Below, one piece after another: positions 1 to 64,000 of a DNA stretch of 64,000 nucleotides. The notes beneath the pieces are model-generated. The model did no database searches, had not been told where the DNA came from, and saw only the letters and a program-made list of their open reading frames with translations. This stretch comes from a virus, in the IMG/VR virus record IMGVR_UViG_3300027749_000038. One strand, written 5' to 3'. Each line of letters starts with the position of its first letter. Positions within the stretch are counted from its first letter, which is position 1. Made by a program: the position numbers and the translations under genes.

Positions 1-20
1 ATAATAAAGATAACAACACC

Positions 21-1253
21 ATGTTGACCAGAAGTGGATATATAAAAATCGGTATACCTGAATCAATTCTTTTGAACGAGAATAACATTCAAGCCCTGCA
101 GCTAGAAACTGCGGAAGTAAAGGACGGCGAGACCAAAGATTATGTGCCTCTTGAAATATCTCTAGAGAGGTTGAGGGCTGTGGAATTTGTGGATCTGGAT
201 CTGGATACGTATGAGAAATGTGCAAAAATACAAATACGGGTTTTTTACAAAAACAATATCAGTGAAATTTTTAAGTTTAGTCATAAAACCCAGGCGGTCT
301 ATCGATCCAAACTGCTGCTAGATGCTCAGTTGTGTGTACGGCATAAAACGTCCGAGTTATATGAAGATTCAACAGAAGGACGCAATTCCTGTCTACTAGA
401 GCTTGAAGATAAAACCAACACTGTTTGTAAGTTGCGCAAAGAGACAAAAGGAACAAAGAATCTTGTCTACTACACAATTTTTTTTGATAAGGGCTATATA
501 GAGCTGTTGGATAAATCGGTACTGTCTGTGCTAGAGCGGAGTGAAATTAATTTTGATTTGCTGCTTATTACAGACAGTGAAACCAAAGCAAAGCTAGAGA
601 GTTGTGCATTCAGGGATAAAATAACTCCCAAATATCTAACTGTTGAAACTCCTCTCGATGGTGTGGAAGCTTCGCAGAATAAAACTAGAGTATTTGAATA
701 CGAGGATATAGACAGCTACGATAAAATATTATTTCTAGATTGTGATATTGTCTGCCTTAAAGATATCAACAGTATTTTTAATGAAGAGCTGGAGCACGAG
801 ACGCTGTACACCGCTAGAAACACAAATATAAGATGGCACCATCACAAGTCATTTCATCACGGCTTTGAATTATTGGGGGACTTACATGTTCGAGAAATGA
901 TGTACGCCCGACAAATGCCTTTTAATGCTGGACAATTTTTGTTTAGAAACTCCAGCAGGATGAGAGCCCATTTCAGTAACGTGAATTGGTTCATGAAAAC
1001 ATGGGCTGGTGAATATTTCTTTGAACAGGCGTTCATGTGCTATTATTTCTGCAAAGCCTATTTAACTGATGACAGCGTCTTAAACAAATACATGAGCATC
1101 ATCTCTACAACGACTACTACCGAATACAGTATTACCGAAGATACATGTTTGGTACACTTCATTGCTCCTCCATTGGACGCTAAAACAAAACTGAAGTTCA
1201 TTGATTTCTTTCTTAAGGAACACGAGACCAATGATAATCACATAATAATATAA
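21..1253 (+). CDS. GT-A fold glycosyltransferase (GT8-like) with an N-terminal domain of unknown function
   Basis: DKILFLDCD (DxD motif), FNAGQFLF, EQAFM and LVHF motifs typical of GT8-like enzymes. Confidence 0.7.
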   Translation: MLTRSGYIKIGIPESILLNENNIQALQLETAEVKDGETKDYVPLEISLERLRAVEFVDLDLDTYEKCAKIQIRVFYKNNISEIFKFSHKTQAVYRSKLLLDAQLCVRHKTSELYEDSTEGRNSCLLELEDKTNTVCKLRKETKGTKNLVYYTIFFDKGYIELLDKSVLSVLERSEINFDLLLITDSETKAKLESCAFRDKITPKYLTVETPLDGVEASQNKTRVFEYEDIDSYDKILFLDCDIVCLKDINSIFNEELEHETLYTARNTNIRWHHHKSFHHGFELLGDLHVREMMYARQMPFNAGQFLFRNSSRMRAHFSNVNWFMKTWAGEYFFEQAFMCYYFCKAYLTDDSVLNKYMSIISTTTTTEYSITEDTCLVHFIAPPLDAKTKLKFIDFFLKEHETNDNHIII

Positions 1254-1330
1254 TATGCGCGAAGCTGTATATCAAATATCCTTCAAAAACATAAACTCAA
1301 GACTGTACGAACTAATACAAAAACATAATT

Positions 1331-1942
1331 ATGAGTAATTTATTACTTCCTAAATCCAGCTTTATTCATATTCCTAAATGTGCGGGTACACATTTACAGA
1401 ACTTTCTATATCATCTAGAACTACCTAAATATAGATACAACGAACCCCAAGACGGGCATTTATTTCTTCATCAAATGACTCAAAGCAAGAATGCCTATAA
1501 TTTTTGTTTTGTGCGACATCCTTATACGTGGTGGCCTTCTTTTTACGAGTGGAGTAAACATACTAGATTTAGTGCAATGGAAAAGGAGTCACCTAATTTT
1601 GATACTTGGATTCAAGACTATGGAGCTTTTTGGATGGGCCTTTATACTCAATTGGTGAAGAGATATATAGGAGAAGATAATAACTATATCTCAGATATTA
1701 AAATAAATTTTATAGGCAAAACCGAAAATTTATATAAAGATTTATTTATAATTCTTAAAAATGCTGGGGAAGTGTTTGATGAAACCCAATTTAAAAAGTT
1801 GGTAGAAGAAACAGACTCCAGAGAATCATTAATTAAGTGGGCTAATAAACAGGAATATAATAGAGAAATATCTGAAGAATCTAAAAATATTATATATAAA
1901 ACTGAAAAATGGGTGTTTGATAGATTTGATTATAATCACTAA
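1331..1942 (+). CDS. Sulfotransferase family protein
   Basis: FIHIPKCAGT (5'-PSB PAPS-binding loop), FVRHPY (3'-PB motif) and FIGKTENL. Confidence 0.8.
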   Translation: MSNLLLPKSSFIHIPKCAGTHLQNFLYHLELPKYRYNEPQDGHLFLHQMTQSKNAYNFCFVRHPYTWWPSFYEWSKHTRFSAMEKESPNFDTWIQDYGAFWMGLYTQLVKRYIGEDNNYISDIKINFIGKTENLYKDLFIILKNAGEVFDETQFKKLVEETDSRESLIKWANKQEYNREISEESKNIIYKTEKWVFDRFDYNH

Positions 1943-1995
1943 TTAGATTAAAATTTTTATAAAATTGTGATTAGTTTCAGCATAAGTATTCACAT

Positions 1996-3936
1996 ATGGC
2001 TCTGCAAATCGTATCTAATTTACAAAATACTGGAAATCTTAATCTACAGGATGTTAGCTCAACTAATATCACTGCCTCACAGGGTGTAAGCTCTGTTGAC
2101 ATCTATGCCTCTGGGAACGTTGGTATTGGTATCAACGCTCCAACAGAAAAACTTCATGTAGTTGGCAATGTTCTTATTACTGGTAGTTTATCTGCGTTAG
2201 GAGACTTTACCTCTTTTCAAACCAATGTTACAGAGACAAGTGCTTTGTCGATTACTAACCTAGGAACCGGACCAGCTTTATTAGTAACACAAACTGGAGA
2301 CGCTCCTATTGCAGCATTTTATGATGATAATGGGTTGGTTAGTTTATTCGTAGATGGGCACACTAGTAGACCTGGTTATGTGGGTATCGGAACAGAACTT
2401 CCAAATGAAAAATTAACCGTGGTAGGAGCTATATCTGCTTCTGGGCATATTCATGGAGATGTTAGTCCTTCCATGGCCTTAATATTCAAAGGACCTTGGA
2501 ATAGTGCCACACATTACTTAGCTGGATTTATAGCAGAATATCAAGGTTCTAGTTATGTATGTGAAGTAGCAAACACTAACCACGTTCCGGCTGGAGACAA
2601 TGTAAGATGGAGTCTTTTAGTTGCAATGGGAGATCAAGGTTTCCAAGGCAATCAAGGCAATCAAGGTGACCAAGGCAATCAGGGATTCCAAGGAGACCAA
2701 GGCAATCAGGGATTCCAAGGCGATCAAGGAGACCAAGGCAATCAAGGTTTCCAAGGAGACCAAGGCAATCAAGGAGATCAAGGCAATCAAGGATTCCAAG
2801 GTGATCAGGGTGATCAGGGTGATCAAGGATTCCAGGGAGACCAAGGTAACCAAGGATTCCAGGGAGATCAAGGTAACCAGGGTTTCCAAGGGGACCAAGG
2901 TAACCAGGGTTTCCAAGGGGACCAAGGCAATCAAGGTTTCCAAGGCGATCAAGGTAACCAGGGCTTCCAAGGGGATCAAGGCAATCAAGGTTTTCAGGGT
3001 GATCAAGGTTTCCAAGGCGATCAAGGTTTCCAAGGCGATCAAGGCGATCAAGGATTTCAGGGTAATCAGGGGTTTCAGGGAAATCAAGGCGATCAAGGAT
3101 TCCAAGGCAATCAAGGCGATCAAGGATTCCAAGGCAATCAAGGCGACCAAGGCGACCAAGGTAATCAGGGATTCCAAGGCGACCAGGGAAATCAAGGATT
3201 CCAAGGCGACCAGGGAAATCAAGGATTCCAAGGCGACCAAGGTGATCAAGGCAATCAGGGATTCCAAGGAGACCAAGGCAATCAGGGATTCCAAGGAGAT
3301 CAAGGCAATCAGGGTGATCAAGGCAATCAAGGATTCCAAGGTGATCAAGGCAATCAAGGATTCCAAGGTGATCAGGGAGATCAAGGCAATCAAGGATTCC
3401 AGGGCAATCAAGGTGATCAAGGATTCCAAGGCGCTCAGGGGGATCAAGGCAACCAAGGATTCCAAGGAGATCAGGGTGATCAAGGAGATCAAGGTGATCA
3501 AGGCAATCAAGGTTTCCAAGGAGACCAAGGCAATCAAGGTTTCCAAGGGGACCAAGGCAATCAAGGCAATCAAGGATTCCAAGGCAATCAAGGTTTCCAG
3601 GGTAATCAGGGAGATCAAGGCAATCAAGGTTTCCAAGGCAATCAAGGTTTCCAAGGGGACCAAGGCAATCAAGGATTCCAAGGCGCCCAGGGTGATCAAG
3701 GCAATCAAGGACCTGTTGGTTTGGTAAAATATGTAGAGACCAACACCCTCACCGGTGCTGCTACAGAAATTGTAAGTGTTTATCATAATCTCAATACAGA
3801 TGTTGTACCAGTAGTTTATAATGTCAGCACTGGAGATGTTATCTTGGTAGCAGCCACAGTTATTACTTCAAATCGTTTAGACTTTACTTTTAATAATGAA
3901 GCTCCTGGTGATTATAAGTTTTTAATATTTGGTTAA
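1996..3936 (+). CDS. Collagen-like fibre (tail fibre or whisker)
   Basis: N-terminal GNVGIG...EKLHVVGN fibre-type repeats, FKGPW...YQGSSYVC module, then 120 G-X-Q triplets and a short C-terminal domain. Confidence 0.8.
   Translation: MALQIVSNLQNTGNLNLQDVSSTNITASQGVSSVDIYASGNVGIGINAPTEKLHVVGNVLITGSLSALGDFTSFQTNVTETSALSITNLGTGPALLVTQTGDAPIAAFYDDNGLVSLFVDGHTSRPGYVGIGTELPNEKLTVVGAISASGHIHGDVSPSMALIFKGPWNSATHYLAGFIAEYQGSSYVCEVANTNHVPAGDNVRWSLLVAMGDQGFQGNQGNQGDQGNQGFQGDQGNQGFQGDQGDQGNQGFQGDQGNQGDQGNQGFQGDQGDQGDQGFQGDQGNQGFQGDQGNQGFQGDQGNQGFQGDQGNQGFQGDQGNQGFQGDQGNQGFQGDQGFQGDQGFQGDQGDQGFQGNQGFQGNQGDQGFQGNQGDQGFQGNQGDQGDQGNQGFQGDQGNQGFQGDQGNQGFQGDQGDQGNQGFQGDQGNQGFQGDQGNQGDQGNQGFQGDQGNQGFQGDQGDQGNQGFQGNQGDQGFQGAQGDQGNQGFQGDQGDQGDQGDQGNQGFQGDQGNQGFQGDQGNQGNQGFQGNQGFQGNQGDQGNQGFQGNQGFQGDQGNQGFQGAQGDQGNQGPVGLVKYVETNTLTGAATEIVSVYHNLNTDVVPVVYNVSTGDVILVAATVITSNRLDFTFNNEAPGDYKFLIFG
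2629..3708 (+). repeat. 1080-bp collagen repeat: 120 Gly-X-Gln triplets (X = D, F, N, rarely A)
   Basis: 9-nt periodic ggN-NNN-caa/cag repeat read directly; translation GDQ/GFQ/GNQ/GAQ. Confidence 0.95.
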
Positions 3937-3954
3937 TCTAAAATTAAATTAAAT

Positions 3955-3990
3955 AAAAAGAGCCTCTACTAAAATAGAGGCTCTTTTTTT
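3955..3990. terminator. Rho-independent terminator, possibly bidirectional
   Basis: Perfect 14-bp inverted repeat aaaaagagcctcta / tagaggctcttttt with a 6-nt loop and a T-run, directly after the fibre gene. Confidence 0.85.
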
Positions 3991-4034
3991 GTTTTAATGT
4001 TGGGTTTTTTTTATTTACACGGATAATTAAAATC

Positions 4035-5213
4035 ATGAAACTTTCAATTTTCACACCTACCAACAATATTCAATGGATTCATCTTCCGTACAATTCTATT
4101 ATTAAACAAATAGAATTAGATTCTACACTAGATGTAGAATGGGTTATTGTTCCTAATAATAATGTAGAGGTTCCTGAAGATATTAAAAATAAAAGTTGGG
4201 TCAAAATTATTAGATGTTCTAATGATATGAAAAATATTGGAGCTCTTAAGAAATTTGCTTGTTCTGCAGCAACTGGAGATGTTTTTATAGAACTAGATCA
4301 TGATGATGAATTGCTACCCACATCCCTGAGAAAGATTCATGATGCTATGGTAGACAAACCTAATTCATTTCTTTATTCAGACAAAACCGTAGTAAGGCAT
4401 GATGACAAACCTCATTTATATAGCAATGTGTACGGATGGGAGCATTATGCATATGAAAAAGAAACCATCAATAAATCTTTTCTTCCTGATGCTAGATCTT
4501 TGTGTCAAATTTTTTATGCACCGGATCACGTGCGAGTTTGGTCTAGGAAAGCTTATGAATTGTCTGGAGGTCATGATGAAAAATTATTTGTTGGTGATGA
4601 TCATGATTTGATAATTAAAACCTATTTGGCAGGTAGTGAATTTATTTTTCTAGAAGAACCCTTATACACTTACTACATTCACGGAACCAATTCTTGGCTT
4701 CAGAATTGTCAAGCAGTTCAAGTACAGCAACATAATAATACTGATAAATATCTTCGTAGATTGGTGCAGGAATGGTGTAAGAGAGAAAATCTTCCTACAG
4801 TAAAATATCCTACACCAGATTTCTATAATGCAGCTCCTAATAGTGTAGGTTGTATTGAGGCTAATGATGTAATAGCCTCTATTCCCGCTGGTAAAGAAGT
4901 AATTCATTTTATGAATCGTTGTTATGATATCTTAGCTCCAGGAGGTTGGTTGTTGGTAGATGTACCTTCCACAGATGGTCGTGGAGCTTTTTGTGATCCT
5001 CTTCACGTCTCTTTTTGGAATGAATTGAGTTTCCGTTATTATACTAATAAAAACTTTTCAAAGTTTATTCCGGAATATAAAGGAAGATTTCAACAGGTAA
5101 TTCTAAAGACTCATAACCCAAGTAAGTGGCATGAGGAAAATAAAGTTCCATATGTAAGAGCAGATATGTGTGCCATCAAAGGTCAGCGCCAGCCAGGGCA
5201 ATGTTTTATCTAA
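4035..5213 (+). CDS. GT2 glycosyltransferase fused to a class I SAM-methyltransferase-like domain
   Basis: LSIFTPT start, ELDHDD DxD motif; C-terminal LAPGGWLLVDVPSTDGRGAFCDPLHVSFWN. Confidence 0.75.
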   Translation: MKLSIFTPTNNIQWIHLPYNSIIKQIELDSTLDVEWVIVPNNNVEVPEDIKNKSWVKIIRCSNDMKNIGALKKFACSAATGDVFIELDHDDELLPTSLRKIHDAMVDKPNSFLYSDKTVVRHDDKPHLYSNVYGWEHYAYEKETINKSFLPDARSLCQIFYAPDHVRVWSRKAYELSGGHDEKLFVGDDHDLIIKTYLAGSEFIFLEEPLYTYYIHGTNSWLQNCQAVQVQQHNNTDKYLRRLVQEWCKRENLPTVKYPTPDFYNAAPNSVGCIEANDVIASIPAGKEVIHFMNRCYDILAPGGWLLVDVPSTDGRGAFCDPLHVSFWNELSFRYYTNKNFSKFIPEYKGRFQQVILKTHNPSKWHEENKVPYVRADMCAIKGQRQPGQCFI

Positions 5214-6118
5214 CAGTTAAAGAAAAATACATGAGTTAATTGAGAATTTTCTTTATCTGAACCAAAATATCCCGTAGAGGCATGCAGAGCTTTAGAGTTA
5301 TAAATAACTAATCTGTTATAGATATTTGCAACACAGTCTACAGATTCTAGATTGTGTCTATCATAAAAGTTATTTTTAAAAGATCTTTGATTGATTTCTA
5401 TAACAGAAGAATCAAATCTCTGTGTGTCTTTAGGGATTGCGGAATGAGTCAATCCCGTAATCTTGCTTTTAAAATTTGAAAATCCAGTAGTTAAAGGAGC
5501 TCCTGGACTGAGGTATATTACAGCAGCATATTCTTGTTCGTCTATACGATGTACAATACGATCTTCCGCTGTGAAATATTGGAAAATACCAGAAGAACCA
5601 GTAAACTCTTTAATAGGTCTTCCTATGTGTCTTTCAAAGGTTTTCTTAATCCAGGAAGGTATAAAGGATTTTAAGGTTCTTTCACCTCTAAGACATTCTT
5701 TCTTGGATACAAATTTTTGAGTCAAAGCATAATCTCTGACTTTGTCTGGATCTTTATAAAAATTATCCACTACAATAATTTCAGGATTAGAAAGATTATT
5801 AGACACCAAAACGGATTCTAAAATTTCTACCCGAACCGTAAAAGTGATCTCTCCGTTGACTAAAATATTAACAGTCTCGGTTTTAGGTTCTAAAATTATA
5901 TTAAATCCACATCTTAGATAATTTATATGTTCTTCTCTGTAAAATTTATAAATGTCTGGTCTCTCTTCTGGAGTGATGCTAATAAAACCATCACAACTTA
6001 CCCCACAAGAGTCAGCAAAAATTAATGGTACCACCCAACCTTTAACATGATAAAACTTTCCTTCTTTTTTGACACTGTCTATAGTTCCTATAAAATTTTC
6101 ATTTAAAGTCTGGTGCAT
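5210..6118 (-). CDS. 2OG-Fe(II) oxygenase-like protein (DUF6445-like) with an N-terminal beta domain
   Basis: IIVVDNFYKDPDKVRDYAL, AAVIYLSP, NIYNRLVIY...LH and VFFF motifs. Confidence 0.65.
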   Translation of the reverse strand: MHQTLNENFIGTIDSVKKEGKFYHVKGWVVPLIFADSCGVSCDGFISITPEERPDIYKFYREEHINYLRCGFNIILEPKTETVNILVNGEITFTVRVEILESVLVSNNLSNPEIIVVDNFYKDPDKVRDYALTQKFVSKKECLRGERTLKSFIPSWIKKTFERHIGRPIKEFTGSSGIFQYFTAEDRIVHRIDEQEYAAVIYLSPGAPLTTGFSNFKSKITGLTHSAIPKDTQRFDSSVIEINQRSFKNNFYDRHNLESVDCVANIYNRLVIYNSKALHASTGYFGSDKENSQLTHVFFFNC

Positions 6119-6151
6119 ATTTTATTTACCATTTTAATTAAATAAGATTTT

Positions 6152-6778
6152 ATGAATTTAAAACCAAAAGTCGCAATTATTACTTCTACCTATAAAAGAC
6201 CTTTAGATATAGTAGATAGATGCATAAGATCGGTGCAATGGCAAACCTATGGAATGGAGAACATAGTACATTATATATGCCACGATGGTCCTCGAGAAGA
6301 TTTTTTAGAATGTCCGGAATGGAATAATGTAATATATACCGAGGTTCCTTATAATACTAATAGTTACGGAGCAGGGGTCAGACAATATGTATTAGACCAA
6401 TACATCAAAACTCAATCAGATATTAAGTATGTAGTCCATTTAGATGATGATAATCTTTTATTTCCAGACTTTATAGAGTCTCATGTTTCTATTTTAGAAT
6501 CTAATTCAGAGGCTCAATTTTCTATATGTAAAATTTTACATCTAGGACCTTTACCCGGGCATCTCGGAAAACCTCCTCAAATTTTAAACGGCACTCCTCC
6601 GGTGTTTCAAAACATAGATACTCTGCAAGTAATGGTAAGAGTTCCTTCTATGGTTGCTTGTGGTTGGACACAACATCAAGGAAATGCTGGTTATTGTAAT
6701 GATGGATATACCTATGATCGTTTGGGTAAATTGTTTAAGTGGGTGGAATTGCCTAAATTACTAGCAATACATCTATAA
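6152..6778 (+). CDS. GT2-like glycosyltransferase
   Basis: VAIITSTYKR, ICHDG, HLDDDN motifs. Confidence 0.75.
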   Translation: MNLKPKVAIITSTYKRPLDIVDRCIRSVQWQTYGMENIVHYICHDGPREDFLECPEWNNVIYTEVPYNTNSYGAGVRQYVLDQYIKTQSDIKYVVHLDDDNLLFPDFIESHVSILESNSEAQFSICKILHLGPLPGHLGKPPQILNGTPPVFQNIDTLQVMVRVPSMVACGWTQHQGNAGYCNDGYTYDRLGKLFKWVELPKLLAIHL

Positions 6779-6804
6779 GTATAAATATATAGATAAGTAA
6801 TTTT

Positions 6805-7041
6805 ATGAGAATAATTGTACAACCGGAAATTGTAATAGAATTGGATGAAGTAACCATTACTCATATCAATGACTCGGCTAGAGATCAAAGAATTTCCGCT
6901 AAAGTAAGTGGTTTACAACGTTCTGTGTTGCTGTGGGGTCCAGAAGAATATAACGGACATGAAGCTAAAAACTGGACCGATGAAACAGCTTTTCTCAAAC
7001 TTTTAGAAAAGCTTTCTTTAAAAGCAGTTCCTTTTCTTTAA
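6805..7041 (+). CDS. Hypothetical protein
   Basis: 78-aa ORF preceded by TATAAATA (6780-6787) and ATAAGTA (6793-6799). Confidence 0.6.
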   Translation: MRIIVQPEIVIELDEVTITHINDSARDQRISAKVSGLQRSVLLWGPEEYNGHEAKNWTDETAFLKLLEKLSLKAVPFL

Positions 7042-7049
7042 AATAAGAG

Positions 7050-7077
7050 TTGATCTTATTTAGTTTTCACATATTAT
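7050..7077 (+). promoter_or_regulatory. Sigma70-like promoter for ssrA
   Basis: TTGATC (7050-7055), 16-nt spacer, TATTAT (7072-7077), about 20 nt upstream of the tmRNA 5' end. Confidence 0.5.
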
Positions 7078-7195
7078 GTGAATAGTTCTTTTACATTTGG
7101 GGGCGTATTGGTTTCGACTGAGCGCTGAAAACCTTAGTTGCAATCCGAGGAAGTCTGGTTGGCCTCGTTAAAATCTCTGGACAAAACAAATAAAT

Positions 7196-7297
7196 GCAAC
7201 TGATAATACAGAAGCACTCTTAGCTGAAGCAACGCACATCATCAACAACTTCGAGGACTACCTCGCAGAAGAAGAGATGTACGATCTCGCAGCCTAA
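7196..7297 (+). other. tmRNA tag reading frame: (A)ATDNTEALLAEATHIINNFEDYLAEEEMYDLAA*
   Basis: Resume codon GCA after aaaUAaau; 33 open codons ending LAA-TAA. Confidence 0.85.
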
Positions 7298-7505
7298 CAA
7301 ACAGAAATGGATCCTATTAAAATTTCTGGAGTACCACAATAGGTTTGAGTAAAATCGTGAACCTCAGGAAAAACAATCGAGAGGAGTTGGGCCCCTTGCA
7401 GTCCAACAGGTAGACCTTAACTAGTTAGCAGCCTATGGTCTTTAAGAGCTAACAAAATATGATTGTAGACGCTAAAGTCTAAGTTTTCAGGACAGCGGTT
7501 CAACT

Positions 7506-7706
7506 GAAATGCAGGGTCGGCTATTTGGAAACGAATAGTTCGTAAGGTGTATATCGGCGAACGGTTTAATATCCCAACACCGAGAGAAATCATAGAAATA
7601 TGAGACTCGTAGAGACTACCATCACCTACCTAAAGTAGAAATACTAAGGTAAAGGAATAGTCCAGACTACAAACACGTATGTGGTAGTGAAAACTATAGT
7701 AGTATG
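7506..7706 (+). mobile_element. Group I intron, 201 nt, no ORF, in the tmRNA T-loop
   Basis: 5' exon ends in U7505 and intron ends in G7706; P3 AGGTG 7545-7549 / CACCT 7623-7627; P7 GACTA 7614-7618 / TAGTC 7658-7662 in AGAGACTA and AAGGAATAGTCC contexts; GAAA-capped P2, P6a and P8 hairpins; removal restores the T-arm exactly. Confidence 0.92.
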
Positions 7707-7771
7707 CCGCTCGCCTCCACTCTTTAAAAATAGAGGGTTCAACTCATGTTACTAGAATAAGTAGCATAAGT

Positions 7772-8425
7772 ATGAACCCTCTTTTAATTATAGAATGCAA
7801 TTTTTGTAAATTACCTAAATCCAAGCGTAATATAAAAAGACATCAAGAAAAATGTTTTTATAATCCTTCTTGTTTTATTTTTTGCAAAACTTGCAACAAA
7901 CAACTTTTTGCTAAAAAGAAATTTTGTAATAATTCATGTGCTGCAAAATTCACCAATACAACAAGAACAGTTGACAGATCCTATATAACAGACTCTTGGA
8001 AAGAAAATATTAGTAATAAAAATAAACAAAATTGGAAAGAAGGAAAGTTGACATATTCTCAAAAAAGATTATTTTCTTCAAAGATAGAAAGAGAAATAGT
8101 TGCTCATTTTAAGAAAAAGTTTCCAAGAGACAAATGGAAAAGTGGAGGTAGATTGGCCTTGAATGATACAGAAAATTTAAGCAGAGATTTGTGGTCTGAT
8201 AAGCTTAAAATATGTTTCGAATATGATGGAATATGGCATTTTAAAGACATATACGGTCAATTAAACAAAAAACAAATAAAAGATAACTTATTCGAACTGT
8301 GGTGTATTAACAACAATTATAGGTTGATACGAGTGGATGAAGATTCTTATAAAAATATACAGCAAATTGAAGATTTGATTTATAACAATTATAATAATAT
8401 TATTAAAATAGGAGACAGATATTAA
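7772..8425 (+). mobile_element. Free-standing endonuclease with a Vsr/EDxHD-like nuclease domain and Cys-rich N-terminus
   Basis: N-terminal CxxC, CKTC and FCNNSCAA motifs; C-terminal RDLW...ICFEYDGIWHF...KD...NNYRLIRV. Confidence 0.75.
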
Positions 8426-8434
8426 CTCTTCCTC

Positions 8435-8450
8435 CCCCTCGCCTCCACCA
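8435..8450 (+). repeat. Duplicated tmRNA 3' end with encoded CCA
   Basis: ctcgcctccac at 8438-8448 is identical to 7710-7720; this copy continues to ...CCA. Confidence 0.85.
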
Positions 8451-8541
8451 TTTTTATTTTAATTGGAGATATACTTCTCCATAAGCTTCTAAAAAAAGAG
8501 TTTCAAAATCTTTCATATCTCTTTACTTAGTGTCAATTAAA

Positions 8542-8549
8542 TATAAATA
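8542..8549 (+). promoter_or_regulatory. T4-type late promoter
   Basis: Exact TATAAATA 6 nt before ATG 8556. Confidence 0.7.
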
Positions 8550-8555
8550 TACAAT

Positions 8556-10127
8556 ATGGCTTATACTAATCATTTTTGGAAAAAAATACAGCAACAATCA
8601 AAAAAGTCTACATTATCAGAAATGTATCGAATGGTTGTAGAAAATGAAAACGTGGCTTTATATTCTAAAGACATTGGAGATTCTACAGTTATCCCACCAG
8701 CTCCGGAAGGTATTGATAAAGTAACTGTTGTTTCTAAAGATTATTTGCCTAAAATTAAATCTTTGTCTAAATTTCAAAACACTCAACAAGAAGGTATTGT
8801 GGTTAAAATTTTAAAAGACAAGGCACATATTTCAGCTAAATATCATAATGTTTTAATACCAGTAATTAAAAATGCTGTCGAATTGTCTGGTTACGAACAT
8901 GTCAAAGAGTTGTTTGAATATAGTCTACAATTAGGTGGATTGTTTGATATTTTAAAGGAAAATAATTATAATGTAATTTCAGCTGTTGTTGAATCTTTAA
9001 ACCAATTCTTAAAAAATCAGGAAAAATTAAACATTGTGGATAGTGGTTTGCAACCATTTTTGTTAACTTTATTATCAGATCGTACACAGTTTGCTAGTAC
9101 ACAAACCGGCCCCGGAGAATTATATCTTGTCCTATTTTCTAACGCTACAACTGCAGGGGCTAGTTCTGGTGGACAAAAATCTGGTGACTTAGAAGTAGAT
9201 GGACAAAAAATAGAACTCAAGTCATCAGGTGCTAGAATGGGAGGAGGGTCTAGTACTTTTGTAGGCCAGTCTAACGCAAATATATCCAAATATTTGAAGT
9301 CTAAAAATCGCAATTATGCCGATTCAGATTTTTTTGAAAAGGAAAAAGCTGAATTGTGCGATCGTTTAAGTGATTTGGTAGTACAAAATAAAAATGTTCA
9401 AAATTTTCTTAGTACGTCTAAACAAATGGTAGAGACTGATGAAATACATTCTATGGTCATCAAGGGGTTTGAATCAGGTATATTCAATCCATTGGCAAAG
9501 ATATTGGCTTCTAGTCCGAATGCAACTTGGGAAATGTTGGTAACTGGAACTGGGACTTTGGCAAAAAAAACTGGTAAACCTTTAAATTATTTTATATTAA
9601 ACAAATTGCGAGAAATAAAAAATGAACACATAAACGAACAACCCACAAATATTTTTGATGAAGTACCGACCAAAGACCAAGCCAATTTAGTTTATTTATT
9701 GGCAAATACTTTTAATATTTTAAAAAGACATCCAGAAGTTGCAAATCAGGTAACAAAGGAGGATCTTATTCAAGTTATTTATTATACCAACAGTTATTCA
9801 GAAGAAGAGTGTTCTGGATTTGATTATTCCATAATAAACGATCTGACACATTATTTTTCAAGTTACACAACAGAACAAATACTGAATTTGTCTTCTGGCA
9901 GATTATTAAACTTGATAGGAGCAATGCATTTGGTTTCATATACCCAGGAACAAAAATTTAATAAATTAATGTTTTTAGAAAAGACCACCGGAAAAGTTGC
10001 AATTTTTGATGCACCTATGACAGTAGAAGATGGTTTAAATGTTTGTAAAAGAACAGACATTACCGTAGACCCGCGAGTTGATTCAGATTATGGTGTCTCG
10101 TGCAAATATTACTATAAACCTTCTTGA
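8556..10127 (+). CDS. Hypothetical protein, possible PD-(D/E)xK nuclease domain
   Basis: GPGELYL...SGDLEVDGQKIELKSSG fits D-x8-E-x-K. Confidence 0.45.
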   Translation: MAYTNHFWKKIQQQSKKSTLSEMYRMVVENENVALYSKDIGDSTVIPPAPEGIDKVTVVSKDYLPKIKSLSKFQNTQQEGIVVKILKDKAHISAKYHNVLIPVIKNAVELSGYEHVKELFEYSLQLGGLFDILKENNYNVISAVVESLNQFLKNQEKLNIVDSGLQPFLLTLLSDRTQFASTQTGPGELYLVLFSNATTAGASSGGQKSGDLEVDGQKIELKSSGARMGGGSSTFVGQSNANISKYLKSKNRNYADSDFFEKEKAELCDRLSDLVVQNKNVQNFLSTSKQMVETDEIHSMVIKGFESGIFNPLAKILASSPNATWEMLVTGTGTLAKKTGKPLNYFILNKLREIKNEHINEQPTNIFDEVPTKDQANLVYLLANTFNILKRHPEVANQVTKEDLIQVIYYTNSYSEEECSGFDYSIINDLTHYFSSYTTEQILNLSSGRLLNLIGAMHLVSYTQEQKFNKLMFLEKTTGKVAIFDAPMTVEDGLNVCKRTDITVDPRVDSDYGVSCKYYYKPS

Positions 10128-10158
10128 ACAATAATAAACAATAATATAACATAAGCAT

Positions 10159-10677
10159 ATGGCTTATGTTGCAATGACCAATTATCAAGGACAGATCTTC
10201 AAGGATATGTCCATTTCAGCACCAGTGGGTGCTCACATATTTGACAATGAAACCCAAGAACGCATCATTCTTAGAGAAAAGACACACTTCCAAACTACCG
10301 GTAACAATCGCCTGGGCATTGGGAGGTATCGCATTAATATGTATAATGTTGTTACAGGACAAAAAGTCTACTGCAACAACTACATGATGGATGATAATGA
10401 TAAAGAAGGACATGCGGTATGGACACTAGAAGAACAACCATATACTCCGGAAATGATCTATGAAAAATATGGTTGGAAGATCGGAGAAGATCATCGCCGA
10501 ATAAAGAAATACAAATTGACTGGCCGCAAGCGAACCTTGAAACTTGCTAAGGAACTACGGGAACTCGGAAGAGAAGCGGACGCTATTAGGATTATTAAAG
10601 AGATGGAAACCACCGTTGCCTCGGGAAAAAGATATATTATTCATCGTAAAGATCTTGATCTTCCCCCCATTTCTTAA
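10159..10677 (+). CDS. Hypothetical protein
   Basis: 172-aa ORF; no motif recognised. Confidence 0.6.
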   Translation: MAYVAMTNYQGQIFKDMSISAPVGAHIFDNETQERIILREKTHFQTTGNNRLGIGRYRINMYNVVTGQKVYCNNYMMDDNDKEGHAVWTLEEQPYTPEMIYEKYGWKIGEDHRRIKKYKLTGRKRTLKLAKELRELGREADAIRIIKEMETTVASGKRYIIHRKDLDLPPIS

Positions 10678-10683
10678 TACTAT
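10655..10683 (+). promoter_or_regulatory. Sigma70-like promoter
   Basis: TTGATC (10655-10660), N17, TACTAT (10678-10683), before ATG 10692. Confidence 0.6.
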
Positions 10684-10691
10684 AGTTCCAT

Positions 10692-10949
10692 ATGAATTGC
10701 TTAACTTGTCAATCTTCTATTGAATTTGAACGTTTAGAAATTTTGCCAGACACTAAAGTATGTAGTTGCTGCGCTCGAGCTGGTAATGGGCAGAAATCCA
10801 AACCTCGTGGAGTGATGGTGTATACAGAAAAAACAAACGGTTTCATAGAAATCCACAGCAGTGATTCTTGGGAAAGAAATAAAAAATATTATGTTTCCCA
10901 GGGAGCTCGAAGTGCTGTTAAAAATTTTTCTAAGAATGTTTGTCGTTAG
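10692..10949 (+). CDS. DksA/TraR-type C4 zinc-finger protein
   Basis: CLTCQSSIEFERLEILPDTKVCSCC matches CxxC-I-x2-RL-x2-P-x4-CxxC. Confidence 0.7.
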   Translation: MNCLTCQSSIEFERLEILPDTKVCSCCARAGNGQKSKPRGVMVYTEKTNGFIEIHSSDSWERNKKYYVSQGARSAVKNFSKNVCR

Positions 10950-10954
10950 AAAAA

Positions 10955-11701
10955 TTATTTTTTAAAATTATACATTTTAATCCATTTTTGTATTAGAGAT
11001 TTTCCAACATTAAACATTAAAGCCATTTCTTTTCGTGTGTAAAGAGTAAAAGCTTTGTACAAAACATCTTTGGGTGGGATGGGTTTTGTTATACCAATTA
11101 TCTTTTTAGGGCTTAATTTACACTCCCGGAGCCATTCATATACTTTGCTTTTGCTAACTTGAAAATAGTTCATTATACCTTCTACACCTTCAGATTGAAA
11201 TAATTCTTTTACTTTAGATTTGTCACATCGATATTTGTATTTAGAATTTTTATTATTAATTTTTCCCAAATTTATGGAATATATTTTAAACCATTTACAT
11301 ACAGTCATATCAGATACTTTATAAAGAATTCCTATTTTTTTGTAAGACATGTTTTTGTTATAATATAAATTTAGCAGATCATCCTTGGGTGGCATCTTTT
11401 TGGTGATAGTACTTTTGATAAATGCATATTGCCATGAATTTAGTTGTTTTAAATTACCATAAGCCATTGCACTCAAACCCTTAACTATCCTGATGTTAGT
11501 GGGATGAATTTTATACAATAACAAATGGGCAAAAAAATGTTCTCTGGGAGTTAAATATACCAAATTTGAAGGATCATCTGATCCTCCTAAACCTCTAGGA
11601 CGAATGTGATGGCATTCAATATACCCGTCTCTCTCAAGAACTTTTCTAGAATTTATAAATTTCTTATACAATTGTTTATAGTAGTTTTGATTTTTAATCA
11701 T
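10955..11701 (-). mobile_element. Free-standing HNH homing endonuclease with C-terminal HTH repeats
   Basis: ECHHIRPRGLGGSDDPSNLVYLTPREHFFAHLLL; repeated VSDMTVCKWF / VSKSKVYEWL / VGKSLIQKWI helices. Start moved to 11701 because a minus-strand TATAAATA lies at 11707-11714. Confidence 0.88.
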
Positions 11702-11703
11702 AA

Positions 11704-11853
11704 ATATATTTATACTCAAACACCGTCTCTCTTTGGTCTATTCAAATTATCTCCGAAGATGCTCATAAAGAATGGAAAAAGTATAATCCGTATGGCCGTT
11801 ATACAGGCCGTGGTTCTGGCGTGCATCGCATGATGACTAGTACTTCACGATAA
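11704..11853 (+). pseudogene. Start-less displaced 3' half of a paralogue or allele of the 10692 Zn-finger gene
   Basis: Frame reads IQIISEDAHKEWKKY...GRGSGVHRMMTSTSR*, aligning with IEIHSSDSWERNKKY...GARSAVKNFSKNVCR*. Confidence 0.6.
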
Positions 11854-11928
11854 CTTCAGTCGGCATGCTAACGTCTTTTGGGTTAGCATTCCTAGTAGAG
11901 TTAGAATCCTCTTTGTGTAAGTAATTAC

Positions 11929-12513
11929 ATGAAGAGGATTTTTTTGTTGACGGCATTTGTATTAATGTCGTGTGCTCCTACTCGTTATATTCCCAAAGAC
12001 TCCGAACCATTATCTAGAGCTGTATATGCTACAAGTGATTCTATAGACAAGGGGCGTATAGATTTAGCCGATCAATATTCTAAAACTGTAATAACTTTAG
12101 TGGTGCCTCCCAAAGAAAGGATAGAAATACAAGCTCTTGTATCTAAATCAAAATCAAATCCAGTTGAAAAATCTAAAAATATTTTAGTTATTCCCAAACA
12201 CTTACAGGGAATGGAAGTAATAGTGGTTGATTCAATTGAATATCAAAAACTTTTAGAGATAAAAGAAAATGTGGTTCAAATACAAAAAGAGGTAATTGAT
12301 TTAAAAAATCAGAAAAAAGAAGTGGAAGATCAGTTAAGAGACCAAACTGAAGCCAAATCTCAATTATTGAAGGATTATGATAATTTAGTTTTAGAATTAA
12401 AAGACAAACAATTAACTCTGTTAAAAAGAAATATAACTATAGCGGGATTATTTCTTTTAATAGGTCTTTATATTTTCTTTAAAGTAAAAAAAATACTTCC
12501 TATATCGCTTTAA
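11929..12513 (+). CDS. Lipoprotein with coiled coil and C-terminal TM helix (unimolecular spanin candidate)
   Basis: MKRIFLLTAFVLMSC signal/lipobox; heptad-rich middle; ITIAGLFLLIGLYIFF-KVKK at the C-terminus; adjacent to holin and endolysin. Confidence 0.6.
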   Translation: MKRIFLLTAFVLMSCAPTRYIPKDSEPLSRAVYATSDSIDKGRIDLADQYSKTVITLVVPPKERIEIQALVSKSKSNPVEKSKNILVIPKHLQGMEVIVVDSIEYQKLLEIKENVVQIQKEVIDLKNQKKEVEDQLRDQTEAKSQLLKDYDNLVLELKDKQLTLLKRNITIAGLFLLIGLYIFFKVKKILPISL

Positions 12514-12516
12514 ATT

Positions 12517-12645
12517 ATGTATCATTTTTTATCAGACTTTGTTTTGTATATTTTAGATGTATTGTGTGACCTTGAACAATATCATCCGAGAAAATGTTAT
12601 TTTGTATTAGGGGTATTAACTGCCCTAATTATAAAATATGGATAA
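12517..12645 (+). CDS. Small hydrophobic protein (42 aa), not in the ORF track
   Basis: MYHFLSDFVLYILDVLCDLEQYHPRKCYFVLGVLTALIIKYG*, fills the gap and overlaps the next start. Confidence 0.4.
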   Translation: MYHFLSDFVLYILDVLCDLEQYHPRKCYFVLGVLTALIIKYG

Positions 12646-12982
12646 AAAGAGAGATCTTCACAGCAAAGAAAAATTCATGGAAGGCAATAGACAACGGTGG
12701 TTAGTTGTTTTTATGGCCTGCATGTTTATCGTTTTAATTTTAGATGCCACCGGACATGTACAAAAAGTAGATAGTTATCTGACATTTCTAACCTTTTTAA
12801 GTGGAGCATTCATCTTGGGTTACTCTGGAACAGAAACCATGAAGCTATTTTCGGTTAGTTCCACATCTCAAAATGTTTCCCAAAACATTAAACAAGAATC
12901 TAAATCAGAATCTACTCAAACTATTCATACAATAGAAGAGAAGTTGACCCACAATGTAAAGGAGGATGATTATAAGGTATGA
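12638..12982 (+). CDS. Putative holin (2 TM)
   Basis: Two hydrophobic helices, charged C-terminal tail, overlaps the endolysin start by 4 nt. Confidence 0.55.
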   Translation: MDKKRDLHSKEKFMEGNRQRWLVVFMACMFIVLILDATGHVQKVDSYLTFLTFLSGAFILGYSGTETMKLFSVSSTSQNVSQNIKQESKSESTQTIHTIEEKLTHNVKEDDYKV

Positions 12983-13590
12983 ATGCTCCATCCAAAAACA
13001 CTTTAGACTTGTTACTAGAATATGAGGTTGGTGGAGGCCAATCTTATTACAATAAAAAACTTTCTAGATTTACTTGGCCGGGTGGAGCCAGTGGACCTAC
13101 TATAGGAATTGGTATAGATACTGCTTATTATACTTCAAAAGAGTTAGAAGAATTATTTAATTTTTTACCACAAGATCAAATTGAATTAATCCAAAAAGCC
13201 CCGGGAAAGACTGGAGCTCGAGGTAAAGAGTATACTTTAATTTTAAGAAAAGCAAACATAGTGGTTACCTGGGATCATGCAATGGAAATTTTTAATAAAT
13301 TAACTTGGACTAAATTTTCGAAAGCTGCTGAAAAAACTTTTCCCGGATTGTCAGATCTTCATGAAGATGTTTATGGGGCTATTGTATCTTTGGTTTTTAA
13401 TAGAGGCACTAGTTTAGCTGGAGATACTCGCCGAGAAATGAGAGTCATTAAAATGTTAGTTCCAACAAAAAATTATGATAGAATATCTCAAGAGTTTAGA
13501 TCCATGAAACGCATATGGGAAGGTAAGGGGTTAGACGGTTTATTGCGCCGGAGAGATGCTGAAGCAGATTTGATTGAGAGTTGTGCTTAA
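12979..13590 (+). CDS. Endolysin, pesticin/T4-lysozyme-like muramidase
   Basis: LLEYEVG, PGGASGPTIGIGID, LVFNRG and GLLRRRDAEADL motifs. Confidence 0.8.
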   Translation: MNAPSKNTLDLLLEYEVGGGQSYYNKKLSRFTWPGGASGPTIGIGIDTAYYTSKELEELFNFLPQDQIELIQKAPGKTGARGKEYTLILRKANIVVTWDHAMEIFNKLTWTKFSKAAEKTFPGLSDLHEDVYGAIVSLVFNRGTSLAGDTRREMRVIKMLVPTKNYDRISQEFRSMKRIWEGKGLDGLLRRRDAEADLIESCA

Positions 13591-13793
13591 TCTTTATGTT
13601 TGGTGTAACAAAGGAAAGAGATCTTTTTTTTCAAAATTTATCCAATAACGTTTTTTCTTTAATGTCTGATATAGTTTCAGATGAAGATAAACGAGTTGGA
13701 TATGAAGAACCTGTAAAAAAAAGTTTAGTGACATCTTTGTCAGTAGAAGATGCTATAAAAGAGTTGATAGAACTTGAAAAGAAATTAAAATAA
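13581..13793 (+). CDS. Hypothetical protein
   Basis: Short ORF in operon continuity; start uncertain. Confidence 0.45.
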   Translation: MCLIFMFGVTKERDLFFQNLSNNVFSLMSDIVSDEDKRVGYEEPVKKSLVTSLSVEDAIKELIELEKKLK

Positions 13794-13796
13794 GAT

Positions 13797-14123
13797 ATGG
13801 ATATAACTGAACATGTCTTATTTAAAATTATAGAAAAATACACAGAATATTTTTTGAAAAATTTTGGAGCAACTTCTTCAATTATCTATGACAGAACAAA
13901 GGGATCTTATTATGTATCAGAACATTTTTTAGAAGTTGAAGTCTTTTGGGGAGATAGTGGCTATCTTACAAAACAACCAGATACTATTTTTAAATTAGCA
14001 AATGAATGCACTTCTATGATCGCTGATATTCAAGAAGCTGGTGGATATATGGTAGAGCCTCTTTTTGAAAATCGGAAAGGAAAACCACTTATGGCTACTG
14101 CCATTTTTTTCCATCAGATGTAG
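13797..14123 (+). CDS. Hypothetical protein
   Basis: 108-aa ORF in operon continuity. Confidence 0.55.
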   Translation: MDITEHVLFKIIEKYTEYFLKNFGATSSIIYDRTKGSYYVSEHFLEVEVFWGDSGYLTKQPDTIFKLANECTSMIADIQEAGGYMVEPLFENRKGKPLMATAIFFHQM

Positions 14124-16772
14124 TTATACCTTAAAAAATTCTTTAAAAGATATAACACCTTCAGTCAACGGTAATCCCATTCCTTCTTTAGTTGCTTGAT
14201 ATAATGTTTTGCCGTCTACAGTTATATTATTAGAAACTCCTGTGGCTTGTTGAAATCCTTGTTCATTATTTTCTGAAGCCATTTTACGTGCTAAAGAACC
14301 GGAGATACCACTTATACCTTCTGTGGCATCTGGATCTCGATCTCCGCTGCTTACAAAAGTCAAAGCAACTTGTTCACGACCTTTCGGATCTGTATTAAAG
14401 TCTTTAGAACGGACTGGTCCACTATTCCAAGAAATTAATATTTTTTCAAGACTTCCTGGATTATCACCCAAGCGATCTGAACCAGCCACAAAGATCATAT
14501 TTCGAAATCCTTTTCTATACAAATAATTTGCAGCATAAATGGGATTCAAAACTTTTTCATCCACCATATAAGAGGCATACTCGGGATATATTTTCTTAAC
14601 AAATTCAGCTTTTGTTTCTGGATTCAATGGATCTTTTTTAGAATTTTGAGTATTACTTAAAAATATAAAAGAATTATTTCCACCTTCTTGAATAGTTTTC
14701 TTCATCAATGCACTGTGGCCTAATGTGGGCGGATTCATTCTTCCGAAACAAAATGCTGCTGGAGTCATTTGTCTCTTGGCTACTAACTCATCTTCATTGT
14801 TGGCGTTCTTTGCAAAGTTGGCTCTGCTGAAACCGAGGCGATCAATTAACTTTAATTTATCTTTACCAGCTCCAAAAACATATCCTTCATGTGAGTCTTC
14901 TTCACCGATGCGAGCTTGAATAGGAAGACCAAATTGCTGCAAATCTATTTGCCTCTTAATATTAATTTTAAGATCTGTAAGAGCTGCCCAAATAGACCAC
15001 ACCCCTAGAAGTCCTGCCGCTCCTTCTTTATACAGCCAACCATCTTTATTGGTTCCTAATAATTTTAAAGAAGCTCCTTCTGATAATTTGGTTTTAAGAA
15101 ATGTTAAAAATCTAGGGACTATATTTTCAGCTAAGTTGTTTTCACTTAACATAAACGTAATAAATGGTCCCATGGCTGAGATAACACTTTTAGCTTTCAT
15201 TTCTGCTATCTCTTCCAGGAATCTCTCTACTGTCGCCTTGTGTTGTTGTATAACTCCTTTAGTGTAGTTTAATATATTTTCTGATAAGGCTATTTTAGGT
15301 TTTTCTTCAATCTCTCCAACTAAAAATGTTATTCCTTCATCTTGTTTTAAACCTTGTAAACCTCTTAGAGGTCTGTCTTCTGCACCCATTCCAGGCACAA
15401 AAGTGTGTACGGCTATACCACCTACACTTCGGGAAATACGATGACCTATAGTAGAATCTATTTTAACTCTGTATTTTACAGTATTAGGTTCAAAGGAATA
15501 ATACCCACTTTCTGTTTTAGGCATTCCAGACCACATTAAATCTCCGAAAAAATACTCATCTTCTTTTTGAGGTACACATCTTTTTAGAGACGGTACCATA
15601 ACTGTAGCAGCTTCCCAAAGACTTTGTCTAGTGGCTCCTCTTGATTTATCATATTCTTCTATGGTAGTAAATTCTAATTTACCTTTAACCATCTTATCAA
15701 ACATGTGTTTATCTACAAACAAAAACTGGCCTTCTGGATTAGTTTTTGTTGGTTTTTGCTTCCAACCAAAAATAACAGCTGGAAAACCATCCCACTTAAT
15801 AGTAACTGTATCACTATTCTTAACTAAAGAAGCCAATTCTTTAAATGTCTTTTCAGCTCCAGCAACACCTCCTTTGATAATACTATCTTCCGGATGCTCG
15901 ATGCCTTCCAACAATACTTTTGAAGCCGCGAAATAACTTTCTTGTGGATTGGGATAAAATTCTTTAATAGCATTCCATTTTTCTGGTTGGTTTATTAATT
16001 TATTTTTAATACCGGAGAGACTTGCTAAGTCTCTAGCGGTTGCATCTAAACCTAATAGAATCTGGGCAATTTTGTTTTTATCATCTGCTACTACTTGATT
16101 AGTATCTCGGTCCACTAAACCTCTATCTGGACTAAATTGTAAATTACCCTTTTCTTCTTTGGTTTTAGGGTCTATAAAAATAGTTTTACTGGCTAGTTTT
16201 GCTAAAAGTGGATAAATCTTCAACCAAAGATCTCCTCCCCTCATAGCAGAATCTTTAGTAAAATCATGTGTATGTATTTCCCAAGCTGATTTAGGTCTCA
16301 AGATTAAATCTACTGAATGGCTTCTGTCATTGACTGTATACTGCAAAGTCAAAGTACCAGGGGCGGTTTTATAACCATTTTCAGACATGTATTTTGCCAA
16401 CTCCCATTTACTGGCCTTTAAACGTAATTCATTTTCGTCTCCTGGAGGTTTTTTGTATTTAGGCCCAGCTTGTTGTTTGAGCTCGCCTAAATATTCGTTA
16501 ATATCTTTTGGAAACTTTTGAACCAATTCTATAGGATCTATTAAAATATCAATATCCCCTGAGTCTTCTCTGCCTCCTCCACCATATGGATGTTCGGGGT
16601 CAAAACTACCAGCACCTCCAGCAGACCAATAAGAATGTAAACCTGCTTTTTGAAGAATGGGTTGCAGAATTGATTTAGCTGTTAAAAAGTCTTGTTTATT
16701 TACACGAGACAATTCTATGCCTTGTTTTGCTAAAATTTTGCCAGCCTCGGTAAAAAATTCTTTAAAATTCAT
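14124..16772 (-). CDS. Three-domain fusion: Pol-beta-type nucleotidyltransferase + KxDG ligase-like (DUF6267-like) + HIGH-superfamily cytidyl/adenylyltransferase
   Basis: GGAGS...SGDIDILID; EHPED...TIKWDGFPAVIFG; FCFGRMNPPTLGH and VAGSDR. Confidence 0.7.
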   Translation of the reverse strand: MNFKEFFTEAGKILAKQGIELSRVNKQDFLTAKSILQPILQKAGLHSYWSAGGAGSFDPEHPYGGGGREDSGDIDILIDPIELVQKFPKDINEYLGELKQQAGPKYKKPPGDENELRLKASKWELAKYMSENGYKTAPGTLTLQYTVNDRSHSVDLILRPKSAWEIHTHDFTKDSAMRGGDLWLKIYPLLAKLASKTIFIDPKTKEEKGNLQFSPDRGLVDRDTNQVVADDKNKIAQILLGLDATARDLASLSGIKNKLINQPEKWNAIKEFYPNPQESYFAASKVLLEGIEHPEDSIIKGGVAGAEKTFKELASLVKNSDTVTIKWDGFPAVIFGWKQKPTKTNPEGQFLFVDKHMFDKMVKGKLEFTTIEEYDKSRGATRQSLWEAATVMVPSLKRCVPQKEDEYFFGDLMWSGMPKTESGYYSFEPNTVKYRVKIDSTIGHRISRSVGGIAVHTFVPGMGAEDRPLRGLQGLKQDEGITFLVGEIEEKPKIALSENILNYTKGVIQQHKATVERFLEEIAEMKAKSVISAMGPFITFMLSENNLAENIVPRFLTFLKTKLSEGASLKLLGTNKDGWLYKEGAAGLLGVWSIWAALTDLKINIKRQIDLQQFGLPIQARIGEEDSHEGYVFGAGKDKLKLIDRLGFSRANFAKNANNEDELVAKRQMTPAAFCFGRMNPPTLGHSALMKKTIQEGGNNSFIFLSNTQNSKKDPLNPETKAEFVKKIYPEYASYMVDEKVLNPIYAANYLYRKGFRNMIFVAGSDRLGDNPGSLEKILISWNSGPVRSKDFNTDPKGREQVALTFVSSGDRDPDATEGISGISGSLARKMASENNEQGFQQATGVSNNITVDGKTLYQATKEGMGLPLTEGVISFKEFFKV

Positions 16773-16832
16773 ACTATAAGAATGTATCTATTTAGTCTAT
16801 TTTACTATAAATATAGTATAGAAATAAAAACT

Positions 16833-17015
16833 ATGCCATACAAAATAAGAAAAAAGGGAAAGGGTTATAAGGTTTGCAAAACTTCTGGAAAATGTTATAG
16901 TAAAAAACCACTTTCTAAAAAAATGGCTCAAAAACAAAGAGCTGCCATAGCTATTAACACTTATGAGAAATTTAATTATTTCTCCAATTTAATTGAATCA
17001 GTTTTAAATGAATAA
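16833..17015 (+). CDS. Small basic protein
   Basis: MPYKIRKKGKGYKVCK...; TATAAATA at 16806-16813 supports ATG 16833. Confidence 0.6.
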   Translation: MPYKIRKKGKGYKVCKTSGKCYSKKPLSKKMAQKQRAAIAINTYEKFNYFSNLIESVLNE

Positions 17016-17172
17016 CTATCCTCAAGGAGTTGTCTGTATAAAAGACCATCCAACACTAAAATTCGGTCAAATTGTTTTAGTGATAGAAGTTACTGCAGAT
17101 TTGTATAAAGTCAAAGCAGATAAAAAATCAGCTCCTACTATAATAAGCAAAAAAGATTTAAGAATGCAATAG
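17008..17172 (+). CDS. Small hypothetical protein (54 aa), not in the ORF track
   Basis: MNNYPQGVVCIKDHPTLKFGQIVLVIEVTADLYKVKADKKSAPTIISKKDLRMQ*; overlaps the upstream stop; SH3-like beta pattern. Confidence 0.5.
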   Translation: MNNYPQGVVCIKDHPTLKFGQIVLVIEVTADLYKVKADKKSAPTIISKKDLRMQ

Positions 17173-17202
17173 ATTTTTAATAATCTTAATCCATAATAAA
17201 GA

Positions 17203-17721
17203 ATGGATAAAAATGTTAAAACTCTTATCAATCAAACAGACATCCGTAATGTTATTAAGGGTTTGGGTACTACTATTTCTTATGATTACAGAAACAAAGA
17301 TCTGAATGTCGTTTGTTTATTAGAAGGCAGTTTGGTTTTTACAGCCAATCTTTTATTGCAAATTAAGATTCCAGTCAATCTTTATTCTATTAAAGTTACT
17401 AGTTATGAAGGTAAAACCAGCACCGGAAAACTTAGTTACAATGTAAAAGACCTCGATTTTTGTAAAGATAAGGACATTCTACTCATAGACGATATTTTAG
17501 ATTCGGGATTAACATTGTCTACAGTGGTTTCTGAAATGGAACAAGCTGGAGCACACTCCGTTAGAACCTGTGTACTTCTCAATAAACAAGTAAATAGATC
17601 TGTTAATATTGTTCCAGATTATAAAGCCTTTGATATTGATAATGAATTTGTGATAGGATATGGCATGGATTATAATGGATTATATCGTAATTTGCCTTAT
17701 ATTGGAGTGTTGAAAGGATAA
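17203..17721 (+). CDS. hpt: Hypoxanthine-guanine phosphoribosyltransferase
   Basis: VVCLLEGS, LLIDDILDSGLTL (PRPP loop), FVIGYGMDYNGLYRNLPYIG. Confidence 0.92.
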   Translation: MDKNVKTLINQTDIRNVIKGLGTTISYDYRNKDLNVVCLLEGSLVFTANLLLQIKIPVNLYSIKVTSYEGKTSTGKLSYNVKDLDFCKDKDILLIDDILDSGLTLSTVVSEMEQAGAHSVRTCVLLNKQVNRSVNIVPDYKAFDIDNEFVIGYGMDYNGLYRNLPYIGVLKG

Positions 17722-17729
17722 ATAAAATT

Positions 17730-18005
17730 ATGAAGTTTAATGAAATTGCAAATCAAATTATAGCAGAAGCCGGGACAGATATCAATTCTGGAAATTGGGA
17801 TTTAGGTCCAGAACCCCGGAATTATTCTCCAAAATATACAAGACGTCAAGAACAAACTACCGGAGAAGGAGAAACTTGGGACATTACTGATTTAGAAACC
17901 AACAAGGTGGTTTATTCTTGTGGTTCCAAAGAAGACTGCTATGCTTGGTGTAAGAAACAACCTAAATCTAAAAACTTTTCCTTTCGTAAAGTTAAAAATT
18001 CTTAA
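17730..18005 (+). CDS. Hypothetical protein, possibly head-internal
   Basis: Starts MKFNEIANQIIAEA, like T4 internal-protein leaders. Confidence 0.5.
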   Translation: MKFNEIANQIIAEAGTDINSGNWDLGPEPRNYSPKYTRRQEQTTGEGETWDITDLETNKVVYSCGSKEDCYAWCKKQPKSKNFSFRKVKNS

Positions 18006-18013
18006 CAGTTGAT

Positions 18014-18042
18014 TTGATATTCCGTTAAACTTTCTGTATCAT
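18014..18042 (+). promoter_or_regulatory. Sigma70-like promoter
   Basis: TTGATA (18014-18019), N17, TATCAT (18037-18042), before ATG 18049. Confidence 0.6.
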
Positions 18043-18048
18043 ATTACT

Positions 18049-18633
18049 ATGGACAGAAAACATTTAGAACAAGAAGTTGTATTGATTCTCAACAAAAATT
18101 GGCAAGCTGTAGGAGTTAAAAATCCTCTAGAGGCTATATCCATGATGTATTGTGATGCAGCAACTGGATTACATGTTGAAGGAGATAACATGACCCCTCT
18201 GTCTTGGCAGGATTGGTTAGAACTTCCAGTTGGAGAAAATGATTATGTTTCTACAGTAACAGACAAAATTAAAATTCCCAAAATTATCATATTGGCCAAA
18301 TATAATCAGGTACCACACAAGAGACCTAGACTCACCGCGAAAAATATTTGGCAACGGGATAACGGTACTTGTCAATATACTGGTAAAAAATTAACGCCAA
18401 ATGAAGGTAATATAGATCATGTGCTTCCTCGTTCTAGAGGAGGTAGAACTTCTTGGTCTAATTGTGTATTATCTCACAAAGATATTAATTCTCTCAAAGG
18501 AGATAAAACACCTCAAGAAGCTGGTTTACGATTACTCAAACAACCACGAGAACCGATAGCCATGCCTACTATTGTATATATTAAAAATCATCACAATATA
18601 GAAGAATGGAACACATTTCTACTAAAAGAATAA
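18049..18633 (+). CDS. HNH endonuclease (McrA-like)
   Basis: LILNKNWQ, RDNGTCQYTG, IDHVLPRSRGGRTSWSNCV...N..KG. Confidence 0.88.
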   Translation: MDRKHLEQEVVLILNKNWQAVGVKNPLEAISMMYCDAATGLHVEGDNMTPLSWQDWLELPVGENDYVSTVTDKIKIPKIIILAKYNQVPHKRPRLTAKNIWQRDNGTCQYTGKKLTPNEGNIDHVLPRSRGGRTSWSNCVLSHKDINSLKGDKTPQEAGLRLLKQPREPIAMPTIVYIKNHHNIEEWNTFLLKE

Positions 18634-19049
18634 GTTGGGAAGAATATGCTTTGCGCATCGCTGAGGTGGCTTCTTTAAGATCTGAAGATTTGCGTAAAGT
18701 AGGCGCTTGTGCTTTAGACTATAGCAACCGAGTTATTGGAGTTGCATATAATGGTTTGGCTCCTGGTATTAACGTAGATTCTTCTTTTTGGAAAGATAGA
18801 GATAAAAGAAGACCTTTCATGATTCACGCTGAAGCTAATCTTTTATCGTTGTTTGAACGTAATAAATGTAAGCTCCTCGCTTGTACGTTACTTCCCTGTT
18901 CTAGTTGTGCTACTTTAATAGCCGCACACGGAATTAAAACCGTAGTTTATAAAGAATTATATAATAGAGATCAGGCAGCTTTAGATATTTTTAAATTCTA
19001 CAACATAGAATGTCTAAATATATCTAACTATGAAAGAAAAGATTTTTAA
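18606..19049 (+). CDS. dCMP deaminase
   Basis: KVGA, YNG, HAEANLL and PCSSC zinc-deaminase motifs. Confidence 0.88.
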   Translation: MEHISTKRISWEEYALRIAEVASLRSEDLRKVGACALDYSNRVIGVAYNGLAPGINVDSSFWKDRDKRRPFMIHAEANLLSLFERNKCKLLACTLLPCSSCATLIAAHGIKTVVYKELYNRDQAALDIFKFYNIECLNISNYERKDF

Positions 19050-20064
19050 ATACGGCTGTATTCCTCAACCAGAAGATCCAAGAGATCTTAGATATGTTAA
19101 AACATCTGCCTCTTTAAATTTTGATTCTATAGATCTTAGGCCAAATTGTTCTGATATAAAAGATCAAGGAAATCTAGGAGCTTGTTCGGCTTTTGGATCT
19201 ACAGAATTATTTAATTTTGTTCGCAACAAAAATAAATTAGTTTCTTGGAATCCATCTCCTTTATTTACATATTATTCTACGAGAAAACTTACCAATCAAG
19301 AAGCAACAGATTCTGGAGCGTGTGTAAGAGATGCATTAAAATCTACTGTGAAGGATGGAGTTGCTATGGAAAGAATATGGCCATATGACATTTCTAAATT
19401 TGCAGAAAACCCTCCTCAAGATGTCTGGGATAATGCTGAAAAACATCAGACCTTACAATATCTTAGCATAGACAGCACAGATAAAAATGCTATTTTAAAT
19501 TGTTTAAATGAAGGATATCCCTTTATTTTTGGTATTAAACTTTATCAATCTTTTAATTCTATTTCTGTACTTTTTGGTGGTCGTGTACCAGAACCTAATA
19601 GAAATACCGAAAAATTATTAGGTGGCCACTGTATGATGGCTGTAGGTTATTTAAAAAATCTAGACGGTTCTGAATCAATAATTGTTCAAAATTCTTGGGG
19701 TAAAGATTGGGGTGATCAAGGATTTTGTTATATTCCAATGAATTATTTTATGTCCAATGATACATTTGATTTTTGGACCATTAGATCCACGGAGTCTTGT
19801 GATACAGATACTCCCGACCCAACTCCAGAGCCAATAGTACCGCCGGCTCCGACTCCAATTCCTGAACCCGAGCCAATAGTGCCTCCAACCCCAACTCCGG
19901 CACCAATAGTGCCTCCAAAACCTACTCCAGAGCCAATTCCGACCCCGGAACCAATTGTGCCTCCGATTCCTGCTCCGGAAGAAACTATAAGCATCTGGAA
20001 AAAACCAGTTACTTATTTTATCATATTTTTTGTTATAGCTTCTTTATTGTTCTTATTTTTGTAA
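19030..20064 (+). CDS. Papain-family (C1) cysteine peptidase with Pro-rich linker and C-terminal TM anchor
   Basis: DQGNLGACSAF (Gln/Cys), GGHCMMAVGY (His), QNSWG (Asn); terminal YFIIFFVIASLLFLFL. Confidence 0.88.
   Translation: MKEKIFKYGCIPQPEDPRDLRYVKTSASLNFDSIDLRPNCSDIKDQGNLGACSAFGSTELFNFVRNKNKLVSWNPSPLFTYYSTRKLTNQEATDSGACVRDALKSTVKDGVAMERIWPYDISKFAENPPQDVWDNAEKHQTLQYLSIDSTDKNAILNCLNEGYPFIFGIKLYQSFNSISVLFGGRVPEPNRNTEKLLGGHCMMAVGYLKNLDGSESIIVQNSWGKDWGDQGFCYIPMNYFMSNDTFDFWTIRSTESCDTDTPDPTPEPIVPPAPTPIPEPEPIVPPTPTPAPIVPPKPTPEPIPTPEPIVPPIPAPEETISIWKKPVTYFIIFFVIASLLFLFL
19813..19977 (+). repeat. Pro/Thr/Glu-rich repeat linker (PTPEPIVPP units)
   Basis: Read directly in the translation and as imperfect DNA repeats (gagccaatagt). 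Confidence 0.85.
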
Positions 20065-20106
20065 TAAGTTTTGTATCTTGAATTATAAATTTATAAGTAT
20101 AAAACT

Positions 20107-20538
20107 ATGCAAACCAATCAAAAAAAAGAATTAAATAATTTTGATAGTGAAGGATATGTTAAACACAATCCTTTTGGTCTGGATCATTTTGGTGCAATGG
20201 CTGAAAAATTTGCTAGATTTTTCGGTACACCAAAATTTTTAATAGGACAGTCTATATTTGTTGTTATATGGATTACCTATAATTGTTTTCAAAATTTAAC
20301 TTTTGATCCATATCCATTTATTCTTTTAAATTTAGCATTTAGTACTCAAGCGGCTTATGCTGCGCCTTTAATTTTATTAGCTCAAACCAGACAAGCCGAT
20401 AGAGATAAAGTTTGGGAAAAATCTGATGCAGAACATCGAGAATTGTTACATAAAGATTCCTCTAGAACAAATAAAGAAATACTTTTGCGTTTAGAAAAAA
20501 TAGAAGAACTTATTTTTTCTTTGAAACAAAAGAAATAA
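20107..20538 (+). CDS. DUF1003-family membrane protein
   Basis: FDPYPFILLNL...QAAYAAPLILLAQTRQ signature. Confidence 0.8.
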   Translation: MQTNQKKELNNFDSEGYVKHNPFGLDHFGAMAEKFARFFGTPKFLIGQSIFVVIWITYNCFQNLTFDPYPFILLNLAFSTQAAYAAPLILLAQTRQADRDKVWEKSDAEHRELLHKDSSRTNKEILLRLEKIEELIFSLKQKK

Positions 20539-21229
20539 AATTTTCCACTGAAAGTTTTTTGTCTTGTATGTTGATTAAATGCTGGGATAGTTTGTCCAAG
20601 AGACCTTCATTTCTCAGTTTCTTAAAGACTAAATTGTCTACACCAAACTCACCGTCTTTTATTAAACCTTCCTTACGATCTTGTGAAATTTTCTTTTTAA
20701 TTTTATTCAAAAATTCTAAATTAGTATTTTTGCTAATATTATGGAGTATGAGATCCTGATATTCTTTAAATTTTTTGTGGAATAATTCTTCATCTACATT
20801 TATAGATTCTTCATCAATTAGTACTGGATGCAAAATCCATTTATTATCTAAAATACTATACACCCCAGTTGAAGTGTGTGTTTCTTCTGTATTCTGAATA
20901 TAAACTTCAACCTCTCTGCCTAAAATCTTTATGTCGTGTTCATTATTCCATAAAGATTTTTTAGCCAGTACATAATCTCTGGTTAATTCTTCTTCACATT
21001 TAACCTTACTAAACGGTACTAGAATATGTAAATCTATATCACTAGAGGAAGTATAGTTGTAATTTGCAGAAGATCCAGTTAATGTAATGTCTTCTGGTTC
21101 TTGGTCTATTTTAATAGTGTCATAAAAAGTTGCTGCTATTTCCAATAACTTTTCTTGAATCTCTGGTTTCAATACATCATTATCATCCCACAAATCTGGA
21201 TTTAATTTGTAATGAATTTGTGGCCTCAT
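20510..21229 (-). CDS. Pol-beta superfamily nucleotidyltransferase
   Basis: TLTGSSANYNYTSSSDIDLHI (GS...DxD) and VEVYIQ. Confidence 0.75.
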   Translation of the reverse strand: MRPQIHYKLNPDLWDDNDVLKPEIQEKLLEIAATFYDTIKIDQEPEDITLTGSSANYNYTSSSDIDLHILVPFSKVKCEEELTRDYVLAKKSLWNNEHDIKILGREVEVYIQNTEETHTSTGVYSILDNKWILHPVLIDEESINVDEELFHKKFKEYQDLILHNISKNTNLEFLNKIKKKISQDRKEGLIKDGEFGVDNLVFKKLRNEGLLDKLSQHLINIQDKKLSVENFISFVSKKK

Positions 21230-22287
21230 AATTCCATTCCTTCAAATTCTGATAAATTAACCTGTGTGTCTCTAGCTCCGATCTTATAAGAGGAGATCTC
21301 AGTTTCTTGAGGAGCAACTTGAACCTTTTCTGAGTTCATAAATTGATCATACCAAGCTCCAAGAGGATTCTTTTTGATATCAAAGATTTTATTATAACCT
21401 AAAGAAGCTAAGCGATTATTGGCCAACCATTCCACATAGCCTTTGAGGATGTCTGAATTTAATCCCATCAATCCACCTTGACTAAAGAGATAATCTGCCC
21501 ATCGTTTTTCTTGTTCCACTGCCAAACCATAGACATCATATATCTTTTGGGTATTTTCCTTTACAATGTCTTGAAATCCTTCTGAAGGTTCTGTTTTAAG
21601 ATAGTGTAAGATGTTCTGAGAAACTGCTACATGAAGATTTTCATCTCTTGCAATAAATTTGATAATTTTTCCATTACCTTCCATCTTACCTCTTGCTGCA
21701 AAAAAGAAACTGCATACAAAAGAAGTATAAAAAGAAAGACCCTCTGTAATTTGGGTTGCTAATAAAGCATCAAATATTTTATTTTTAATATTTTTAGGTT
21801 CACCAAAGAAATTATCATATTCTTTTTTAATCTCATTGGCTCTGTGAACTACTTCTGTATCTTCTAAAATAGAATTCCAAAATAAAGATTCATCTGTATA
21901 AACGTTTTTGAGAATATGAGAATAGGAGCGACTATGAATATTGGATTCAAAAAATGCCCATACATTCATACAAGCTTCTAATTCTGGATTACTAACATAG
22001 CTTCCCATTTTAAGAAGACTTCTACTCAACATAGAATCGGTCATGGTTTGCCATTTCAAATTTGTATCAAATACAAATTTTTCTGATTCGGTGAGATCAT
22101 TATAGTCATTACGATCTTTAACCAAACTTACTTCATTGGCTCTCCAAAAATACTCTTCCATTCTTTCTGCGAGCTCAAATAATTTTGGATACTTGAGCTG
22201 GTCATATCGTTGAAGGGCTAGGGGTTCTCCGAGAAACAATGGTTGTAGGCGTGTATCAATGTTTTTAGTGTTTAAGACGGTAGACAT
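21226..22287 (-). CDS. nrdB: Class Ia ribonucleotide reductase beta subunit
   Basis: FWRANE, QTMTDS, FESNIHSRSY, EGLSFY, IARDENLH, VAPQE di-iron motifs. Confidence 0.95.
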   Translation of the reverse strand: MSTVLNTKNIDTRLQPLFLGEPLALQRYDQLKYPKLFELAERMEEYFWRANEVSLVKDRNDYNDLTESEKFVFDTNLKWQTMTDSMLSRSLLKMGSYVSNPELEACMNVWAFFESNIHSRSYSHILKNVYTDESLFWNSILEDTEVVHRANEIKKEYDNFFGEPKNIKNKIFDALLATQITEGLSFYTSFVCSFFFAARGKMEGNGKIIKFIARDENLHVAVSQNILHYLKTEPSEGFQDIVKENTQKIYDVYGLAVEQEKRWADYLFSQGGLMGLNSDILKGYVEWLANNRLASLGYNKIFDIKKNPLGAWYDQFMNSEKVQVAPQETEISSYKIGARDTQVNLSEFEGMEL

Positions 22288-22326
22288 ATTTATACTTAGT
22301 TTAATTTATAACTATAAAATTTCAAA

Positions 22327-23382
22327 TTAGATTGTGCAACTTCCACCAACACAGCCACTTCCTTCGTCTGTAGCAGATTGTTTATCTCCGTCATAGGTAT
22401 TGCTGTAATAAAGAGTTTTTACACCCATACTATAAGCATATAACAATTCTTTAAGAATTACCGAATCCGGCAATGCCTTATTTGGATAATGATCATAATT
22501 GTAATACAGATTTGCTGAGATAGCCATATCTGTCCATTTTTGAATTGCTGCTACTATATTGATATAACCAGTGTTATCTGGCATATCAAATTGTAATGTA
22601 TACTTGTTTTTATATGTGGAATAATTTGGAACCAACAAAGGCACTGAATTAGCTTTAGAACCTTTATAGGTAAGCAAAGACCTAGGAGGTTCAATACCGT
22701 TGGTAGAATTTTGAATAACAGAACTAGATTCACACGGCATCATGGCGGTCAATGTAGAATGTCTCATACCATGAGCCAACACTTTCTGTCTTAATTCTTC
22801 CCAATCTAAAGAAGGTTTGCGGGTTACTACTTGATCTACTTTCTTTTTATAGGTGTCTATAGGCAAGATACCTTGAGAATATTTGGTGGTATTAAATTTT
22901 TCACACGGTCCCTTTTCTTTGGCTAGCTCTATAGAAGAGGAAATAAGGTGGTATTGTATTTTTTCCATCAAAGTATCTACAAAGTTAGGAGCCTCTGTAT
23001 CCATATACTTGAGATTATTCTTAGCTAAGAGAGCTGCTAAATTAGTAATTCCTACACCGAGACTTCTACGTTTTCTTGTAAAATTCTCTGCTGCTTTGGT
23101 GAAGTATTCTTGATAATCAATAATTTCATCTAGCATGCGTACAATTGTATCACAGGTATCTATTAAATCTTGATCATCTTTAATTTCTAACACATTAATA
23201 GCAGAAAGAACACAAATACCAATTTCCCCTTCTGGATCATCTATATGTTGAATTGGTTTGGTGGGATGAGTAACTTCAACACAATTGTGTACCAATATCT
23301 TATTGGCGTAAAAATTGCGGTTGTCTTTTACACTGATATCATATACTGCTTCTCGGTTTAACACTTTTTTAATTTTAATCAT
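22327..23382 (-). CDS. nrdA: Split-intein C-fragment (33 aa) fused to the NrdA C-terminal half
   Basis: MIKIKK...VYDISV...FYANKILVHN|CVEV; then ICVLSAIN, LGVGITNLA, MPCESSS, NGIEPP, KTLYY, C-terminal CxxxxC. Confidence 0.93.
   Translation of the reverse strand: MIKIKKVLNREAVYDISVKDNRNFYANKILVHNCVEVTHPTKPIQHIDDPEGEIGICVLSAINVLEIKDDQDLIDTCDTIVRMLDEIIDYQEYFTKAAENFTRKRRSLGVGITNLAALLAKNNLKYMDTEAPNFVDTLMEKIQYHLISSSIELAKEKGPCEKFNTTKYSQGILPIDTYKKKVDQVVTRKPSLDWEELRQKVLAHGMRHSTLTAMMPCESSSVIQNSTNGIEPPRSLLTYKGSKANSVPLLVPNYSTYKNKYTLQFDMPDNTGYINIVAAIQKWTDMAISANLYYNYDHYPNKALPDSVILKELLYAYSMGVKTLYYSNTYDGDKQSATDEGSGCVGGSCTI
23284..23382 (-). mobile_element. Split intein IntC
   Basis: Block F VYDISV and block G LVHN followed by +1 Cys. 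Confidence 0.9.
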
Positions 23383-23394
23383 AATTCTTGTTTT

Positions 23395-25044
23395 TTAAAT
23401 TAAATTTAAAACATCTGACTCCAACAATTCACTAGCCTTAACATAACCTCGGTTGTTAGTGTAAATTAAATGTTCCGGTGTGCAACGAATGGTTTGATTA
23501 GTTTCTGTATCTGTAATTTCAACCAATTCTGCTTCGGGATGAGTCATTGTAGCTCCGGTGAGCAATTTAAATTCATTTTCTTGCGTATCTAGATTCTTGG
23601 ACCAAACGTACATTTCTTCTAAATCCTCTTTAGAATTATATAATTCTGTTATTTGTTCTAATGTTAAAACTGATGACATGAAATTGTTATCTTCTTTGTT
23701 TTTGATAAGACACAAAACTTCCGTGTCACCTGTAAGACACAGATTTGTCATTGAAACTCTTTCTAAGAAAGATCCGTGTTCATTACAATGATCCATATTC
23801 ATCACGTAATATCTTCCAGTCTCTGTTCTTTCTTTAGTAAATTGAGACAATAGAGCAGAAGCTTTGACCTTCCTTTTATACTTTATCGATTTATCTGCTT
23901 CACATTTTATATATAATTCATCAAACTGCGGAAGACCAAAAGATTCGGTCAATTCTGGAACTTCATGTGGAGAAAATAATGTTATAGTTTCATTTTTCAT
24001 GAAGCGCTCATAAAACAATTTTGAAAATTGAATTACATAATCTACTTTTCTAACTCGATTATCTTCAGTACCACCGTTATTTTTTAAAGAGAGAATATCT
24101 TCAATTTCATAATGCCAGATTGGAAAGTTAACCGTAGCTCCCCCTCCTCTGATACCATTTTGTTGACAAGACTTGACGGTGGCTTCAAATACTTTAAGAA
24201 AAGGAATAATTCCGGTATGAATAACACTACCTCCTTTGATCTCTGTGCCAATTCCTCTAATACGACCAAAATTCAATCCGATTCCGTATCTTTGAGTAGT
24301 AGCAAAACCAGCAGCAGTATTGGAACTAAAAATAGATTCCTTAGTGTCACCCACATCAATGAGACAACAAGACGCGTATTGTTTAAGAAGACCTCTAAGG
24401 CCAGCCATTTGCGGGGTAGGTAAATTGATTTTAAATTTACTGAATTTGTCGTATGCTCTTTTGACATAATTTAAACGGGTATTTTGAGAATAATTAATAT
24501 GGCTTACCATGGCTGCAAGCATATAAGCAAATTGAGGAGTCTCGAATATCTCCTTGTTCTTTCTATTTTGAATGAGATATTTGTCACACAATTGCTTTAA
24601 TCCAGAATAGGTAAAGTTGTAATCTCTGTCGTGATTAATTTTGTCATCTAATTTGTCTATCTCTGCTTTAGAATATTTTTCTAAAATTTCTGGATGATAT
24701 AGATTTTTATCTGTATTGTTTTTAATAAAATCATAAAGTCGTGGAGGATTTTTTCCACCCCATACATCTTTACGTATTTGATAATTCAATAATCTAGAGG
24801 CAACCCATTGATAATTAGGATTCTCTTCATTAAACAAATTAATAGAAGCGTCTATCAGTACCTTGTGAATTTCCTTAGTAGTAATGCCATCCGCTAAATT
24901 TAATTTAGTATTAATAGCTATGTCCGAAACACTAACTCCGGTTATATTTTGGGATCCCCATTTTATTACTTTGTATATGTTTTCTACATTAAATGGAACC
25001 CGTGTTCCGTCCCGTTTTGTAACGTGAAGAATTTTTTCACTCAT
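23395..25044 (-). CDS. nrdA: NrdA N-terminal half (ATP cone) fused to a split-intein N-fragment (114 aa)
   Basis: VTKRDG ATP cone, ETPQF, LPTP, ASCCL, QNGIRGG; ends SMTNL|CLTGDT...CTPEH...VKASEL*. Confidence 0.93.
   Translation of the reverse strand: MSEKILHVTKRDGTRVPFNVENIYKVIKWGSQNITGVSVSDIAINTKLNLADGITTKEIHKVLIDASINLFNEENPNYQWVASRLLNYQIRKDVWGGKNPPRLYDFIKNNTDKNLYHPEILEKYSKAEIDKLDDKINHDRDYNFTYSGLKQLCDKYLIQNRKNKEIFETPQFAYMLAAMVSHINYSQNTRLNYVKRAYDKFSKFKINLPTPQMAGLRGLLKQYASCCLIDVGDTKESIFSSNTAAGFATTQRYGIGLNFGRIRGIGTEIKGGSVIHTGIIPFLKVFEATVKSCQQNGIRGGGATVNFPIWHYEIEDILSLKNNGGTEDNRVRKVDYVIQFSKLFYERFMKNETITLFSPHEVPELTESFGLPQFDELYIKCEADKSIKYKRKVKASALLSQFTKERTETGRYYVMNMDHCNEHGSFLERVSMTNLCLTGDTEVLCLIKNKEDNNFMSSVLTLEQITELYNSKEDLEEMYVWSKNLDTQENEFKLLTGATMTHPEAELVEITDTETNQTIRCTPEHLIYTNNRGYVKASELLESDVLNLI
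23398..23739 (-). mobile_element. Split intein IntN
   Basis: Block A CLTGDT, block B CTPEHLIYT; no endonuclease domain. Confidence 0.9.
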
Positions 25045-25061
25045 AAAAGATTGTTGTCTAT

Positions 25062-25448
25062 TTATACTCTCAAATCACTCATATTGCTATTTGTTTTTGC
25101 GTCTAGCAATTTAATTTTTAAACGCTCTTTGTTTGTTTCGGATTGATATATTTTATCAGCTATTTTTTTAAGAAATGTTGCGGCCTGGAGGGTTGTGCAT
25201 GTATTAATTAGACGAGATTCTGCATATAACACAGAAGTTTCATTCCAGGTTGGATGTAAATAATGTATTAGTTCATGCATTGTTGTGGGGATAATATCCC
25301 TACGATAATCCAATTCTATATCAGTCATGTAACAGAGACCTACAGTACTATGCATTTTTCTTAAATTAAAAAATTCTGCTGGTTTAGAATCAACCAAATC
25401 AACCAAATCAACAAAGAGTTTTTGTACTTCTTCATTGTTTAATTTCAT
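25062..25448 (-). CDS. Small HExxH zincin-like protein
   Basis: TTMHELIHYLHP...E; VGLC strand upstream. Confidence 0.5.
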   Translation of the reverse strand: MKLNNEEVQKLFVDLVDLVDSKPAEFFNLRKMHSTVGLCYMTDIELDYRRDIIPTTMHELIHYLHPTWNETSVLYAESRLINTCTTLQAATFLKKIADKIYQSETNKERLKIKLLDAKTNSNMSDLRV

Positions 25449-25778
25449 TTATTTGGATTTTTGTTTTTTATCACTAGCTACCTTAGCCAGCTCTTTCAAT
25501 TTATCTTGAACAATTAAAAATCTTTTTTCTGCTTGTTCTAGTGTATTACAAGTCCAACCCCTATCACCCCACTGAGAAGAACTGGGATACAATTCTCCAG
25601 CCTCTATCAAATTTCCGTTAATTGTTATTCCATCGTGTCTGGTAATAATGACCACTTCAAAGTGTGCTGTAGCATTTGTACCGACCTGTTTTCTCCTGTA
25701 TATAGCTAAATCTCCCTCTCGTTTAAGAAGAGTGTGGCGAAATTCTTTTTTGACAAATTTTTCAGCTAGTTTTTTCAT
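25449..25778 (-). CDS. Hypothetical protein
   Basis: 109-aa ORF; upstream minus-strand TTGATA-N17-GATAAT at 25813-25785. Confidence 0.6.
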   Translation of the reverse strand: MKKLAEKFVKKEFRHTLLKREGDLAIYRRKQVGTNATAHFEVVIITRHDGITINGNLIEAGELYPSSSQWGDRGWTCNTLEQAEKRFLIVQDKLKELAKVASDKKQKSK

Positions 25779-25859
25779 AAAACAATTATCTGCGATTTTT
25801 AAAAAAATATCAAGAAAAAAAAGTGATTGTTTTTTTGTTTGAAGATATTATATGTTATA

Positions 25860-26657
25860 ATGAATTTACAAACAATAGCAGACCTTGAATCAGCTTTCAA
25901 GGATGTTACCTTTTTTGATAAGGGACATTCTTATAAGATAGGGGATGAGGAAGGAACTTCGGTTTCAAGGATTATCAAAAAATACGAACCATATTTTGAT
26001 GCAGATAAATTAGCTAATATTGTTGCAAAAAGACAAGGGGTCTTGGTAGAAGATGTTAGGCATCTTTGGGATTTTAAAAGAGAGTATGCTTGTGAAAAGG
26101 GTACAATGGTACATAATTATATTGAAAATTATATCTTTCGTAAGAGAACTTTATTAAACAAAGAAAATATAAAAACCTTTATTAAAAGATATCCAGAGAA
26201 TGTAACAGAAGAAACCTTCTACAATGATGTAGCTTGTCATATTAAAAATTTCTTGGAATTCTATAAGTGGTGGAGTGAAGATCATATCTTAGTAAAATCA
26301 GAATATGTCATGGGAGATAAACCATCCCGCATTTGTGGTACCCTAGATAATCTCTCTTACAATTTTAAAGAAAAATGTTTTGTAATTTTTGATTATAAAA
26401 CTAATAAATTATTAACAGAAAAAAAGTCTTCTGATAGTATGTTGGGAATATTGAAACATTTGCAAAGTTCTCACATAGTAAAATATAGTTTACAATTACA
26501 TCTTTATTCTCTTCTAATAGAACGTAATACAGGATTAAAAATAAATAACTGTAACATAGTTTGGATTGGTGGTTCAAATTATGAACTAATTCCTACAATA
26601 GACTTAAGAGTAGAAGCTGAAAGCATAATTAATAACCATACTATAGGAATAAATTGA
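25860..26657 (+). CDS. PD-(D/E)xK exonuclease (Cas4/RecB-like family)
   Basis: GTMVHNYIE, ICGTLD, IFDYKT, YSLQLHLY. Confidence 0.8.
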   Translation: MNLQTIADLESAFKDVTFFDKGHSYKIGDEEGTSVSRIIKKYEPYFDADKLANIVAKRQGVLVEDVRHLWDFKREYACEKGTMVHNYIENYIFRKRTLLNKENIKTFIKRYPENVTEETFYNDVACHIKNFLEFYKWWSEDHILVKSEYVMGDKPSRICGTLDNLSYNFKEKCFVIFDYKTNKLLTEKKSSDSMLGILKHLQSSHIVKYSLQLHLYSLLIERNTGLKINNCNIVWIGGSNYELIPTIDLRVEAESIINNHTIGIN

Positions 26658-26707
26658 CCTAGTTTTTGTCCAACACTTGGATAAGTAATCTTACAACTAA
26701 AAAATAT

Positions 26708-27541
26708 ATGGCTATTATTAATGACTATCTCAATGTCCTGAATGAAAATAAAGGTTCTCATGCAGTATCTGGACCTAAAAAAACTGGACCTTTTTTTGAC
26801 GGTGGAGATAAAAAAGCTCCTTTCAATAATTCAGATGAAGTAGAAACTCCAGAAAAATCTGCAGCTCATTTAAATTCTGCTTCATCAGACTCCAAGCCCA
26901 AAGTTGCAAAGGCTACTACATTAGGTGATTCAGTTAATCCTTTTGACAAATTATTTAATCAAGTGTTGTCTCATGAAAACTGGGAACACGAAGAAGAAGC
27001 TAATGAAATTAGTGGAGGAGAATCTCCAGAAGGAAATTTGGAAATGAATTTTAGTGGAGATACAGAAACTGGTGAGGGAGAGTTCGAAGAACATGGAGAA
27101 GGAGAAGGAGAAATGGATGCAATGTCAGAACTCCTAACCCATTTAAGAGCAGCTGTTGCAGCTTTAGAGAAAATTTCTGGTCATGAAGAAGAAGAAGTAG
27201 AAGAAGAAACAGAAATGGATGATTCAGATTCCGATGATGATGATGCAGATACAGACACAGACACAGATGCAGATAAAGAAACCAATCTTGAAGATTCGGT
27301 TGATGCTGAGGAGTTGGGCCATGCTTTAGTAGATCTACAAAAATTAAGTGCTGGTTTATCAGATCCCAAATCCCGTACAGTAAAGGGAGCAGTTCCAGTT
27401 TCAAAGGGTAAAGCACAAACTCCAAATGGTAAAAAACCAGAAGGCAAGTATGTACCTTTCAAAGGTAACACCAAACCTTTAGAAGGCAAAAAGAATGATG
27501 TTAACGGAGTTTCCAAAGGCAAAGCTTGGTTCGATCAATAA
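26708..27541 (+). CDS. Acidic low-complexity protein, possibly a prohead core component
   Basis: Glu/Asp tracts, LNE and SHE possible protease sites, ATAAGTA at 26681-26687. Confidence 0.45.
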   Translation: MAIINDYLNVLNENKGSHAVSGPKKTGPFFDGGDKKAPFNNSDEVETPEKSAAHLNSASSDSKPKVAKATTLGDSVNPFDKLFNQVLSHENWEHEEEANEISGGESPEGNLEMNFSGDTETGEGEFEEHGEGEGEMDAMSELLTHLRAAVAALEKISGHEEEEVEEETEMDDSDSDDDDADTDTDTDADKETNLEDSVDAEELGHALVDLQKLSAGLSDPKSRTVKGAVPVSKGKAQTPNGKKPEGKYVPFKGNTKPLEGKKNDVNGVSKGKAWFDQ

Positions 27542-27565
27542 TTTGATAGTTCAGTATTAATAGTT

Positions 27566-27603
27566 AAATCCGCCTTCATACTGTATGAAGGCGGATTTTT
27601 TTT
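27566..27603 (+). terminator. Rho-independent terminator
   Basis: 15-bp inverted repeat aaatccgccttcata / tatgaaggcggattt followed by a T-run. Confidence 0.85.
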
Positions 27604-27622
27604 ACATAAGTACTATAATATT

Positions 27623-28030
27623 ATGGAAGATAATTTTTCTTCATTCTTTAAAAAGAGTAACAATGGTGCAACCTTTAATAGTGGACCTAAAGCAACCAAG
27701 AACACTAGAACTCATCACCAGAGTACTGCTAGAATTACCAAGATGGATCATCGCAAAAGTGGTAAGATGAATTTGGTAGCAGCCAATACAAATCAAAAAA
27801 TTAAGCATCCATTAATCAGTCAATTTGCTAATTCTGGTAAAACTGTCATGCCAAATTTAAAATGGTCTATGGTAAGACCAATATTCCAAGCTTATAAGAT
27901 TAAACATGATTTTGAAGAAGACAAACCTTATACCAAGTCCATCGGTGGTATAAAATGTAAACTAACTGGATCTAAAATTTGTATTAAATATTTTCCAGAA
28001 AATCAAACTTGGACCCTTTTTAAAAAATAA
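27623..28030 (+). CDS. Hypothetical basic protein
   Basis: 135-aa ORF after ATAAGTA (27606-27612). Confidence 0.6.
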   Translation: MEDNFSSFFKKSNNGATFNSGPKATKNTRTHHQSTARITKMDHRKSGKMNLVAANTNQKIKHPLISQFANSGKTVMPNLKWSMVRPIFQAYKIKHDFEEDKPYTKSIGGIKCKLTGSKICIKYFPENQTWTLFKK

Positions 28031-28033
28031 AAT

Positions 28034-28954
28034 ATGGACTCTTTACGATTTTTAAATAAAAAGATCAATGCCAATGAGAGACAGAATTTCTCTAATTGGT
28101 GGAAAGAACAAATCAGTATAGGAGGTCAAGAAATAGTTTATTATAGTAATCTGACCCAATTATCTTCTAGCAATCCTTTATACGGAGAAAGTCCTGATGC
28201 AGGTTTTGCCCCTGGAGTTCCTATGATATTAGCATTAGCTCTTTCTAATGATTCGATACTTTTATCCAGGATGGGTATTATCGCAGAAGGAGATGTTACC
28301 GCCGTAATTCATCCTACCTTATTTGAAAATGCTTTAAGTTCTTTATCTTTCCACAATTTAAGTGCAGATGTGGTTAATGCAGCTGCTTTTTCTGCATTGA
28401 CTGCTACTTCCTTTATTTGTTTAAGTTCTTCTAAATTAAGTGCAACCGCGTTTGCTTTCTTAAGCACAACCTCTTTGAGTGCTGATGCAGTTAATGCCCT
28501 CGGAAGCCCTTCTTTGAGTTCTTTAACATTAAGTTCTATTACGTTTGATAGTTTAAGTTCCAGTGCATTCTTTACTTTAAGTACTGATGCAGTTAATTCT
28601 CTTAATATATCCATATCATCTTTAAATCTTCAAACGAAAGAACCTAAGGCTGGAGATTTAATTGCTCTTACGGAATTTAATTCTGATCGTATCCATTTTC
28701 CAAAGAGAGGTACTACTGTTTATGAATTAACAGAAAGTATAGATGAATTTAAACAAAATGCTTTGGGAGGACATTATGTTTGGTTTTTAGCTGCTAAGAG
28801 ATATCAATTTAGTCAAGAACCACACAGTCCAGGAGCTGGTCAAGGAGCTAATGTTCTTGATGATAATGATGTAATAGAACTGGCTGCTAATGAAAATTTT
28901 AGTTATATTACAGATAATCCCAATAGCAACCCGTCTGTATACGGTCATTATTAA
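28034..28954 (+). CDS. Neck/head-completion protein (T4 gp14-like) with a 99-aa Ser/Ala/Leu insertion
   Basis: WWKEQISIGGQEIVYY, LYGE, EPKAGDLI, YELT, LGGHYVW motifs. Confidence 0.6.
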   Translation: MDSLRFLNKKINANERQNFSNWWKEQISIGGQEIVYYSNLTQLSSSNPLYGESPDAGFAPGVPMILALALSNDSILLSRMGIIAEGDVTAVIHPTLFENALSSLSFHNLSADVVNAAAFSALTATSFICLSSSKLSATAFAFLSTTSLSADAVNALGSPSLSSLTLSSITFDSLSSSAFFTLSTDAVNSLNISISSLNLQTKEPKAGDLIALTEFNSDRIHFPKRGTTVYELTESIDEFKQNALGGHYVWFLAAKRYQFSQEPHSPGAGQGANVLDDNDVIELAANENFSYITDNPNSNPSVYGHY

Positions 28955-29259
28955 ACAATATCAACCTTTAAGAAATCTGTAGCACTTTCTTCGGAGTGAT
29001 AAATTTGAATTTTATAATCTTCTTCTAGAAGTTTGCGAAGAAAGATGTCTTGTGTAGAATTAATATAATCCCTGATATCTAAAGGACAAAGCTTAACCTC
29101 TTCAAAGGGTATATTTCTTTCTTCTGCTTTGTCTGCTATGATGTTAACTGCTTCGTAAAAAGCCATCCACTTAGCTAGTGTTAAAGATTTTTCTTGGGTT
29201 TTACCCCACCAGGCTAGAGGTGATTGAAGTTCTTCTGTGGGTTGTGTTTTAGTTTTCAT
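28951..29259 (-). CDS. Hypothetical protein
   Basis: 102-aa ORF. Confidence 0.55.
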   Translation of the reverse strand: MKTKTQPTEELQSPLAWWGKTQEKSLTLAKWMAFYEAVNIIADKAEERNIPFEEVKLCPLDIRDYINSTQDIFLRKLLEEDYKIQIYHSEESATDFLKVDIV

Positions 29260-29261
29260 TA

Positions 29262-29750
29262 TTAGTTTTTAAATTGTTGAGTAGGAATCATGTTGCCAAT
29301 ATTCTGTGATACCTGAATAGGTTCAATGAATTCTGTTACTCTAGCAACTGTAAAATTAATAGAAACAACATTTCTGCCTTCACACTTATCACATACAAAC
29401 TCCACTCGTTCCTGTTGATCTGGTACGAATGTGGTAACATTCGGAGTAGCACAAGAAGCACATTGTAGAATAGTGGATAATGGTTCCAATCGATCCAATT
29501 CTGCCAATCTCACCTTGGATTGAAGATATTGAGACACAATAGAAACCAAAACTCCAAATGCGAGATATTGAACACTGGCGGCTAAGATAAAAGCCGGCCA
29601 AAATGGTTTGTCTAGAAGTGTAAAGGCAAGACCCACCAAACCAGAATTGGTTAATACTATAATAGTAGACTTAAAGAAGTCTTTATAAAATAAAAAATAT
29701 TTGATTAATTTCATTAAAACTAATTTATCATTAGTTCTAGGGAAACTCAC
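29262..29750 (-). CDS. Membrane protein with a C-terminal zinc ribbon
   Basis: Two hydrophobic helices then CASC...CDKC; start uncertain. Confidence 0.55.
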   Translation of the reverse strand: MSFPRTNDKLVLMKLIKYFLFYKDFFKSTIIVLTNSGLVGLAFTLLDKPFWPAFILAASVQYLAFGVLVSIVSQYLQSKVRLAELDRLEPLSTILQCASCATPNVTTFVPDQQERVEFVCDKCEGRNVVSINFTVARVTEFIEPIQVSQNIGNMIPTQQFKN

Positions 29751-30258
29751 CCTTATTCAGATCTCTTTCTTGGTGGGGATTAGACGATGGCAATTCCTTA
29801 GACATATCCATAGAAAGAGTAAGCTGTTTGTCTAAATTCTGAATAGCTCCTAAAATTTGTCCAGTATAGCTAAGAAGCTCGTTTAATTTTTTCTTTTGTT
29901 TAGAAGAAACTTTTTTATTTAATTTTAAACAATTTTCTATTTTATTACCAGCTGCTAACAAATAGGTAAAACTATCTGTCAAATCTGCCGTAACCGTTTG
30001 TAAAGGCCACGGCATATTAATAGGATTCTCTGGACCCGGTGCTGTGGGAGGAAAAATAGGAGGAGTATTTTTCTGATACGGAAAATCATATCCCGAAGCA
30101 TTACTGACTGGAGCAAAGTCCTTTCTTGGTGGATCACTATAGCCACCATATGTTGGATTGTTCCAAAGTCCTCCAAGTGCTTCTTGGAATAATTTATCCA
30201 TATCTGTCATATTACTCTTGTGGTTTTCCGATACGAACTGTACATCCACATCGTCCAC
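29737..30258 (-). CDS. Hypothetical protein
   Basis: 173-aa ORF with a Pro-rich middle. Confidence 0.55.
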   Translation of the reverse strand: MDDVDVQFVSENHKSNMTDMDKLFQEALGGLWNNPTYGGYSDPPRKDFAPVSNASGYDFPYQKNTPPIFPPTAPGPENPINMPWPLQTVTADLTDSFTYLLAAGNKIENCLKLNKKVSSKQKKKLNELLSYTGQILGAIQNLDKQLTLSMDMSKELPSSNPHQERDLNKGEFP

Positions 30259-30406
30259 AATTCCAACGAATTATTTTATTGGATTGTTTAGAACGAGGAT
30301 CATACTGTTCCATCAGTCTGCCTTGAACATGGTTTCCGCAGTAGGTGCAAGCAACTGGACGATTGGCTAAGGTCTGATATTCTGGTTTGTTATTTGAGTC
30401 ACTCAT
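30212..30406 (-). CDS. Small zinc-ribbon protein
   Basis: CTYC...CGRC; start MSDSNN preceded by ATAAATA on the minus strand. Confidence 0.6.
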   Translation of the reverse strand: MSDSNNKPEYQTLANRPVACTYCGNHVQGRLMEQYDPRSKQSNKIIRWNCGRCGCTVRIGKPQE

Positions 30407-30416
30407 GTTATATTTA

Positions 30417-31214
30417 TCAATTACCAGGAAACATTTCATGAGAATGGGGTGAGCCATCTTCTATTTTTCCTACTACAAATTTTACAAATTCAGAACGTAC
30501 AATATCTTCTTTATTAAATTTAAAATGATATACTCCGTGATCAGCACTTTCTTGGTCTGAAAAAAGTTTACACATCTTGCTAAATCCACCCATTTTACCA
30601 TGAGGCAAATCTGATTGATTTGGATCTCCCAGAAAAATAATTTTGGAAAATTCCCCCAATCGGGTAATAGTAGTTACTAATTCTCGAAAAGTAATATTTT
30701 GACATTCATCTACGATGATTACTTTAGCTGGCCAATGTAATCCTCTTATATAGTTTACTGGCATAGCACTAACTCTTTTATCAGTATGCAATCTTTTAAT
30801 GGTGTTGTTTTCTAAGAACTCTTCCATCTTTTCTACGAATGGAGCCATATAAGCTTCAAATTTTTCATCAATGGTTCCTGGAAGATATCCAATTTTACTA
30901 TCTGCACTTTCTACAGCACTTCTAACAAAAATAATATCAGAGGCTTTTTTGTTTTTTAATAATTGTAACCCAGCATATACTGCTGTTGAAGTTTTTGAAA
31001 CTCCAGCAGGGCCTTCTATAAAAACACATTTGGTATTTTTATTTAAAAGAATTTGTATAAGTTCTTTTTGTTTATCTGTCCAGGGTAATTCTCTAATAGT
31101 AAAGTCAAAATTTACTTTATCACGCTGGAAGACGTGAGGTGAATTATCTTTTGGTTTTTCTGGTTTGACAGAGTCATCCAAAAGCCGGCTCTTAGAACGG
31201 GGTTTGTTTCCCAT
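30417..31214 (-). CDS. phoH: PhoH-family ATPase
   Basis: EGPAGVSKT, GYLPG, YIRG, IIVDECQN, RLGEFSKIIFLGDPNQSDL, DIVRS. Confidence 0.92.
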   Translation of the reverse strand: MGNKPRSKSRLLDDSVKPEKPKDNSPHVFQRDKVNFDFTIRELPWTDKQKELIQILLNKNTKCVFIEGPAGVSKTSTAVYAGLQLLKNKKASDIIFVRSAVESADSKIGYLPGTIDEKFEAYMAPFVEKMEEFLENNTIKRLHTDKRVSAMPVNYIRGLHWPAKVIIVDECQNITFRELVTTITRLGEFSKIIFLGDPNQSDLPHGKMGGFSKMCKLFSDQESADHGVYHFKFNKEDIVRSEFVKFVVGKIEDGSPHSHEMFPGN

Positions 31215-31260
31215 ATGTTGTTTATATTTACAACTAAGATGTCAAAAAAATTTAATAACC

Positions 31261-31578
31261 TTAAACTACCGGAGAGTTACTAGGTGCTGGAGTTGATGTT
31301 GGAGTTGTAGTTGTTTGAGCAGAATTATAATGAGCATCTAAATCCATTAAGGTTTTCTTTTCAGCATCTGTCAGAGATGTTGGAAGTTGTCCTGGGTTGG
31401 AATTTGTAATTGTAGCATTTATAGCCTTCAAAAAATTAGTCTTCCACAACTGATCTGTGTTTTTGGCAGCAAATAAAGAAGTTATACTCGGGAGAGCAGA
31501 ATTAGAAGAGCCGGGAGTTGGAGCCGCTTCGGAAATGTTGCTGAAAGTCTTTTGAAAGATACTATTAAATTTACTCAT
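31261..31578 (-). CDS. Hypothetical protein, possibly head-internal
   Basis: MSKFNSIFQKTFSNISEAA leader; Ser/Thr/Pro-rich. Confidence 0.5.
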   Translation of the reverse strand: MSKFNSIFQKTFSNISEAAPTPGSSNSALPSITSLFAAKNTDQLWKTNFLKAINATITNSNPGQLPTSLTDAEKKTLMDLDAHYNSAQTTTTPTSTPAPSNSPVV

Positions 31579-31659
31579 AAAGATATTTATCAAAAGGTTT
31601 GCTTATTCAAATTGGTTTTTGAGACTTTAAAATGGATAAGTAACTCTATATTATTTATT

Positions 31660-34083
31660 ATGTCTACTAGATACATAGCATCACCAGGCGTCCAAATTTC
31701 TGAGGTTGATCAATCCTTAACCACAAGAGCTCAAGCGGGTACTACAGTATTTATTACTGGATTTGCTCCTCAAGGGCATACAGACGAAGTAATCAACATT
31801 ACTTCTGTTTCTGATTTTGAATCTACCTTTGGATTACCTACGAATGAAGCCGAGCGTTATTTGTATCACACAGCTAAACAAATTTTAACTCAATCCCCAG
31901 CTAATTTAGCAGTTACCCGAATGGCCTACGGCTCTGGAATGGGAGCCGGTTTTGCTAATACCTATGCAGCTTTAGTTTATCCGGTTAAAGGAACCACCAC
32001 AGTACAAGTATCTACTGTATCTTCTATGTATTGTCCCAATCTTGTTGGAACTTATACTGTTTTTACTGGGGTTTCTACTATAACAACCGGAATGGATATC
32101 ACCACCATGGCGGTTGTTTCTTCTAGTGGATTTGTTAACACATCAGCTAACAATATAAACCAGGCAGTTCCAATCATTACTGGATATGTTTCTGTGTTAT
32201 CTTCTAAAATATTACCATATAGCCAAGCTACTAGTTTTACTGTACAAGAGCCAACATCAATTTTATTAAATGAAGGTGAGTATCACGACCTAGTTACAAA
32301 TGACGTAACTTGGAGTGATGGATATTCTTCTGTTAACATTAACAACAAAGATTATTTAAAATATGGTGGTATTGTTGTTGTAAATTCTTCAAAAACAACT
32401 ATTAATGACAAATATGAAGGTTATTATATTGGTTTAGCAGACAATTCAAATAATAACCCGGCCACCAATTTTGACGCCTTGACCGGTGCAAAAACAGTCA
32501 CAAGTGGAGCTAGTGCAGTACAGACTTGGACCAATATACCAGCTTCCCGTTTAAGTTTCAAGTTATCCAGTACTTCTACAGAAGGTGGAACTAGTATTTC
32601 TCAAGCTATTGAACAATTTCCCCTTTTGTCTGATTTTGGTTCACCAACTTATAATGACAGTTTGACCTTGATGTTGTTTAAAATAAGAACTTCCACTTAT
32701 GGACAAGATACTATTAAATTGGATTACATAATTCAAGAAGGACATACTGGTTCTTTATATTCTGGAAGAACACAAAACAATCAAAAGGGAGGAGCTCCAG
32801 TTTCTTTCTCCCTAGAAAAGATAACCAATCTAGAATCTTCAGACATTAAGATGATAGTCAATCCGTGGATTGCTAATAGTAATAATTGGTTAGATGGTTC
32901 TGGCAATGTAGTAAAAACTGTCAGACTAAACCCAGAAGCTAAAAACATATACGCAGCTGGAACTTTTGTTCAGGGTCAAGACGCGGGACAAGAACTTGGT
33001 AATGTTCCGGACAAATTAAAAAGAGTGTTAAACCGATTAGATGATATGGATACAGAATTAGATCTTTTCGCTGAAGCAGGCCTTGGCACTATTTACGCGG
33101 GGGCAAGAAGCAGAGAAAGATATTACCGAACTATAACTTCGGGTTATAGTGGTTTATATTTTGATACAACCCAACCAGTTCCGGCAACAGAATTGACTGC
33201 CTTATTTAATCAAGATACAGCAACTTTTAGTAGTGACTTGAAAGATGATTATGTGTCAATTGTATCTCAGATGGCTACCTTTGCAGAAAAAACCCGCAAA
33301 GACCATATGTTTATTGCAGATCCGTTGCGTTACATTTTCTTAAATGGTCCAGATGGTCCAAATGTCAAAGCAACTAAAAAATCTGGTTATAATTTTTCTA
33401 CAGACATTTTTTGGGCTCTTAAAAATCTATACGGAAGCATTGTGACTAGCTATGGAGCAACCTATGGTAATTGGGCAAAAGTCTCTGGTACTGATTCTAA
33501 CAATTATGTATGGATTCCTATGTCTGGATTTGTAGCTGCGGATATTGCGTTGTCTTCTGCAACCAATTATCCTTGGAGTGCTCCGGCTGGATTTGCTAGA
33601 GGTACTTTAAGTGGTATAACAGATATTGCTATTAATCCTACACAAAAACATCGTGACTTGTTGTATAAAATTAATATCAATCCAGTAGCTTACTTCCCCG
33701 GAGATGGATATGTTATCTTTGGACAAAAGACCCTCTTCAATAAGCCATCTGCGTTTGATAGAATTAATGTGCGTAGATTGTTCTTGACTCTTGAAAAAGT
33801 GGTACAGAGACTTTTAAAATACTATGTATTTGAAGGTAATACCTACACAACCCGAGTACGTTTGGTAAATTCTTTGTTACCATTATTTAATCAGGCCAAG
33901 AATAGTGATGGCTTATATGACTTCCGTATTATTTGTGATGAGCGTAATAATACACCAGAAATTATTGATGACAATACTTTAAAAATTGCAATTTACATTC
34001 AACCAGTCCGTACAGCGGAATTTATATTAGCGGATTTCGTGGCTACACGTTCTGGTTCAGATTTCAATGAAATTACCTCTTAA
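31660..34083 (+). CDS. gp18: Tail sheath protein
   Basis: SPGVQISEVD start, PWSAPAGFARG, LYKININPV, GQKTL, AFDRINVRRLF, YIQPVRTAEFI. Confidence 0.93.
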   Translation: MSTRYIASPGVQISEVDQSLTTRAQAGTTVFITGFAPQGHTDEVINITSVSDFESTFGLPTNEAERYLYHTAKQILTQSPANLAVTRMAYGSGMGAGFANTYAALVYPVKGTTTVQVSTVSSMYCPNLVGTYTVFTGVSTITTGMDITTMAVVSSSGFVNTSANNINQAVPIITGYVSVLSSKILPYSQATSFTVQEPTSILLNEGEYHDLVTNDVTWSDGYSSVNINNKDYLKYGGIVVVNSSKTTINDKYEGYYIGLADNSNNNPATNFDALTGAKTVTSGASAVQTWTNIPASRLSFKLSSTSTEGGTSISQAIEQFPLLSDFGSPTYNDSLTLMLFKIRTSTYGQDTIKLDYIIQEGHTGSLYSGRTQNNQKGGAPVSFSLEKITNLESSDIKMIVNPWIANSNNWLDGSGNVVKTVRLNPEAKNIYAAGTFVQGQDAGQELGNVPDKLKRVLNRLDDMDTELDLFAEAGLGTIYAGARSRERYYRTITSGYSGLYFDTTQPVPATELTALFNQDTATFSSDLKDDYVSIVSQMATFAEKTRKDHMFIADPLRYIFLNGPDGPNVKATKKSGYNFSTDIFWALKNLYGSIVTSYGATYGNWAKVSGTDSNNYVWIPMSGFVAADIALSSATNYPWSAPAGFARGTLSGITDIAINPTQKHRDLLYKININPVAYFPGDGYVIFGQKTLFNKPSAFDRINVRRLFLTLEKVVQRLLKYYVFEGNTYTTRVRLVNSLLPLFNQAKNSDGLYDFRIICDERNNTPEIIDDNTLKIAIYIQPVRTAEFILADFVATRSGSDFNEITS

Positions 34084-34105
34084 TTGATAAGTAATATTAT
34101 ATTTT

Positions 34106-34654
34106 ATGTCTAATATATTTTCAGGCCAAAGCATAACAGATTTCTACCAAAACGCCAGACAGAGAGACTTTGCTCGTAAAAATCTCTTTAGAATCCTTAG
34201 TATTGAAGGGGGTAGAGCTGGTGGTGGTATAGTATTTGATCAATCTGATTTGGTTTATGTCACAACAACTTCCTTACCCAAAAGAAGTATCAATGTCGTA
34301 AATGTCGCCTATATGGGTATGAAGTTTAATGTACCCGGAACTGCTCAGTACCCAGGTAGTGAAGCATGGACCGTTAAATTTAGAATGCCACAAGATTTGA
34401 CTATTCGTAGAAAATTAGAAGCATGGACCCGTTTTACTTTTGATGATGCCACCACAAAAGGAGCCTATAGTATGGGAGATTTGGGAACTGTTACATTGGC
34501 TCTTATGGACAAAAAAGGTACACCCTCTCTTGTATATCGTTTAGTAGGAGCTTTCTGTGTAAATCTTGGAGAGTATGCTTTGGACGCTACAGATGCTGGT
34601 ACGATTGTTGAACAAGACGCAGTATTAGCTTATCAATATTGGGAGTACGTTTAA
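34106..34654 (+). CDS. gp19: Tail tube protein
   Basis: FARKNLFRI, TSLP...VAYMG, WTVKF, VLAYQYWE; follows the sheath gene. Confidence 0.85.
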   Translation: MSNIFSGQSITDFYQNARQRDFARKNLFRILSIEGGRAGGGIVFDQSDLVYVTTTSLPKRSINVVNVAYMGMKFNVPGTAQYPGSEAWTVKFRMPQDLTIRRKLEAWTRFTFDDATTKGAYSMGDLGTVTLALMDKKGTPSLVYRLVGAFCVNLGEYALDATDAGTIVEQDAVLAYQYWEYV

Positions 34655-34678
34655 TTGTTTATACACTAAGTATAAACA

Positions 34679-35380
34679 ATGGCATCTCCGAGTCCTTTCC
34701 AATATTATCTTAAAAATGTATTCAGTGAGGCTGGATTCATGCCCTCTCTGGGTAGTCTGTGGCAAGTGGAATTTCATACATTGAATGAAGTTACTGCTTT
34801 AAAAAGTTCTGCTAGTTATCTTAATGCATTAGAAAATTGGCAAACTCAATCCTCAGATGTGTTGTCTACCATTTTAGAAAGACAGGAAACATTAAATTCT
34901 GGAAACTATGTTGGATGTGTTTTTGCTAGAAGTGTTAATATACCTGGAGAAAAAATAACAGCATCAAGAGGACCGTTAAAATATGGAGGTTATATGGCTC
35001 CTGCAGTTATAGATAATAGATCTGGTTATGAGCCAGTTAATATAAAATTTCTAGAAACAAATTTTTCCTTTATAGATAATGTTATCAGACCTTGGAGTAT
35101 AATGACTGGTTATTATGGAATGTTAACCAGAGATCCAGAACTTGGTGGCAAAGACTATAATGTTAAATGTCCTACTATGATAGTTACTCAATTCATGTTA
35201 GGAGGATCTGAAAGGTCTATGATCAGACGTAAGGAAGTTACATTCTGGAATGTAGCTCCTATTTCAGTTGGAACCACTAATTTAGTGCAAGCTGGTGAAT
35301 CTCTTCTAGAGACAGAAGCTTCTTTTGTTTATGAAAAATATGAAGTAAAGTCTTTTGCTGACAGAGTTGTCATGAAGTAA
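34679..35380 (+). CDS. Tail-tube-like baseplate protein (gp54-like)
   Basis: ARSVNIPGE, IKFLET, FWNVAPISV, FVYEKY tube-fold pattern. Confidence 0.55.
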   Translation: MASPSPFQYYLKNVFSEAGFMPSLGSLWQVEFHTLNEVTALKSSASYLNALENWQTQSSDVLSTILERQETLNSGNYVGCVFARSVNIPGEKITASRGPLKYGGYMAPAVIDNRSGYEPVNIKFLETNFSFIDNVIRPWSIMTGYYGMLTRDPELGGKDYNVKCPTMIVTQFMLGGSERSMIRRKEVTFWNVAPISVGTTNLVQAGESLLETEASFVYEKYEVKSFADRVVMK

Positions 35381-35404
35381 TGTTGTTTAACCTCCTAAAG
35401 TTTA

Positions 35405-36361
35405 ATGTTTATCGATTATTATCTCTATAGTGTTGAAATGCCCATTTCTGGGTTGGTGATAAACTATCGAGAATTGTCCAGTAAAGAACAATTAATATTA
35501 TCTAAAGCAAATATTCTATTGCCGTTAGATAAAGAAAATGTAGAAAACTATTCTAGACATTTAAAAAAAATTCTAGAAAATTGTGTAGAAAATAAATTAG
35601 ATTTTAACAAATTAAATATAATAGAGTATTTGTTATTTGCTATTAAACTACGCACTACTTCTTTAGGAGAAGTATTAATACTTCAAACCCAAGAAGAAAT
35701 AGATGAAGAGGTGGTTACTGTAAAGTTTAATATAGAATTGCCCAAATTAATATATAGCATTTTTTCCAAATGCAGGGATCTTTTTTCTCAAAAATATATA
35801 TTAGAAGATAATATAAATGTACATTTAGATTGGCCTAATCATAATGATGAAATTAATTTTTATAAATTACAAAATTTACAAGAATTTGAATTGTTAAGAG
35901 ATAGTACCGTTTTATTCATCAATCATATAGATTTATATGGTAAAATTATATCATTTTCAGATTTTTCATTGAAGCAGAAGATGGAATTATTTGATAGATT
36001 ACCAGCTAAAATACGATTAAAAATTCAATCAGAAGTATTGAATAATATTAAAAAATTCTCAGAATTAGATTTTATAGAAAGTTCTAAAAAAGAATATTTA
36101 AAAATAAATTTTTACAATTGGAGCTTTCAAAACTTTTTAAGGTTAATGTTCTCTGATAACCTCAAGAATATCTATCAACAATACTATCTCCTAGCTAGTA
36201 AGAAGATTTCTCTAGACTATGTAGATAATTTGACTGTAGCAGAGCGGAACGTTTATTTTTCTTTTATAGAAGAAGAATATGAATCAAGAAAACAATCTCA
36301 AAATTCAGAGGGTGGTGAATTTTCTTCATTCAATAATGGACTAGAAGAAATGGAGGAGTAA
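35405..36361 (+). CDS. Baseplate hub assembly protein (gp26/gp51-like)
   Basis: YRELSSKEQLIL, LFAIKLRTTSLGE, LTVAERNVY; position in the tail cluster. Confidence 0.55.
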   Translation: MFIDYYLYSVEMPISGLVINYRELSSKEQLILSKANILLPLDKENVENYSRHLKKILENCVENKLDFNKLNIIEYLLFAIKLRTTSLGEVLILQTQEEIDEEVVTVKFNIELPKLIYSIFSKCRDLFSQKYILEDNINVHLDWPNHNDEINFYKLQNLQEFELLRDSTVLFINHIDLYGKIISFSDFSLKQKMELFDRLPAKIRLKIQSEVLNNIKKFSELDFIESSKKEYLKINFYNWSFQNFLRLMFSDNLKNIYQQYYLLASKKISLDYVDNLTVAERNVYFSFIEEEYESRKQSQNSEGGEFSSFNNGLEEMEE

Positions 36362-36373
36362 ATAGTTTTATTT

Positions 36374-37183
36374 ATGACCAAAGAAAACACTTCTATTAAT
36401 TTTGATCAGGCTCTGGATCTATTATCCACTTATACCAAGGAAATTTTTATTAATAATGTATGGGTGCCTTCAATTAGAGAATACATATCTGTAAACGAAC
36501 TTACCTCTAAGCAGCAAAAAAATTTATTATCAGCAGCTATAGATTCTAATGCAGAAGGATATAAGCCATTTTTTACCAAAATTTTTTATCAAATTTTGTT
36601 AGAAAATTGTCAAACTACCAAAGAAGTTGTAGATAATTTTACCTATTATGACAGACTTGCCATAGCAATTGCTATGCGAAAACACATATCCAAAGAATTA
36701 AATGTAGAATTTTCTGCTGATAAAAGTGAAGTAGTAGATCTCTCAGATTTAGTAGAAAATCTTAAAAACTTTAAACACCCCTCTTCAACTACTTTAAAAA
36801 TAGAAAAAAATGGAGTGAGTATTTTAATACAAGTAGAAGTTCCTACGATTAAAAAAGAAGTAGAATATTTTGACAATATTCCATCTTTAAAGAAAGAATC
36901 TACATCGGAAATTTTGAAACAAGCTATTTCAGAAGCTTATGTTGCAGAGGTTTCCAAGTATATAAAAGAAATTGAAATTCAAGGAGTAAATCTTTCTTTT
37001 AATGATTTAAAAACAAAACAAAAAATTCTTGTTTTAGAAAAATTGCCTTCTACTATTTTACAGACCGTTCTTAAAGAAATATCTGCTTGGAAGGAAGATC
37101 TTAATGAATTTTTCACCGTAGAGTCAACCTCGGGAGACAGGAAGTTAATTGATATAGATACTACTTTATTCTTATCTGCTTAA
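36374..37183 (+). CDS. Baseplate hub assembly protein paralogue (gp26-like)
   Basis: VPSIREYISVNELTSKQQKNLL, FTYYDR...MR; architecture like the previous gene. Confidence 0.5.
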   Translation: MTKENTSINFDQALDLLSTYTKEIFINNVWVPSIREYISVNELTSKQQKNLLSAAIDSNAEGYKPFFTKIFYQILLENCQTTKEVVDNFTYYDRLAIAIAMRKHISKELNVEFSADKSEVVDLSDLVENLKNFKHPSSTTLKIEKNGVSILIQVEVPTIKKEVEYFDNIPSLKKESTSEILKQAISEAYVAEVSKYIKEIEIQGVNLSFNDLKTKQKILVLEKLPSTILQTVLKEISAWKEDLNEFFTVESTSGDRKLIDIDTTLFLSA

Positions 37184-37209
37184 TTTCAATTAGAGCCTAA
37201 GTATTTAAC

Positions 37210-39171
37210 ATGAGTAGTTGGGCAGAAGATATAGGATTGACAAATGAAGATGTCAAAAAGCTTGTTAAAAACCTAAACGAAGCTTTCTCTCCATCTGCCC
37301 GGACATCTAAATCAGATAATTCTTCCTCAGAAAAAGAGCCAGAAAAAAAAGCTGAGGATGATAGTACAACAGAATTACTTCAAACTCTTACAACATTAAA
37401 TACAGAAATAGTCAAACAATATACTTATTCGGTTCAAAGAGACCCAATAATGGCTACTTTTTTGACTAATAGTTTTAATGTTTTGGGAGAATCACTAGGC
37501 AGCATGGCTGATAATATTTCTTCTTTGCTTTCTGTATCTATACAAGAAAATGAAAAAAATGTTAAAAGATTTAATGATCAATTTATAGCTTTTTTACATA
37601 TAGATGAAAGTTTAAAAAATCTTGTAGATCATTTTAAAGTAGATGATGAAATTAGAAAAAATAATTTCAATAATAGAGAGGCTTGGTTTGGTAATGAAAA
37701 GGAAAGTGGCTCTTCAACTCCTACTTTGCCGGTTGCCGATTCTTCCTTGTCTTTGTTCACAGTTTTACAAGACCTTAAAAAATCTTTAGAAGATTTGACA
37801 AAACCCGCTATAAAAGACACAGTCCAGGAAGAAGATAAATCTGTAAATTGGAAAGAAATTAGAGAAATCCTTAAAAATGGCTATACTGATTTAGGTTCAG
37901 TTTGGGATACTGGTTTAGTTAAATTGGGAGGTTTGTTAGGAGGTTGGTTCACCAATCTGCAAATTGTTAAAGATGCTAAAGGCTTGGGATCTTATCTTTT
38001 AGATGCCTTGTTAATATCCGGGGGTATAGCTACTATAGCCACTTTGTTTGGCGGCAGCATAATGAAACAAATAGGAGTATTAGACGGAGCCATGGGAACC
38101 AATATATCTGGTGCTATTAATGATTTGTTAGCTCCTTTAAAAAAGTATAGTGGATGGATACAAACTTTGTTTAAACAAACTGTTATTTTTAAATCAAATC
38201 TAATTAGTTTGCCTGGAAAATTGGCTAGTTTAACTAAAGCAATACTCAACCCATTTACCGCTATAAAAAAATTTGCAGCTGGAATTGCTAGTATTGTAAC
38301 TGGATCTATAAATTTGTTTAAGGGGGGTTCTGAAGCTTTGAAAGCTGCTGGAACTGCTTTAACTGCCGGTATACCGACATTTACTGGAACGGTAAATGCT
38401 GCTAGTGGTGTGATTGGTAAGGTAGTTGGATTTTTGCCTAAATTAGTTACTTTCTTAAAAGGAGTTCCTCTTATGGGAACTTTGATTTCTGTAGGTTTTG
38501 GAGTCAAAAAATTAATGGATGGAGATACTAGAGGAGGAATTTTAAGTTTGGCTTCGGGATTAGTTTCTTTAATACCATTTGCTGGATGGGCTTTGTCTTT
38601 TATGATAGATGCCTATGATGCTCAATTGACAGAAGAAAATGGTGGAGATATTACGGCTAAAAATAACGGATACGGTTTTGGTAAATTTATAGATGATATA
38701 TATCAAGCCCTTAAAAGAGGGGTAGCTTGGATAATAAGAAAAACATTTGGATTGTTGGGATTAGATAAATATACTCCAGACTGGGCTAAAGAAGTGGAAG
38801 GTAAAAGTGTTATAAATCCACAAGTGGCTAAAGACTCGAACCCTAAAAATATACCGTCTTCAGCAGAAGTAACTAATGTATCAACCCCACCAGTGGCGTC
38901 TACCGGAGTAACCAAACCAATTAGTTCTGGTCAAATGTATCAAATGTCCGGAGGCAATGCAGACATCATGAGTTCTTTATCTTCAGATCTCAAAACTATG
39001 GTTGGGTCTTTTAAAGACGGTTTTGCAAAAATGCAACAAATGTCTTTGGGCGGAGTTGTAAATCAAAGTGTGGTTAACAATGGAGGAAATTCTGGACCAA
39101 TTCCCGTTTCTTCTCAACACCATACCCTAGGAAATTATAGAACTGAAGTATCTAGAATAAATCAACGGTAA
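37210..39171 (+). CDS. Tape-measure / gp29-like protein
   Basis: Long helical protein with Gly/Ala-rich amphipathic segments (LKGVPLMGTLIS, LIPFAG). Confidence 0.6.
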   Translation: MSSWAEDIGLTNEDVKKLVKNLNEAFSPSARTSKSDNSSSEKEPEKKAEDDSTTELLQTLTTLNTEIVKQYTYSVQRDPIMATFLTNSFNVLGESLGSMADNISSLLSVSIQENEKNVKRFNDQFIAFLHIDESLKNLVDHFKVDDEIRKNNFNNREAWFGNEKESGSSTPTLPVADSSLSLFTVLQDLKKSLEDLTKPAIKDTVQEEDKSVNWKEIREILKNGYTDLGSVWDTGLVKLGGLLGGWFTNLQIVKDAKGLGSYLLDALLISGGIATIATLFGGSIMKQIGVLDGAMGTNISGAINDLLAPLKKYSGWIQTLFKQTVIFKSNLISLPGKLASLTKAILNPFTAIKKFAAGIASIVTGSINLFKGGSEALKAAGTALTAGIPTFTGTVNAASGVIGKVVGFLPKLVTFLKGVPLMGTLISVGFGVKKLMDGDTRGGILSLASGLVSLIPFAGWALSFMIDAYDAQLTEENGGDITAKNNGYGFGKFIDDIYQALKRGVAWIIRKTFGLLGLDKYTPDWAKEVEGKSVINPQVAKDSNPKNIPSSAEVTNVSTPPVASTGVTKPISSGQMYQMSGGNADIMSSLSSDLKTMVGSFKDGFAKMQQMSLGGVVNQSVVNNGGNSGPIPVSSQHHTLGNYRTEVSRINQR

Positions 39172-39174
39172 ATT

Positions 39175-41415
39175 ATGAATTCAAAAGATTTTACATATTT
39201 TAAACTTGAAGATGAAACCTATACTTTTTTAGGCAAATCTTTTAAGGCTCCTAAAGCTTATCCTCGAAATGGTAACGTTGATATGTTTACTAACGGTGCT
39301 TGGAAAAATTCTGGAAAAAATATAAATGAAGTTCCAGATATAAATTTAGAGGAATATGAATTATCTTTTGGGTTGTGGATGACTCATTTATCTAGGCTCT
39401 ATAATACAGTTAACAGTTTTGCATCAGATATAACCACTCCTTATCAGCTTCTATATCAAGGTAATCATACCGGATTTACTTATAAATTACCATATTTAAT
39501 AAATCAAGGAACTATAAAAGGACCGATACAAAACACTTGGGGCGGTGATGAGACTGGTATAGGAGAATCTTTTGCTGGGAGTTTTGGTAAAAACCTTGAT
39601 CGGTCTTTAGGGGATATCGGTAAGTTTTTTGCAGAAGGTGTATCTTATGGAGGAGCTGGAGAAAAGGTCAGAAGATATAATAGTGCCGATAGTGTTAAAT
39701 CCATTACTATAAAGTTTCCGTTATATAATACAATAGATAAAGACAAGACTCTTCGCAATTTTGAATTTGTAACTTTGTTTGCTTTTCAGAATATGAAAAC
39801 TCGTACTTCTTGGATGACTTATTTGCCTCCTAAAATATATAAAGTAAACACAAAAAGTTTTGGGGGTATAAATATGCCGGCAGCTTTTGTAAAGTCTTTT
39901 GATGCCACTGCTGTAGGAACTGTGAGGAAAATACGTTATAAAGGTTTTGAAGACATATTAATTCCGGAAGCATATGAAGTATCTATAACCATGGAGGAAT
40001 TATTATCGGAAAGTAGCAACATATTTGCAGCAACTATGGGAGGAGATCCGGTAGTTGTTATTGGCAATATCACTAATACTCCTAGAAACAATATTAATAT
40101 TAATTATGATTCGTCTATTACTCCAACCGGACTAGCACCTATACCGTCTGCCGATTTGGCATATTTGAAAAAACAGAAAGAAATAGCTGAAGCCAATTTA
40201 ACCAATTTAAAAAATCAAATAGGTCCCGGAATAACTCCGGTAATTGGCGACAATCCCGATAATGTCATTAAAGTTAATGTTGGTAATGTACCAACCAGAG
40301 AAAATTTAGAACAAGCAATAAAAGCCCAGACTGAAACAATTAAATTTATACAAACTCAAATAGATCAAGTTCCTCCGACTATTGGTATACAAACTGCTGA
40401 TGGAAGGGTGTTTGCTTTTGGAGATTTACGATCAGGTGAAGTTAATGGTTTAATTAATTCTAAATCTCCAGTTAGTTTAGATACTGGAACCGGTCAAGAG
40501 GCTCCGAACACCTTCTTAGCCAATCCAAAAGCAGTCGCTGGTACACTAGAATTGCCGCAGTCTTTTTTGACATCTGCCTTGAAACTCTCCGATAACCCTG
40601 CAACTCAACAACAAGGGTCTGAAATTTTATCAGGAACTTCTCGATTTGGAGGAGGAATTAAATTCACAAATGAAGAAGATCCAACTTTAAGTAATTTACA
40701 AAATGAAACCAAGCCCAATTTTCTAGAGAATCAATATACAACTCAACAAGCTGAGATAATTTCTGCAGCACGAGCACAGAAAATTTCTGCAGCTCAAGAT
40801 GAAATAATTTCTGCTGCACAGGAAACATATAATGGGTTTTTAAAAGCTAGGGAAACTGTAGCAGCTCAGAGGGCTGCGGCGATTGTAGCAGCCCCACCAG
40901 CTGAGATACCAAATGTAGCAAAAGTATTTGAAGGGGCATTAGTTAACGCAGATAACCAGTTAGTAGAGGCTCGACAACAATTAAAAAAATCAATAGAAAA
41001 TTCCAAAGACCTTAAACTAATAGAACCAGTAGACCCAGTATACCCAGTTACTCAAACTCTTCAAAAACATTTAGACTCTCTTTCAATTCTTCCTCCAATA
41101 GGACAAACTTCTTACCAACCCGGAATAGATACATTAGATGGTTCAAAAACATTTAAAGTTCCTGAACAAAATTTTTCTAGTTATCTACAATTAGCAAGAT
41201 TTAATATTGGAGTGACCACAAAAATTAATGACATATTAGCAACACCAGTGAGTGTTGAGGATGTCGAAGCTAAAATAGTTTCACCTACTTTACCAAGCTT
41301 GAGTCCTCTGAAGACCATACCTCCAGTTAAAGCGATGCAACAAGCTTTGGATAATTTGAGCAAACCAGATGTTATTCCCTCAATAGTTCCAGTGGTCAGT
41401 GACTCCAAAAAATAG
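39175..41415 (+). CDS. Baseplate tube-cap (gp48-like) domain with a long C-terminal extension
   Basis: SITIKFPLYNT, YLPPKIY, IPEAYEVSITMEELL; about 450 aa of low-complexity tail. Confidence 0.5.
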   Translation: MNSKDFTYFKLEDETYTFLGKSFKAPKAYPRNGNVDMFTNGAWKNSGKNINEVPDINLEEYELSFGLWMTHLSRLYNTVNSFASDITTPYQLLYQGNHTGFTYKLPYLINQGTIKGPIQNTWGGDETGIGESFAGSFGKNLDRSLGDIGKFFAEGVSYGGAGEKVRRYNSADSVKSITIKFPLYNTIDKDKTLRNFEFVTLFAFQNMKTRTSWMTYLPPKIYKVNTKSFGGINMPAAFVKSFDATAVGTVRKIRYKGFEDILIPEAYEVSITMEELLSESSNIFAATMGGDPVVVIGNITNTPRNNININYDSSITPTGLAPIPSADLAYLKKQKEIAEANLTNLKNQIGPGITPVIGDNPDNVIKVNVGNVPTRENLEQAIKAQTETIKFIQTQIDQVPPTIGIQTADGRVFAFGDLRSGEVNGLINSKSPVSLDTGTGQEAPNTFLANPKAVAGTLELPQSFLTSALKLSDNPATQQQGSEILSGTSRFGGGIKFTNEEDPTLSNLQNETKPNFLENQYTTQQAEIISAARAQKISAAQDEIISAAQETYNGFLKARETVAAQRAAAIVAAPPAEIPNVAKVFEGALVNADNQLVEARQQLKKSIENSKDLKLIEPVDPVYPVTQTLQKHLDSLSILPPIGQTSYQPGIDTLDGSKTFKVPEQNFSSYLQLARFNIGVTTKINDILATPVSVEDVEAKIVSPTLPSLSPLKTIPPVKAMQQALDNLSKPDVIPSIVPVVSDSKK

Positions 41416-41422
41416 GTAAATT

Positions 41423-41782
41423 ATGAACCAGAATCAAATAGATAATATTCCCAAACTTTCTTTTTATAGATATGAGAATTTTTTTAATGTCTATCAAGAT
41501 GAAAGAACCCAAGAATTGTTTTATAATGTATTGCGTTCTATAAACATATTTCAAACAGACAATTCTGGGATTCAATCCACTTATAACATATCTCCAGGAG
41601 ATACGTGGCAATATATTTCTTATAAATTTTACAAAACTTTAGATCTGTGGTGGTTGGTTTGTACCTATAATCAAATAATGGATCCCACACAATTGCCAGA
41701 GGCGGGTACTAGTATTAAATTGTTAAATCCAGAATATGTGGGGTATGTTTTGCAAGAACTGTGGTCTCAAGTAAATAGGTAA
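41423..41782 (+). CDS. Baseplate wedge protein (gp53-like, LysM fold)
   Basis: YNISPGDTWQYISYKFYKTLDLWWLVCTYNQI. Confidence 0.75.
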   Translation: MNQNQIDNIPKLSFYRYENFFNVYQDERTQELFYNVLRSINIFQTDNSGIQSTYNISPGDTWQYISYKFYKTLDLWWLVCTYNQIMDPTQLPEAGTSIKLLNPEYVGYVLQELWSQVNR

Positions 41783-41783
41783 T

Positions 41784-44705
41784 ATGGGCCGTAGACCTAA
41801 ACAGCAAGATGGTGAAGAAGAAGATGAATTCTCCTTAGATGATTTACAAGCAGAAGACATTTTAGTAGATGGTAAATTTTATAAGGGGAATGAGAATATT
41901 CTCCGTACCAAGAATGCGGTGTTCAAGTGGACTCCGGAGATGCAAGAGGATTTTAAACTTTGCCATAAAAGTATACTTCATTTTGCAGAAGCTCATTACA
42001 CCATTACTCATTTGGATAGAGGTAAGGAAAAAATCAGTCTTTACAAATACCAAAAACATCTTCTCAAAACTTTTAAAAAAGAACGTTTTACTATTTTGTT
42101 ATCATCCAGACAGTCTGGAAAGGCCTTAGATATTAATACAGTTATTCCCACACCTCAAGGAGAAGTGAAAATGGGAGATTTAAAAAACGGAGATCAAATT
42201 TACGGCTTAGACGGAAATGCTTATAATGTGGTTAAGGCTCATGATTTTTTATATGACAGAAATTGTTATAAGATAATATTTGACAATGGTGAAGAAATCA
42301 TAGCAGATGAAGATCATTTATGGTTTACACAAGAAAGATCTGAAAGAAAAAAGAATTTATCTGGTAGTGTAAAAACAACAAAAGAAATTTTAAATACCTT
42401 GACAGTTGGTGGTAAAAAAGAACCCAGACATCGCATACCCATGGCTAGAAACGGAATATTGGGTACAGAGGCAAAGTTGCCAATAGATCCATACATTCTC
42501 GGTTTATGGTTAGGTGATGGAAATACAGATGGAGCTAATATAACTGTAGGACCGCGAGATGTTGAGTTTTTATATGAAAAATTAAGTAATAATAAACAAT
42601 TTAATAAAATTACTTTATACCAATTTAAAGAACGTTTATGGGCTATAAATCCCACTCACACGGACAGAAAACAATCTTTATGGACTTGTTTAAAACAAAA
42701 TAATTTATTAGGAAACAAACACATACCAGACATATATTTTACAAGTTCCCGAGAACAACGTTTAGAATTATTAAGAGGTTTGATGGATTCAGATGGTTAT
42801 ATATCTCATTCAGGTCAAGCCAATTTTGACAATAGTAATTTAGAGTTAGGTTATCTAGTTGTAAAGCTCATCAGGGAATTGGGTTATAGTGTTACCTATA
42901 TCATACACACTCCAAAATTTAATGGCAAAGAATGTGCAGATTCTATGAGGGTTTGTTTTAAACCTCGAGAAGAAGTGGTGAGTATACCTTATAAAAAAAA
43001 TAAATTAAAATTAACAAATGAATTAAGAAGAAATACTTGGCATTATATTAAAGAAATAATTCCGGTAGAAAGCAGACCCGTAAGATGTATTACTGTGGAT
43101 AGTCCAGATAACTTATATCTTTGTGGCAATTCTCTTATTCCAACACATAACACCACCACCATGGCTATTTATGCTTTGTGGTATGTCTGTTTTCAACAAG
43201 ATAAGCGAGTAACTATTATTTCATACAAAGCAGATTCTGCTAAAGAAATTTTTGCTCGTATTAAAACTGCTTATGAAATGTTACCAATTTATCTCAAACC
43301 GAGTATTAAATCTTGGCGCAAAGATGGTTTAGATTTAACCAATGACTCTTCTATTACCATTTCCACAGGCCCTCGTGGCGGTTCTAGTAACTTATTGATT
43401 ATTGATGAAATGGCTTTCTGTCCTCCAGAAGACATGGCAGAGCTCTGGAGATCTTCTATTCCAATTATTATTCAATCGCAGAAGTCTCAAATTATTTTAA
43501 TCAGTACTGCTAACGGAACCGATAATAAATTTTATCAACTCTGGCAAATTGCTCAAAAATCAAATAGTATGTGGCATCCAGAACGAGTAGATTGGTGGGA
43601 TGTTCCGGGTCGAGATGAAGCCTGGAAAGCAGATGCTGTAGAATTGTTAGCTTCTGAAGGGAGGGGCCAAGAAGACTTTGATCAAGAATTTGGTAACCAG
43701 TTTATAACTCCAGGCAGATCTGTTGTAGATCCAGATTTACTAGAACAATTAAAAAATTGTCCAGAACCTAGTATGGTTTTAGATGAAGGCAAATATTTAA
43801 TATATAAAATGCCAGAGGTGGGAAGACATTATGTAATGGGGGTAGACGTGGGAGAAGGTATTGGTCGTTCTAATACAGTGGCTCAGGTTTTTGATATAAC
43901 TAATTTACAAGAAATAGAACAGGTAGCAGTTTATGCTTCTAATACTATTAGCCCATATCATTTTGGTACTCGTTTATTAGGAGTTTTGAATGACTGGGGT
44001 AGACCACCAGTGTTAATTGAAAATAATAATAACGGCAATCAGGTTATAGATGTCGTATTTCATACTCACAACTATGAAAATTTAGTTTCTTACACTTTAG
44101 AAGGAAATAGTGTTCATTATAATACTAAGAACCGTAAAGGTATTCATAGTCATACAACTACTAGATATAATGGAGTTAGTAATTTTAGATATTGGTGTAA
44201 TAGTTTAAGAGCCATTAAATTTTATGATCCAGAAACTATTAGAGAACTTCATACTTTTGTAAGATTGCCTAATCAAACCTATAGTAAACAAACTAAAGAA
44301 GATTTAGATGATAGAGTATTTGGTTGTATTTGGGCTTTGTTTATTTTAAATCCTAGTATAGTTCAAAATTATTTTCAAATAATTGATATGGATGATCAGG
44401 GAAGACCTAAAGAAATGGTTTCTTTGTATGATAATAAAGATTTATTAAAACAAAGTCCATTATTGGTGGGTGGTTCTGGGTTGTTTCGAAGAAATAGGGT
44501 AATTAATACTATGCCAGTGATGATTAATCCTACTCCTCAAAACGAGCAAGATAACGAAGCTCGTCAATTATGGAATTGGTTGCATACAGTCGCATATGAT
44601 GATCGAAATATAGATCCCTACAAACCAGCGGAGCCAGAATTTATGACTGCAGATGCCTTGGAAGGAATGTATAAAGAAGACTATAAACCAATTATATTAT
44701 TTTAA
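41784..44705 (+). CDS. gp17: Terminase large subunit with a cis intein
   Basis: LYKYQ, SRQSGK|...|TTT Walker A, LLIIDEMAF, ISTANG, FDQEF, MGVDVGEG, IENN, DDRV. Confidence 0.93.
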   Translation: MGRRPKQQDGEEEDEFSLDDLQAEDILVDGKFYKGNENILRTKNAVFKWTPEMQEDFKLCHKSILHFAEAHYTITHLDRGKEKISLYKYQKHLLKTFKKERFTILLSSRQSGKALDINTVIPTPQGEVKMGDLKNGDQIYGLDGNAYNVVKAHDFLYDRNCYKIIFDNGEEIIADEDHLWFTQERSERKKNLSGSVKTTKEILNTLTVGGKKEPRHRIPMARNGILGTEAKLPIDPYILGLWLGDGNTDGANITVGPRDVEFLYEKLSNNKQFNKITLYQFKERLWAINPTHTDRKQSLWTCLKQNNLLGNKHIPDIYFTSSREQRLELLRGLMDSDGYISHSGQANFDNSNLELGYLVVKLIRELGYSVTYIIHTPKFNGKECADSMRVCFKPREEVVSIPYKKNKLKLTNELRRNTWHYIKEIIPVESRPVRCITVDSPDNLYLCGNSLIPTHNTTTMAIYALWYVCFQQDKRVTIISYKADSAKEIFARIKTAYEMLPIYLKPSIKSWRKDGLDLTNDSSITISTGPRGGSSNLLIIDEMAFCPPEDMAELWRSSIPIIIQSQKSQIILISTANGTDNKFYQLWQIAQKSNSMWHPERVDWWDVPGRDEAWKADAVELLASEGRGQEDFDQEFGNQFITPGRSVVDPDLLEQLKNCPEPSMVLDEGKYLIYKMPEVGRHYVMGVDVGEGIGRSNTVAQVFDITNLQEIEQVAVYASNTISPYHFGTRLLGVLNDWGRPPVLIENNNNGNQVIDVVFHTHNYENLVSYTLEGNSVHYNTKNRKGIHSHTTTRYNGVSNFRYWCNSLRAIKFYDPETIRELHTFVRLPNQTYSKQTKEDLDDRVFGCIWALFILNPSIVQNYFQIIDMDDQGRPKEMVSLYDNKDLLKQSPLLVGGSGLFRRNRVINTMPVMINPTPQNEQDNEARQLWNWLHTVAYDDRNIDPYKPAEPEFMTADALEGMYKEDYKPIILF
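42123..43151 (+). mobile_element. Class 3 intein (343 aa) with LAGLIDADG endonuclease
   Basis: Starts Ala (ALDINT); ADEDHLW, VRCITV and IPTHN give the W-C-T triplet; LGLWLGDG and LLRGLMDSDG motifs; +1 Thr. Confidence 0.9.
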
Positions 44706-44706
44706 T

Positions 44707-45333
44707 ATGGAACAATCAATTTTAAATAGATCAAGGTTAGATAAATTTAGTTTAATTATGGATCTTCCTCTCATTCTTAAAAGAGAATCAGATCCAGTTA
44801 TTAAAAACAAGCAAAATCCAGACACAGTACAGTTTACGGTATTTGGTTCTCCGGTTCCAGCTATTAAAATACCTACTATAAATTTGGCATATGGTGGACA
44901 AAATGTAAGTGTTTCATCTCATTCCAGACCAGCTTATCCAGATTTAAATTTAAAATTTTTAATTGATAACGGTTATATGAATTATTGGATTTTGTGGAAA
45001 TGGTTAAACCATTTCAATAATTCTTTTGATGGAACCACAGATGTAATTTTACAACGCAGAGTAGATTTAACCAAAGACGTATCTGTTCATGGAGTGGTTG
45101 GTAATACTTTTTTTGATTTTACTACGAATATAAATTTATTGGCTTTAGATGAATATAATAATCCTATTGCTTCTTTTAAATATGCAGACGCCTATATTAG
45201 TTCTTTAAGTGAATTGAATTTTTCACACCAAGATGAATCTATTATTTCCTGTACGGCTACTTTTGCTTACAGCCAATTTCATGTTGAATTGTTAGCTAAT
45301 GTAGGAGAAAACACCCAATATTATGGCGTTTAG
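44707..45333 (+). CDS. Tail tube terminator / completion protein (gp3-like)
   Basis: VPAIKIP, DLNLKFLIDNGYMNYWILWKWL, LSELNF, ATFAYS. Confidence 0.7.
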   Translation: MEQSILNRSRLDKFSLIMDLPLILKRESDPVIKNKQNPDTVQFTVFGSPVPAIKIPTINLAYGGQNVSVSSHSRPAYPDLNLKFLIDNGYMNYWILWKWLNHFNNSFDGTTDVILQRRVDLTKDVSVHGVVGNTFFDFTTNINLLALDEYNNPIASFKYADAYISSLSELNFSHQDESIISCTATFAYSQFHVELLANVGENTQYYGV

Positions 45334-47053
45334 TGTAAATCAAAACGGAATATCCTTTGGAAACGATTTGGAACAAACAAAATCTGTATACCAAATCGGC
45401 GCAGATTATTTCTGGATAGAAATATGGATGTATAGTTATGATGTAGGCAAACCCCCTTATCAATTACCATTTGCAGCTGTAGAACAATTAGTCATAGAAG
45501 AGACATTATATGACTGGAATGTTACTGGATATATCACAATAGAAAATTGGAATGAGATTATAGAAAGAGGTGTTTATGCTTCCAGACCCACACCTAAAAA
45601 TCCTCAAGGTTATATTTCCTCACCAACCTTGCCTGGTTTTTTAAATTTTAGAACAGATGGGAGAAATTTAATCAGTTTTAAAATATATCCTTATGTTACG
45701 GACAATAAAAATAACCCCTCTTCTACTTTGGATGCAGAAAATTGGGTTATGTCTCTCGATTGTAGCATATATGATATTCAAGACACTTCAAAAGATAACT
45801 TTAAAAAGTTAAGAACCTTTTATTTCAAAGATATAAGACATCAAATTTTTTCAGAAAGACGACTACAGTGGAGTACTGGAAATATAGCCAGTAAAATAAA
45901 AGAGAAGCAAGGCACACCATTAGATTTGAGTATGGCTTATGATTCAGAAAAAAGTCTACCGGCCGGAGTGATTTTAAAACATTTTATATCAAATATTAAT
46001 TGTGGTTCTTTAGAGGTTATGTCAGAAACTCCTTTAAAAATGGCTTATGATTCTGAGGGTTCTATAAATAAACCGAATGTATCTATTTTGGATATTGATC
46101 CGTTATATTGGGATGATGGAGATCCTACAAATAAAATTTTATACAACTCCCCAGCTGGTTCTACTGTATTAGATGATATAAATTATATTTTAAAATATGC
46201 AACATCATCAGATACTAATAATCCATCTCCTTTAATTTTGCGAGTAGGAAATAGAGGAATGGCCGAAGGAATGTTAAGATCCAATCAAGAGTATAAAGGA
46301 AAATTGAATAAAAAATGGACCTTGACTCCCTTAGCAGATTTATTTAAACATTCCCAATCTTTACAAAAAGAAAGAATTATATTGAGAGATTTTGCCGCTT
46401 CTGATGCAGCTATTACTGTTGGAGAAAGAGCTTTTAGCCAGGCCGGTCCAGATGCAGATAATAATTTTAATTCACCCATTGCTTCTGTAGCTGACAACTA
46501 TCAATTTGCTCCTATGGTTGCTATAGATGATTTAGAATTTGCCAATAGTCCGGTGGTTCAATTTAAGTTTGATCAGACCCAATATGAAATTAACTTTAAC
46601 AACAATAAAGTTGCTGATGTAATTGGTAATGCAACTTTGATGGGCAAATCTGGATTATTTAATTTTTCAAAAAATAACAAAGAAGCTCAAATTTTATTAA
46701 ACACTAATCAAACCAAACTTAGCGGCTTAAATACTCAATATAATTTTACCACACAATCTTTAGTTTCACCAAATTATACGGGTATGCAAATGTTAAAAAA
46801 TCTTGTATATAAAAATCAAGCATTATATCTTCAAATACCGGGTTTAACTATGAGAAAACCTGGAAATTTTTTACACATATACAGACCTATACCAGAAAAA
46901 AATTCTTTTGATGATAGATTTTTCGGTCAATGGTTAACTGTTAAAGTAGTACATTTTTTTACAAAAAATTCTTATACTAATGATATAATTTGCACCAAAA
47001 TAGATAGTTATAGTAAGATATATGAAGTTGGCAAAAATGATATAGCCCCTTAA
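45323..47053 (+). CDS. Baseplate hub protein (gp27-like)
   Basis: C-terminal IPGLTMRKPG...FFGQWLTVKVVHFF...YTNDI resembles hub/late-control-D proteins. Confidence 0.55.
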   Translation: MAFSVNQNGISFGNDLEQTKSVYQIGADYFWIEIWMYSYDVGKPPYQLPFAAVEQLVIEETLYDWNVTGYITIENWNEIIERGVYASRPTPKNPQGYISSPTLPGFLNFRTDGRNLISFKIYPYVTDNKNNPSSTLDAENWVMSLDCSIYDIQDTSKDNFKKLRTFYFKDIRHQIFSERRLQWSTGNIASKIKEKQGTPLDLSMAYDSEKSLPAGVILKHFISNINCGSLEVMSETPLKMAYDSEGSINKPNVSILDIDPLYWDDGDPTNKILYNSPAGSTVLDDINYILKYATSSDTNNPSPLILRVGNRGMAEGMLRSNQEYKGKLNKKWTLTPLADLFKHSQSLQKERIILRDFAASDAAITVGERAFSQAGPDADNNFNSPIASVADNYQFAPMVAIDDLEFANSPVVQFKFDQTQYEINFNNNKVADVIGNATLMGKSGLFNFSKNNKEAQILLNTNQTKLSGLNTQYNFTTQSLVSPNYTGMQMLKNLVYKNQALYLQIPGLTMRKPGNFLHIYRPIPEKNSFDDRFFGQWLTVKVVHFFTKNSYTNDIICTKIDSYSKIYEVGKNDIAP

Positions 47054-47056
47054 ATT

Positions 47057-47371
47057 ATGGACAAAGAACAATTAAAAAAGCGACTAGAAGAAATAAAGTC
47101 TAGATTACCGGCTTGGAAGCCATCCTCCAACGGCACTCCGGGATTAGCTACTATGGCTCGTAATGTTTCAGACAGCATTATAAGAAATGTAGGAAGTGTG
47201 TTAGAGGGTAATAATTTAAAAGTTTCTGATACACAAAAGCAAAGCAGACTAAATATTTGTAATGAATGTTCTTTTTTTGATAAAGAACAACAAAGATGTA
47301 AAAAGTGTGGATGTTATATGGCTGCTAAAACTATGTTAACAGCTGAAAAATGTCCTATAGGAAAATGGTAA
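47057..47371 (+). CDS. Small Cys-rich protein
   Basis: RLNICNEC...CKKCGC...KCPIGKW, a pattern common in phages. Confidence 0.7.
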   Translation: MDKEQLKKRLEEIKSRLPAWKPSSNGTPGLATMARNVSDSIIRNVGSVLEGNNLKVSDTQKQSRLNICNECSFFDKEQQRCKKCGCYMAAKTMLTAEKCPIGKW

Positions 47372-47375
47372 ATAT

Positions 47376-48836
47376 ATGGCCTCTTGTAATTCTAGACAAT
47401 ATAACGAATCTAATATAGTTATTCATACACCGGAACAATTTAAAGTTGCCGATGAAGAAAAGTTATCTGGTTTGGATAATACAGAATTGGGATTATTGCG
47501 AAGCATTTTGGGTGGTACTAATGTCGGTAATGAATACTGCGCTGCTTTGCATATATTGAATAGGGGTTATAAAATTTTAGGAGATTCATTTGCTTTTGAT
47601 GGGCATGAAATAGCGGTTGCAAATAAAGATTTTTACAATGAATTAATCAAACCAGGTGGACATCTAGACCATGCTGGTATACTGGCAAATGCTACAGCCA
47701 AGACCCCGGCTGGTAAATCAGGGCAATTAAAATATCCAGTTCCGGGTTTATTGGTTAGATTGATAGGGATGAGACAAAAAGACCCTATTAATGGTCCGCG
47801 GACTCACCTGCCTCCTAATTGTGATGCTATTCTGGCTGAATCGGGTTCTGAATGGGCTAATGCTATAGGAGATTGGGTAGAAAGTATTAATTCACATTCT
47901 TATTTGACCAATACAGCTATTGGTCAATTTGGTGGTATAACTGAAGCTGTACATTTTTTATCTAGTGCTGTTGGTAGTTTTAGACAAGCCATGTTAGATT
48001 TATATCAAGGTATGCAATTAGCTGCCTTACAAGCTCAACTTTTTTTAAATCATTGTATTGGTATACTAGAAGATTTTATAGTTAATAAATTTTTAAAATC
48101 TGGATCTAAAGCTTTGATTATGTTGACAGTGGTTTGTTTAATTCTTTCAGCTGTTCAAACTCTTATAGATGATATAGCTTTTTTTGGATCTTTGTTTGAT
48201 GGGTCTGATAATCTTTACAGAATACTTAATATATTTCAAAACGTGGTTAATATAGGATCTGAAGTCATTAATGTAATTGAACACCCCATTACAGTGGGTG
48301 TGGCTCAATATGTGTTTCCTAAAGAAGCTCAAGCTTTGGCTAATTTTATTAATTCTATCGGTCAATTGCCAGAACAATTCATGGGATTTTTGATTCAAAG
48401 TTTTAGTTTTGGAGGCAAAGGAAGCAGTTCTGCTCTTGCTATTGCAAACGCAATTATTAAACATTATTGTTTGGGTTCTCAATTGGGTGAATTAGAACCA
48501 GTTATGGATAGTTTTGGAACTGCTGTGCCTTCTTCTAAGTGGAATAGATCTGGCACTCCTAGTTTTAAAGGTCCCATGTCTTTTTACCCAAAAAATGTTC
48601 CTTATGAATTGCTGAGTAAAGTTAATCCTAATTTGTTTGCTTTTGGAAAATTGCGACCTGACGGAACTCCAGAATTTACATTATCCGGTCTTAAAAATTC
48701 TTTTTCTTCTTTGGTAGACCCGGCTGGAAATTATTATTTTGGCAAGGCTGCATATGATTTAGGAGCAGCCGGTGATAACGCAAATCATTTTGTGAAGGCT
48801 TTGCGTACTAGTATGGTTTCTAAGGAGTATAAATAA
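47376..48836 (+). CDS. Hypothetical protein, probably structural
   Basis: 486-aa ORF inside the baseplate cluster. Confidence 0.55.
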   Translation: MASCNSRQYNESNIVIHTPEQFKVADEEKLSGLDNTELGLLRSILGGTNVGNEYCAALHILNRGYKILGDSFAFDGHEIAVANKDFYNELIKPGGHLDHAGILANATAKTPAGKSGQLKYPVPGLLVRLIGMRQKDPINGPRTHLPPNCDAILAESGSEWANAIGDWVESINSHSYLTNTAIGQFGGITEAVHFLSSAVGSFRQAMLDLYQGMQLAALQAQLFLNHCIGILEDFIVNKFLKSGSKALIMLTVVCLILSAVQTLIDDIAFFGSLFDGSDNLYRILNIFQNVVNIGSEVINVIEHPITVGVAQYVFPKEAQALANFINSIGQLPEQFMGFLIQSFSFGGKGSSSALAIANAIIKHYCLGSQLGELEPVMDSFGTAVPSSKWNRSGTPSFKGPMSFYPKNVPYELLSKVNPNLFAFGKLRPDGTPEFTLSGLKNSFSSLVDPAGNYYFGKAAYDLGAAGDNANHFVKALRTSMVSKEYK

Positions 48837-48837
48837 A

Positions 48838-50337
48838 ATGTCACCACAATACGGCAACCATATAGGAATCATAATAAATAGCTTAGACCCTGAGGGCAGA
48901 GGAAGGGTTCAAGTTTTTATTCCTCATTTATCAACTACTTTGTTTAATCAGTGGAATGTAAATGCTCAAGATATAAAATTAGATGCTCAAACTTTTCAAG
49001 AGTATGTTAAACAAGATAATCCTATAGGAAAATCTTTGAGAGAAAATTTACCATGGGCAGAAGCTGCAAGACCTTTATTAGGATCTGGTGGAACCACAAT
49101 TGTAGGACGAAATGGAAAGACGGAACCTGCTGCAACTCCAACTCCATCGGACAGTCAACTAGCTAAAAATATTAAATTGGCAAATAAAAACCTCGGAGCA
49201 CCATCCGGCGAACCAGTTAATGTTGAAACAATTTTTCCGTTGAAGGCTACTGGAGAATCTTTGAAGATGAAAACTGCCGTGAATGATAAAGAAGAACCCT
49301 TGGTTTATTATTATAATGGAAAAAACTATGTTAAAACGCCAATTTCTCAAGCAACGGCTGGTACCTTCAACCAGCCCATAAAAGGAGCAAAAACTGGGAC
49401 TATAATAGGAACCATTACTTATCAAAAAATAGCAGGACCTGTAATAACCACAGATTATAATCAAACTCGAGATAAAATGATATCCCTTGCAACTTCAAAT
49501 TGGAATTCTATAAGCACAGACTTGTTGGGAAACAATCGTAATGGAGGAAATAACGGCATAGATACACCAGAAAAATATGTTGATAAAGTAATAATTCCTA
49601 TAGCAAAAGCAGAAACGGTAGATAGCGAAAATTTAGGATTTCAACCTGCGGTGCCATTTATAGAATCAAGCGGATATATCTCCTATGGTTTTGCGGGATT
49701 GACACCTGCAGAATCAGATGGTAGTTCCAAGGGGGATATCTCTAGATGGATAGACGGTGGCAAAGCTAATTTATTTGCTTCTTATGGTGTTGATAAATCT
49801 ATGGATAACATTCAAGGTGTTACCGATCCAGACATAGGCCTACAGGCAATGATGGCTACAGTTCAGGCCAATTTACAGAAGTCTCCTACACAGTCTATAT
49901 CAGATGCTCTTGATGGAGGAAGAACAGATGGACCAGGTTCTTTCGGGACAACGACTATAAACGCCTTAAAAGGATCTTTAAACGGCAATTCTTCTACGAA
50001 GAACATAGGTTCAAATACGAATGGAGTACCATTAGACTCCAAGGTGAGAACTGCTGGTCAAGTTTATACTGGCCCAGTACGTTCCGGACCAATAGATAAG
50101 TCAACTTTCGGAAAAGGTGCAAATTATCAATTACCTCAAGGTTCTAATTCAGTTCCTCAACCTGGTAATATGGTTTGGGTTTTCTTTTTAAATGGAGATT
50201 TACAAAAACCTGTATATTTTGCTTCTGTAACAGAAGCATATGCAAATGCAAGAGATCAGGTGGTGCCGGTAAGTCCTCCAGCCAGCGCTCCAGTTGTACC
50301 TAAACAACATGGCCTTGATGCTCCGGATGTTGTTTAG
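48838..50337 (+). CDS. gp5/VgrG-type OB-fold protein with a large internal insertion
   Basis: DPEGRGRVQVFIP and LPWAEAARP at the N-terminus; PQPGNMVWVFFLNGDLQKPVYF near the C-terminus. Confidence 0.7.
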   Translation: MSPQYGNHIGIIINSLDPEGRGRVQVFIPHLSTTLFNQWNVNAQDIKLDAQTFQEYVKQDNPIGKSLRENLPWAEAARPLLGSGGTTIVGRNGKTEPAATPTPSDSQLAKNIKLANKNLGAPSGEPVNVETIFPLKATGESLKMKTAVNDKEEPLVYYYNGKNYVKTPISQATAGTFNQPIKGAKTGTIIGTITYQKIAGPVITTDYNQTRDKMISLATSNWNSISTDLLGNNRNGGNNGIDTPEKYVDKVIIPIAKAETVDSENLGFQPAVPFIESSGYISYGFAGLTPAESDGSSKGDISRWIDGGKANLFASYGVDKSMDNIQGVTDPDIGLQAMMATVQANLQKSPTQSISDALDGGRTDGPGSFGTTTINALKGSLNGNSSTKNIGSNTNGVPLDSKVRTAGQVYTGPVRSGPIDKSTFGKGANYQLPQGSNSVPQPGNMVWVFFLNGDLQKPVYFASVTEAYANARDQVVPVSPPASAPVVPKQHGLDAPDVV

Positions 50338-50371
50338 TTGCTTAAAAAACAAATTTTTCTAAATATAAAAT

Positions 50372-52354
50372 ATGGATATATCAGACAATGGATCTCGTAA
50401 TGGAACTAATTCAGTAGTAATGCCTTCTGGTGGATTGCATTTTATTTCTAATGTAAGAAATTTATCTGGTATGCAAAGTGATAATTCTTATGTATCTTTG
50501 TATCAAAATGCTGGAGCTCAAATTGATTTAAATGCTCAAGGGTTTATTGCAATGAAAGCTCCTGGAGATATATCCATCAAACCCAACAAGAATCTTTTTA
50601 TATCTACTCCAAATGCTTTAGTACAATACTCAGGAGGAGGTTCTTATAACACTATTGTCGGCAAAAATGTTATTACTATAGGAGAGCCAACAGCTGATGC
50701 TAAGAAAGCTGCAAAGGCTTTACAAGATTTAGCGAAAACCCTTCAAGAACAAATAATGGATGAAGCAATGGCTGTAGTGGATGAAATGGGTAAATGTCCT
50801 ACTTGTGGACAAATGGCAGCTAAGGATGAAAAAAGTAAAATCATGGTTTATATTAATAGTTTGTGTAATGACTTGAAAGGTATACCCCATTTTCCACCGG
50901 ATGGAGTGATTTTTGTTATCAAAACCATTACAAAATTTTTAGCTGGTTTGGTTAATTTTAAAAAAAATCAAGATCTTAATCCTAAAAAATCTTGTGGTCC
51001 AGGGTGTAAAAATCACATGATTGAAAGTTTGCGTTTAACTTTAAAGAAAATAGAAGATTCTTATGATATTAAAATAAGGCAGAATCAAGATATAGCCAAT
51101 GATCATTTATCTAAATTGGCTCCATATTCTAATACAGTGGTTACTTCTACTAATAGCATGTCTATTTTTATTGGTCTAGCTAAGAATGAATCTAAAGTTT
51201 ATTTTAAAAAGGGACATTCTACACATCCGACAAAACACGGACACAGTAAAAATGGTGGTGGTATAATGACCCTTTCTGACGGAAATTGTGAGAGGGCTAT
51301 TTATTGTCCTCCGATACAACTAACTGATGCAAATTTTTACATGGATGTATGTGAAAAATTTACAGTAAATGCCGGAGCTCCTGGAATGGTTTTCAATACT
51401 AATGGTTTATATGAAGTAAAAGCTGCTGGTATTAATATATCTGCATCAGATGGAGAGGCGGTTTTTAAATCTAGTAATAAAACACTTATTGCCGGTAAAA
51501 ATGTTAACATATTAGCGGATGATAAAAGTGGAGATACGAGTATTGTGTTGGATGCTGGTAACGTGCATATAACAAGATCTGCCTCAGTAGATGCTAATTT
51601 GTCTGTACGTGGAGCTATAACTTGTGAAGGTCCGGCGACGATTCCTTTTTTAAATTGTCCATCAATGGAATCAGCTGTAGAAACTTATCACAGTCAAATA
51701 GTCACTGGTGTGGAACGCGGAGCAGGTGGTTCAGTTGTTTTAAGAACTTCTAATTTAGCCAAAGATTCTCTTACAAAATATATTTTAGATCCGTTGTGGG
51801 GATTGATTCCTTCAAATTTGACATCGATATCGAAAGAAATGGAAGATGCTATAGAAAACGCCATTACAATTAATTGGGAGCCGGCAGGATTTACTTGGAC
51901 TTTTGGGTACGGAGCTTGTTCTGTTGGAGGCGGTCCGGTTTGGACATATGGTTCTGTTTGGAACTTTTATCATAATCATATGACATTCAGTGATGAACAC
52001 TCTGGAGCAGTTGCAGTTCCGTTGGGCAAATACTTTATGACCACAGAAGGTGCTATGCAGGCTAGTTATATAGGAGGCAAACAACCCGCGGTTGCTCCAG
52101 TATTAGGTTCTGGTCCAAGACCGGGTCCAGGAAGTTTACCCGGACCTTGTGGAGGTGGAGGATTGTTTACCAAACAAAGAGATGCAGAATTTGGTTTGGA
52201 TCAATATGGAGATCCTTTTAATGGAGGTAATTTTGTGAATAGATACACAAACGATAACACTCCAGGTCAACCACCACCTGTAGATCCTAATTTTAGTATT
52301 TGGAAACATGGTGTTCTTACCACACCACTTTCCGGTGGTTTGTTGGACTGTTAA
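50372..52354 (+). CDS. Probable baseplate spike (gp5 C-terminal-like beta helix)
   Basis: Beta-strand repeats, NLSVRGAITC, and a late HNH (His-x-His) motif. Confidence 0.5.
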   Translation: MDISDNGSRNGTNSVVMPSGGLHFISNVRNLSGMQSDNSYVSLYQNAGAQIDLNAQGFIAMKAPGDISIKPNKNLFISTPNALVQYSGGGSYNTIVGKNVITIGEPTADAKKAAKALQDLAKTLQEQIMDEAMAVVDEMGKCPTCGQMAAKDEKSKIMVYINSLCNDLKGIPHFPPDGVIFVIKTITKFLAGLVNFKKNQDLNPKKSCGPGCKNHMIESLRLTLKKIEDSYDIKIRQNQDIANDHLSKLAPYSNTVVTSTNSMSIFIGLAKNESKVYFKKGHSTHPTKHGHSKNGGGIMTLSDGNCERAIYCPPIQLTDANFYMDVCEKFTVNAGAPGMVFNTNGLYEVKAAGINISASDGEAVFKSSNKTLIAGKNVNILADDKSGDTSIVLDAGNVHITRSASVDANLSVRGAITCEGPATIPFLNCPSMESAVETYHSQIVTGVERGAGGSVVLRTSNLAKDSLTKYILDPLWGLIPSNLTSISKEMEDAIENAITINWEPAGFTWTFGYGACSVGGGPVWTYGSVWNFYHNHMTFSDEHSGAVAVPLGKYFMTTEGAMQASYIGGKQPAVAPVLGSGPRPGPGSLPGPCGGGGLFTKQRDAEFGLDQYGDPFNGGNFVNRYTNDNTPGQPPPVDPNFSIWKHGVLTTPLSGGLLDC

Positions 52355-53589
52355 TTTACCAATCGAACGTAATCTGGAATATTGGTGTTCAAGATTACTA
52401 TAGCTCCAGGAATGTCCGGAATGCCTGGAGGAGTCCATCCTTCTACCGGTACAAGAGGAGTTTGAAGTTGTCCTGATACATAATCTTTTTGATCATAATA
52501 ATATTTTCTTCCAGCATAGAAAGTCTTATACACATAAGTTTCCCAATGGCCTTTCGGTCTTGCTTTAAGTTTCCTTACACCTGTATTGTCATCATTATTA
52601 GGATCTTCTATATCTGGTATAGCTGGTCCATTTATTGTAATATCTATAGCATTTACCTCTTCTGTAGTAAATCCTCCTAGATCATCCCAATGCCATATTC
52701 GACCTTTCTGATCAAATTTTAGTCCAATAAGCATTATCTTTGGTTCGTCGAAAGAATACACAGTTGCTTCCCATTGTTCATCTATTTCCAAATATGGATT
52801 ATAAGTTGAATTGAGATAATATTTTTTAAGAAATTTTACAAAAGCATCTGCATGTTTACGTAGAGCCGCATTTCTACTTTGATGAAAGAAATCTTTCATT
52901 TCTTGATAAGTAGGAGGTTGTTGTCTATAGTTTTGAATTGTTTGTGGTGATGCTTGTTTGATTGGATCTCCATTAGGTCCGCAAATATATACATCTTTAA
53001 TTTGAGTACCACCAGCTGAATTAACTGCTACCCAAGCATCAATTTTAGGAAGAAATTCTTGGTACATTGCCTGTAACATAGCTCCTGTAGACCACCGAGG
53101 ATTACCAGTTACACTAAAAGGTCCTAAATCTGGCATAAGAGCTCTTTTATCTGGAACATTTACTTTAATTATATCCTCTATATTAAAATTAGAATCTTGT
53201 AAATAAGGATTCAATCTTTTCAATAATTCATAATTAATTTGAGAATTTCCATTTTCTGCAATTCCTTGATCAAACACCTCTTTAGTAAACCCTTTGTCTG
53301 CCATGGGATACTCTATTTTAGCGTTAGCTCCGCCGTTTTTTTCTTGATGAATTTTTAAAGAATTTGTAACTTGATCTACATTACTAAAATCTGTTACTAT
53401 TTTATTTCCGTTTTCATCTCTATTAAGAGTTCCTGGATAATAAGAAGCATCTGCTGGTGTTGGGTGTTCTGTATATTCCGTTGCACCGACTCCGCGTTTA
53501 GAATTTGCTTGTGGAGCACCCAATCCTTTATCCAAAGCCTCTGATGGAGGGGGTGGAATTTTTTTCTGTAAAAGTCCAGCAAAATCCAT
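52351..53589 (-). CDS. Hypothetical protein
   Basis: 412-aa ORF; no motif recognised. Confidence 0.6.
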   Translation of the reverse strand: MDFAGLLQKKIPPPPSEALDKGLGAPQANSKRGVGATEYTEHPTPADASYYPGTLNRDENGNKIVTDFSNVDQVTNSLKIHQEKNGGANAKIEYPMADKGFTKEVFDQGIAENGNSQINYELLKRLNPYLQDSNFNIEDIIKVNVPDKRALMPDLGPFSVTGNPRWSTGAMLQAMYQEFLPKIDAWVAVNSAGGTQIKDVYICGPNGDPIKQASPQTIQNYRQQPPTYQEMKDFFHQSRNAALRKHADAFVKFLKKYYLNSTYNPYLEIDEQWEATVYSFDEPKIMLIGLKFDQKGRIWHWDDLGGFTTEEVNAIDITINGPAIPDIEDPNNDDNTGVRKLKARPKGHWETYVYKTFYAGRKYYYDQKDYVSGQLQTPLVPVEGWTPPGIPDIPGAIVILNTNIPDYVRLVN

Positions 53590-54041
53590 TATTCCTGCCC
53601 TCCTTCATCTTCATCGTCTTCTTCAAAATCCATAAAATTAGATTGTTGTTGTTGCATAAAGATATTTTTTTGAAATTCTGAAAGAGCGTCTCGATCTTTT
53701 GCTAACTCTGCATGCTGAATCAAAATTCGTTGGCCTTTGGTATTATAACCAAACAATACATAACTATCCAAATATTCTGTAATAAGAGATTTGAGCAAAA
53801 GATAGTCTCTTTCTTCTACTCTAAGTTCTGTATTATTTTCTTTAGACCACTTATCTAAAGCGTTTTTTAATTCCGAATCATTAATAGAATTAAAAATATT
53901 TGTTTTAATTTCTGATTCTATCATAGCGATAGTTTCTGGATCTAAAGCCGATAAAGAAGGCATTGCTACAGAAATATGCATTTTATTTTGAGTGCTTTGA
54001 GAAGGATTGACTTTTTTTGAATTTTTACGTGGGGTTGCCAT
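53589..54041 (-). CDS. Hypothetical protein
   Basis: ORF with an acidic C-terminus; start taken at MATPRK. Confidence 0.6.
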   Translation of the reverse strand: MATPRKNSKKVNPSQSTQNKMHISVAMPSLSALDPETIAMIESEIKTNIFNSINDSELKNALDKWSKENNTELRVEERDYLLLKSLITEYLDSYVLFGYNTKGQRILIQHAELAKDRDALSEFQKNIFMQQQQSNFMDFEEDDEDEGGQE

Positions 54042-54351
54042 AGGAAGAAGATTTGTTATTAATACCAAATTTGACCAAATATTCTATAATCACCTCTATA
54101 GAACTGGTCTTTATTTTAAATTTATCTGGTACAAATTGAGCGCCATCATAAATCTCAAAATAAGTTTCACCAAAAAAACTATGATTAGTATAACAGGTTA
54201 CCATAACAGAAGATACTCCTGGATCTATAACACAGGTCCAGGATCTGGGATCTGTCTCACTATATTTATCAAATAATTTATCTACAATATATCCACAATC
54301 TCTTAGACGTTTAATGAAATAGCTGTAAGTGGTTATTTTATTTTTAGCCAT
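54025..54351 (-). CDS. Hypothetical protein
   Basis: ORF in operon continuity; start MAKNK. Confidence 0.6.
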   Translation of the reverse strand: MAKNKITTYSYFIKRLRDCGYIVDKLFDKYSETDPRSWTCVIDPGVSSVMVTCYTNHSFFGETYFEIYDGAQFVPDKFKIKTSSIEVIIEYLVKFGINNKSSSYGNPT

Positions 54352-54372
54352 AACAATAATTAACAACTAAAG

Positions 54373-55125
54373 CTATTTTACCAGTGCTGAAATAATGTAT
54401 TTCAATTCTACACCATCTTCGTCTGAATTTTGAAATACAAATACTTTAAATTGATTGTTAATTTTGACCTTAATATCGGATCGGCTGTGTGCTAAATTTT
54501 TAAATACCTCCATGCTAACTGGAAGAGGATCTTCGATATCTTCTCCTACTAAATTATTACTAATTGTTAGGTTAATGTTGTCTACATTTTGTTGTGTTTT
54601 GTCATTAATTTCTGCAATTACTTTTCCATCCTGACTAGAGAAGTAAATCTTGGTCATGTCCGAAGCAAAAGCATAACCCATCATGATTTGCTTTAACTTG
54701 GAAGAAGAAATAGTAAATTCTGTATCAAATTTTAAAGATGCAATTTTATTCAAATTGACCGGAGCTTCTTTAACGATAGAATCATCTACTAAATGATATT
54801 TAAAATGACTCTTTTCTCCGGTCTCTGCATCAATGGTTTGACACTTAATAGAATTCTCATTCATCTCCATAGAAAATTCTCCATTATCACCTAAACATTC
54901 TAGTCCGGAAAGAAACTTTTTAATGCTAATAAGGTTAAGTCTCGTGTTTTGCTTTACAACAAACGGAAGCTTAGCTTTTGCGTAAAGAATCACGGTGTTA
55001 TCTGGAGAAGAACATACTGAATATAAATTAGATTCTTCTGCCTTTAATACACAACTTTCTGTAAGTCGGTTAATAGGCTTGAGAATCTTTTCTAGATAAC
55101 TTTTAGGAAGTAAAAGTAAGGACAT
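54373..55125 (-). CDS. DNA polymerase sliding clamp (gp45/PCNA-like)
   Basis: 250 aa with a two-domain alternating alpha/beta pattern, within replication genes. Confidence 0.55.
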   Translation of the reverse strand: MSLLLLPKSYLEKILKPINRLTESCVLKAEESNLYSVCSSPDNTVILYAKAKLPFVVKQNTRLNLISIKKFLSGLECLGDNGEFSMEMNENSIKCQTIDAETGEKSHFKYHLVDDSIVKEAPVNLNKIASLKFDTEFTISSSKLKQIMMGYAFASDMTKIYFSSQDGKVIAEINDKTQQNVDNINLTISNNLVGEDIEDPLPVSMEVFKNLAHSRSDIKVKINNQFKVFVFQNSDEDGVELKYIISALVK

Positions 55126-55127
55126 AT

Positions 55128-55619
55128 TTAAGAATTAGACTTTTCATTCAAGCTACAAAATACTTTACCCATCATACCTGAAATCTTAGTCAAATTGCCA
55201 CTGATTCTTTCCATCAAACATTTGATAGCTTCAATATCTTCTTCCATTTTATTAGTGATCTGTGGTTTTAGAGGCTCTATTGGAACAGAAATTGTTGCTT
55301 GAGGAGCCGATAAATTCAGAGCTGGCAAAGAAGGAGTTAGAGTTACTTCAATGTTTTGTGGTTTTGAAAAGGTTGAAGTATCGGGTACTAAAGATTGTAC
55401 CAAATCTTCTGATACATATCCCCGATTGGCTTGATCATTATAATTGGTTCTAGCAGCTCCACCATGTTTAAATGTATTGATGAAGGAGTTAACATCAATG
55501 CGATTAGCTGGCAGTGCTCCTCCACTTCGATCGGTAGATCTGTCTATATTATTCAGCATTCCACCAGTTAAAGCGGCTAACATAGCTGCTTCTTTGTCAA
55601 ATTCTTTTTCTTGATTCAT
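55128..55619 (-). CDS. Hypothetical protein
   Basis: 163-aa ORF. Confidence 0.55.
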   Translation of the reverse strand: MNQEKEFDKEAAMLAALTGGMLNNIDRSTDRSGGALPANRIDVNSFINTFKHGGAARTNYNDQANRGYVSEDLVQSLVPDTSTFSKPQNIEVTLTPSLPALNLSAPQATISVPIEPLKPQITNKMEEDIEAIKCLMERISGNLTKISGMMGKVFCSLNEKSNS

Positions 55620-55664
55620 ATTTTAATATTAAAAGTTTAAGTGTTTTTTGCAACTAGTTTAAAC

Positions 55665-55723
55665 AAAAAATCCATATACTACTACTCACCATTATTAGGC
55701 TTTCATGAATATATGGATTTTTT
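55665..55723. terminator. Long-loop inverted repeat, terminator-like
   Basis: aaaaaatccatata / tatatggatttttt 14-bp arms with a 31-nt loop, downstream of folE2. Confidence 0.45.
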
Positions 55724-55744
55724 TAAACTAATCTTTAAGAGAAA

Positions 55745-56590
55745 TTACTTTAAATCTCTTCCCGCATGTGTTACAGCCACTGCTATAGAAGAATGAATTG
55801 ATTCAAGATGATTTACAATTACCAAGTAATCCTTGATACGACCATCCAAATCCTTATCTAATTCTACAGCTACTTTACGAACCATGTCTTCTACGAAGAC
55901 TGGATTTTCATACATCAATTCTGTTTGATAGGCTTCATCTACTCGCTTGAGAGCATTTACGATCGGAGCCGAAGCACTGCGTTCTACTGCTAGAACCAAT
56001 TCTTCAAACCAGTATACTTTATCAGCATCTGCTCCTGCTTGAGTTAGCTCTACAGTAACATCTGCATAGGATTGCTGATTATGTGCTCCATAATCTGAGA
56101 TCTCCTTGGAACATGGACACAAAGAAGCGTAAAGTACATTGGCATGTAGATAAAACTTCTTCTCTCCATTTACCAAACGACCTTCAAAAGATCCTTGATA
56201 ATCCATATGAGAAACTACTTTAGAAACTGGAGCTTCTTTCTTCAAGAAGTAATCAAACTTGATCTTGATATAAGCATTTTGGCTCTTTAGGCGAGATTTA
56301 CATTCATCCAAAAGAATATCCATGACTTCATCAATTCGATGAGACTTGTTAGCTAGAACTTCTTCTACAAGAATACGGTAACGGCTCATGTTAGTTCCCT
56401 TTACTTCTGGCGTCAAATCTGTATACATACTGATGATAGCCTTAGTAGGGTTAATGGTTCCATCTTGGCGAATAATCTCCATAGGAACTACAATATTACG
56501 GGAACCTACCTTAGGAATATACTTCTTAGGAAATCCATCAACTGTGTTTTGAATGTCGGGAATGTCGGCGTTGGTTTTAATGCGTGGCAT
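55745..56590 (-). CDS. folE2: GTP cyclohydrolase IB
   Basis: DIQ, VKGTNMSR, LCPCSKEISDYGAHNQ, KRVDE, NPVFVEDMVR, ESIH. Confidence 0.92.
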   Translation of the reverse strand: MPRIKTNADIPDIQNTVDGFPKKYIPKVGSRNIVVPMEIIRQDGTINPTKAIISMYTDLTPEVKGTNMSRYRILVEEVLANKSHRIDEVMDILLDECKSRLKSQNAYIKIKFDYFLKKEAPVSKVVSHMDYQGSFEGRLVNGEKKFYLHANVLYASLCPCSKEISDYGAHNQQSYADVTVELTQAGADADKVYWFEELVLAVERSASAPIVNALKRVDEAYQTELMYENPVFVEDMVRKVAVELDKDLDGRIKDYLVIVNHLESIHSSIAVAVTHAGRDLK

Positions 56591-56639
56591 AAGTTTTGTT
56601 AATTTAGAATATAATATTTTGTTTAGATATCTCGCAGAA

Positions 56640-57512
56640 TTACAGATCTTTGAGAATATCGGAAATGCGATCACTGACAGAAGATTCTGTTTCTTCATTG
56701 TGTGTTTCTTCTGGTAATCTACTGGGGTTGGTTTTGGATGTGTAGGTCTCTACTTCAAAATCATCTTCCACAACTGGAGAAGTCTTTGTAGTGGATGTAG
56801 ATTCTACTTCCCCGAGAAAATGTTGAGTAAACAATTTTTGAATGTCATCATAAGACTTGTGTTCAAAAATTCCATCCAAATCCTTAATAGATTCATAAAT
56901 TTCATCTATATCTGGTTCTCCTGGAAGAACACTTGCTGGTACAAATTTAGAGGAAACATAGGTAGGATAACCTCCTTCATTTTCTTTAACAGAAATGCGA
57001 AGATTGCATCCTTTTTCTGAAAGATCAAAAATCTTTGAACCAAAATCATCTGCATCATCACCTGAGATTGCTGCAGTAACAATTTCATTCAATTGCTTGC
57101 CGAAGCGAATGATCTTAACTTGACCATTATTCTCTGGATTGGTAGGATCTGAAATTACATAAGCATTAATTAGCCAATTTTCATTGCGCTTAACTGGCTT
57201 AATGCGTTCAATTTCTGCCTTATCTTGTGTGCGATAAATCTTAGAACGATATTCATCGATAGGGCATCGCTCTCCATAGGTACATGGACATAGTGTAGAA
57301 GTTAATTGATTGGTAATAGCGCTATTCCACAAGTGATGGTAGTAATGAAATACTGTACGTTCTGGGTTTTTTAGGTTTGGAATTAACCTGACCAGGTAGT
57401 TCTTTCCGATTTCAAGCTTCATGAAATCACGGAAACCGGAGGATTCGGATGATGATTTTTTGTTTAGTGCTTCTTTGATGGAATCGAATAGGTTGGATGT
57501 ATATTTGCTCAT
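56640..57512 (-). CDS. gp32: Single-stranded DNA-binding protein
   Basis: VRLIP, HYYHH...CPCTYGERCPI, VISDPTNPENNGQVKIIRFG, GCNL, acidic tail. Confidence 0.88.
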   Translation of the reverse strand: MSKYTSNLFDSIKEALNKKSSSESSGFRDFMKLEIGKNYLVRLIPNLKNPERTVFHYYHHLWNSAITNQLTSTLCPCTYGERCPIDEYRSKIYRTQDKAEIERIKPVKRNENWLINAYVISDPTNPENNGQVKIIRFGKQLNEIVTAAISGDDADDFGSKIFDLSEKGCNLRISVKENEGGYPTYVSSKFVPASVLPGEPDIDEIYESIKDLDGIFEHKSYDDIQKLFTQHFLGEVESTSTTKTSPVVEDDFEVETYTSKTNPSRLPEETHNEETESSVSDRISDILKDL

Positions 57513-57541
57513 GTTGGTTTGTATTTTAATATTAGTTGTTT

Positions 57542-58177
57542 TTAAGGTTTAGTCAATGTTTGGTTGATTAAATTGCGTATTTTGTTGGTTGCTTGTTTTA
57601 CTAGGTTTTTGGTTTGGGAGGAGTTGTGATATCGGTATTTAAAAGTAGAAAAATTATCTACTAAATTAGGCACCCATACATCAAGGTCTTCTTGATTATA
57701 TTTACTAAGATCTGGTCCTAATTCCATTATACTATAGATGCTAATGAGGTGTTGACGATAGTCATTTATCCACACTGGACATAAGTCTTCTCGTTGTTCT
57801 ATATAATCATCTAAAGAGAGACGATTATCAATACAAAAATTGGCTATATGAGAAAAACTGGATTTGATAAATTCGATCTGATTATCTGGAGATTGATTTT
57901 CTTGTTGCTTCAAGAATAGTGTATAATTTTTAATTGCTACTCGCGAGATAAAAAATTTTAATGGAGGATAACTTTCTTCAGGATGCAAATGTCTAGTAGC
58001 AGCAAAAAATTCATCTATTCTAATATGTTTGAATTTTTCAAAAAACTGATGAAGCCTGACTAATAGAGAAGAGGTTTCTAGAGGAATATCCTCAAAATTT
58101 TGACGTGGTTTCCAAGCTTGTCCAAAGCGGGAATATTTTAAAAAGGTGTTATAGATTTTCTGTTCCTTTTCGTGCAT
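57542..58177 (-). CDS. Hypothetical protein
   Basis: 211-aa ORF next to gp32. Confidence 0.55.
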   Translation of the reverse strand: MHEKEQKIYNTFLKYSRFGQAWKPRQNFEDIPLETSSLLVRLHQFFEKFKHIRIDEFFAATRHLHPEESYPPLKFFISRVAIKNYTLFLKQQENQSPDNQIEFIKSSFSHIANFCIDNRLSLDDYIEQREDLCPVWINDYRQHLISIYSIMELGPDLSKYNQEDLDVWVPNLVDNFSTFKYRYHNSSQTKNLVKQATNKIRNLINQTLTKP

Positions 58178-58460
58178 TTTGTTTAAATCTAAATATTTTC
58201 TTATAAATGTTCGGAGTTAAACTTAAATATGTTTTAATTATATTTTGCAAATTGTAATCTCCGAGCAACTCAAAAAGTATTTTTTGTGTCTTCTTATCAT
58301 CAACTAAATGTTTGAGGAAAGCAAGGTGATTTAATTTTTTATTTTTGGCAATACAAACAAAAGAGCCAAATTTTAAAACAATATCTTCAAATTCAGCAAG
58401 ATCTGTAGCATCTTGGGGTCTTAGTAGCTCTTCGATTTGTTGAGAAGAAGTAATGATCAT
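58149..58460 (-). CDS. Hypothetical protein
   Basis: 103-aa ORF in operon continuity. Confidence 0.55.
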   Translation of the reverse strand: MIITSSQQIEELLRPQDATDLAEFEDIVLKFGSFVCIAKNKKLNHLAFLKHLVDDKKTQKILFELLGDYNLQNIIKTYLSLTPNIYKKIFRFKQNARKGTENL

Positions 58461-59356
58461 AACTTGCTATTTAGTGGGGATAAATTCTTTGTCACTTCCA
58501 TAAACAAGGGAGTGATTTTACCACCACCAGCGTGTCGATGACCTCCACCTTCACAAATTTTTTCTGCAAAATTTCCGACATCTATCGGATCTTCAAAGGT
58601 ATGTTGTCTGATACAGATCTTTTCAGATTTAGAATTGATAAAAAACAGAATGTCAGGCTTGTATGTTTGAGCAATGACATCTAAAAGACCACTAGTAAAC
58701 TTTTCTCCCATAGCAGCTATGACTTTCTTTTTCTTGGATCCAAAATTTACATATCCTTCATACACCGGCAATTTAGAAGCATCTTCCCTAGCTGATTGTT
58801 TTAAAAATGCTATGTGTTTTTTCTGAGCATTTGTAAATGGTTTAAATCCATCATAATAATCTTTGATGAATTTAGAAAAATTATTTTTATATTCAGACCA
58901 AAACAATAAATTTAAATCATAAGATTCTGGAATGTTTAATCGATAACAATCATAATCATCTGCCAGAGCGATGAGAGTTTTTTGAGCATCTGTTCTGATC
59001 GGAAATTTATCTCCTTTAAAAATTTGAGCCATTAAAAGAGCATTAGAGGTAATTTCTTTATGAATAATTTTAGCCTTCTTAAATCGAGGAATAAAATTTA
59101 AAGAAGTTTCGTGATGATCTATAAACGTTACATGATCCAAATCAGTCTCTGGCAAAAACTCTTCTCTCAAAGCTAGATCTAATATAAAAGTTTTAGAAGG
59201 ATTATTAACACTTTGTACCCCATTTTTAAGTTTGTCCATCTCCATGTTATTGATGGCTTGATAGGTTATGCAGGATCCTGGGAGGGCCCACATCAATGCA
59301 AGCAAACTTACAGCTCCATCTAAATCATTGTGAGTATATGCATTGATGCAATTCAT
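58457..59356 (-). CDS. DHH/DHHA1 phosphoesterase (RecJ/NrnA-like)
   Basis: THNDLDG, ILDL, IDHH, ADDYD, GGGHRHAGG. Confidence 0.85.
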   Translation of the reverse strand: MNCINAYTHNDLDGAVSLLALMWALPGSCITYQAINNMEMDKLKNGVQSVNNPSKTFILDLALREEFLPETDLDHVTFIDHHETSLNFIPRFKKAKIIHKEITSNALLMAQIFKGDKFPIRTDAQKTLIALADDYDCYRLNIPESYDLNLLFWSEYKNNFSKFIKDYYDGFKPFTNAQKKHIAFLKQSAREDASKLPVYEGYVNFGSKKKKVIAAMGEKFTSGLLDVIAQTYKPDILFFINSKSEKICIRQHTFEDPIDVGNFAEKICEGGGHRHAGGGKITPLFMEVTKNLSPLNSKL

Positions 59357-59378
59357 ATCTCCCATACTAACCATTAAC

Positions 59379-60761
59379 TCATTCATTGTCCAGAGATTCT
59401 AAGGCTTTCAAGGTATCAGATATACTGCCTAGGTTGGAATTAGAACCTGGTAGATTGGTTCTCGGAAGTGCAAAAGAACTAGACACACTATCTGGATCTC
59501 TTAAGGTTAAAGTTGGATAATCAATTTCTAATACTGTATGACATTCTCGTGGTCCAAATCGGTTCTTGGTAATACCCATATGAATGATACCTAATTCAAA
59601 ATCCTCTTCTTCAGTCCAAATAGGAAACTGAGCATCTGCGGTGTGTGCTAATCCCATAGATTCGCTCATGGTTTCTAACCCCGGATTGGCTTCTCCATAA
59701 GCACTTCTATTGGTTTGTGTAGCTGATATCACCGGACAACTAAAGTAATAAGACAAAGCTCTAACCATTTCTGTAATGTCTTTTACAGCTTCATAAGAAT
59801 TCTTTCCACGTTCTGGAGGAGCTAGAAGATTGATGTAATCCAATACAATAGCATCCGGTTTAATACCCTTTCTGAATAGTCTTTCAATATAGGCTTTAAT
59901 CTGTAGTGGAGTTACCGACTTAGGAGGAAATTCCTTAATAATAAGTTTGGCTTCCTTGTGTTTTAATTTGTATCCATTCAAACAGTTTTTTAACGGTTCT
60001 ATTTGCATGGACAAATCATTCATTGGAATTTTGGATAATTGAGCCGAAATACGCTTAGCATATACTTGCTCAGACATTTCTAAAGAAATTAGAATGACAG
60101 TTTTGTTTTGGCTTAATATGTTGGTAGCAATGTTGCCCAGAAAGATAGATTTACCTACATTAGTAACTCCATAAAAGACATATAAAGCTCTTCCTTCGGT
60201 TAAAAACCCTCCTCCAATTCGCTCATCTAACCATTTCCATCCAGTGGAAATTGTCTTAGAGGTTTTTTGCAATTCTTTGCAGTGTGTGTCAATTTCTTCT
60301 AGATAATCAAACCCCCAATTTTCAATTAAATTAATATTACAAGCCTTTTCAAATTGTTCTAAAATTTTTGATGTATCTATCTCACCTGATTGAACTTCTA
60401 TAGAGGTTTTAAGAGCTGTGTTGTATACAGCCTTTTCTCTAAAAAATCTTTCTGTATTTTTAAGTAAAATTTCTTTGTCGTAATTCTTATCTATATCTGA
60501 AAAAGACATAGCAACTTCTTTAAGAGCTTGTCTTTTTTCTGGTTCTATCATGTGAACCTTGAGTTCTGTAATGTTAGGCGCTTTGTGATAGGCTCCGAAA
60601 TATAGAGCTAAAGATTCAAATACTGCTTTAATATTTTTTGTCTCAAAATAAGACGGTTTGACATGTTCTATGATAGCTTCTAGATAAGAAGAATCGGTCA
60701 ACGCATTATATATCATCAATTTTTCAAAGAGAATTAAATCGATCGGTAGAGAAGACTTCAT
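59379..60761 (-). CDS. gp41: Replicative helicase (DnaB-like)
   Basis: TGWKWLD, GVTNVGKS, ISLEMSE, IKEFP, LDYINLL, ATQTNR, KNRFG. Confidence 0.9.
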   Translation of the reverse strand: MKSSLPIDLILFEKLMIYNALTDSSYLEAIIEHVKPSYFETKNIKAVFESLALYFGAYHKAPNITELKVHMIEPEKRQALKEVAMSFSDIDKNYDKEILLKNTERFFREKAVYNTALKTSIEVQSGEIDTSKILEQFEKACNINLIENWGFDYLEEIDTHCKELQKTSKTISTGWKWLDERIGGGFLTEGRALYVFYGVTNVGKSIFLGNIATNILSQNKTVILISLEMSEQVYAKRISAQLSKIPMNDLSMQIEPLKNCLNGYKLKHKEAKLIIKEFPPKSVTPLQIKAYIERLFRKGIKPDAIVLDYINLLAPPERGKNSYEAVKDITEMVRALSYYFSCPVISATQTNRSAYGEANPGLETMSESMGLAHTADAQFPIWTEEEDFELGIIHMGITKNRFGPRECHTVLEIDYPTLTLRDPDSVSSSFALPRTNLPGSNSNLGSISDTLKALESLDNE

Positions 60762-60767
60762 TTAAAA

Positions 60768-60806
60768 AGTATAAAGGCCATTGAAGGGAAGATCAATGGC
60801 CTTTAT
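60768..60806 (-). promoter_or_regulatory. Terminator hairpin overlapping a sigma70-like helicase promoter
   Basis: 14-bp inverted repeat 60771-60784 / 60793-60806; minus-strand TTGATC (60796-60791), N17, TATACT (60773-60768). Confidence 0.65.
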
Positions 60807-60825
60807 GGGGTTTATAATGTTAAAT

Positions 60826-61281
60826 TTACTCAGAATAAATTGCTGAATTCTCTGCATGCTCCCACACTTCTACTTTGTTTACCCAACAACGATCATGTGT
60901 AAGATCTCGAATAAATTTATTGGAGACCTTAAAACACCATTCTGCAGTTTTCTCAATACCAACTCCTTCCATGATACGAAGATCACACCCACCTGTATCA
61001 TGAATGGTCTTGAATATTGGCAGCAGAGGATCTGCAGAATCTATGCAAAGAGTGTGATCAAATTGTTCTTGTAGAATTTTTTTAAGATCTTTCAATCCTC
61101 CAAAATCTACAGACCAATTCTTGTCATCTAGCTCCTTACAGCCAAACCAAAGCTTGGCTTTTAATTGATATCCATGAATAAATTTACAATGAGAATTTGC
61201 TTTCCATTGTCTAAATGCACAGCTGCCCAATTCAATTACTTTGGTGGATTCAAATTGACTTTTTTCTAATAAAATACTCAT
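60826..61281 (-). CDS. queD: 6-carboxytetrahydropterin synthase-like T-fold enzyme
   Basis: SHCKFIHGY, VDFGGLK, QFDHTL, VEVWEH. Confidence 0.8.
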   Translation of the reverse strand: MSILLEKSQFESTKVIELGSCAFRQWKANSHCKFIHGYQLKAKLWFGCKELDDKNWSVDFGGLKDLKKILQEQFDHTLCIDSADPLLPIFKTIHDTGGCDLRIMEGVGIEKTAEWCFKVSNKFIRDLTHDRCWVNKVEVWEHAENSAIYSE

Positions 61282-61284
61282 TTT

Positions 61285-62418
61285 TTATTCTTCTGTGGTC
61301 TCTTCGTCTTCTTCTATTTCTGGAGAAGTATCTTCTTTTTTATATTGCAATTCTTGTTGAAGCTTGTCTTCTAGAAGAGGAAGAATTTTATCCCAAATTT
61401 CTTCATTATCTCTCCATACCTTATAATATCCTAATTTGGTACCATCTGCCAAGGCAAATGTTGCTCCATTTTGAATTACAATACCATAACCAACAGCCAT
61501 GTCCAACAGACCAGAATACTTTGCCAATCCGGTCTTAAAGTTCAAATACATCTCTGTTTCCATGAAAGGAGGTACTACTCGATTCTTGGTTGTAAGAGCT
61601 CGAAGAGTTACACCGTTGATGTCTTTAGACATCGGTGAAGTATCTTCCACAGCATCCCGACTACCAGAAGACCCTCCACTGGTTTTTTCATTCTTTACAG
61701 ACATCTGTACAAGCACAGAAGACATATACAAAGGACCAGAACCACCAGACTGTTGCTTGACCAAAGATGGAAACATGGCAGCTGGGTTGTCGTAGACATG
61801 ATTGGAAAAAAGAATGGGTACATCTGCTTTAGCTGCTTTATGAGTTAATACTCTTAACATACTCTTCAATCCCTTGGCTCTAGTTCCCATGTCCATGGCT
61901 TCCTTGCCAGCAGCAACGTCTGCCATTTCTTTTGTAGAAACAAGATTACCAAGTGAATCAATGGAGATAATAAATTGACCATTTAATTTTTTAGCAATTA
62001 CAGAATCTAAGAATTGGCTAATTTGGTTACGACATTGTTCTACAGTTTCAACCGGACAATATTTTACCTTGGAGGTATCCATGCCCATATTCGTAGCACT
62101 TTTATCATCTACAGCATTTTCTGTATCAAAAATAACTACATAGCGACCAGCTTTTTGAGCATTAGCTAAAATACGATTAATGATATAGGTTTTACCACAA
62201 GAGGTAGGACCACTAAAACCAATAATACGACCAGAAGGGACTCCCCCTTTTTTGAGGGAGCCACTAATGATTGCATTAAGAGCCATAGAGCCAGTATCGA
62301 TAAAAGAACTAATATTGGAAAGAGCAGATTCATTGAGGAATGTTGCATCGGGATTAAGGTCATCTAAAACCTTAAACGCAGCTGCTACATCCGGATTACT
62401 AAGCTTCTTTTTAGACAT
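61285..62418 (-). CDS. uvsX: RecA/UvsX recombinase
   Basis: IDTGSMALN, GPTSCGKT, FDTE, IDSLGNL, SNHVY, KNR...PF. Confidence 0.9.
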   Translation of the reverse strand: MSKKKLSNPDVAAAFKVLDDLNPDATFLNESALSNISSFIDTGSMALNAIISGSLKKGGVPSGRIIGFSGPTSCGKTYIINRILANAQKAGRYVVIFDTENAVDDKSATNMGMDTSKVKYCPVETVEQCRNQISQFLDSVIAKKLNGQFIISIDSLGNLVSTKEMADVAAGKEAMDMGTRAKGLKSMLRVLTHKAAKADVPILFSNHVYDNPAAMFPSLVKQQSGGSGPLYMSSVLVQMSVKNEKTSGGSSGSRDAVEDTSPMSKDINGVTLRALTTKNRVVPPFMETEMYLNFKTGLAKYSGLLDMAVGYGIVIQNGATFALADGTKLGYYKVWRDNEEIWDKILPLLEDKLQQELQYKKEDTSPEIEEDEETTEE

Positions 62419-62419
62419 A

Positions 62420-62803
62420 TTATTCTTCAAATAGATTAATTACTGGAGAATTGTTTTGTTGCTGAGGAGTTGGCTGACCTTGTGGAGGTACAAAAGTATT
62501 CGCTGGATTAAACATTTGCAAATACTGAGCTTGAAGGCGAAAATCTAAAGCAGAAATACTGGTGGGTGTAATTTGATTTGTATGATAGTCAAAGATTACA
62601 GCTTCTGATTTATCTGCCAGGAATTCTTTAAAAAATGTAGGAAAGAGCTGAATAGACAAACGTCCATCCTTTTCTGGAACAACATTCAAAATTACAGGGT
62701 TTTTTACTCTCCAGGTAGTGTCTGTTTTTTCTACCAATTCTCCGACGATAGTGCGTCCCACGAAGTCGAGGAACACGGTGATGTTATTGTTGGTTTCACT
62801 CAT
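62420..62803 (-). CDS. Hypothetical protein (possible Sm-like fold)
   Basis: GRTIVGELVE...VKNPV beta pattern. Confidence 0.5.
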   Translation of the reverse strand: MSETNNNITVFLDFVGRTIVGELVEKTDTTWRVKNPVILNVVPEKDGRLSIQLFPTFFKEFLADKSEAVIFDYHTNQITPTSISALDFRLQAQYLQMFNPANTFVPPQGQPTPQQQNNSPVINLFEE

Positions 62804-62828
62804 ATGATTGATTTATACTAAACTAATT

Positions 62829-63590
62829 TTACTGGTTTTCAACTTTTTGTTTTTTAATTTTTGTTTGTTTTGGTTTAAAGTTTTCTTCGTGTGTTTTTTT
62901 AATCTCTTCTGTTAAATTTTCTATTGCCTCTACATTTACTGGAGTTAATGCAGCAGCAATAAATGGAAACATATCAAAGAAAATTTCTTTGATTTTTTCA
63001 GCAATTTCACGATGTTCTTGTTGAGTATCTGATTTGGTTCTCAACAAGATATAATGAATCCAAGACCTCACAGAACCGGTCATATACAAGACTGTCTGAG
63101 TACATAAAGGAAGTACCTTTCGAGCACTTTCTCTAGCCGCACCCTTTTCTAACATCCAGGTATATAATTCTACACTATCTAACAAATGTTTACGTATTCT
63201 TTCATTTTCTTGTGGCTCTAAGTCTAAAATTTCTGTACTAGATTGTCTATTTTTATCAGCTTGTTTGCGAACATCAAAAGATTCTAATCCAAACGCAGGA
63301 CTATATCTTTGGCTAAATTCTTGAAAGGCAAAACTTTTGTGTCTAATAATTTGAGCAGAGATATCTCTGCTAGTTTGGATTTCAAATGTCACCGAACATT
63401 GTTCAAAGATAGACCAATGTTCATGATCTATGCAATATTTTAACAACTTTGGAGCTGTATCTAAATTTAATTGGTTGTCTGGATTGGATACGCGAGCACA
63501 ATATACGATAAATTCTTCTGCGGTTAAGAATCGTAAATTATCTTCGGTGCGAACTAATGGCTGGGTTATTGCTTGTAAGGTTACTTTCAT
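62829..63590 (-). CDS. thyX: FAD-dependent thymidylate synthase
   Basis: ARVSNP, HWSIFE, QIIRHKSFAFQEFSQRY, ESARKVLP, TQQEH. Confidence 0.95.
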   Translation of the reverse strand: MKVTLQAITQPLVRTEDNLRFLTAEEFIVYCARVSNPDNQLNLDTAPKLLKYCIDHEHWSIFEQCSVTFEIQTSRDISAQIIRHKSFAFQEFSQRYSPAFGLESFDVRKQADKNRQSSTEILDLEPQENERIRKHLLDSVELYTWMLEKGAARESARKVLPLCTQTVLYMTGSVRSWIHYILLRTKSDTQQEHREIAEKIKEIFFDMFPFIAAALTPVNVEAIENLTEEIKKTHEENFKPKQTKIKKQKVENQ

Positions 63591-64000
63591 AGTAGTGTGG
63601 AAAAAAGTTCTATATTTTCTTTAATTAATATTCTTTGAACAAGGTCAACTTCTGCATCATATACATCTACCATCTTGTTATGAATTTTGCTGTAAGTTGA
63701 TTCTATATTTTTATAAGATTTACCAAAAAATCCGGTCATAACTGGATGAGATGTATCAATGCTTTCCACTCCTTCAAAATGTGTTTCAAATTCTGTAGGA
63801 ATACCACAACCTAATAAATGATGTGGTTTGTTTTTATTCCACACTCCTCTGGAGATTAAACTTTTTATCAAATGATTTCTTCCACTAGCATATGAGGTTG
63901 GTTTGGCTACTGTTTTTTCAAACTCTAGTGTATATTCTGTATCTTTCCAGTAGGGATTATCTTTCCAATCTTCTGAATGGTTATCCCAAAAATAATCATA
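63587..64000 (-). CDS. TGT/DpdA-like transglycosylase, 5'-truncated at the window edge
   Basis: Frame is open from 64000 (YDYFWDN...SGRNHLIKSL) into KPHHLLGCG...ESIDTSHP, like the HLLG / DS motif of the TGT fold. Confidence 0.5.
   Translation of the reverse strand, partial: YDYFWDNHSEDWKDNPYWKDTEYTLEFEKTVAKPTSYASGRNHLIKSLISRGVWNKNKPHHLLGCGIPTEFETHFEGVESIDTSHPVMTGFFGKSYKNIESTYSKIHNKMVDVYDAEVDLVQRILIKENIELFSTLL

Follow-up and report, generated by a model that had tools for sequence, protein, structure and literature searches.

A probable IC3-type group I intron in the T-loop of a phage tmRNA gene, adjoined by a candidate homing endonuclease gene

The window analyzed here, i.e. the whole 64,000-nt stretch of viral DNA (IMG/VR record IMGVR_UViG_3300027749_000038), contains a tmRNA gene whose T-loop is interrupted by a 201-nt insert. 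The gene is followed by a long hairpin, an open reading frame (P0001) and a second, displaced copy of the tmRNA 3′ end (Table 1). The window has a G+C content of ~34% and its ORF matches include a tail sheath (31552–34083), a large terminase (41784–44705), a ribonucleotide reductase (RNR) and a DnaB-type helicase. Based on these matches and on IMG/VR contigs of up to 227 kb that carry a related tmRNA, we conclude that the source of the window is a large tailed phage with its own tmRNA. The RNR large subunit is divided between two adjoining ORFs on the minus strand (23395–25044 and 22327–23382), separated by a gap of 12 nt. The second ORF begins with a match to the C-terminal intein splicing motif (PF14890, E 1e-5, weaker than the curated cut-off), after which comes the RNR barrel domain, and the split gene at 22327–25044 is a candidate split intein.

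Table 1. Features of the tmRNA locus (window coordinates).
Feature	Position	Strand	Description or basis
Promoter-like site	7050–7077	+	TTGATC, 16-nt spacer, TATTAT; 22 nt before mature 5′ end
tmRNA gene	7099–7719	+	RF00023 match, ARAGORN after in-silico splicing, bases read directly
tmRNA 5′ exon	7099–7505	+	Acceptor 5′ strand, pseudoknot, mRNA-like body, T-stem 5′ strand, T-loop
Tag reading frame	7196–7297	+	Resume codon GCA at 7196, stop TAA 7295–7297, 33 residues, C-terminal YDLAA; ARAGORN
Putative group I intron, IC3-like, ORF-less	7506–7706	+	Covariance models R1/R2, pairing, family covariation
Intron guide sequence	G7515–U7517	+	Pairs with 5′ exon end
P2	7521–7527/7532–7538	+	Intron helix
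P3	7546–7549/7623–7626	+	Intron helix, 4 pairs
P4	7554–7559/7578–7583	+	Intron helix
P5	7563–7564/7573–7574	+	Intron helix, 2 pairs
P6	7585–7586/7606–7607	+	Intron helix
P6a	7590–7594/7599–7603	+	Intron helix
P7	7612 and 7614–7618 with 7658–7663	+	Bulged A7613
P8	7627–7631/7647–7651	+	Intron helix
P8a	7634–7637/7642–7645	+	Intron helix
Outer P9	7666–7670/7699–7703	+	Intron helix
Inner P9	7684–7688/7693–7697	+	Intron helix
ωG	7706	+	Last intron base, directly 5′ of 3′ exon
tmRNA 3′ exon brought by insertion	7707–7719	+	T-stem CCGCT, acceptor CGCCTCC, discriminator A
Long hairpin, then U-rich run	7732–7783	+	13 nt 3′ of tmRNA; folding of 7720–7800
ORF P0001, 217 aa	7772–8425	+	Cysteine-rich N-terminus, C-terminal Vsr/DUF559-like nuclease domain
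Displaced original tmRNA 3′ end, CCCCTCGCCTCCACCA, with CCA	8435–8450	+	Synteny with intron-less phage restarts; blastn vs L015

The Rfam tmRNA model (RF00023) matches positions 7107–7506 with 65.7 bits (E 2e-23), and the match ends inside the T-loop. ARAGORN calls no gene on the unspliced window DNA; after deletion of exactly 7506–7706 it calls a tmRNA with a 33-residue tag (ATDNTEALLAEATHIINNFEDYLAEEEMYDLAA). The acceptor stem is formed by GGGGGCG (7099–7105) and CGCCTCC (7712–7718), followed by A7719 as the discriminator, and contains a G3:U70 pair, the feature recognized by alanyl-tRNA synthetase. CCA is absent from the DNA after A7719, where CTC comes next. The T-stem consists of AGCGG (7494–7498) and CCGCT (7707–7711), with the T-loop TTCAACT at 7499–7505. 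An earlier reading of the locus, made from the sequence only, had proposed a phage tmRNA and had named the tmRNA covariance model as one of its checks; the RF00023 match, the ARAGORN call and the phage ORFs of the window all agree with it.

The tag is acidic and ends in YDLAA. At 33 residues it can be set beside the most frequent tmRNA tag length, which is 10 (PMC11915505). The related phage contigs L015 (33 aa) and L016 (32 aa) retain the frame, with some residues substituted, so that the tag is conserved within this lineage of phage tmRNAs; the tag of a third relative, the sister phage L096, is identical to that of the window. A consensus scan identified a promoter-like site upstream of the gene with 9 of 12 consensus matches. 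The same sequence is found in L096, and the site may function as the tmRNA promoter.

The insert lies precisely between nucleotide 7 of the T-loop and the 3′ strand of the T-stem, with U7505 at its position −1 and G7706 as its final base, and its borders are unique. Exact-word scans of IMG/VR identified related tmRNA genes in four phage contigs, and the intron-less contigs L015, L016 and L095 read the uninterrupted GGACAGGGGTTCAACTCCCCTCGCCTCCACCA. Because three relatives show the empty site, comparison places the insertion point at one phosphodiester bond, after loop nucleotide 7. Removal of the insert restores a 7-nt loop and a 5-bp stem (AGCGG-TTCAACT joined to CCGCT). The coordinates, the 201-nt length, the U at the 5′ splice site, the terminal G and the exact restoration of the T-arm had all been claimed from the letters alone, and each of them holds. 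The T-stem is AGCGG/CCGCT in the window and AGGGG/CCCCT in the intron-less alleles, a compensatory change that argues for pairing between the halves on either side of the insert.

The insert can be folded into a compact group I core, with 50 of the 52 expected pairs formed. P7 is canonical: it has the pair G107-C158, A108 is bulged, and G109-C157 forms the guanosine site. The pairs G107-C158, G109-C157 and C111-G155 are invariant in all 25 family sequences with letters at these positions, while the terminal pair of P7 is A-U in the window, G-C in L001 and U-A in L003. The R-like and S-like elements are GUAGAGACUA and AAGGAAUAGUCC, respectively. P1 has three pairs only (the U7505-G7515 wobble, C7504-G7516 and A7503-U7517), and the guide sequence GGGUCG lines up with the guide of the L012 intron, which pairs there with GACU. 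Four hairpins are capped by GAAA (L2, L6a, L8a and L9), rather than the three counted previously. The weak points of the structure are a C-A mismatch in P4, the 2-pair P5, the 3-pair P1 and a P3 of four pairs, compared to six in its relatives. The P3/P7 core pairings recognized in the sequence-only reading hold, with the correction that P3 has only 4 base pairs. No convincing P10 was found in the window intron. A minimum-free-energy fold that pairs GUAG of J6/7 with CUAC was rejected, as CUAC covaries with GUAGU before ωG (ACCAC/GUGGU in high-GC relatives) and GUAG is invariant.

Covariance modeling supports this fold. Model R2 was built from nine tRNA-hosted introns whose borders were set from the anticodon loops, with the window sequence left out. 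Its single match in the 64-kb window is 7537–7706 (117.6 bits, E 4e-36 by a rough calibration), which is full length and ends at G7706. Model R1 scores the window intron at 171 bits and also ends at 7706. In a 28-sequence family alignment, 88.5% of cells are paired, a value that falls to 32–40% after sliding of the partners, and 47 of 53 pairs are altered on both sides; no shuffle reaches values as high as those observed. Since all helices except P3 were fitted to the model, the alignment is biased towards that structure. P3, which was kept out of the model, is 82.9% paired with covariation at 6 of 6 pairs, and so provides the P3–P7 pseudoknot, the defining feature of the fold. The covariation applies at the level of the family, as no second copy of the exact window intron was found in any collection searched. 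For L001, an alternative P3 (AGGTGA/TCACCT) was ruled out, since the alignment shows AUGCUU/AGGCAU.

The Rfam group I model RF00028 (Intron_gpI; gathering cut-off 50 bits) has no match in 7050–7800, even at E up to 10. The sequence-only reading had proposed this search as a check, with missing covariance-model support for the core as a ground for refutation, and on those terms the result counts against it. RF00028 passes several relatives, namely L012 (54.7 bits), whose guide is the same as that of the window intron, L050 (74.1 bits) and L038 (56.1 bits). It finds neither the L001 nor the L003 intron, though excision at the borders of each would yield a normal tRNA anticodon loop; the L001 intron interrupts a tRNA-Arg gene of 286 nt annotated in a Microcoleus phage, and that of L003 (205 nt) occupies the classic tRNA-Leu(UAA) position. 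As these two are missed while the other three pass, we read the failure at the window locus as a limit of sensitivity. We therefore class the insert as a group I intron by structure, not as an RF00028 member by score. Matches to MIR405 in 7050–7800 merely reflect the hairpin at 7732–7783.

The 3′ half of the insert is ~80% identical to phage tRNA introns, as identified by blastn and a motif scan, and reaches 84% identity with L006 and L007, while the 5′ half has at most 57% identity to any relative. The nearest relatives of the intron are phage tRNA-Leu introns with 63–67% identity, L012 being at 67% and sharing the guide GGGUCG. L050, the only tmRNA-type relative found, is 56% identical. IC3 introns interrupt the anticodon loops of tRNA-Leu(UAA), tRNA-Arg(CCU), tRNA-fMet and tRNA-Ile, and tRNA introns at the classical Leu, Arg and fMet sites are all classed IC3 (bioRxiv 10.1101/2020.01.27.920355). 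The tRNA-hosted introns behind the covariance models are located at these classical sites. Phage copies of such introns are L003, L012, L006, L007 and L001. The window intron has the same core with GUAGAGACU and AAGGNAUAGUCC elements, helices P2–P9, GAAA loops on P2 and P9, a similar size and a short P1 (3–4 pairs in this group). It differs in its location, which is the T-loop of a tmRNA instead of a tRNA anticodon loop, and in a P3 that is 2 pairs shorter. Its lineage is IC3-like, and the other introns of that lineage lie in the anticodon loops of tRNAs. The proposal that the intron falls into a minimal size class is true at 201 nt; the size is compact yet typical of the lineage, and not exceptional, because the relatives in phage tRNA genes measure 205 nt (L003), 213 nt (L001) and 228 nt (L012).

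Several related loci show other arrangements. In L006 and L007, an ORF with HNH-like Cys/His motifs lies upstream of the intron core and extends up to P2; the window intron is ORF-less. The minus strand of L047 (~2262–2600 of the reverse complement) contains an intact tRNA-Leu, then a 5′-truncated group I intron and then a second copy of the tRNA 3′ half, which is a further leftover-exon layout next to an IC3 intron. The metagenome contig L050 (1–260) consists of GGACCGGGGTTCGATT, a 209-nt intron and CCCCGCGTGTCCA; it resembles the T-arm of a tmRNA, interrupted by an intron past loop nucleotide 7, and is a putative tmRNA. A narrow pattern combining the T-loop with R and S elements, whose silence does not imply absence, gave no match in viral contigs and no tmRNA intron among 32 genome loci; among 73 metagenome loci, L050 alone looks like another T-loop intron.

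Comparison with L015 indicates that the intron did not arrive on its own. By blastn, window 6169–7505 aligns with L015 610–1928, and window 8435–8492 with L015 1929–1985 (94.8% identity). Since the flanks are contiguous in L015 (1928/1929), 7506–8434 is one insertion of 929 nt with the intron at its left end, followed by a 13-nt 3′ exon without CCA, a spacer, the hairpin and a 217-codon ORF. The intron that the sequence-only reading had considered by itself is real, and is also part of a composite to which a replacement 3′ exon and a candidate endonuclease gene belong. The 11-mer CTCGCCTCCAC occurs in two copies in the window, compared to 0 of 100 shuffles. In both the window and L096, the endonuclease cassette has its right-hand junction immediately 5′ of CCCCT.

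The hairpin that separates the tmRNA from the ORF is unusually stable (−29.2 kcal/mol for 7720–7800, z −6.9), with none of 200 shuffles as stable, and is likely the tmRNA terminator. Its 5′ arm contains a copy of the T-loop junction, GGGTTCAACT (7735–7744), and its 3′ arm contains the start codon of the endonuclease (7772). GGTTCAACT is present in two copies in the window; the 9-nt T-loop repeat at 7736 could alone be due to chance, as two copies are seen in 11 of 100 shuffles. The hairpin may both end transcription of the tmRNA and keep the endonuclease silent on RNA from read-through. In L096, the start codon of the endonuclease is likewise surrounded by an analogous hairpin, AGTAATATT...AATATTACT.

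P0001 is a candidate free-standing homing endonuclease. An Atlas feature search relates it to phage clusters with DUF559 and NUMOD3 (score 0.96), and its homologues adjoin the tmRNA genes of L096 and L090. Its structure model has a pLDDT of only 54. With this model, Foldseek ranks Vsr (1vsr) first (probability 0.97, E 0.05) and the homing endonuclease I-Bth0305I seventh (E 0.14), with nothing at E ≤0.001. Searches of P0001 against Pfam and PHROG gave no match, and the sole match of a PDB sequence-profile search, a zinc finger, is by chance.

L096 is closely related to the window, with 96% identity over 1841–7503 (~5.7 kb upstream of the T-loop) and 97% over 11860–13349. Its tmRNA has a different intron of 205 nt at the start of the T-loop, which scores 80.8 bits with R1 and resembles L050. 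Downstream of this intron, L096 has a 3′ exon of its own, then an endonuclease of 241 aa with 60% identity to P0001 and finally the displaced CCCCTCGCCTCCACCA, as in the window. The borders of the L096 intron (5930–6134, minus strand) are ambiguous: a 7-nt T-loop is obtained only with G at −1 plus ωG, or with U at −1 plus an intron that ends in U, and the canonical combination of U-1 and ωG results in a loop of 8 nt. The two spliced forms are both recognized by ARAGORN. Across five related genomes, intron and endonuclease are both absent from L015, L016 and L095, and both present, in different versions, in the window and L096. In L090, an 11.7-kb phage contig, the locus at 304–1219 contains a 252-aa endonuclease homologue with 43% identity, and a circularly permuted, two-piece tmRNA gene (RF04321, 58.1 bits) begins at the end of this homologue. 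We infer from these comparisons that intron and endonuclease may move together as modules.

Alternatively, the intron could be genuine and unconnected with the neighboring ORF, which would be an unrelated gene or a selfish insertion, the intron having arrived by reverse splicing or ordinary recombination. The guide GGGUCG is common to the tRNA-Leu intron L012, whose target GACU is similar to the T-loop end AACU, as would suit ectopic reverse splicing, and the fold call for the endonuclease is weak. However, the intron, the replacement exon and the ORF form a single contiguous insertion relative to L015, L096 has swapped its versions of both intron and endonuclease while its flanks are still 96% identical, and a 43%-identical homologue is located directly upstream of the permuted tmRNA gene in L090. 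We consider such independence rather unlikely.

A reading in which the insert is a decayed, non-splicing group I intron and the tmRNA gene is dead, as a by-product of endonuclease-driven rearrangement, seems improbable to us. It would account for the lack of an RF00028 match, the short P1 and P3, the P4/P5 mismatches, the CCA missing from the DNA, the duplicated 3′ end that marks the locus as rearranged, and the L096 canonical borders, which never restore a 7-nt T-loop. Yet 50 of the 52 core pairs are intact, all family-invariant positions are retained, the T-stem halves flanking the intron have changed in a compensatory manner, the tag frame is unbroken and the same in L096, and the tmRNA body still scores 65.7 bits. 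The RF00028 result is shared by L001 and L003, whose borders give normal anticodon loops. Excision of the entire 929-nt block as a single long intron whose 3′ extension contains the endonuclease gene, with the downstream CCA copy (8435–8450) as the functional 3′ end, is very improbable and was rejected: although CCA is encoded in the downstream copy only and endonuclease genes after P9 are reported for 4 bacterial tmRNA introns (PMC11915505), there is no G before 8435 (the sequence is CTCTTCCTC directly followed by CCCCT), pairing of CCCCT with AGCGG would put a C-C mismatch at the center of the T-stem, both covariance models stop at 7706, straight after the P9 helices, and a terminator-like hairpin lies between the two copies of the 3′ end.

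The observation that led to this analysis is confirmed, and its first interpretation, i.e. a phage, a tmRNA and a compact T-loop group I intron, is supported. Our preferred reading, which we regard as highly probable, is a phage tmRNA with an IC3 group I intron in its T-loop, located inside a block in which intron and endonuclease would move together. Splicing would be expected to follow the standard group I pathway. The primary transcript would fold into the P3–P9 core, and a free guanosine bound at G109-C157 of P7 would attack after U7505, which would be held as a U-G wobble by the guide GGU (7515–7517). ωG7706 would next occupy the guanosine site, and the exons would be joined as GGUUCAACU to CCGCUCGCCUCCA (the sequence past the junction is also given as CCGCUCGCC). 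The T-arm would form only after exon ligation. Host enzymes would then trim the ends and add CCA, yielding a tmRNA of ~420 nt with the 33-residue tag. It is a reasonable inference that splicing gates functional tmRNA, because the T-arm cannot form before the exons are ligated.

Mobility would involve the block as a whole. The block provides its own 3′ exon and has displaced the original 3′ end downstream. P0001, if active as an endonuclease, would cut intron-less tmRNA genes at or near the T-loop site, and intron and endonuclease would spread as one unit by collaborative homing. The intron would keep the tmRNA gene functional while destroying the endonuclease target.

Collaborative homing, in which an ORF-less intron is paired with a free-standing endonuclease, has been described for the psbA intron of cyanophage S-PM2 and F-CphI, and T4 mobE trans-mobilizes the defunct I-TevIII endonuclease gene (PMC3984707, PMC6083498, PMC2790892). 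As in these systems, there are related phages that lack both the intron and the endonuclease, and the joint presence or absence of the two in five genomes fits collaborative homing as described for phage introns (PMC3984707). The window differs from S-PM2 and T4 in that the target is an RNA gene and the module contains a duplicate of the 13-nt 3′ exon, with the native 3′ end left as a remnant. Furthermore, the nuclease, which would cleave at or near the insertion site, looks Vsr/DUF559-like, not Endo VII-like or HNH.

Intron-form tmRNA genes are known from bacteria (Williams 2002, as cited in PMC11915505). A catalogue of 883 such sequences places all introns in the T-psi-C loop at four subsites, with ~96% of them short and ORF-less; subsite 7 is represented by 1658 genomes, and subsite 8 by 14 genomes, all Saprospiraceae (PMC11915505). 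The supplementary tally of that study covers bacteria and archaea only. The window site appears to be subsite 8 in its 1–8 internucleotide numbering, as judged from the figure legend. The window gene resembles the bacterial form in being a one-piece gene with a short, ORF-less group I intron in the T-psi-C loop that obeys the U-1/ωG rules and restores the loop exactly. It differs in its phage host, in the site after loop nucleotide 7, in an intron nearer to tRNA-Leu introns (63–67%) than to the tmRNA-type L050 (56%), and in the accompanying replacement 3′ exon and external endonuclease gene. Among the papers searched, none describes an intron-form tmRNA in a phage. We conclude that the locus is a known form of tmRNA gene in a phage, in which an intron drawn from the tRNA-type IC3 pool occupies a rare subsite, and that the module of intron and endonuclease is architecturally new for tmRNA genes.

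Intron-split tmRNA genes have so far been catalogued in bacteria only. ARAGORN, the Rfam tmRNA model and the Rfam group I model each fail at this locus, so that phage examples are left unannotated. The locus joins phage tmRNA, the phage pool of tRNA-type IC3 introns and endonuclease-driven homing, and supports the view of PMC11915505 that tmRNA T-loops have been invaded several times independently. Two near-identical phages with different intron/endonuclease pairs, together with intron-less relatives, constitute a natural system for testing co-movement into an RNA gene. We tentatively suggest that the tmRNA T-loop of this jumbo-phage lineage could be a contested homing site, at which self-contained modules overwrite one another, each composed of a minimal group I intron, a 3′ exon that replaces the native one, and the gene of a Vsr-like endonuclease outside the intron. 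This would explain why the two phages differ both in the intron/endonuclease pair and in the T-loop subsite, and why the native 3′ end is left as a remnant. If so, the intron would confer immunity to its partner endonuclease while the RNA gene stays working. Collaborative homing would then extend to a structural RNA gene, and the locus would offer a natural snapshot of the assembly of a composite mobile intron.

Follow-up and report, generated by a model that had tools for sequence, protein, structure and literature searches.

A phage tmRNA gene probably occupied by a group I intron and a free-standing nuclease gene that carry their own 3' gene end

Why does a phage tmRNA gene appear to end twice? 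In the stretch of phage DNA analysed here (IMG/VR record IMGVR_UViG_3300027749_000038; 64,000 nucleotides, hereafter the window), a tmRNA (ssrA) gene interrupted by an intron is followed by a nuclease gene, and pieces of a second tmRNA 3' end lie on either side of that nuclease gene (Table 1; related loci carry L numbers). Based on the sequence features described below, we propose that positions 7099-8450 are probably a tmRNA gene occupied by a composite, collaborative-homing cassette with its own 3' gene end. The cassette would consist, in order, of a variant T-arm, an intron, a replacement 3' exon, a hairpin spacer and a gene for a zinc-finger/Vsr-fold nuclease. The resident 3' end would have been displaced to the far side of the nuclease gene, where it would persist as a ghost without function.

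Table 1. Coordinates of the features assigned at the tmRNA locus of the window.
Feature	Position	Strand	Basis or remark
tmRNA (ssrA) exon 1	7099..7505	+	RF00023 match
ORF-less group I intron, type A, 201 nt	7506..7706	+	After 7th T-loop nucleotide
Replacement 3' exon (putative): CCGCT, CGCCTCC, discriminator A, C	7707..7720	+	T-stem pairing, covariation
Spacer tctttaaaaataga	7721..7734	+	Between working 3' end and 5' ghost piece
Predicted hairpin, ~21 bp	7732..7782	+	Left arm holds 5' ghost piece; right arm covers start codon (7772-7774)
5' ghost piece GGGTTCAACTC	7735..7745	+	T-stem 5' strand, T-loop and first stem nucleotide of allele B
Two ATAAGTA motifs, promoter-like	7757-7763, 7766-7772	+	Loop and right arm of hairpin
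Free-standing homing-endonuclease-like gene, type A, 217 aa	7772..8425	+	AlphaFold2 model, VIA-align
Right junction ctcttcctc	8426..8434	+
3' ghost	8435..8450	+	CCCCT, CGCCTCC, discriminator A and CCA of resident allele B
Resident downstream flank	8451..8555	.	Proposed right-hand homology arm

The first exon comprises the 5' acceptor strand GGGGGCG, the tag frame, the pseudoknot region, the T-stem strand AGCGG and the T-loop TTCAACT, and ends ...acaGCGGTTCAACT at 7505. Positions 7107-7506 score 65.7 bits against RF00023 (gathering threshold 47), and the alignment breaks off in the T-loop. Exon 1 is 97.5% identical to that of L004 and 85-90% identical to those of nuclease-free relatives. Because of the intron, ARAGORN did not call this gene in the window. 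The tag frame, which starts at GCA and closes with ...MYDLAA-TAA, has an ending typical of tmRNA and is unusually long for a tag (33 codons). The acceptor stem pairs GGGGGCG (7099-7105) with CGCCTCC (7712-7718), including a G3-U pair. After removal of 7506-7706, AGCGG and CCGCT close the 7-nt loop TTCAACT, which restores a 5-bp T-stem. By its RF00023 score, acceptor and T-arm pairing and tag frame, 7099-7720 reads as a tmRNA gene.

The 201-nt insert reads as a group I intron by its splice-site nucleotides, by the exons that its removal restores and by its core pairings. It is bordered by U7505 at -1 and a terminal G7706, contains no ORF, and its excision yields exactly the intron-less T-arm of L014. 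The guide GGUCG pairs with exon CGACU in L031 and L032, with one mismatch in the window as judged by eye. An alignment of the core with three RF00028-positive tmRNA introns and two tRNA introns (tRNA-Leu/Arg) gave 21 consensus pairs, 11 of which show compensatory changes; P7 (GACUA/UAGUC) is invariant and P3 is also common to the set. Over 58-78 nt, the intron is 80-83% identical to phage tRNA introns. RF00028 itself did not match this intron at E<=10 in the window or at E<=1 in L031 and L032. The two tRNA introns intended as positive controls, L029 (an annotated 286-nt tRNA-Arg) and L030 (an interrupted tRNA-Leu, read by eye), went undetected by it as well.

A survey of bacterial genomes lists 883 sequences of tmRNA T-loop group I introns at four subsites; it describes intron-internal LAGLIDADG genes only (in 23 of 844 introns) and makes no mention of free-standing nucleases or duplicated 3' ends (PMC11915505). 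The intron in the window resembles those in its T-loop site, preceding U and terminal G. Its location after loop nucleotide 7 appears to equal the rare subsite 8 of the survey (numbering inferred), and its length of 201 nt is far below the mean of 414 bp given there for the newly found intron forms (PMC11915505).

Two candidate 3' ends compete for this T-arm, and the proximal one fits it. CCGCT of exon 2 pairs perfectly with AGCGG at 7494-7498. The T-stem strands covary among alleles, with GCGG/CCGC in the window and L014, GGAG/CTCC in L031 and L032, and GGGG/CCCC in the nuclease-free alleles, which points to the proximal exon as the working partner. This exon does not encode CCA. The sequence that follows it starts with (c)tcttt or a ttttt-like run, as it also does in L004, L019, L022, L031 and L032.

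The preliminary description of the window had noted ggttcaactc at 7736-7745 and ctcgcctccacCA at 8438-8450, and had proposed that these are parts of a second T-arm/acceptor allele that the nuclease ORF interrupts. Both are present at these positions, and alignment of the ssrA loci of relatives confirms that the short matches belong to tmRNA and lengthens them: the 5' piece is 11 nt from 7735, and the 3' piece begins with CCCCT at 8435 and reads CCCCTCGCCTCCACCA (8435-8450). When joined, the pieces are exactly the T-arm and working 3' end of intact, intron-less and nuclease-free tmRNA genes of related uncultured phages (L002, L003, L006, L016 and L018), four of which (L002, L003, L016 and L018) read acaGGGGTTCAACTCCCCTCGCCTCCACCAtt. 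In G001/L006, whose tmRNA is 87% identical, the equivalent of window position 7505 is joined directly to that of 8435. The 5' piece matches the intact L002, L003 and L006 alleles over all 11 nt, with the reservation that its T-stem strand in the window is aGGG and not the full aGGGG of the intact allele. Over 18-20 nt, the 3' ghost shows 100% identity to L002 and L018. In relatives that have no nuclease gene this sequence runs on from the T-loop without a break, and L004 has an identical copy directly after the stop codon of its nuclease.

These matches are not due to chance. CTCGCCTCCAC occurs in exactly two copies in the 64 kb (0.14 expected, allowing at most one mismatch). At the base composition of the window, the probability of the 11-mer falling within 60 nt of the start of the nuclease ORF is ~6e-6, and that of the 16-mer falling within 150 nt of its stop is ~7e-10. 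Direct repeats flanking the nuclease gene are also significant in the window, L004, L019, L025 and L031 (equalled in 0-2 of 200 shuffles). At the right junction, the stop codon and the following nucleotides read tAACTC, a repeat of the AACTC that ends the 5' piece, and the window has ~6 extra nt at 8430-8435 (ttcctc or an equivalent placement). The stop codon of L019 runs straight into AACTCCCCTCGCC... with AACTC at both junctions, so that the nuclease unit is flanked there by a 3-5 nt repeat. The split had been placed at the same T-loop position as the intron; it lies at that position or within a few nt of it, with an exact breakpoint that is ambiguous by 1-5 nt.

Could the distal end be the working one? 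Under this alternative, a single long intron would span 7506-8434, with its 3' splice site at ~8434/8435, the nuclease ORF after P9 and the proximal exon 2 internal. Endonuclease ORFs after P9 are reported in tmRNA introns (PMC11915505), and CCA is encoded by the ghost only, but we consider this arrangement very improbable. No G precedes the ghost anywhere (window ...cctc/CCCCT; L019 ...taa/CTCCCCT; L004 ...tga/CCCCT), whereas a terminal G does stand before the proximal exon, which covaries with the upstream T-stem strand in three allele types; CCCCT of the ghost would mispair with AGCGG. Ghosts are decayed or missing in L022, L026 and L032, and the short forms L015 and L014 are complete genes. 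Given the missing terminal G and the covariation in favour of the proximal exon, a long intron with a distal splice site was rejected.

The nuclease gene begins 52 nt past the 3' exon. Its protein has N-terminal zinc-binding modules and a C-terminal domain (residues about 97-209) that was modelled by AlphaFold2 with the rest of the 217 residues (pLDDT 91.6). Structural comparison of the model with VIA-align gave Z scores of 10.7 to Vsr (1cw0_A; 120 residues aligned, rmsd 5.0), 8.7 to 3hrl_A and 7.9 to I-Bth0305I (3r3p_B; 94 of 98 residues, rmsd 3.6 A), values of 8-11 that are moderately above background. Foldseek paired the model with Vsr at a probability of 0.96-0.99 and E of 0.016-0.05, and returned no PDB match at E<=0.001; the call of a Vsr fold is therefore that of VIA-align. 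At the sequence level, the protein matched no Pfam family, and against PDB sequences the zinc fingers alone were matched and the nuclease domain was not; neither collection yielded a match of this domain to a characterised homing endonuclease. The model thus supports a nuclease fold of the Vsr/I-Bth0305I type, in agreement with the Vsr/EDxHD-like endonuclease proposed from the sequence. Residues R138-D139, E150-Y-D152-G, H156, K170-D171 and R187-x-D189-E190 are invariant in the family; conserved acidic and His residues are among them, and a correspondence with the EDxHD motif is possible.

I-Bth0305I (PDB 3R3P), the prototype EDxHD homing endonuclease with a Vsr-like catalytic domain, is likewise modular with separate DNA-binding parts, and its C-terminal domain can be aligned with the one modelled here. 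Unlike the intron-encoded I-Bth0305I, to which it has no sequence-level match, the nuclease in the window is encoded by a free-standing gene and has C2H2-type N-terminal fingers and the motif R-D ... E-x-D-G-x-W-H ... K-D ... R-x-D-E. Among 43 family members, C2H2 fingers were identified in 20, NUMOD3 in five and DUF559 (weakly) in two. A Vsr fold together with zinc-finger and NUMOD3 modules is typical of homing endonucleases and counts in favour of a homing cassette.

The family has at least 219 metagenomic homologues. All 23 viral IMG/VR loci in which a homologue reaches 39% identity or more have a tmRNA or tmRNA-like gene nearby (17 called at standard settings, the rest with relaxed settings or by eye), and a tmRNA gene also adjoins the full-length close homologues in the Logan, ENA and JGI loci examined. 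The tmRNA genes beside these nucleases are standard, intron-containing or permuted. No tmRNA was detectable near the distant or partial homologues L010-L013 and L059-L062, which restricts the association to the closer family.

The locus had been viewed as a frozen intermediate, but the relatives show that its layout is not unique: the same cassette (intron, replacement 3' exon, hairpin and nuclease) occurs in at least five different flanks at 78-91% identity, and several further loci carry another intron/nuclease allele. Identity of the A-type cassette to the window is 78-83% in L019, L031 and L032, and 91% over the part retained in L035. The flank of L019 is of the L002 type (84% over 1243 nt), and all that it has in common with the downstream region of the window is the 18-nt ghost, while the flank of L035 is of the L006 type (96.8%). 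L004 has a backbone that is 97% identical to the window (upstream 97.3%, exon 1 97.5%, downstream ORF 96.4%) and the same ghost, with a different intron (RF00028, 91 bits) and a nuclease of 56% protein identity whose DNA aligns at 75% over the 3' half only. The A nuclease is paired with the A intron at four loci (the window, L019, L031 and L032), and the B nuclease with the B intron at five loci listed (L004, L022-24 and L025-26). The B intron is inserted 6-7 nt upstream of the A site, where the T-loop begins on its 5' side; GGGT is repeated at both ends of this intron, so that its exact boundary is ambiguous. In L015 it occurs without nuclease or ghost. Known phages gave no near match to the window over 25 kb, and a search with the downstream 523-aa protein found no related viral loci.

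The recurrence also bears on whether the layout reflects mis-assembly of two population variants, or the attL and attR sites of an island whose integrase targets ssrA. The 3' ends of tmRNA genes are classic integration sites at which displaced ends pile up (PMC11915505), and populations with and without the cassette clearly coexist. As in such islands, the incoming element here would supply a new 3' end and leave the old one at its far side. Unlike them, it is a 0.9 kb element with a nuclease and a T-loop junction that includes an intron; no integrase lies between or beside the repeats, the nuclease being the sole ORF between them, and a repeat unit split by an ORF is not a product of integration. 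Independent assemblies (JGI, ENA, Logan and IMG/VR) from different samples show the same layout in divergent sequences. Both explanations are exceedingly improbable and were rejected, att sites for want of an integrase and mis-assembly because independent assemblies agree.

The two ghost halves probably have different histories. The acceptor of the 3' ghost follows the lineage (CGCCTCC; CGGGTCC in L031; CACCTCC in L021; CTGGTCC), and the 3' ghost is decayed or mutated in L026 and L032 and absent from L022, as expected of a displaced, unselected remnant. The flank behind it is also that of the lineage: from the ghost onward, identity is 94.8% to L006 over 58 nt and 100% to L004 over 71 nt, and within 8451-8555 there remain 20 codons of a minus-strand gene, the full 143-aa version of which is present in L004 and L006. 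Since acceptor and downstream flank are lineage-specific, the 3' half appears to be the displaced resident 3' end. The 5' piece, in comparison, is identical in the A-type cassettes of L019 and L031 and has one compensated change in L032, and seems to travel with the cassette as a hairpin arm.

This hairpin has a predicted free energy of -27 to -30 kcal/mol (z -6.9 to -7.6; none of 200 shuffles was as stable). L019, L031 and L032 have kept it (z -4.4 to -5.9), with inner stems that differ, and the C-G to T-A covariation in L032 falls exactly within the ghost piece. The ATAAGTA motifs in it had been described as late-promoter motifs. No other 7-mer is as enriched as ATAAGTA in the 45 nt before ORF starts (8 copies against 0.32 expected). 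The motif mostly sits at -12 to -15 and is found ahead of the genes for tail sheath and tail fibre as well, which suggests a promoter-like role at gene starts; window-wide it is not enriched (15 observed, 18 expected). ATAAGTAAT or ATAAATAAT likewise precedes the nuclease ATG in L004, L019, L022, L025 and L031. In phage T4, a hairpin on read-through RNA hides the start codon of I-TevI and a late promoter lies inside that hairpin; I-TevI also represses its own gene at an operator that resembles its homing site. The arrangement in the window looks similar, with a stable hairpin over the ATG, promoter-like motifs in its loop and right arm, and an arm that resembles the presumed target. Read-through RNA from the tmRNA promoter might thus be translationally silent, and late transcripts that start inside the hairpin might express the nuclease.

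How did a T-arm fragment come to form this arm? It is possible, if doubtful, that the 3' ghost alone is a remnant and that the 5' piece is a functional mimic, either as a hairpin arm or as an operator for autorepression of the I-TevI kind. The strength and conservation of the hairpin, its compensatory change in L032 and the inclusion of the start codon and both promoter-like motifs are consistent with a mimic. So are the B-type cassettes, which form an analogous AU-rich 10-bp hairpin around the ATG that has no T-arm likeness. A hairpin arm need not equal a T-arm, however, and 11 nt of identity to the interrupted sequence would be unlikely unless copied.

We regard as unlikely the alternative, which follows the order of events given in the preliminary description, that both halves are true remnants of one event in the origin of the A type. 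The nuclease gene alone would have been captured at its own cleavage site in the T-loop, splitting an allele-B tmRNA, with the AACTC repeat as staggered-end fill-in; an intron-containing 3' region placed upstream by illegitimate recombination would then have rescued the gene, and the composite would have spread by homing. Both allele-B T-arm halves do flank the nuclease unit, the junctions of L019 have a 3-5 nt repeat, and chance would hardly make the 5' piece agree with the intact allele at 11 of 11 positions. The remodelled N-terminus of the A-type nuclease, which is without the first zinc finger of the B type, is also consistent with a rearrangement at this place. On the other side, the 5' piece is invariant across backbones and the 3' piece variable, so that in today's loci the two do not stem from a single local event. 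The 3' ghost occurs without the 5' piece in B-type cassettes, L021 and L025. The spacer/promoter region is common to A and B types, with the 5' piece resembling a ~32-nt insertion into it, and an extra illegitimate join is required. In the reading preferred here, the nuclease gene most likely once inserted into a T-loop at an early stage, and the 5' piece would be the fossil of that event, now retained as an arm of a putative regulatory hairpin; its conservation could be wholly due to that hairpin.

From the junctions and alleles we infer the following cleavage specificity, homing pathway and order of events. The nuclease would cut cassette-free tmRNA genes in or near the T-arm, the DNA of which is a natural 17-bp pseudopalindrome; the cut is expected in or next to GGGGTTCAACTCCCC, in empty alleles only. 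The break would be repaired from a cassette-bearing genome. Homology would be provided on the left by the tmRNA body and on the right by the old 3' end with its downstream flank, so that intron, spare 3' exon and nuclease gene would be copied together, and the tmRNA would still be functional after splicing. The occupied allele would be immune, because the intron interrupts the working target and the ghost is without its 5' half. In L031, L021 and L027 the acceptor in the working 3' exon is also that of the lineage. This would not be expected if a foreign 3' exon were simply imported; either the donors would have to belong to the same lineage, or gene conversion would have to have followed, or the end would have to have been duplicated locally at insertion.

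Collaborative homing of an ORF-less group I intron and a neighbouring free-standing endonuclease is known from the psbA intron and F-CphI of S-PM2, from T3/T7-like phages and from the ICP1 terminase (PMC6083498, PMC10055350), and the origin of the arrangement is stated to be unclear (PMC10055350). The locus in the window fits this scheme, as had been suggested: an ORF-less intron in a conserved gene adjoins a free-standing nuclease gene, each nuclease subtype is tied to one intron type, and the phages are related mosaics. The linkage of intron and nuclease is seen in the gene order and in the pairing of their subtypes, and cutting at the insertion site is suggested by the T-loop junctions. Here, unlike in the known cases, the host gene is an RNA gene, a spare 3' exon is carried while the native 3' end remains as a ghost, and the nuclease combines a Vsr fold with zinc fingers instead of an Endo VII, HNH or T5orf172 fold.

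The preliminary description knew of no such layout for tmRNA, which agrees with the literature searchable here, although the principle exists elsewhere. In fungal mitochondria, mobile-ORF hybrids of Allomyces macrogynus (atp6) and Glomus (atp6, atp9, cox2 and nad3) consist of a gene with a foreign C-terminus, an endonuclease ORF and the native C-terminus downstream (PMC3630166). The order of gene body, replacement 3' end, endonuclease ORF and native 3' end is the same in the window, where the native end also matches element-free relatives and the inserted end differs (CCGCT vs CCCCT). Unlike the mitochondrial hybrids, the unit in the phage includes an intron, and its replacement differs in the T-stem only, with an identical acceptor; just 14 nt are replaced because the tmRNA gene is non-coding.

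Looking across the family, we lean slightly towards a broader reading, in which an undescribed family of zinc-finger/Vsr-fold nucleases parasitises standard, intron-interrupted and circularly permuted phage tmRNA genes and spreads with replacement gene ends (3' in the window, 5' in L046 as read here), the displaced end serving as the downstream arm and then decaying. If so, such nucleases would be a major force shaping phage tmRNA genes beside introns and integrases, and the pseudopalindromic nuclease target in the T-arm region would make that region a hot spot common to them. A replacement-gene-end strategy known from fungal mitochondrial mobile ORFs would extend to a structured RNA gene in phages. 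The layout also explains why tmRNA finders miss or mis-end such genes and why stray acceptor/CCA fragments lie beside phage tmRNA genes. As a large family with a predictable target, the nucleases are candidate DNA-recognition scaffolds that combine zinc fingers with a Vsr-fold nuclease.

The alleles form a natural before/after set for studying how an ORF-less intron becomes linked to a free-standing nuclease: empty alleles with two T-stem types, intron-only, nuclease without intron, and two intron plus nuclease cassettes on 97%-identical backbones. Some layouts deviate. In L027, L053 and L054 the ghost follows the working 3' end and precedes the nuclease gene instead of lying behind it, and the nuclease gene is at the 5' end of the tmRNA gene in L040, L042 and L046, so that one mechanism may not cover all layouts. 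A second example of the principle lies 3 kb away in the window itself, where a protein gene with a replacement 3' half is followed by an HNH gene and by the native 3' half (identical to L003), which indicates that genes in this group of phages are invaded in this way.

The window derives from an uncultured AT-rich myovirus that encodes a tail sheath, a large terminase, a ribonucleotide reductase and a DnaB-type helicase, and a search of deposited phages did not find a close relative. The tmRNA gene sits between a 78-codon ORF (6805-7041) and a 523-codon ORF (8556-10127). It matches Rfam model RF00023 with 65.7 bits (threshold, 47), and the match ends abruptly in the T-loop, at 7505-7506. The acidic 33-codon tag frame (7196-7297), with LAA at its end, is conserved in the related viral and metagenomic loci L001, L003, L004 and L015, and its middle part is variant in L002. 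The preliminary description had a nuclease ORF splitting a second tmRNA 3' end (the "ghost") at the T-loop position of the intron; when the window was re-read, every element that it named was present where it had been placed.

Features of the tmRNA locus in the window
Feature	Coordinates	Description
tmRNA exon 1	7099-7505	5' acceptor strand GGGGGCG; 33-codon tag ending DLAA-stop; T-stem strand AGCGG; loop TTCAACT
Insert	7506-7706	201 nt
Exon 2 (proximal 3' exon)	7707-7720	CCGCT, CGCCTCC, A, C; CCA not encoded
Spacer		Between exon 2 and the 5' ghost piece
5' ghost piece	7735-7745	GGGTTCAACTC
Nuclease ORF	7772-8425	217 codons
Right junction		About 9 nt after the nuclease stop codon
3' ghost	8435-8450	CCCCT-CGCCTCC-A-CCA, then T-rich sequence

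Within the 64 kb there are exactly two occurrences of the 11-mer CTCGCCTCCAC, versus 0.14 expected with up to one mismatch. Given base composition, the probability of the upstream 11-mer near the ORF start is about 6e-6, and that of the downstream 16-mer near the nuclease stop about 7e-10. The same locus in related phages was retrieved by scanning viral and metagenomic contigs for sequence patterns. Uninterrupted tmRNA genes in L002, L003 (the same as L018), L006 (the record of L001) and L016 end in acaGGGGTTCAACTCCCCTCGCCTCCACCAtt, which is the two ghost pieces joined. In the nuclease-free relative G001/L006 (tmRNA 87% identical), the homologue of position 7505 runs directly into the homologue of 8435 onward. 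Because of this abutment, and because uninterrupted relatives carry the joined pieces, the ghost can be taken as a real allele that occurs in nature (allele B). The proposal of a second T-arm/acceptor allele is thus borne out by intact tmRNA genes of related phages, which have it as their 3' end.

The working tmRNA copy probably uses the proximal 3' exon. The T-stem formed by AGCGG of exon 1 and CCGCT of this exon pairs perfectly, and L014, a locus without intron and nuclease, carries exactly the spliced allele of the window (acaGCGGTTCAACTCCGCTCGCCTCCAC) uninterrupted; therefore, deleting the insert recreates a known intact gene. Three compensated T-stem types occur, that of the window included; cassette-bearing L031 and L032 have GGAG/CTCC, and "empty" alleles, which have neither intron nor nuclease, have GGGG/CCCC. 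Use of the ghost as a distal 3' splice site was ruled out, since no locus has a G directly 5' of it.

The insert is preceded by U, ends in G and is most likely a group I intron. Over its 3' third, it shares 80-83% identity with group I introns of phage tRNA-Arg and tRNA-Leu genes, and an alignment with both of these and three RF00028-positive tmRNA introns reveals common P3, P7 and neighbouring helices, in which 11 of 21 consensus pairs have compensatory changes. RF00028 itself did not match the insert, a miss that is uninformative because both tRNA-intron loci, the intended positive controls, were likewise missed.

Comparison among loci indicates that this cassette and the surrounding backbone have separate histories. 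We refer to the kind found in the window as A-type; its parts are intron, 3' exon, spacer, GGGTTCAACTC, hairpin and a nuclease starting MNPL. The backbone of L004 is nearly that of the window (97.3% identity upstream, 97.5% in exon 1 and 96.4% in the downstream ORF), and the two differ between the T-stem and the ghost. There, L004 has a group I intron unlike that of the window (RF00028, 91 bits) at the 5' edge of the T-loop, although the exact boundary of this B-type intron is ambiguous, its own 3' exon, and a nuclease that is 56% identical in protein, with DNA alignable (at 75%) only in the 3' half. Right after the nuclease stop codon comes a ghost identical to that of the window (CCCCTCGCCTCCACCA). 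Conversely, A-type cassettes lie in other flanks in L019, L031 and L032 (78-83% identity), and part of one, 91% identical, is kept in L035, the flank of which is L006-type (96.8%). Downstream, L019 is L002-type (84% over 1243 nt) and has only the 18-nt ghost in common with the window. L015 has a B-type intron alone, with CCA encoded and both nuclease and ghost absent. The same backbone with another cassette, the same cassette in other flanks and the lone B-type intron thus show that the histories are separate, and the ghost forms the right-hand cassette boundary.

L035 (1-900) is decayed: the 3' two-thirds of the A-type nuclease gene, the ghost and the L006-type flank are left, and where the tmRNA body, intron and nuclease-gene 5' part would be, there is unrelated coding sequence. 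In L015 (757-830), a tRNA-Gly gene begins 2 nt past the encoded CCA. In the window, the minus strand of 8451-8555 holds a 20-codon gene remnant (MKDFETLFLEA|YGEVYLQLK), with an in-frame internal deletion directly beside the ghost; the gene has 143 codons in L004 and is also whole in L006.

The two halves of the ghost behave differently. The acceptor of the 3' ghost varies with the backbone (CGCCTCC in the window, CGGGTCC in L031, CACCTCC in L021 and CTGGTCC in L027), and downstream of it comes the flank of the local empty allele. Mutations have altered it in L026 and L032, L025 has a shortened copy and L022 lacks it, as would be expected of a displaced, unselected native end. The 5' ghost piece stays constant among all A-type cassettes regardless of backbone and is missing from B-type ones. 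It forms the left arm of a hairpin of about 21 bp (7732-7782; -27 to -30 kcal/mol, z -6.9 to -7.6), with the ATG covered by its right arm. L019, L031 and L032 retain the hairpin with variable inner stems, and a C-to-T change that L032 has in the ghost piece is offset by G-to-A opposite. It is conceivable, if somewhat doubtful, that the 5' piece arose for functional reasons alone. An alternative, put forward in the preliminary description, is that the A-type nuclease gene was once captured in a T-loop break, before the composite spread; the 11-nt T-arm piece and a short AACTC repeat at both junctions of L019 suggest such an earlier step, which we nevertheless consider unlikely.

Two copies of ATAAGTA lie inside the hairpin. 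This is the most enriched 7-mer in the 45 nt upstream of ORF starts (8 observed versus 0.32 expected), also occurs 5' of the sheath and fibre genes, and mostly starts 12-15 nt 5' of the ATG; a -10-like late promoter at this distance would give hardly any leader. Leaderless mRNAs are one possible explanation, a role of the motif as a translation signal another. Strong enrichment of ATAAGTA, together with GTATAAA/TATAAAT, is seen upstream of many ORFs (e.g., 1982, 6775, 6793, 20093, 31636 and 34087). For I-TevI of phage T4, read-through RNA is silent and late transcripts begun inside a hairpin are translatable; the hairpin and ATAAGTA over the ATG in the window resemble this arrangement and could act analogously.

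The nuclease ORF probably encodes a homing-endonuclease-like protein of moderate fold similarity. Neither a Pfam search with the protein nor a PDB sequence search with its nuclease domain gave a match. The AlphaFold2 model of the 217 residues is confident (pLDDT 91.6), and in structural alignments of this predicted model residues ~97-209 resemble Vsr (Z 10.7), the DUF559-type nuclease 3hrl (Z 8.7) and the catalytic domain of I-Bth0305I (Z 7.9; 94 of 98 residues); Foldseek alone gave weak E-values. The N-terminal part contains C2H2-type zinc-binding modules. Among 43 relatives, 20 match C2H2 fingers, five NUMOD3 and two DUF559, and invariant residues are grouped in R-D, E-x-D-G-x-W-H, K-D and R-x-D-E.

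At least 219 metagenomic proteins belong to the family, and a tmRNA gene adjoins the nuclease gene in every readable locus with a full-length homologue. The tmRNA is standard with a T-loop intron in the window, L004, L019, L022-24, L025-26, L031 and L032-34, and standard without one in L021, L027, L053 and L054. The nuclease gene lies just upstream of a standard tmRNA in L040, L042 and L046. Circularly permuted tmRNAs occur in L009, L028, L037, L039, L041, L056 and L058; L047-52, listed with this class, have the tmRNA on the opposite strand, and in L038 the nuclease gene is inside the intervening segment. In an IMG/VR survey, all 23 loci at ≥39% identity had a tmRNA or tmRNA-like gene nearby (17 through ARAGORN or Rfam, three with ARAGORN at relaxed settings and three by eye), and a nearby tmRNA was not found for four distant 578-aa homologues. 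Such adjacency is what one expects of free-standing nucleases aimed at a neighbouring gene. In L038 (2150-3030), the acceptor piece ends ~75 nt before the ATG, and the nuclease ORF has an extended end (...RYWG-stop), the last codons of which overlap the tmRNA 5' strand GGGGGTA.

We propose that the nuclease would cut empty tmRNA genes within the T-arm or close to it; the DNA of this arm, AGGGG-TTCAACT-CCCCT, is a 17-bp pseudopalindrome, and the Vsr-fold enzyme I-Bth0305I is reportedly a homodimer acting on a pseudopalindromic site. Repair from a cassette-bearing genome would copy the entire interval that separates the tmRNA body from the old 3' end. The intron and replacement exon would keep the tmRNA functional and also interrupt the target, and the native end, displaced behind the nuclease gene, could serve as the right-hand homology arm in the next round and then decay.

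Several layouts are left unexplained by this model. In L031, L021 and L027, working exon and ghost have a lineage-specific acceptor in common, which needs same-lineage donors, gene conversion or local duplication. In L027 (1950-2000), L053 (1130-1240) and L054 (2290-2335), a ghost with T-loop, decayed stem and acceptor (CCA in L027 and L053) immediately follows the working 3' end of the tmRNA and precedes the nuclease gene instead of lying behind it; the L027 tmRNA is within an array of ~24 tRNA genes. L046 (2110-2990) has a mirror-image ghost, in which the tmRNA 5' end is duplicated: upstream of the nuclease gene are a remnant of a nuclease-gene 3' end, a spacer and the first ~25 nt of the tmRNA (GGGGGTGGTTTGGTTTTGAC), and downstream, this spacer recurs in full, together with the whole tmRNA. 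This suggests nuclease turnover.

T-loop group I introns of bacterial tmRNA genes are well documented; a survey (883 sequences, four subsites) reports LAGLIDADG genes inside 23 of 844 introns, and free-standing nucleases and duplicated 3' ends go unmentioned in it (PMC11915505). Phage protein genes are known to host ORF-less introns that home collaboratively with a nuclease encoded nearby (PMC6083498, PMC10055350), and in Allomyces and Glomus mitochondria endonuclease ORFs carry replacement gene ends, with the native end left downstream (PMC3630166). In the window locus, these already known principles come together with a new host gene, tmRNA, and a new nuclease family. Independent support comes from a protein gene of the window (10692-11853) that has the same layout of replacement end, nuclease and native end. 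The 5' half of a zinc-finger gene (10692-10949) is homologous to a gene of L003 and its 3' half is divergent; an HNH endonuclease gene follows (10955-11719, minus strand), then a start-less frame (~11710-11853) that nearly duplicates the 3' half of the intact L003 gene. Elsewhere in the window, the large terminase ORF (41784-44705) has 973 codons and matches terminase profiles in two separated blocks, and may carry an insertion, e.g., an intein or an extra domain.

Follow-up and report, generated by a model that had tools for sequence, protein, structure and literature searches.

Ribonucleotide reductase (RNR) genes of phages can be broken by split inteins, and the nrdA gene described here raises the question of whether such a break is genuine when almost nothing lies between the two pieces. 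In the 64,000-nucleotide viral stretch analysed (the window; IMG/VR record IMGVR_UViG_3300027749_000038), nrdA reads as two minus-strand ORFs, each carrying one intein half (Table 1). This arrangement could reflect an intact mini-intein misread through one stop codon, a recent mutation, or an old fractured gene that lost its endonuclease.

Table 1. Features of the nrdA locus; a slash marks an intein–extein boundary.
Feature	Coordinates	Strand	Description
TATAAATA motif	25059..25066	minus	14 nt upstream of the nrdA-N ATG
nrdA-N ORF	23395..25044	minus	549 aa plus TAA; ends ..SMTNL/CLTGDTEV...SDVLNLI and stop; domain order ATP-cone, all-alpha domain, RNR barrel profile positions up to 212, IntN last
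N-extein	23740..25044	minus	435 aa; C-terminal end ..ERVSMTNL
Intein DNA	23284..23739	minus	456 nt = 152 codons
IntN	23398..23739	minus	114 aa; Cys1 (CLTGD), block B T-P-E-H; net acidic
TAA stop closing IntN	23395..23397	minus	read from the letters and from contigs
Spacer	23383..23394	minus	A-rich, 12 nt (AAA ACA AGA ATT); shares frame with both ORFs
nrdA-C ORF	22327..23382	minus	351 aa; N terminus MIKIKKVLNREAVYDISVKDNRNFYANKILVHN/CVEV
IntC	23284..23382	minus	33 aa, MIKIKK...VYDISV...NFYANKILVHN; net basic
C-extein	22327..23283	minus	318 aa plus stop; begins CVEV; retains YY pair and C-terminal Cys pair
nrdB	21226..22287	minus	353 aa; 39 nt downstream of nrdA-C; PF00268, 180.5 bits

Identity of the nrdA interruption

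The layout drawn by the first-pass annotation was reproduced throughout, including its coordinates, the TAA with the 12-nt in-frame spacer, and the residue counts. The two exteins together carry the features of a class Ia NrdA. Pfam detects the ATP-cone, all-alpha, and barrel domains, and the Ribonuc_red_lgC profile is divided between the products, with profile positions 1–212 on nrdA-N and 205–522 on nrdA-C. The N-x-C-x-E motif is rebuilt across the junction, where the +1 Cys of the C-extein is the thiyl-radical Cys of N-L-C-V-E. Two related loci, L003 and L004, encode an intact, intein-less NrdA of 753 aa with 95.4% and 95.3% nucleotide identity to the gene in the window. They read ..MTNLCVEV.. 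and are colinear with the exteins, with 0 gaps over 2262 nt; a contig from run X4 is likewise intein-less at the nrdA site. Since all three sequences skip exactly 456 nt, the intein boundaries are fixed to the base. The claim of a split intein at this cysteine is supported.

The same comparison bears on whether nrdA is a decaying pseudogene, leaving the phage dependent on the host RNR, as broken nrdA genes reported in Campylobacter phages (PMC3653736) might suggest. We give this explanation hardly any chance at all: both exteins are full length, and the 80-aa stretches flanking the junction are 95–99% identical to the intact 753-aa alleles (the last 80 aa of the N-extein are 98.75% and 97.5% identical to L003 and L004, respectively). 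Nucleotide identity to these alleles is 95% over the whole gene, nrdB is intact next door, and relatives have kept the intein halves.

On the read-through of both halves, the intein profile PF14890 reaches 51.9 bits against a gathering score of 35.8, whereas the halves alone stay below this threshold (30.1 and 31.9 bits). TIGR01445 passes marginally on IntN (24.8 bits; cut-off, 24.5) but not on the read-through (23.3 bits), and TIGR01443 scores 29.5 bits on IntC (cut-off, 15.6). IntN and IntC hold the full canonical set of splicing residues, comprising Cys1, the T-x-x-H of block B (T87-P-E-H90), the block-F Asp, the terminal His-Asn (..ILVHN/C), and the +1 Cys. An alignment of 13 sequences shows no variation at C1, T87, H90, D134, H151, or N152 and hardly any at the +1 Cys; the intein ends in HN/C in 75 of 76 related loci and in SN/C in one. 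The charge complementarity proposed earlier was also recovered by residue count, with 22 Asp/Glu against 8 Lys/Arg in IntN and 7 Lys/Arg against 3 Asp/Glu in IntC.

The read-through, modelled with X in place of the stop, is confidently predicted to adopt the HINT fold: the AF2 model has a pLDDT of 94.3 and a pTM of 0.88, with the lowest confidence at the break (82 for block 111–120). Its top Foldseek match is the NrdJ-1 split-intein fusion 8ubs (TM 0.81, E 5e-13, 36% identity), and ranks 1–46 are all inteins or intein-like (BIL) domains. The NrdJ-1 intein in 8ubs is also the best sequence match in the PDB (E 1.5e-20), and its junction falls at the break in the window, which occupies the canonical split-intein site between blocks B and F. 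This closest solved relative (PDB 8ubs, 9omb) shares the split position, Cys1, and the terminal His-Asn. Unlike the intein in the window, it resides in a class II RNR, one residue further on according to the description in PMC2677866, its locus has an endonuclease gene, and its +1 context differs from Cys-Val-Glu. Judged from its sequence, the nrdA interruption is a naturally split class-1 intein of the NrdJ-1-like family populating phage RNR genes, placed directly before the thiyl-radical cysteine.

Reality and age of the split

The stop codon at 23395–23397 was found in contigs, that is, in assembled sequence rather than raw reads, of three runs: X1, which is probably the source of the window, X3, and X2. 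The X3 contig (record 8) spans 23351–23585 with 1 difference, none being listed at the stop, and an X2 contig (record 6) covers 23391–23537 with 0 differences. Recoding of TAA as a sense codon was rejected, as TAA ends 44 of the 56 crude ORFs of the window.

One competing explanation is a contiguous mini-intein of 152 aa within one cis-splicing precursor, in which the TAA would stem from faulty sequencing or assembly or from a nonsense mutation of very recent date. In its favour, the two halves share a frame, their read-through is modelled as a complete HINT domain, and contiguous mini-inteins do occur in the family, as in P0006 (910 aa, IntN 45% identical) and in 11 of the 150 best database representatives. 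This explanation is nevertheless highly improbable given the three runs and, above all, the ends of the relatives, which largely refute it. Four diverged N-halves (P0002–P0005, 549–550 aa), whose IntN is 80–90% identical to that in the window, all terminate in ..LNLI, and the C-halves P0013–P0017 (349–351 aa) begin M[IL]K[IL]K with the same Met. Furthermore, the break coincides with the family-wide split site, and the read-through linker is 5–6 residues shorter than in the contiguous P0006 and P0009.

The comparison of homologues for the split or contiguous state, which the first-pass annotation had suggested, pointed to the split state. All 76 related viral loci in which both halves were found are split, with the break at the same position, and 124 of the 150 best database representatives related to IntN stop within 8 aa after it. 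Because relatives share the ends of their halves, most representatives stop after IntN, and the NrdJ-1 split intein is the nearest relative of known structure, the sequences indicate that the split is real and old, neither a fresh nonsense mutation nor an error. The annotation had left open either a freshly split mini-intein or a fully reduced fractured locus; these counts, together with the NrdJ-1 position of the break and the four close relatives, speak against the former and fit the latter. It had also stressed that the halves share a frame. The frame itself is confirmed, but its value as a signal was rejected as chance, since among the six loci, the window counted, whose gap does not exceed 30 nt, two have their halves in frame.

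The missing endonuclease gene

In the fractured genes described by Dassa, London, Stoddard, Schueler-Furman, and Pietrokovski in 2009 (PMC2677866), an essential gene of DNA metabolism is broken by a split intein and its halves adjoin on one strand, as is the case here. The free-standing homing-endonuclease gene that belongs between the halves is absent, as the earlier annotation had stated: the intervening DNA is only 12 nt and so contains no ORF of 30 aa or more. The account of the seven fractured loci NrdA-1 to NrdA-7 describes Cyanophage-like or T4-like class I NrdA, with the intein directly N-terminal to the thiyl-radical cysteine and adjoining halves on one strand, all as in the window, and NrdA-2 likewise combines a negative IntN with a positive IntC. 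Compared by description, these loci differ from the window in carrying a free-standing endonuclease gene between the halves. The same account includes an endonuclease-less locus, gp41-7, and places endonuclease loss as step III of its gene-breaking model. Whereas gp41-7 interrupts the gp41 helicase gene and retains the hairpin normally located upstream of the endonuclease, the intein in the window interrupts nrdA, and no such structure is left there: the 101-nt fold over the spacer (23345–23445) has z = +0.69, revealing neither a stable RNA structure nor a gp41-7-like hairpin.

A missing endonuclease is not the rarity that the first-pass annotation implied, given the 19 of 76 related viral loci that lack an endonuclease-size ORF; 57 contain one. 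In 5 of the 76, the gap is 30 nt or less. The sibling loci L139 and L154 are 100% identical across the aligned junction region, except that L139 lacks 599+16 nt within the endonuclease gene, and the pairs L137/L141 and L089/L088 follow the same pattern. These deletions leave 3' remnants of the endonuclease genes. The relative L002, a syntenic IMG/VR viral contig, shares the flanking genes and the insertion site with the window, and its exteins are 84–86% identical. Its IntC, 61% identical, also has 33 aa and begins at the same position, but an 888-nt gap with a 280-aa HNH endonuclease gene separates its split halves. Since its IntN is only 35% identical in a global alignment (42% in the best tblastn segment), it represents a different intein allele.

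Alternatively, the split may have arisen in this lineage without any endonuclease, so that the 12-nt spacer is original rather than a deletion scar; the locus would then descend from an endonuclease-less split ancestor, or the endonuclease-bearing alleles would be later invaders of a split locus. In the IntN tree, the endonuclease state needs 18 changes and the starred branches force at least five, counts that cannot tell loss from gain. The IntN of the window lies on a long branch (0.99) without a starred placement, and its nearest rows are endonuclease-bearing. (The tree omits L120, L150, L153, and L162, which have no IntC within the locus, L107, which is on the same contig as L007, and L159, whose IntN is cut at the locus start.) Related loci carry HNH or GIY-YIG endonucleases, and such different families at related loci show repeated invasion. 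No whole endonuclease-bearing allele of the window's intein type was found; recovery was limited to two short X2 contigs that part from the window at their ends, at 23391 and 23399. These contigs nonetheless tell against an original spacer, as the loose end upstream of IntC has one open frame only (30 letters, read by eye), which overlaps the first few bases of IntC, an overlap also shown by the endonuclease genes of L007 and L009. Together with the sibling-pair deletions and the 57 endonuclease-bearing relatives, this makes the absence of any former endonuclease unlikely.

Two further candidates were set aside. The 9 nt at 23391–23399 are shared by X2 records 6 and 2, which is too little to claim a microhomology deletion. 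As for an endonuclease paralogue elsewhere in the window, the ORF at 10955–11701 resembles the L002 endonuclease in its HNH motif only (55% over 45 aa).

We thus regard as probable that a NrdJ-1-like split intein occupies nrdA of a large T4-like lake phage, that its endonuclease gene has been deleted to a 12-nt remnant, and that the shared frame is coincidental. A free-standing homing-endonuclease gene would formerly have lain between the halves, and its deletion would have left a fractured gene in its final, endonuclease-free state.

Endonuclease-free split inteins of this type might still be mobile, hitch-hiking on endonucleases from co-infecting relatives with an endonuclease-bearing nrdA allele; this is conceivable, although we rather doubt it. 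It is hinted at by the occurrence of intein-less, split HNH-bearing, and split endonuclease-less alleles in syntenic phage contigs, and by the disagreement between intein and extein identities: P0003 is 97.5% identical to the window in the N-extein and 80.7% in IntN, whereas P0002 is 87.2% and 90.4% identical, respectively. Extein differences also cluster at the junction, with 5 (L003) or 7 (L004) mismatches within ±15 nt against about 4.6% overall. This cluster is no more than a hint of a co-conversion tract, because other intein-less alleles carry some of the window's letters.

Of 229 pattern matches in a metagenome scan based on alignment A1, one was confirmed: L005 (29% identical), whose NrdA of 1179 aa contains a large contiguous intein. 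In a scan of genome contigs, none of 118 was confirmed. When GenBank phages were searched with the locus by blastn, 297 records matched, each at 60–80% identity and none spanning 80% of the query, and tblastn of IntN matched 13 records, all below 60% (Klebsiella phage KP13-7 was best at 41%; Campylobacter phages reached 33–34%).

Expression, assembly, and significance

None of the codons of the 12-nt spacer (AAA, ACA, AGA, and ATT) is a common start, and the spacer contains neither a Shine–Dalgarno (SD)-like motif nor a TAAGTA/TATAAATA motif. An SD-like motif precedes only 7 of the 56 crude ORFs, and SD-less translation is the norm in the window. Motifs like TAAGTA/TATAAATA stand in front of many ORFs of the window, though not of nrdA-C; the one upstream of nrdA-N we take to be a T4-type late promoter. 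In the scan of 21000–26000, no promoter- or terminator-like site beyond chance lies between the halves (promoter-like sites numbered 18, compared with 22.8 ± 4.6 in shuffles, and terminator-like sites 4, compared with 2.2 ± 1.7). Both halves would be co-transcribed from the motif upstream of nrdA-N, and nrdA-C, starting 12 nt past the TAA, would be translated by re-initiation or independently of an SD sequence. The acidic IntN would then pair with the basic IntC, and trans-splicing would yield a 753-aa NrdA whose partner would be NrdB from the adjoining gene.

Alternatively, the intein halves might no longer splice and merely dock the NrdA pieces non-covalently, as the split NrdA of Aeromonas phage Aeh1 assembles (PMC3045599; PMC2677866). 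The Aeh1 nrdA-a / mobE / nrdA-b locus resembles the window in encoding a T4-like phage NrdA as two chains from adjacent genes, but as described in PMC2677866 it has no intein, a different break site, and an HNH gene between the pieces. Docking is very unlikely in the window, where all splicing residues are present and invariant and the break lies exactly at the catalytic cysteine, so that an unspliced complex would keep 147 foreign residues in the active-site loop.

The kind of element described here is already known; the endonuclease-loss stage was drawn by Dassa et al. in 2009 (PMC2677866), and the locus adds a further case. No endonuclease-less nrdA split-intein locus was found among literature titles and abstracts, and the NrdA-1 to NrdA-7 sequences of that study may include closer relatives. 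In practical terms, the window adds a further natural split intein of the NrdJ-1-like kind (114 + 33 aa, with Cys1 and a +1 Cys). NrdJ-1 is reported among the very fast natural split inteins (PMC7090010). The new pair is of interest with regard to speed, and it possibly is an orthogonal split intein. The general picture of inteins and RNR is unchanged by this locus, which documents the final stage of the fractured-gene cycle in nrdA in a clean and fully assembled form. Related syntenic phage contigs, of which some are near-identical to the window, show the empty site and the endonuclease-bearing state, and the sibling pairs among public viral contigs provide direct evidence for repeated loss of the endonuclease gene.

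Organization of the split nrdA locus

The window encodes a class Ia NrdA as two ORFs, nrdA-N and nrdA-C, which carry the split-intein halves IntN and IntC. Straight translation reads ..ERVSMTNL before IntN (CLTGDTEV...SDVLNLI), then a stop and K-T-R-I, followed by IntC (MIKIKK...NFYANKILVHN) and CVEVTHP... The arrangement claimed in the first-pass annotation, a TAA plus a 12-nt spacer with both halves in one frame, is borne out by this translation, and its residue counts were exact on recount (114 aa in IntN, of which 22 are acidic and 8 basic; 33 aa in IntC, of which 3 are acidic and 7 basic).

Features of the nrdA region in the window
Feature	Coordinates	Strand	Basis	Description
TATAAATA motif of nrdA-N	25059-25066	-	upstream motif scan	
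nrdA-N	23395..25044	-	ORF; Pfam	549 aa; ATP-cone, all-alpha domain, barrel positions 1-212
Intein DNA	23284..23739	-		456 nt, 152 codons
Stop codon TAA ending IntN	23395-23397	-	straight translation	
Spacer between IntN stop and IntC	23383-23394	-		12 nt, same frame as both ORFs; A-rich
nrdA-C	22327..23382	-	ORF; Pfam	351 aa; barrel positions 205-522
nrdB	21226..22287	-	ORF	after nrdA-C

The stop codon was checked against assembled contigs of three runs. The X1 contig is identical to the window, X1 being possibly the window's own source; an X2 contig over 23391-23537 shows 0 differences, and a 235-nt X3 contig spanning 23351-23585 has 1 difference, with none listed at the TAA. The N-halves of four distinct relatives (P0002-P0005, 549-550 aa) all terminate in ..LNLI, and their IntN regions are 80-90% identical to that of the window in global alignment (80-91% over the 120-aa query region). 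The C-halves P0013-P0017 (349-351 aa) share one start position, and all open with M[IL]K[IL]K. The conservation of these ends and starts, and the fact that TAA is the usual stop in the window, terminating 44 of 56 crude ORFs, make a sequencing or assembly error, a recent nonsense change or recoding very unlikely. The shared frame was rejected as a meaningful signal, since the halves are in frame in two of six loci with gaps of ≤30 nt (window counted), as expected by chance.

The PF14890 profile matches the read-through translation, with X at the stop, at 51.9 bits (gathering score, 35.8), while the single halves score 30.1 and 31.9 bits, both under the threshold. On IntN, TIGR01445 only just passes (24.8; cut-off, 24.5), and TIGR01443 passes clearly on IntC (29.5; cut-off, 15.6). 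The best solved sequence relative is the NrdJ-1 split intein (PDB 8ubs; E 1.5e-20), and the break in the window aligns with the junction of the fused NrdJ-1 halves. An AF2 model of the read-through intein, built from alignment A4, has a pLDDT of 94.3 and a pTM of 0.88, the weakest block being the break. In a Foldseek search with this model, every match from rank 1 to rank 46 is an intein or an intein-like (BIL) domain, NrdJ-1 coming first (TM 0.81, E 5e-13, 36% identity). Six residues (Cys1, T87, H90, D134, H151, N152) do not vary among 13 sequences, and the +1 Cys scarcely does. IntC is acidic in three related viral loci, L007, L009, and L012 (7-8 D/E, 1-2 K/R, start MLKIEYLEE), opposite to the basic IntC of the window and L002; such charge-swapped sub-families may bear on which intein halves cross-react.

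Age of the split and probable loss of the endonuclease gene

A search with IntN against 1.84 billion representatives gave 409 matches at E ≤ 1e-3. Among the best 150 of these, 124 finish no more than 8 residues past the IntN match; contiguous mini-inteins account for 11, and 15 are something else. Of 80 viral contigs examined with IntN relatives, 76 have IntC downstream, and in the other four the locus stops within 164-651 nt. In all 76 loci with both halves the intein is split, and the interrupted gene encodes RNR; the insertion point is ..SNL|C or lies one residue later. Given these counts, the break is a family trait, and the alternative of a freshly split mini-intein, raised in the first-pass annotation, is rejected. 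Two related proteins show other arrangements: P0008 (695 aa) is a NrdA N-half that carries, ahead of its terminal IntN, a second intein in contiguous form, and P0007 (420 aa) carries a related IntN on another extein (PF21995), apparently one residue further on.

In 57 of the 76 loci, a gap of 667-1198 nt holds an ORF of 198-390 aa; in the remaining 19 the gap ranges from -11 to 346 nt and contains no endonuclease-size ORF. Five have gaps of ≤30 nt: L123 (20), L124 (14), L136 (30), L149 (-11), and L160 (16). Relative to their siblings, 883 nt are absent in L137 (vs L141) and 728 nt in L089 (vs L088), and L139 is 100% identical to L154 over the aligned junction region but for 599+16 nt that it lacks inside the endonuclease gene, a sign that the deletion is very recent. 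The missing stretches start 3-11 nt past the stop of IntN, and a 3' piece of the endonuclease gene is left before IntC. The two members of each pair carry one and the same split RNR intein and differ in the presence of the endonuclease gene, the deletion being directly visible. On a 79-row IntN tree, endonuclease state requires 18 changes against a mean of 17 for shuffled states, so that it shows no clustering whatsoever; at least 5 changes are forced by starred branches. The branch of the window is long and unstarred, and the rows nearest to the window bear an endonuclease.

Two short X2 contigs agree with the window up to 23391 and from 23399, then diverge. Inspection by eye shows a single open frame in the loose end that lies upstream of IntC; this frame runs a few bases into IntC, as endonuclease genes do in L007 and L009, a weak hint that an allele of the window's intein type with an endonuclease exists. 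The endonuclease-less split inteins of L123, L124, L136, and L160 lie one residue further on (..SNLC|C...HN|CEI); in them, the 14-30 nt that precede ATGATTAA.. form an A-rich spacer closely similar to the window junction. An HNH ORF in the window (10955-11701, minus strand) shares only the catalytic motif with the HNH gene splitting nrdA in L002 (55%/45 aa, E 8e-10).

Dassa et al. 2009 (PMC2677866) describe seven fractured nrdA loci with the insertion point found here, the endonuclease-less locus gp41-7, and a gene-breaking model that includes an endonuclease-loss step. The window locus therefore belongs to an already described kind of element, a fractured gene that has probably lost its endonuclease. 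Within nrdA it corresponds to gp41-7, likewise endonuclease-less, and is further reduced. NrdA-1 to NrdA-7 share its insertion point and were compared by description, a closer relative among them being possible. Pinto et al. 2020 (PMC7090010) present NrdA-2 as identified and uncharacterised, and NrdJ-1 as very fast.

Predicted expression and trans-splicing

An SD-like motif precedes only 7 of 56 crude ORFs in the window, and a TAAGTA/TATAAATA motif lies just upstream of many. TAAGTA or TATAAATA-like motifs occur 5-20 nt before starts such as 1996, 7772, 8556, 20107, 21226, 25044, 27623, 31660, and 34106, and at nrdB (21226) the motif directly abuts the ATG. In L002, the 41 nt from the IntN stop to the HNH start (4367-4407) include CATAAGTAAT, a motif of the same kind. 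The scan of window ORFs found no such motif before nrdA-C, folding of 23345-23445 predicted no stable RNA structure at the junction, and a scan for promoters and terminators between the halves gave nothing above chance. Because of these features, both halves are probably on one transcript. Translation of nrdA-C would begin in the A-rich spacer, either by re-initiation or at a start that needs no SD motif. Pairing of IntN, which is acidic, with the basic IntC would lead to trans-splicing and restore N-L-C-V-E. Established RNR chemistry makes inactivity of a NrdA broken at its catalytic cysteine expected; since the break lies there, the unspliced complex is unlikely to be active.

Allelic states and possible intein mobility

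Syntenic viral contigs carry other allelic states of this nrdA site. L003 and L004 encode an intact, intein-free 753-aa NrdA (junction ..MTNLCVEV..), colinear with the two exteins of the window at 103 and 106 mismatches per 2262 nt, respectively, and an X4 contig skips exactly 456 nt relative to the window. L002, of which L001 is a partial copy, contains nrdA-N (542 aa), a 280-aa HNH gene, and nrdA-C (349 aa), and its IntC begins where that of the window does. A first census of 85 scored loci included 9 complete split contigs besides the window, with inserts all of 1084-1308 nt, 69 distinct contigs without an insert, 3 partial loci, and a contiguous intein of 1254 nt (L005). Divergence of the spliced nrdA from L003/L004 is mosaic (12-25 mismatches per 150 nt at 1501-1950, 0-9 elsewhere), which suggests recombination within the C-extein.

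Intein and extein identities are discordant among close relatives, a mildly new observation: against the window, the N-extein and IntN are 97.5% and 80.7% identical in P0003, 87.2% and 90.4% in P0002, and 83.7% and 35.1% in L002. Together with the three allelic states in syntenic contigs, this discordance suggests that the intein may still be moving between genomes, perhaps aided by the endonucleases of co-infecting relatives.
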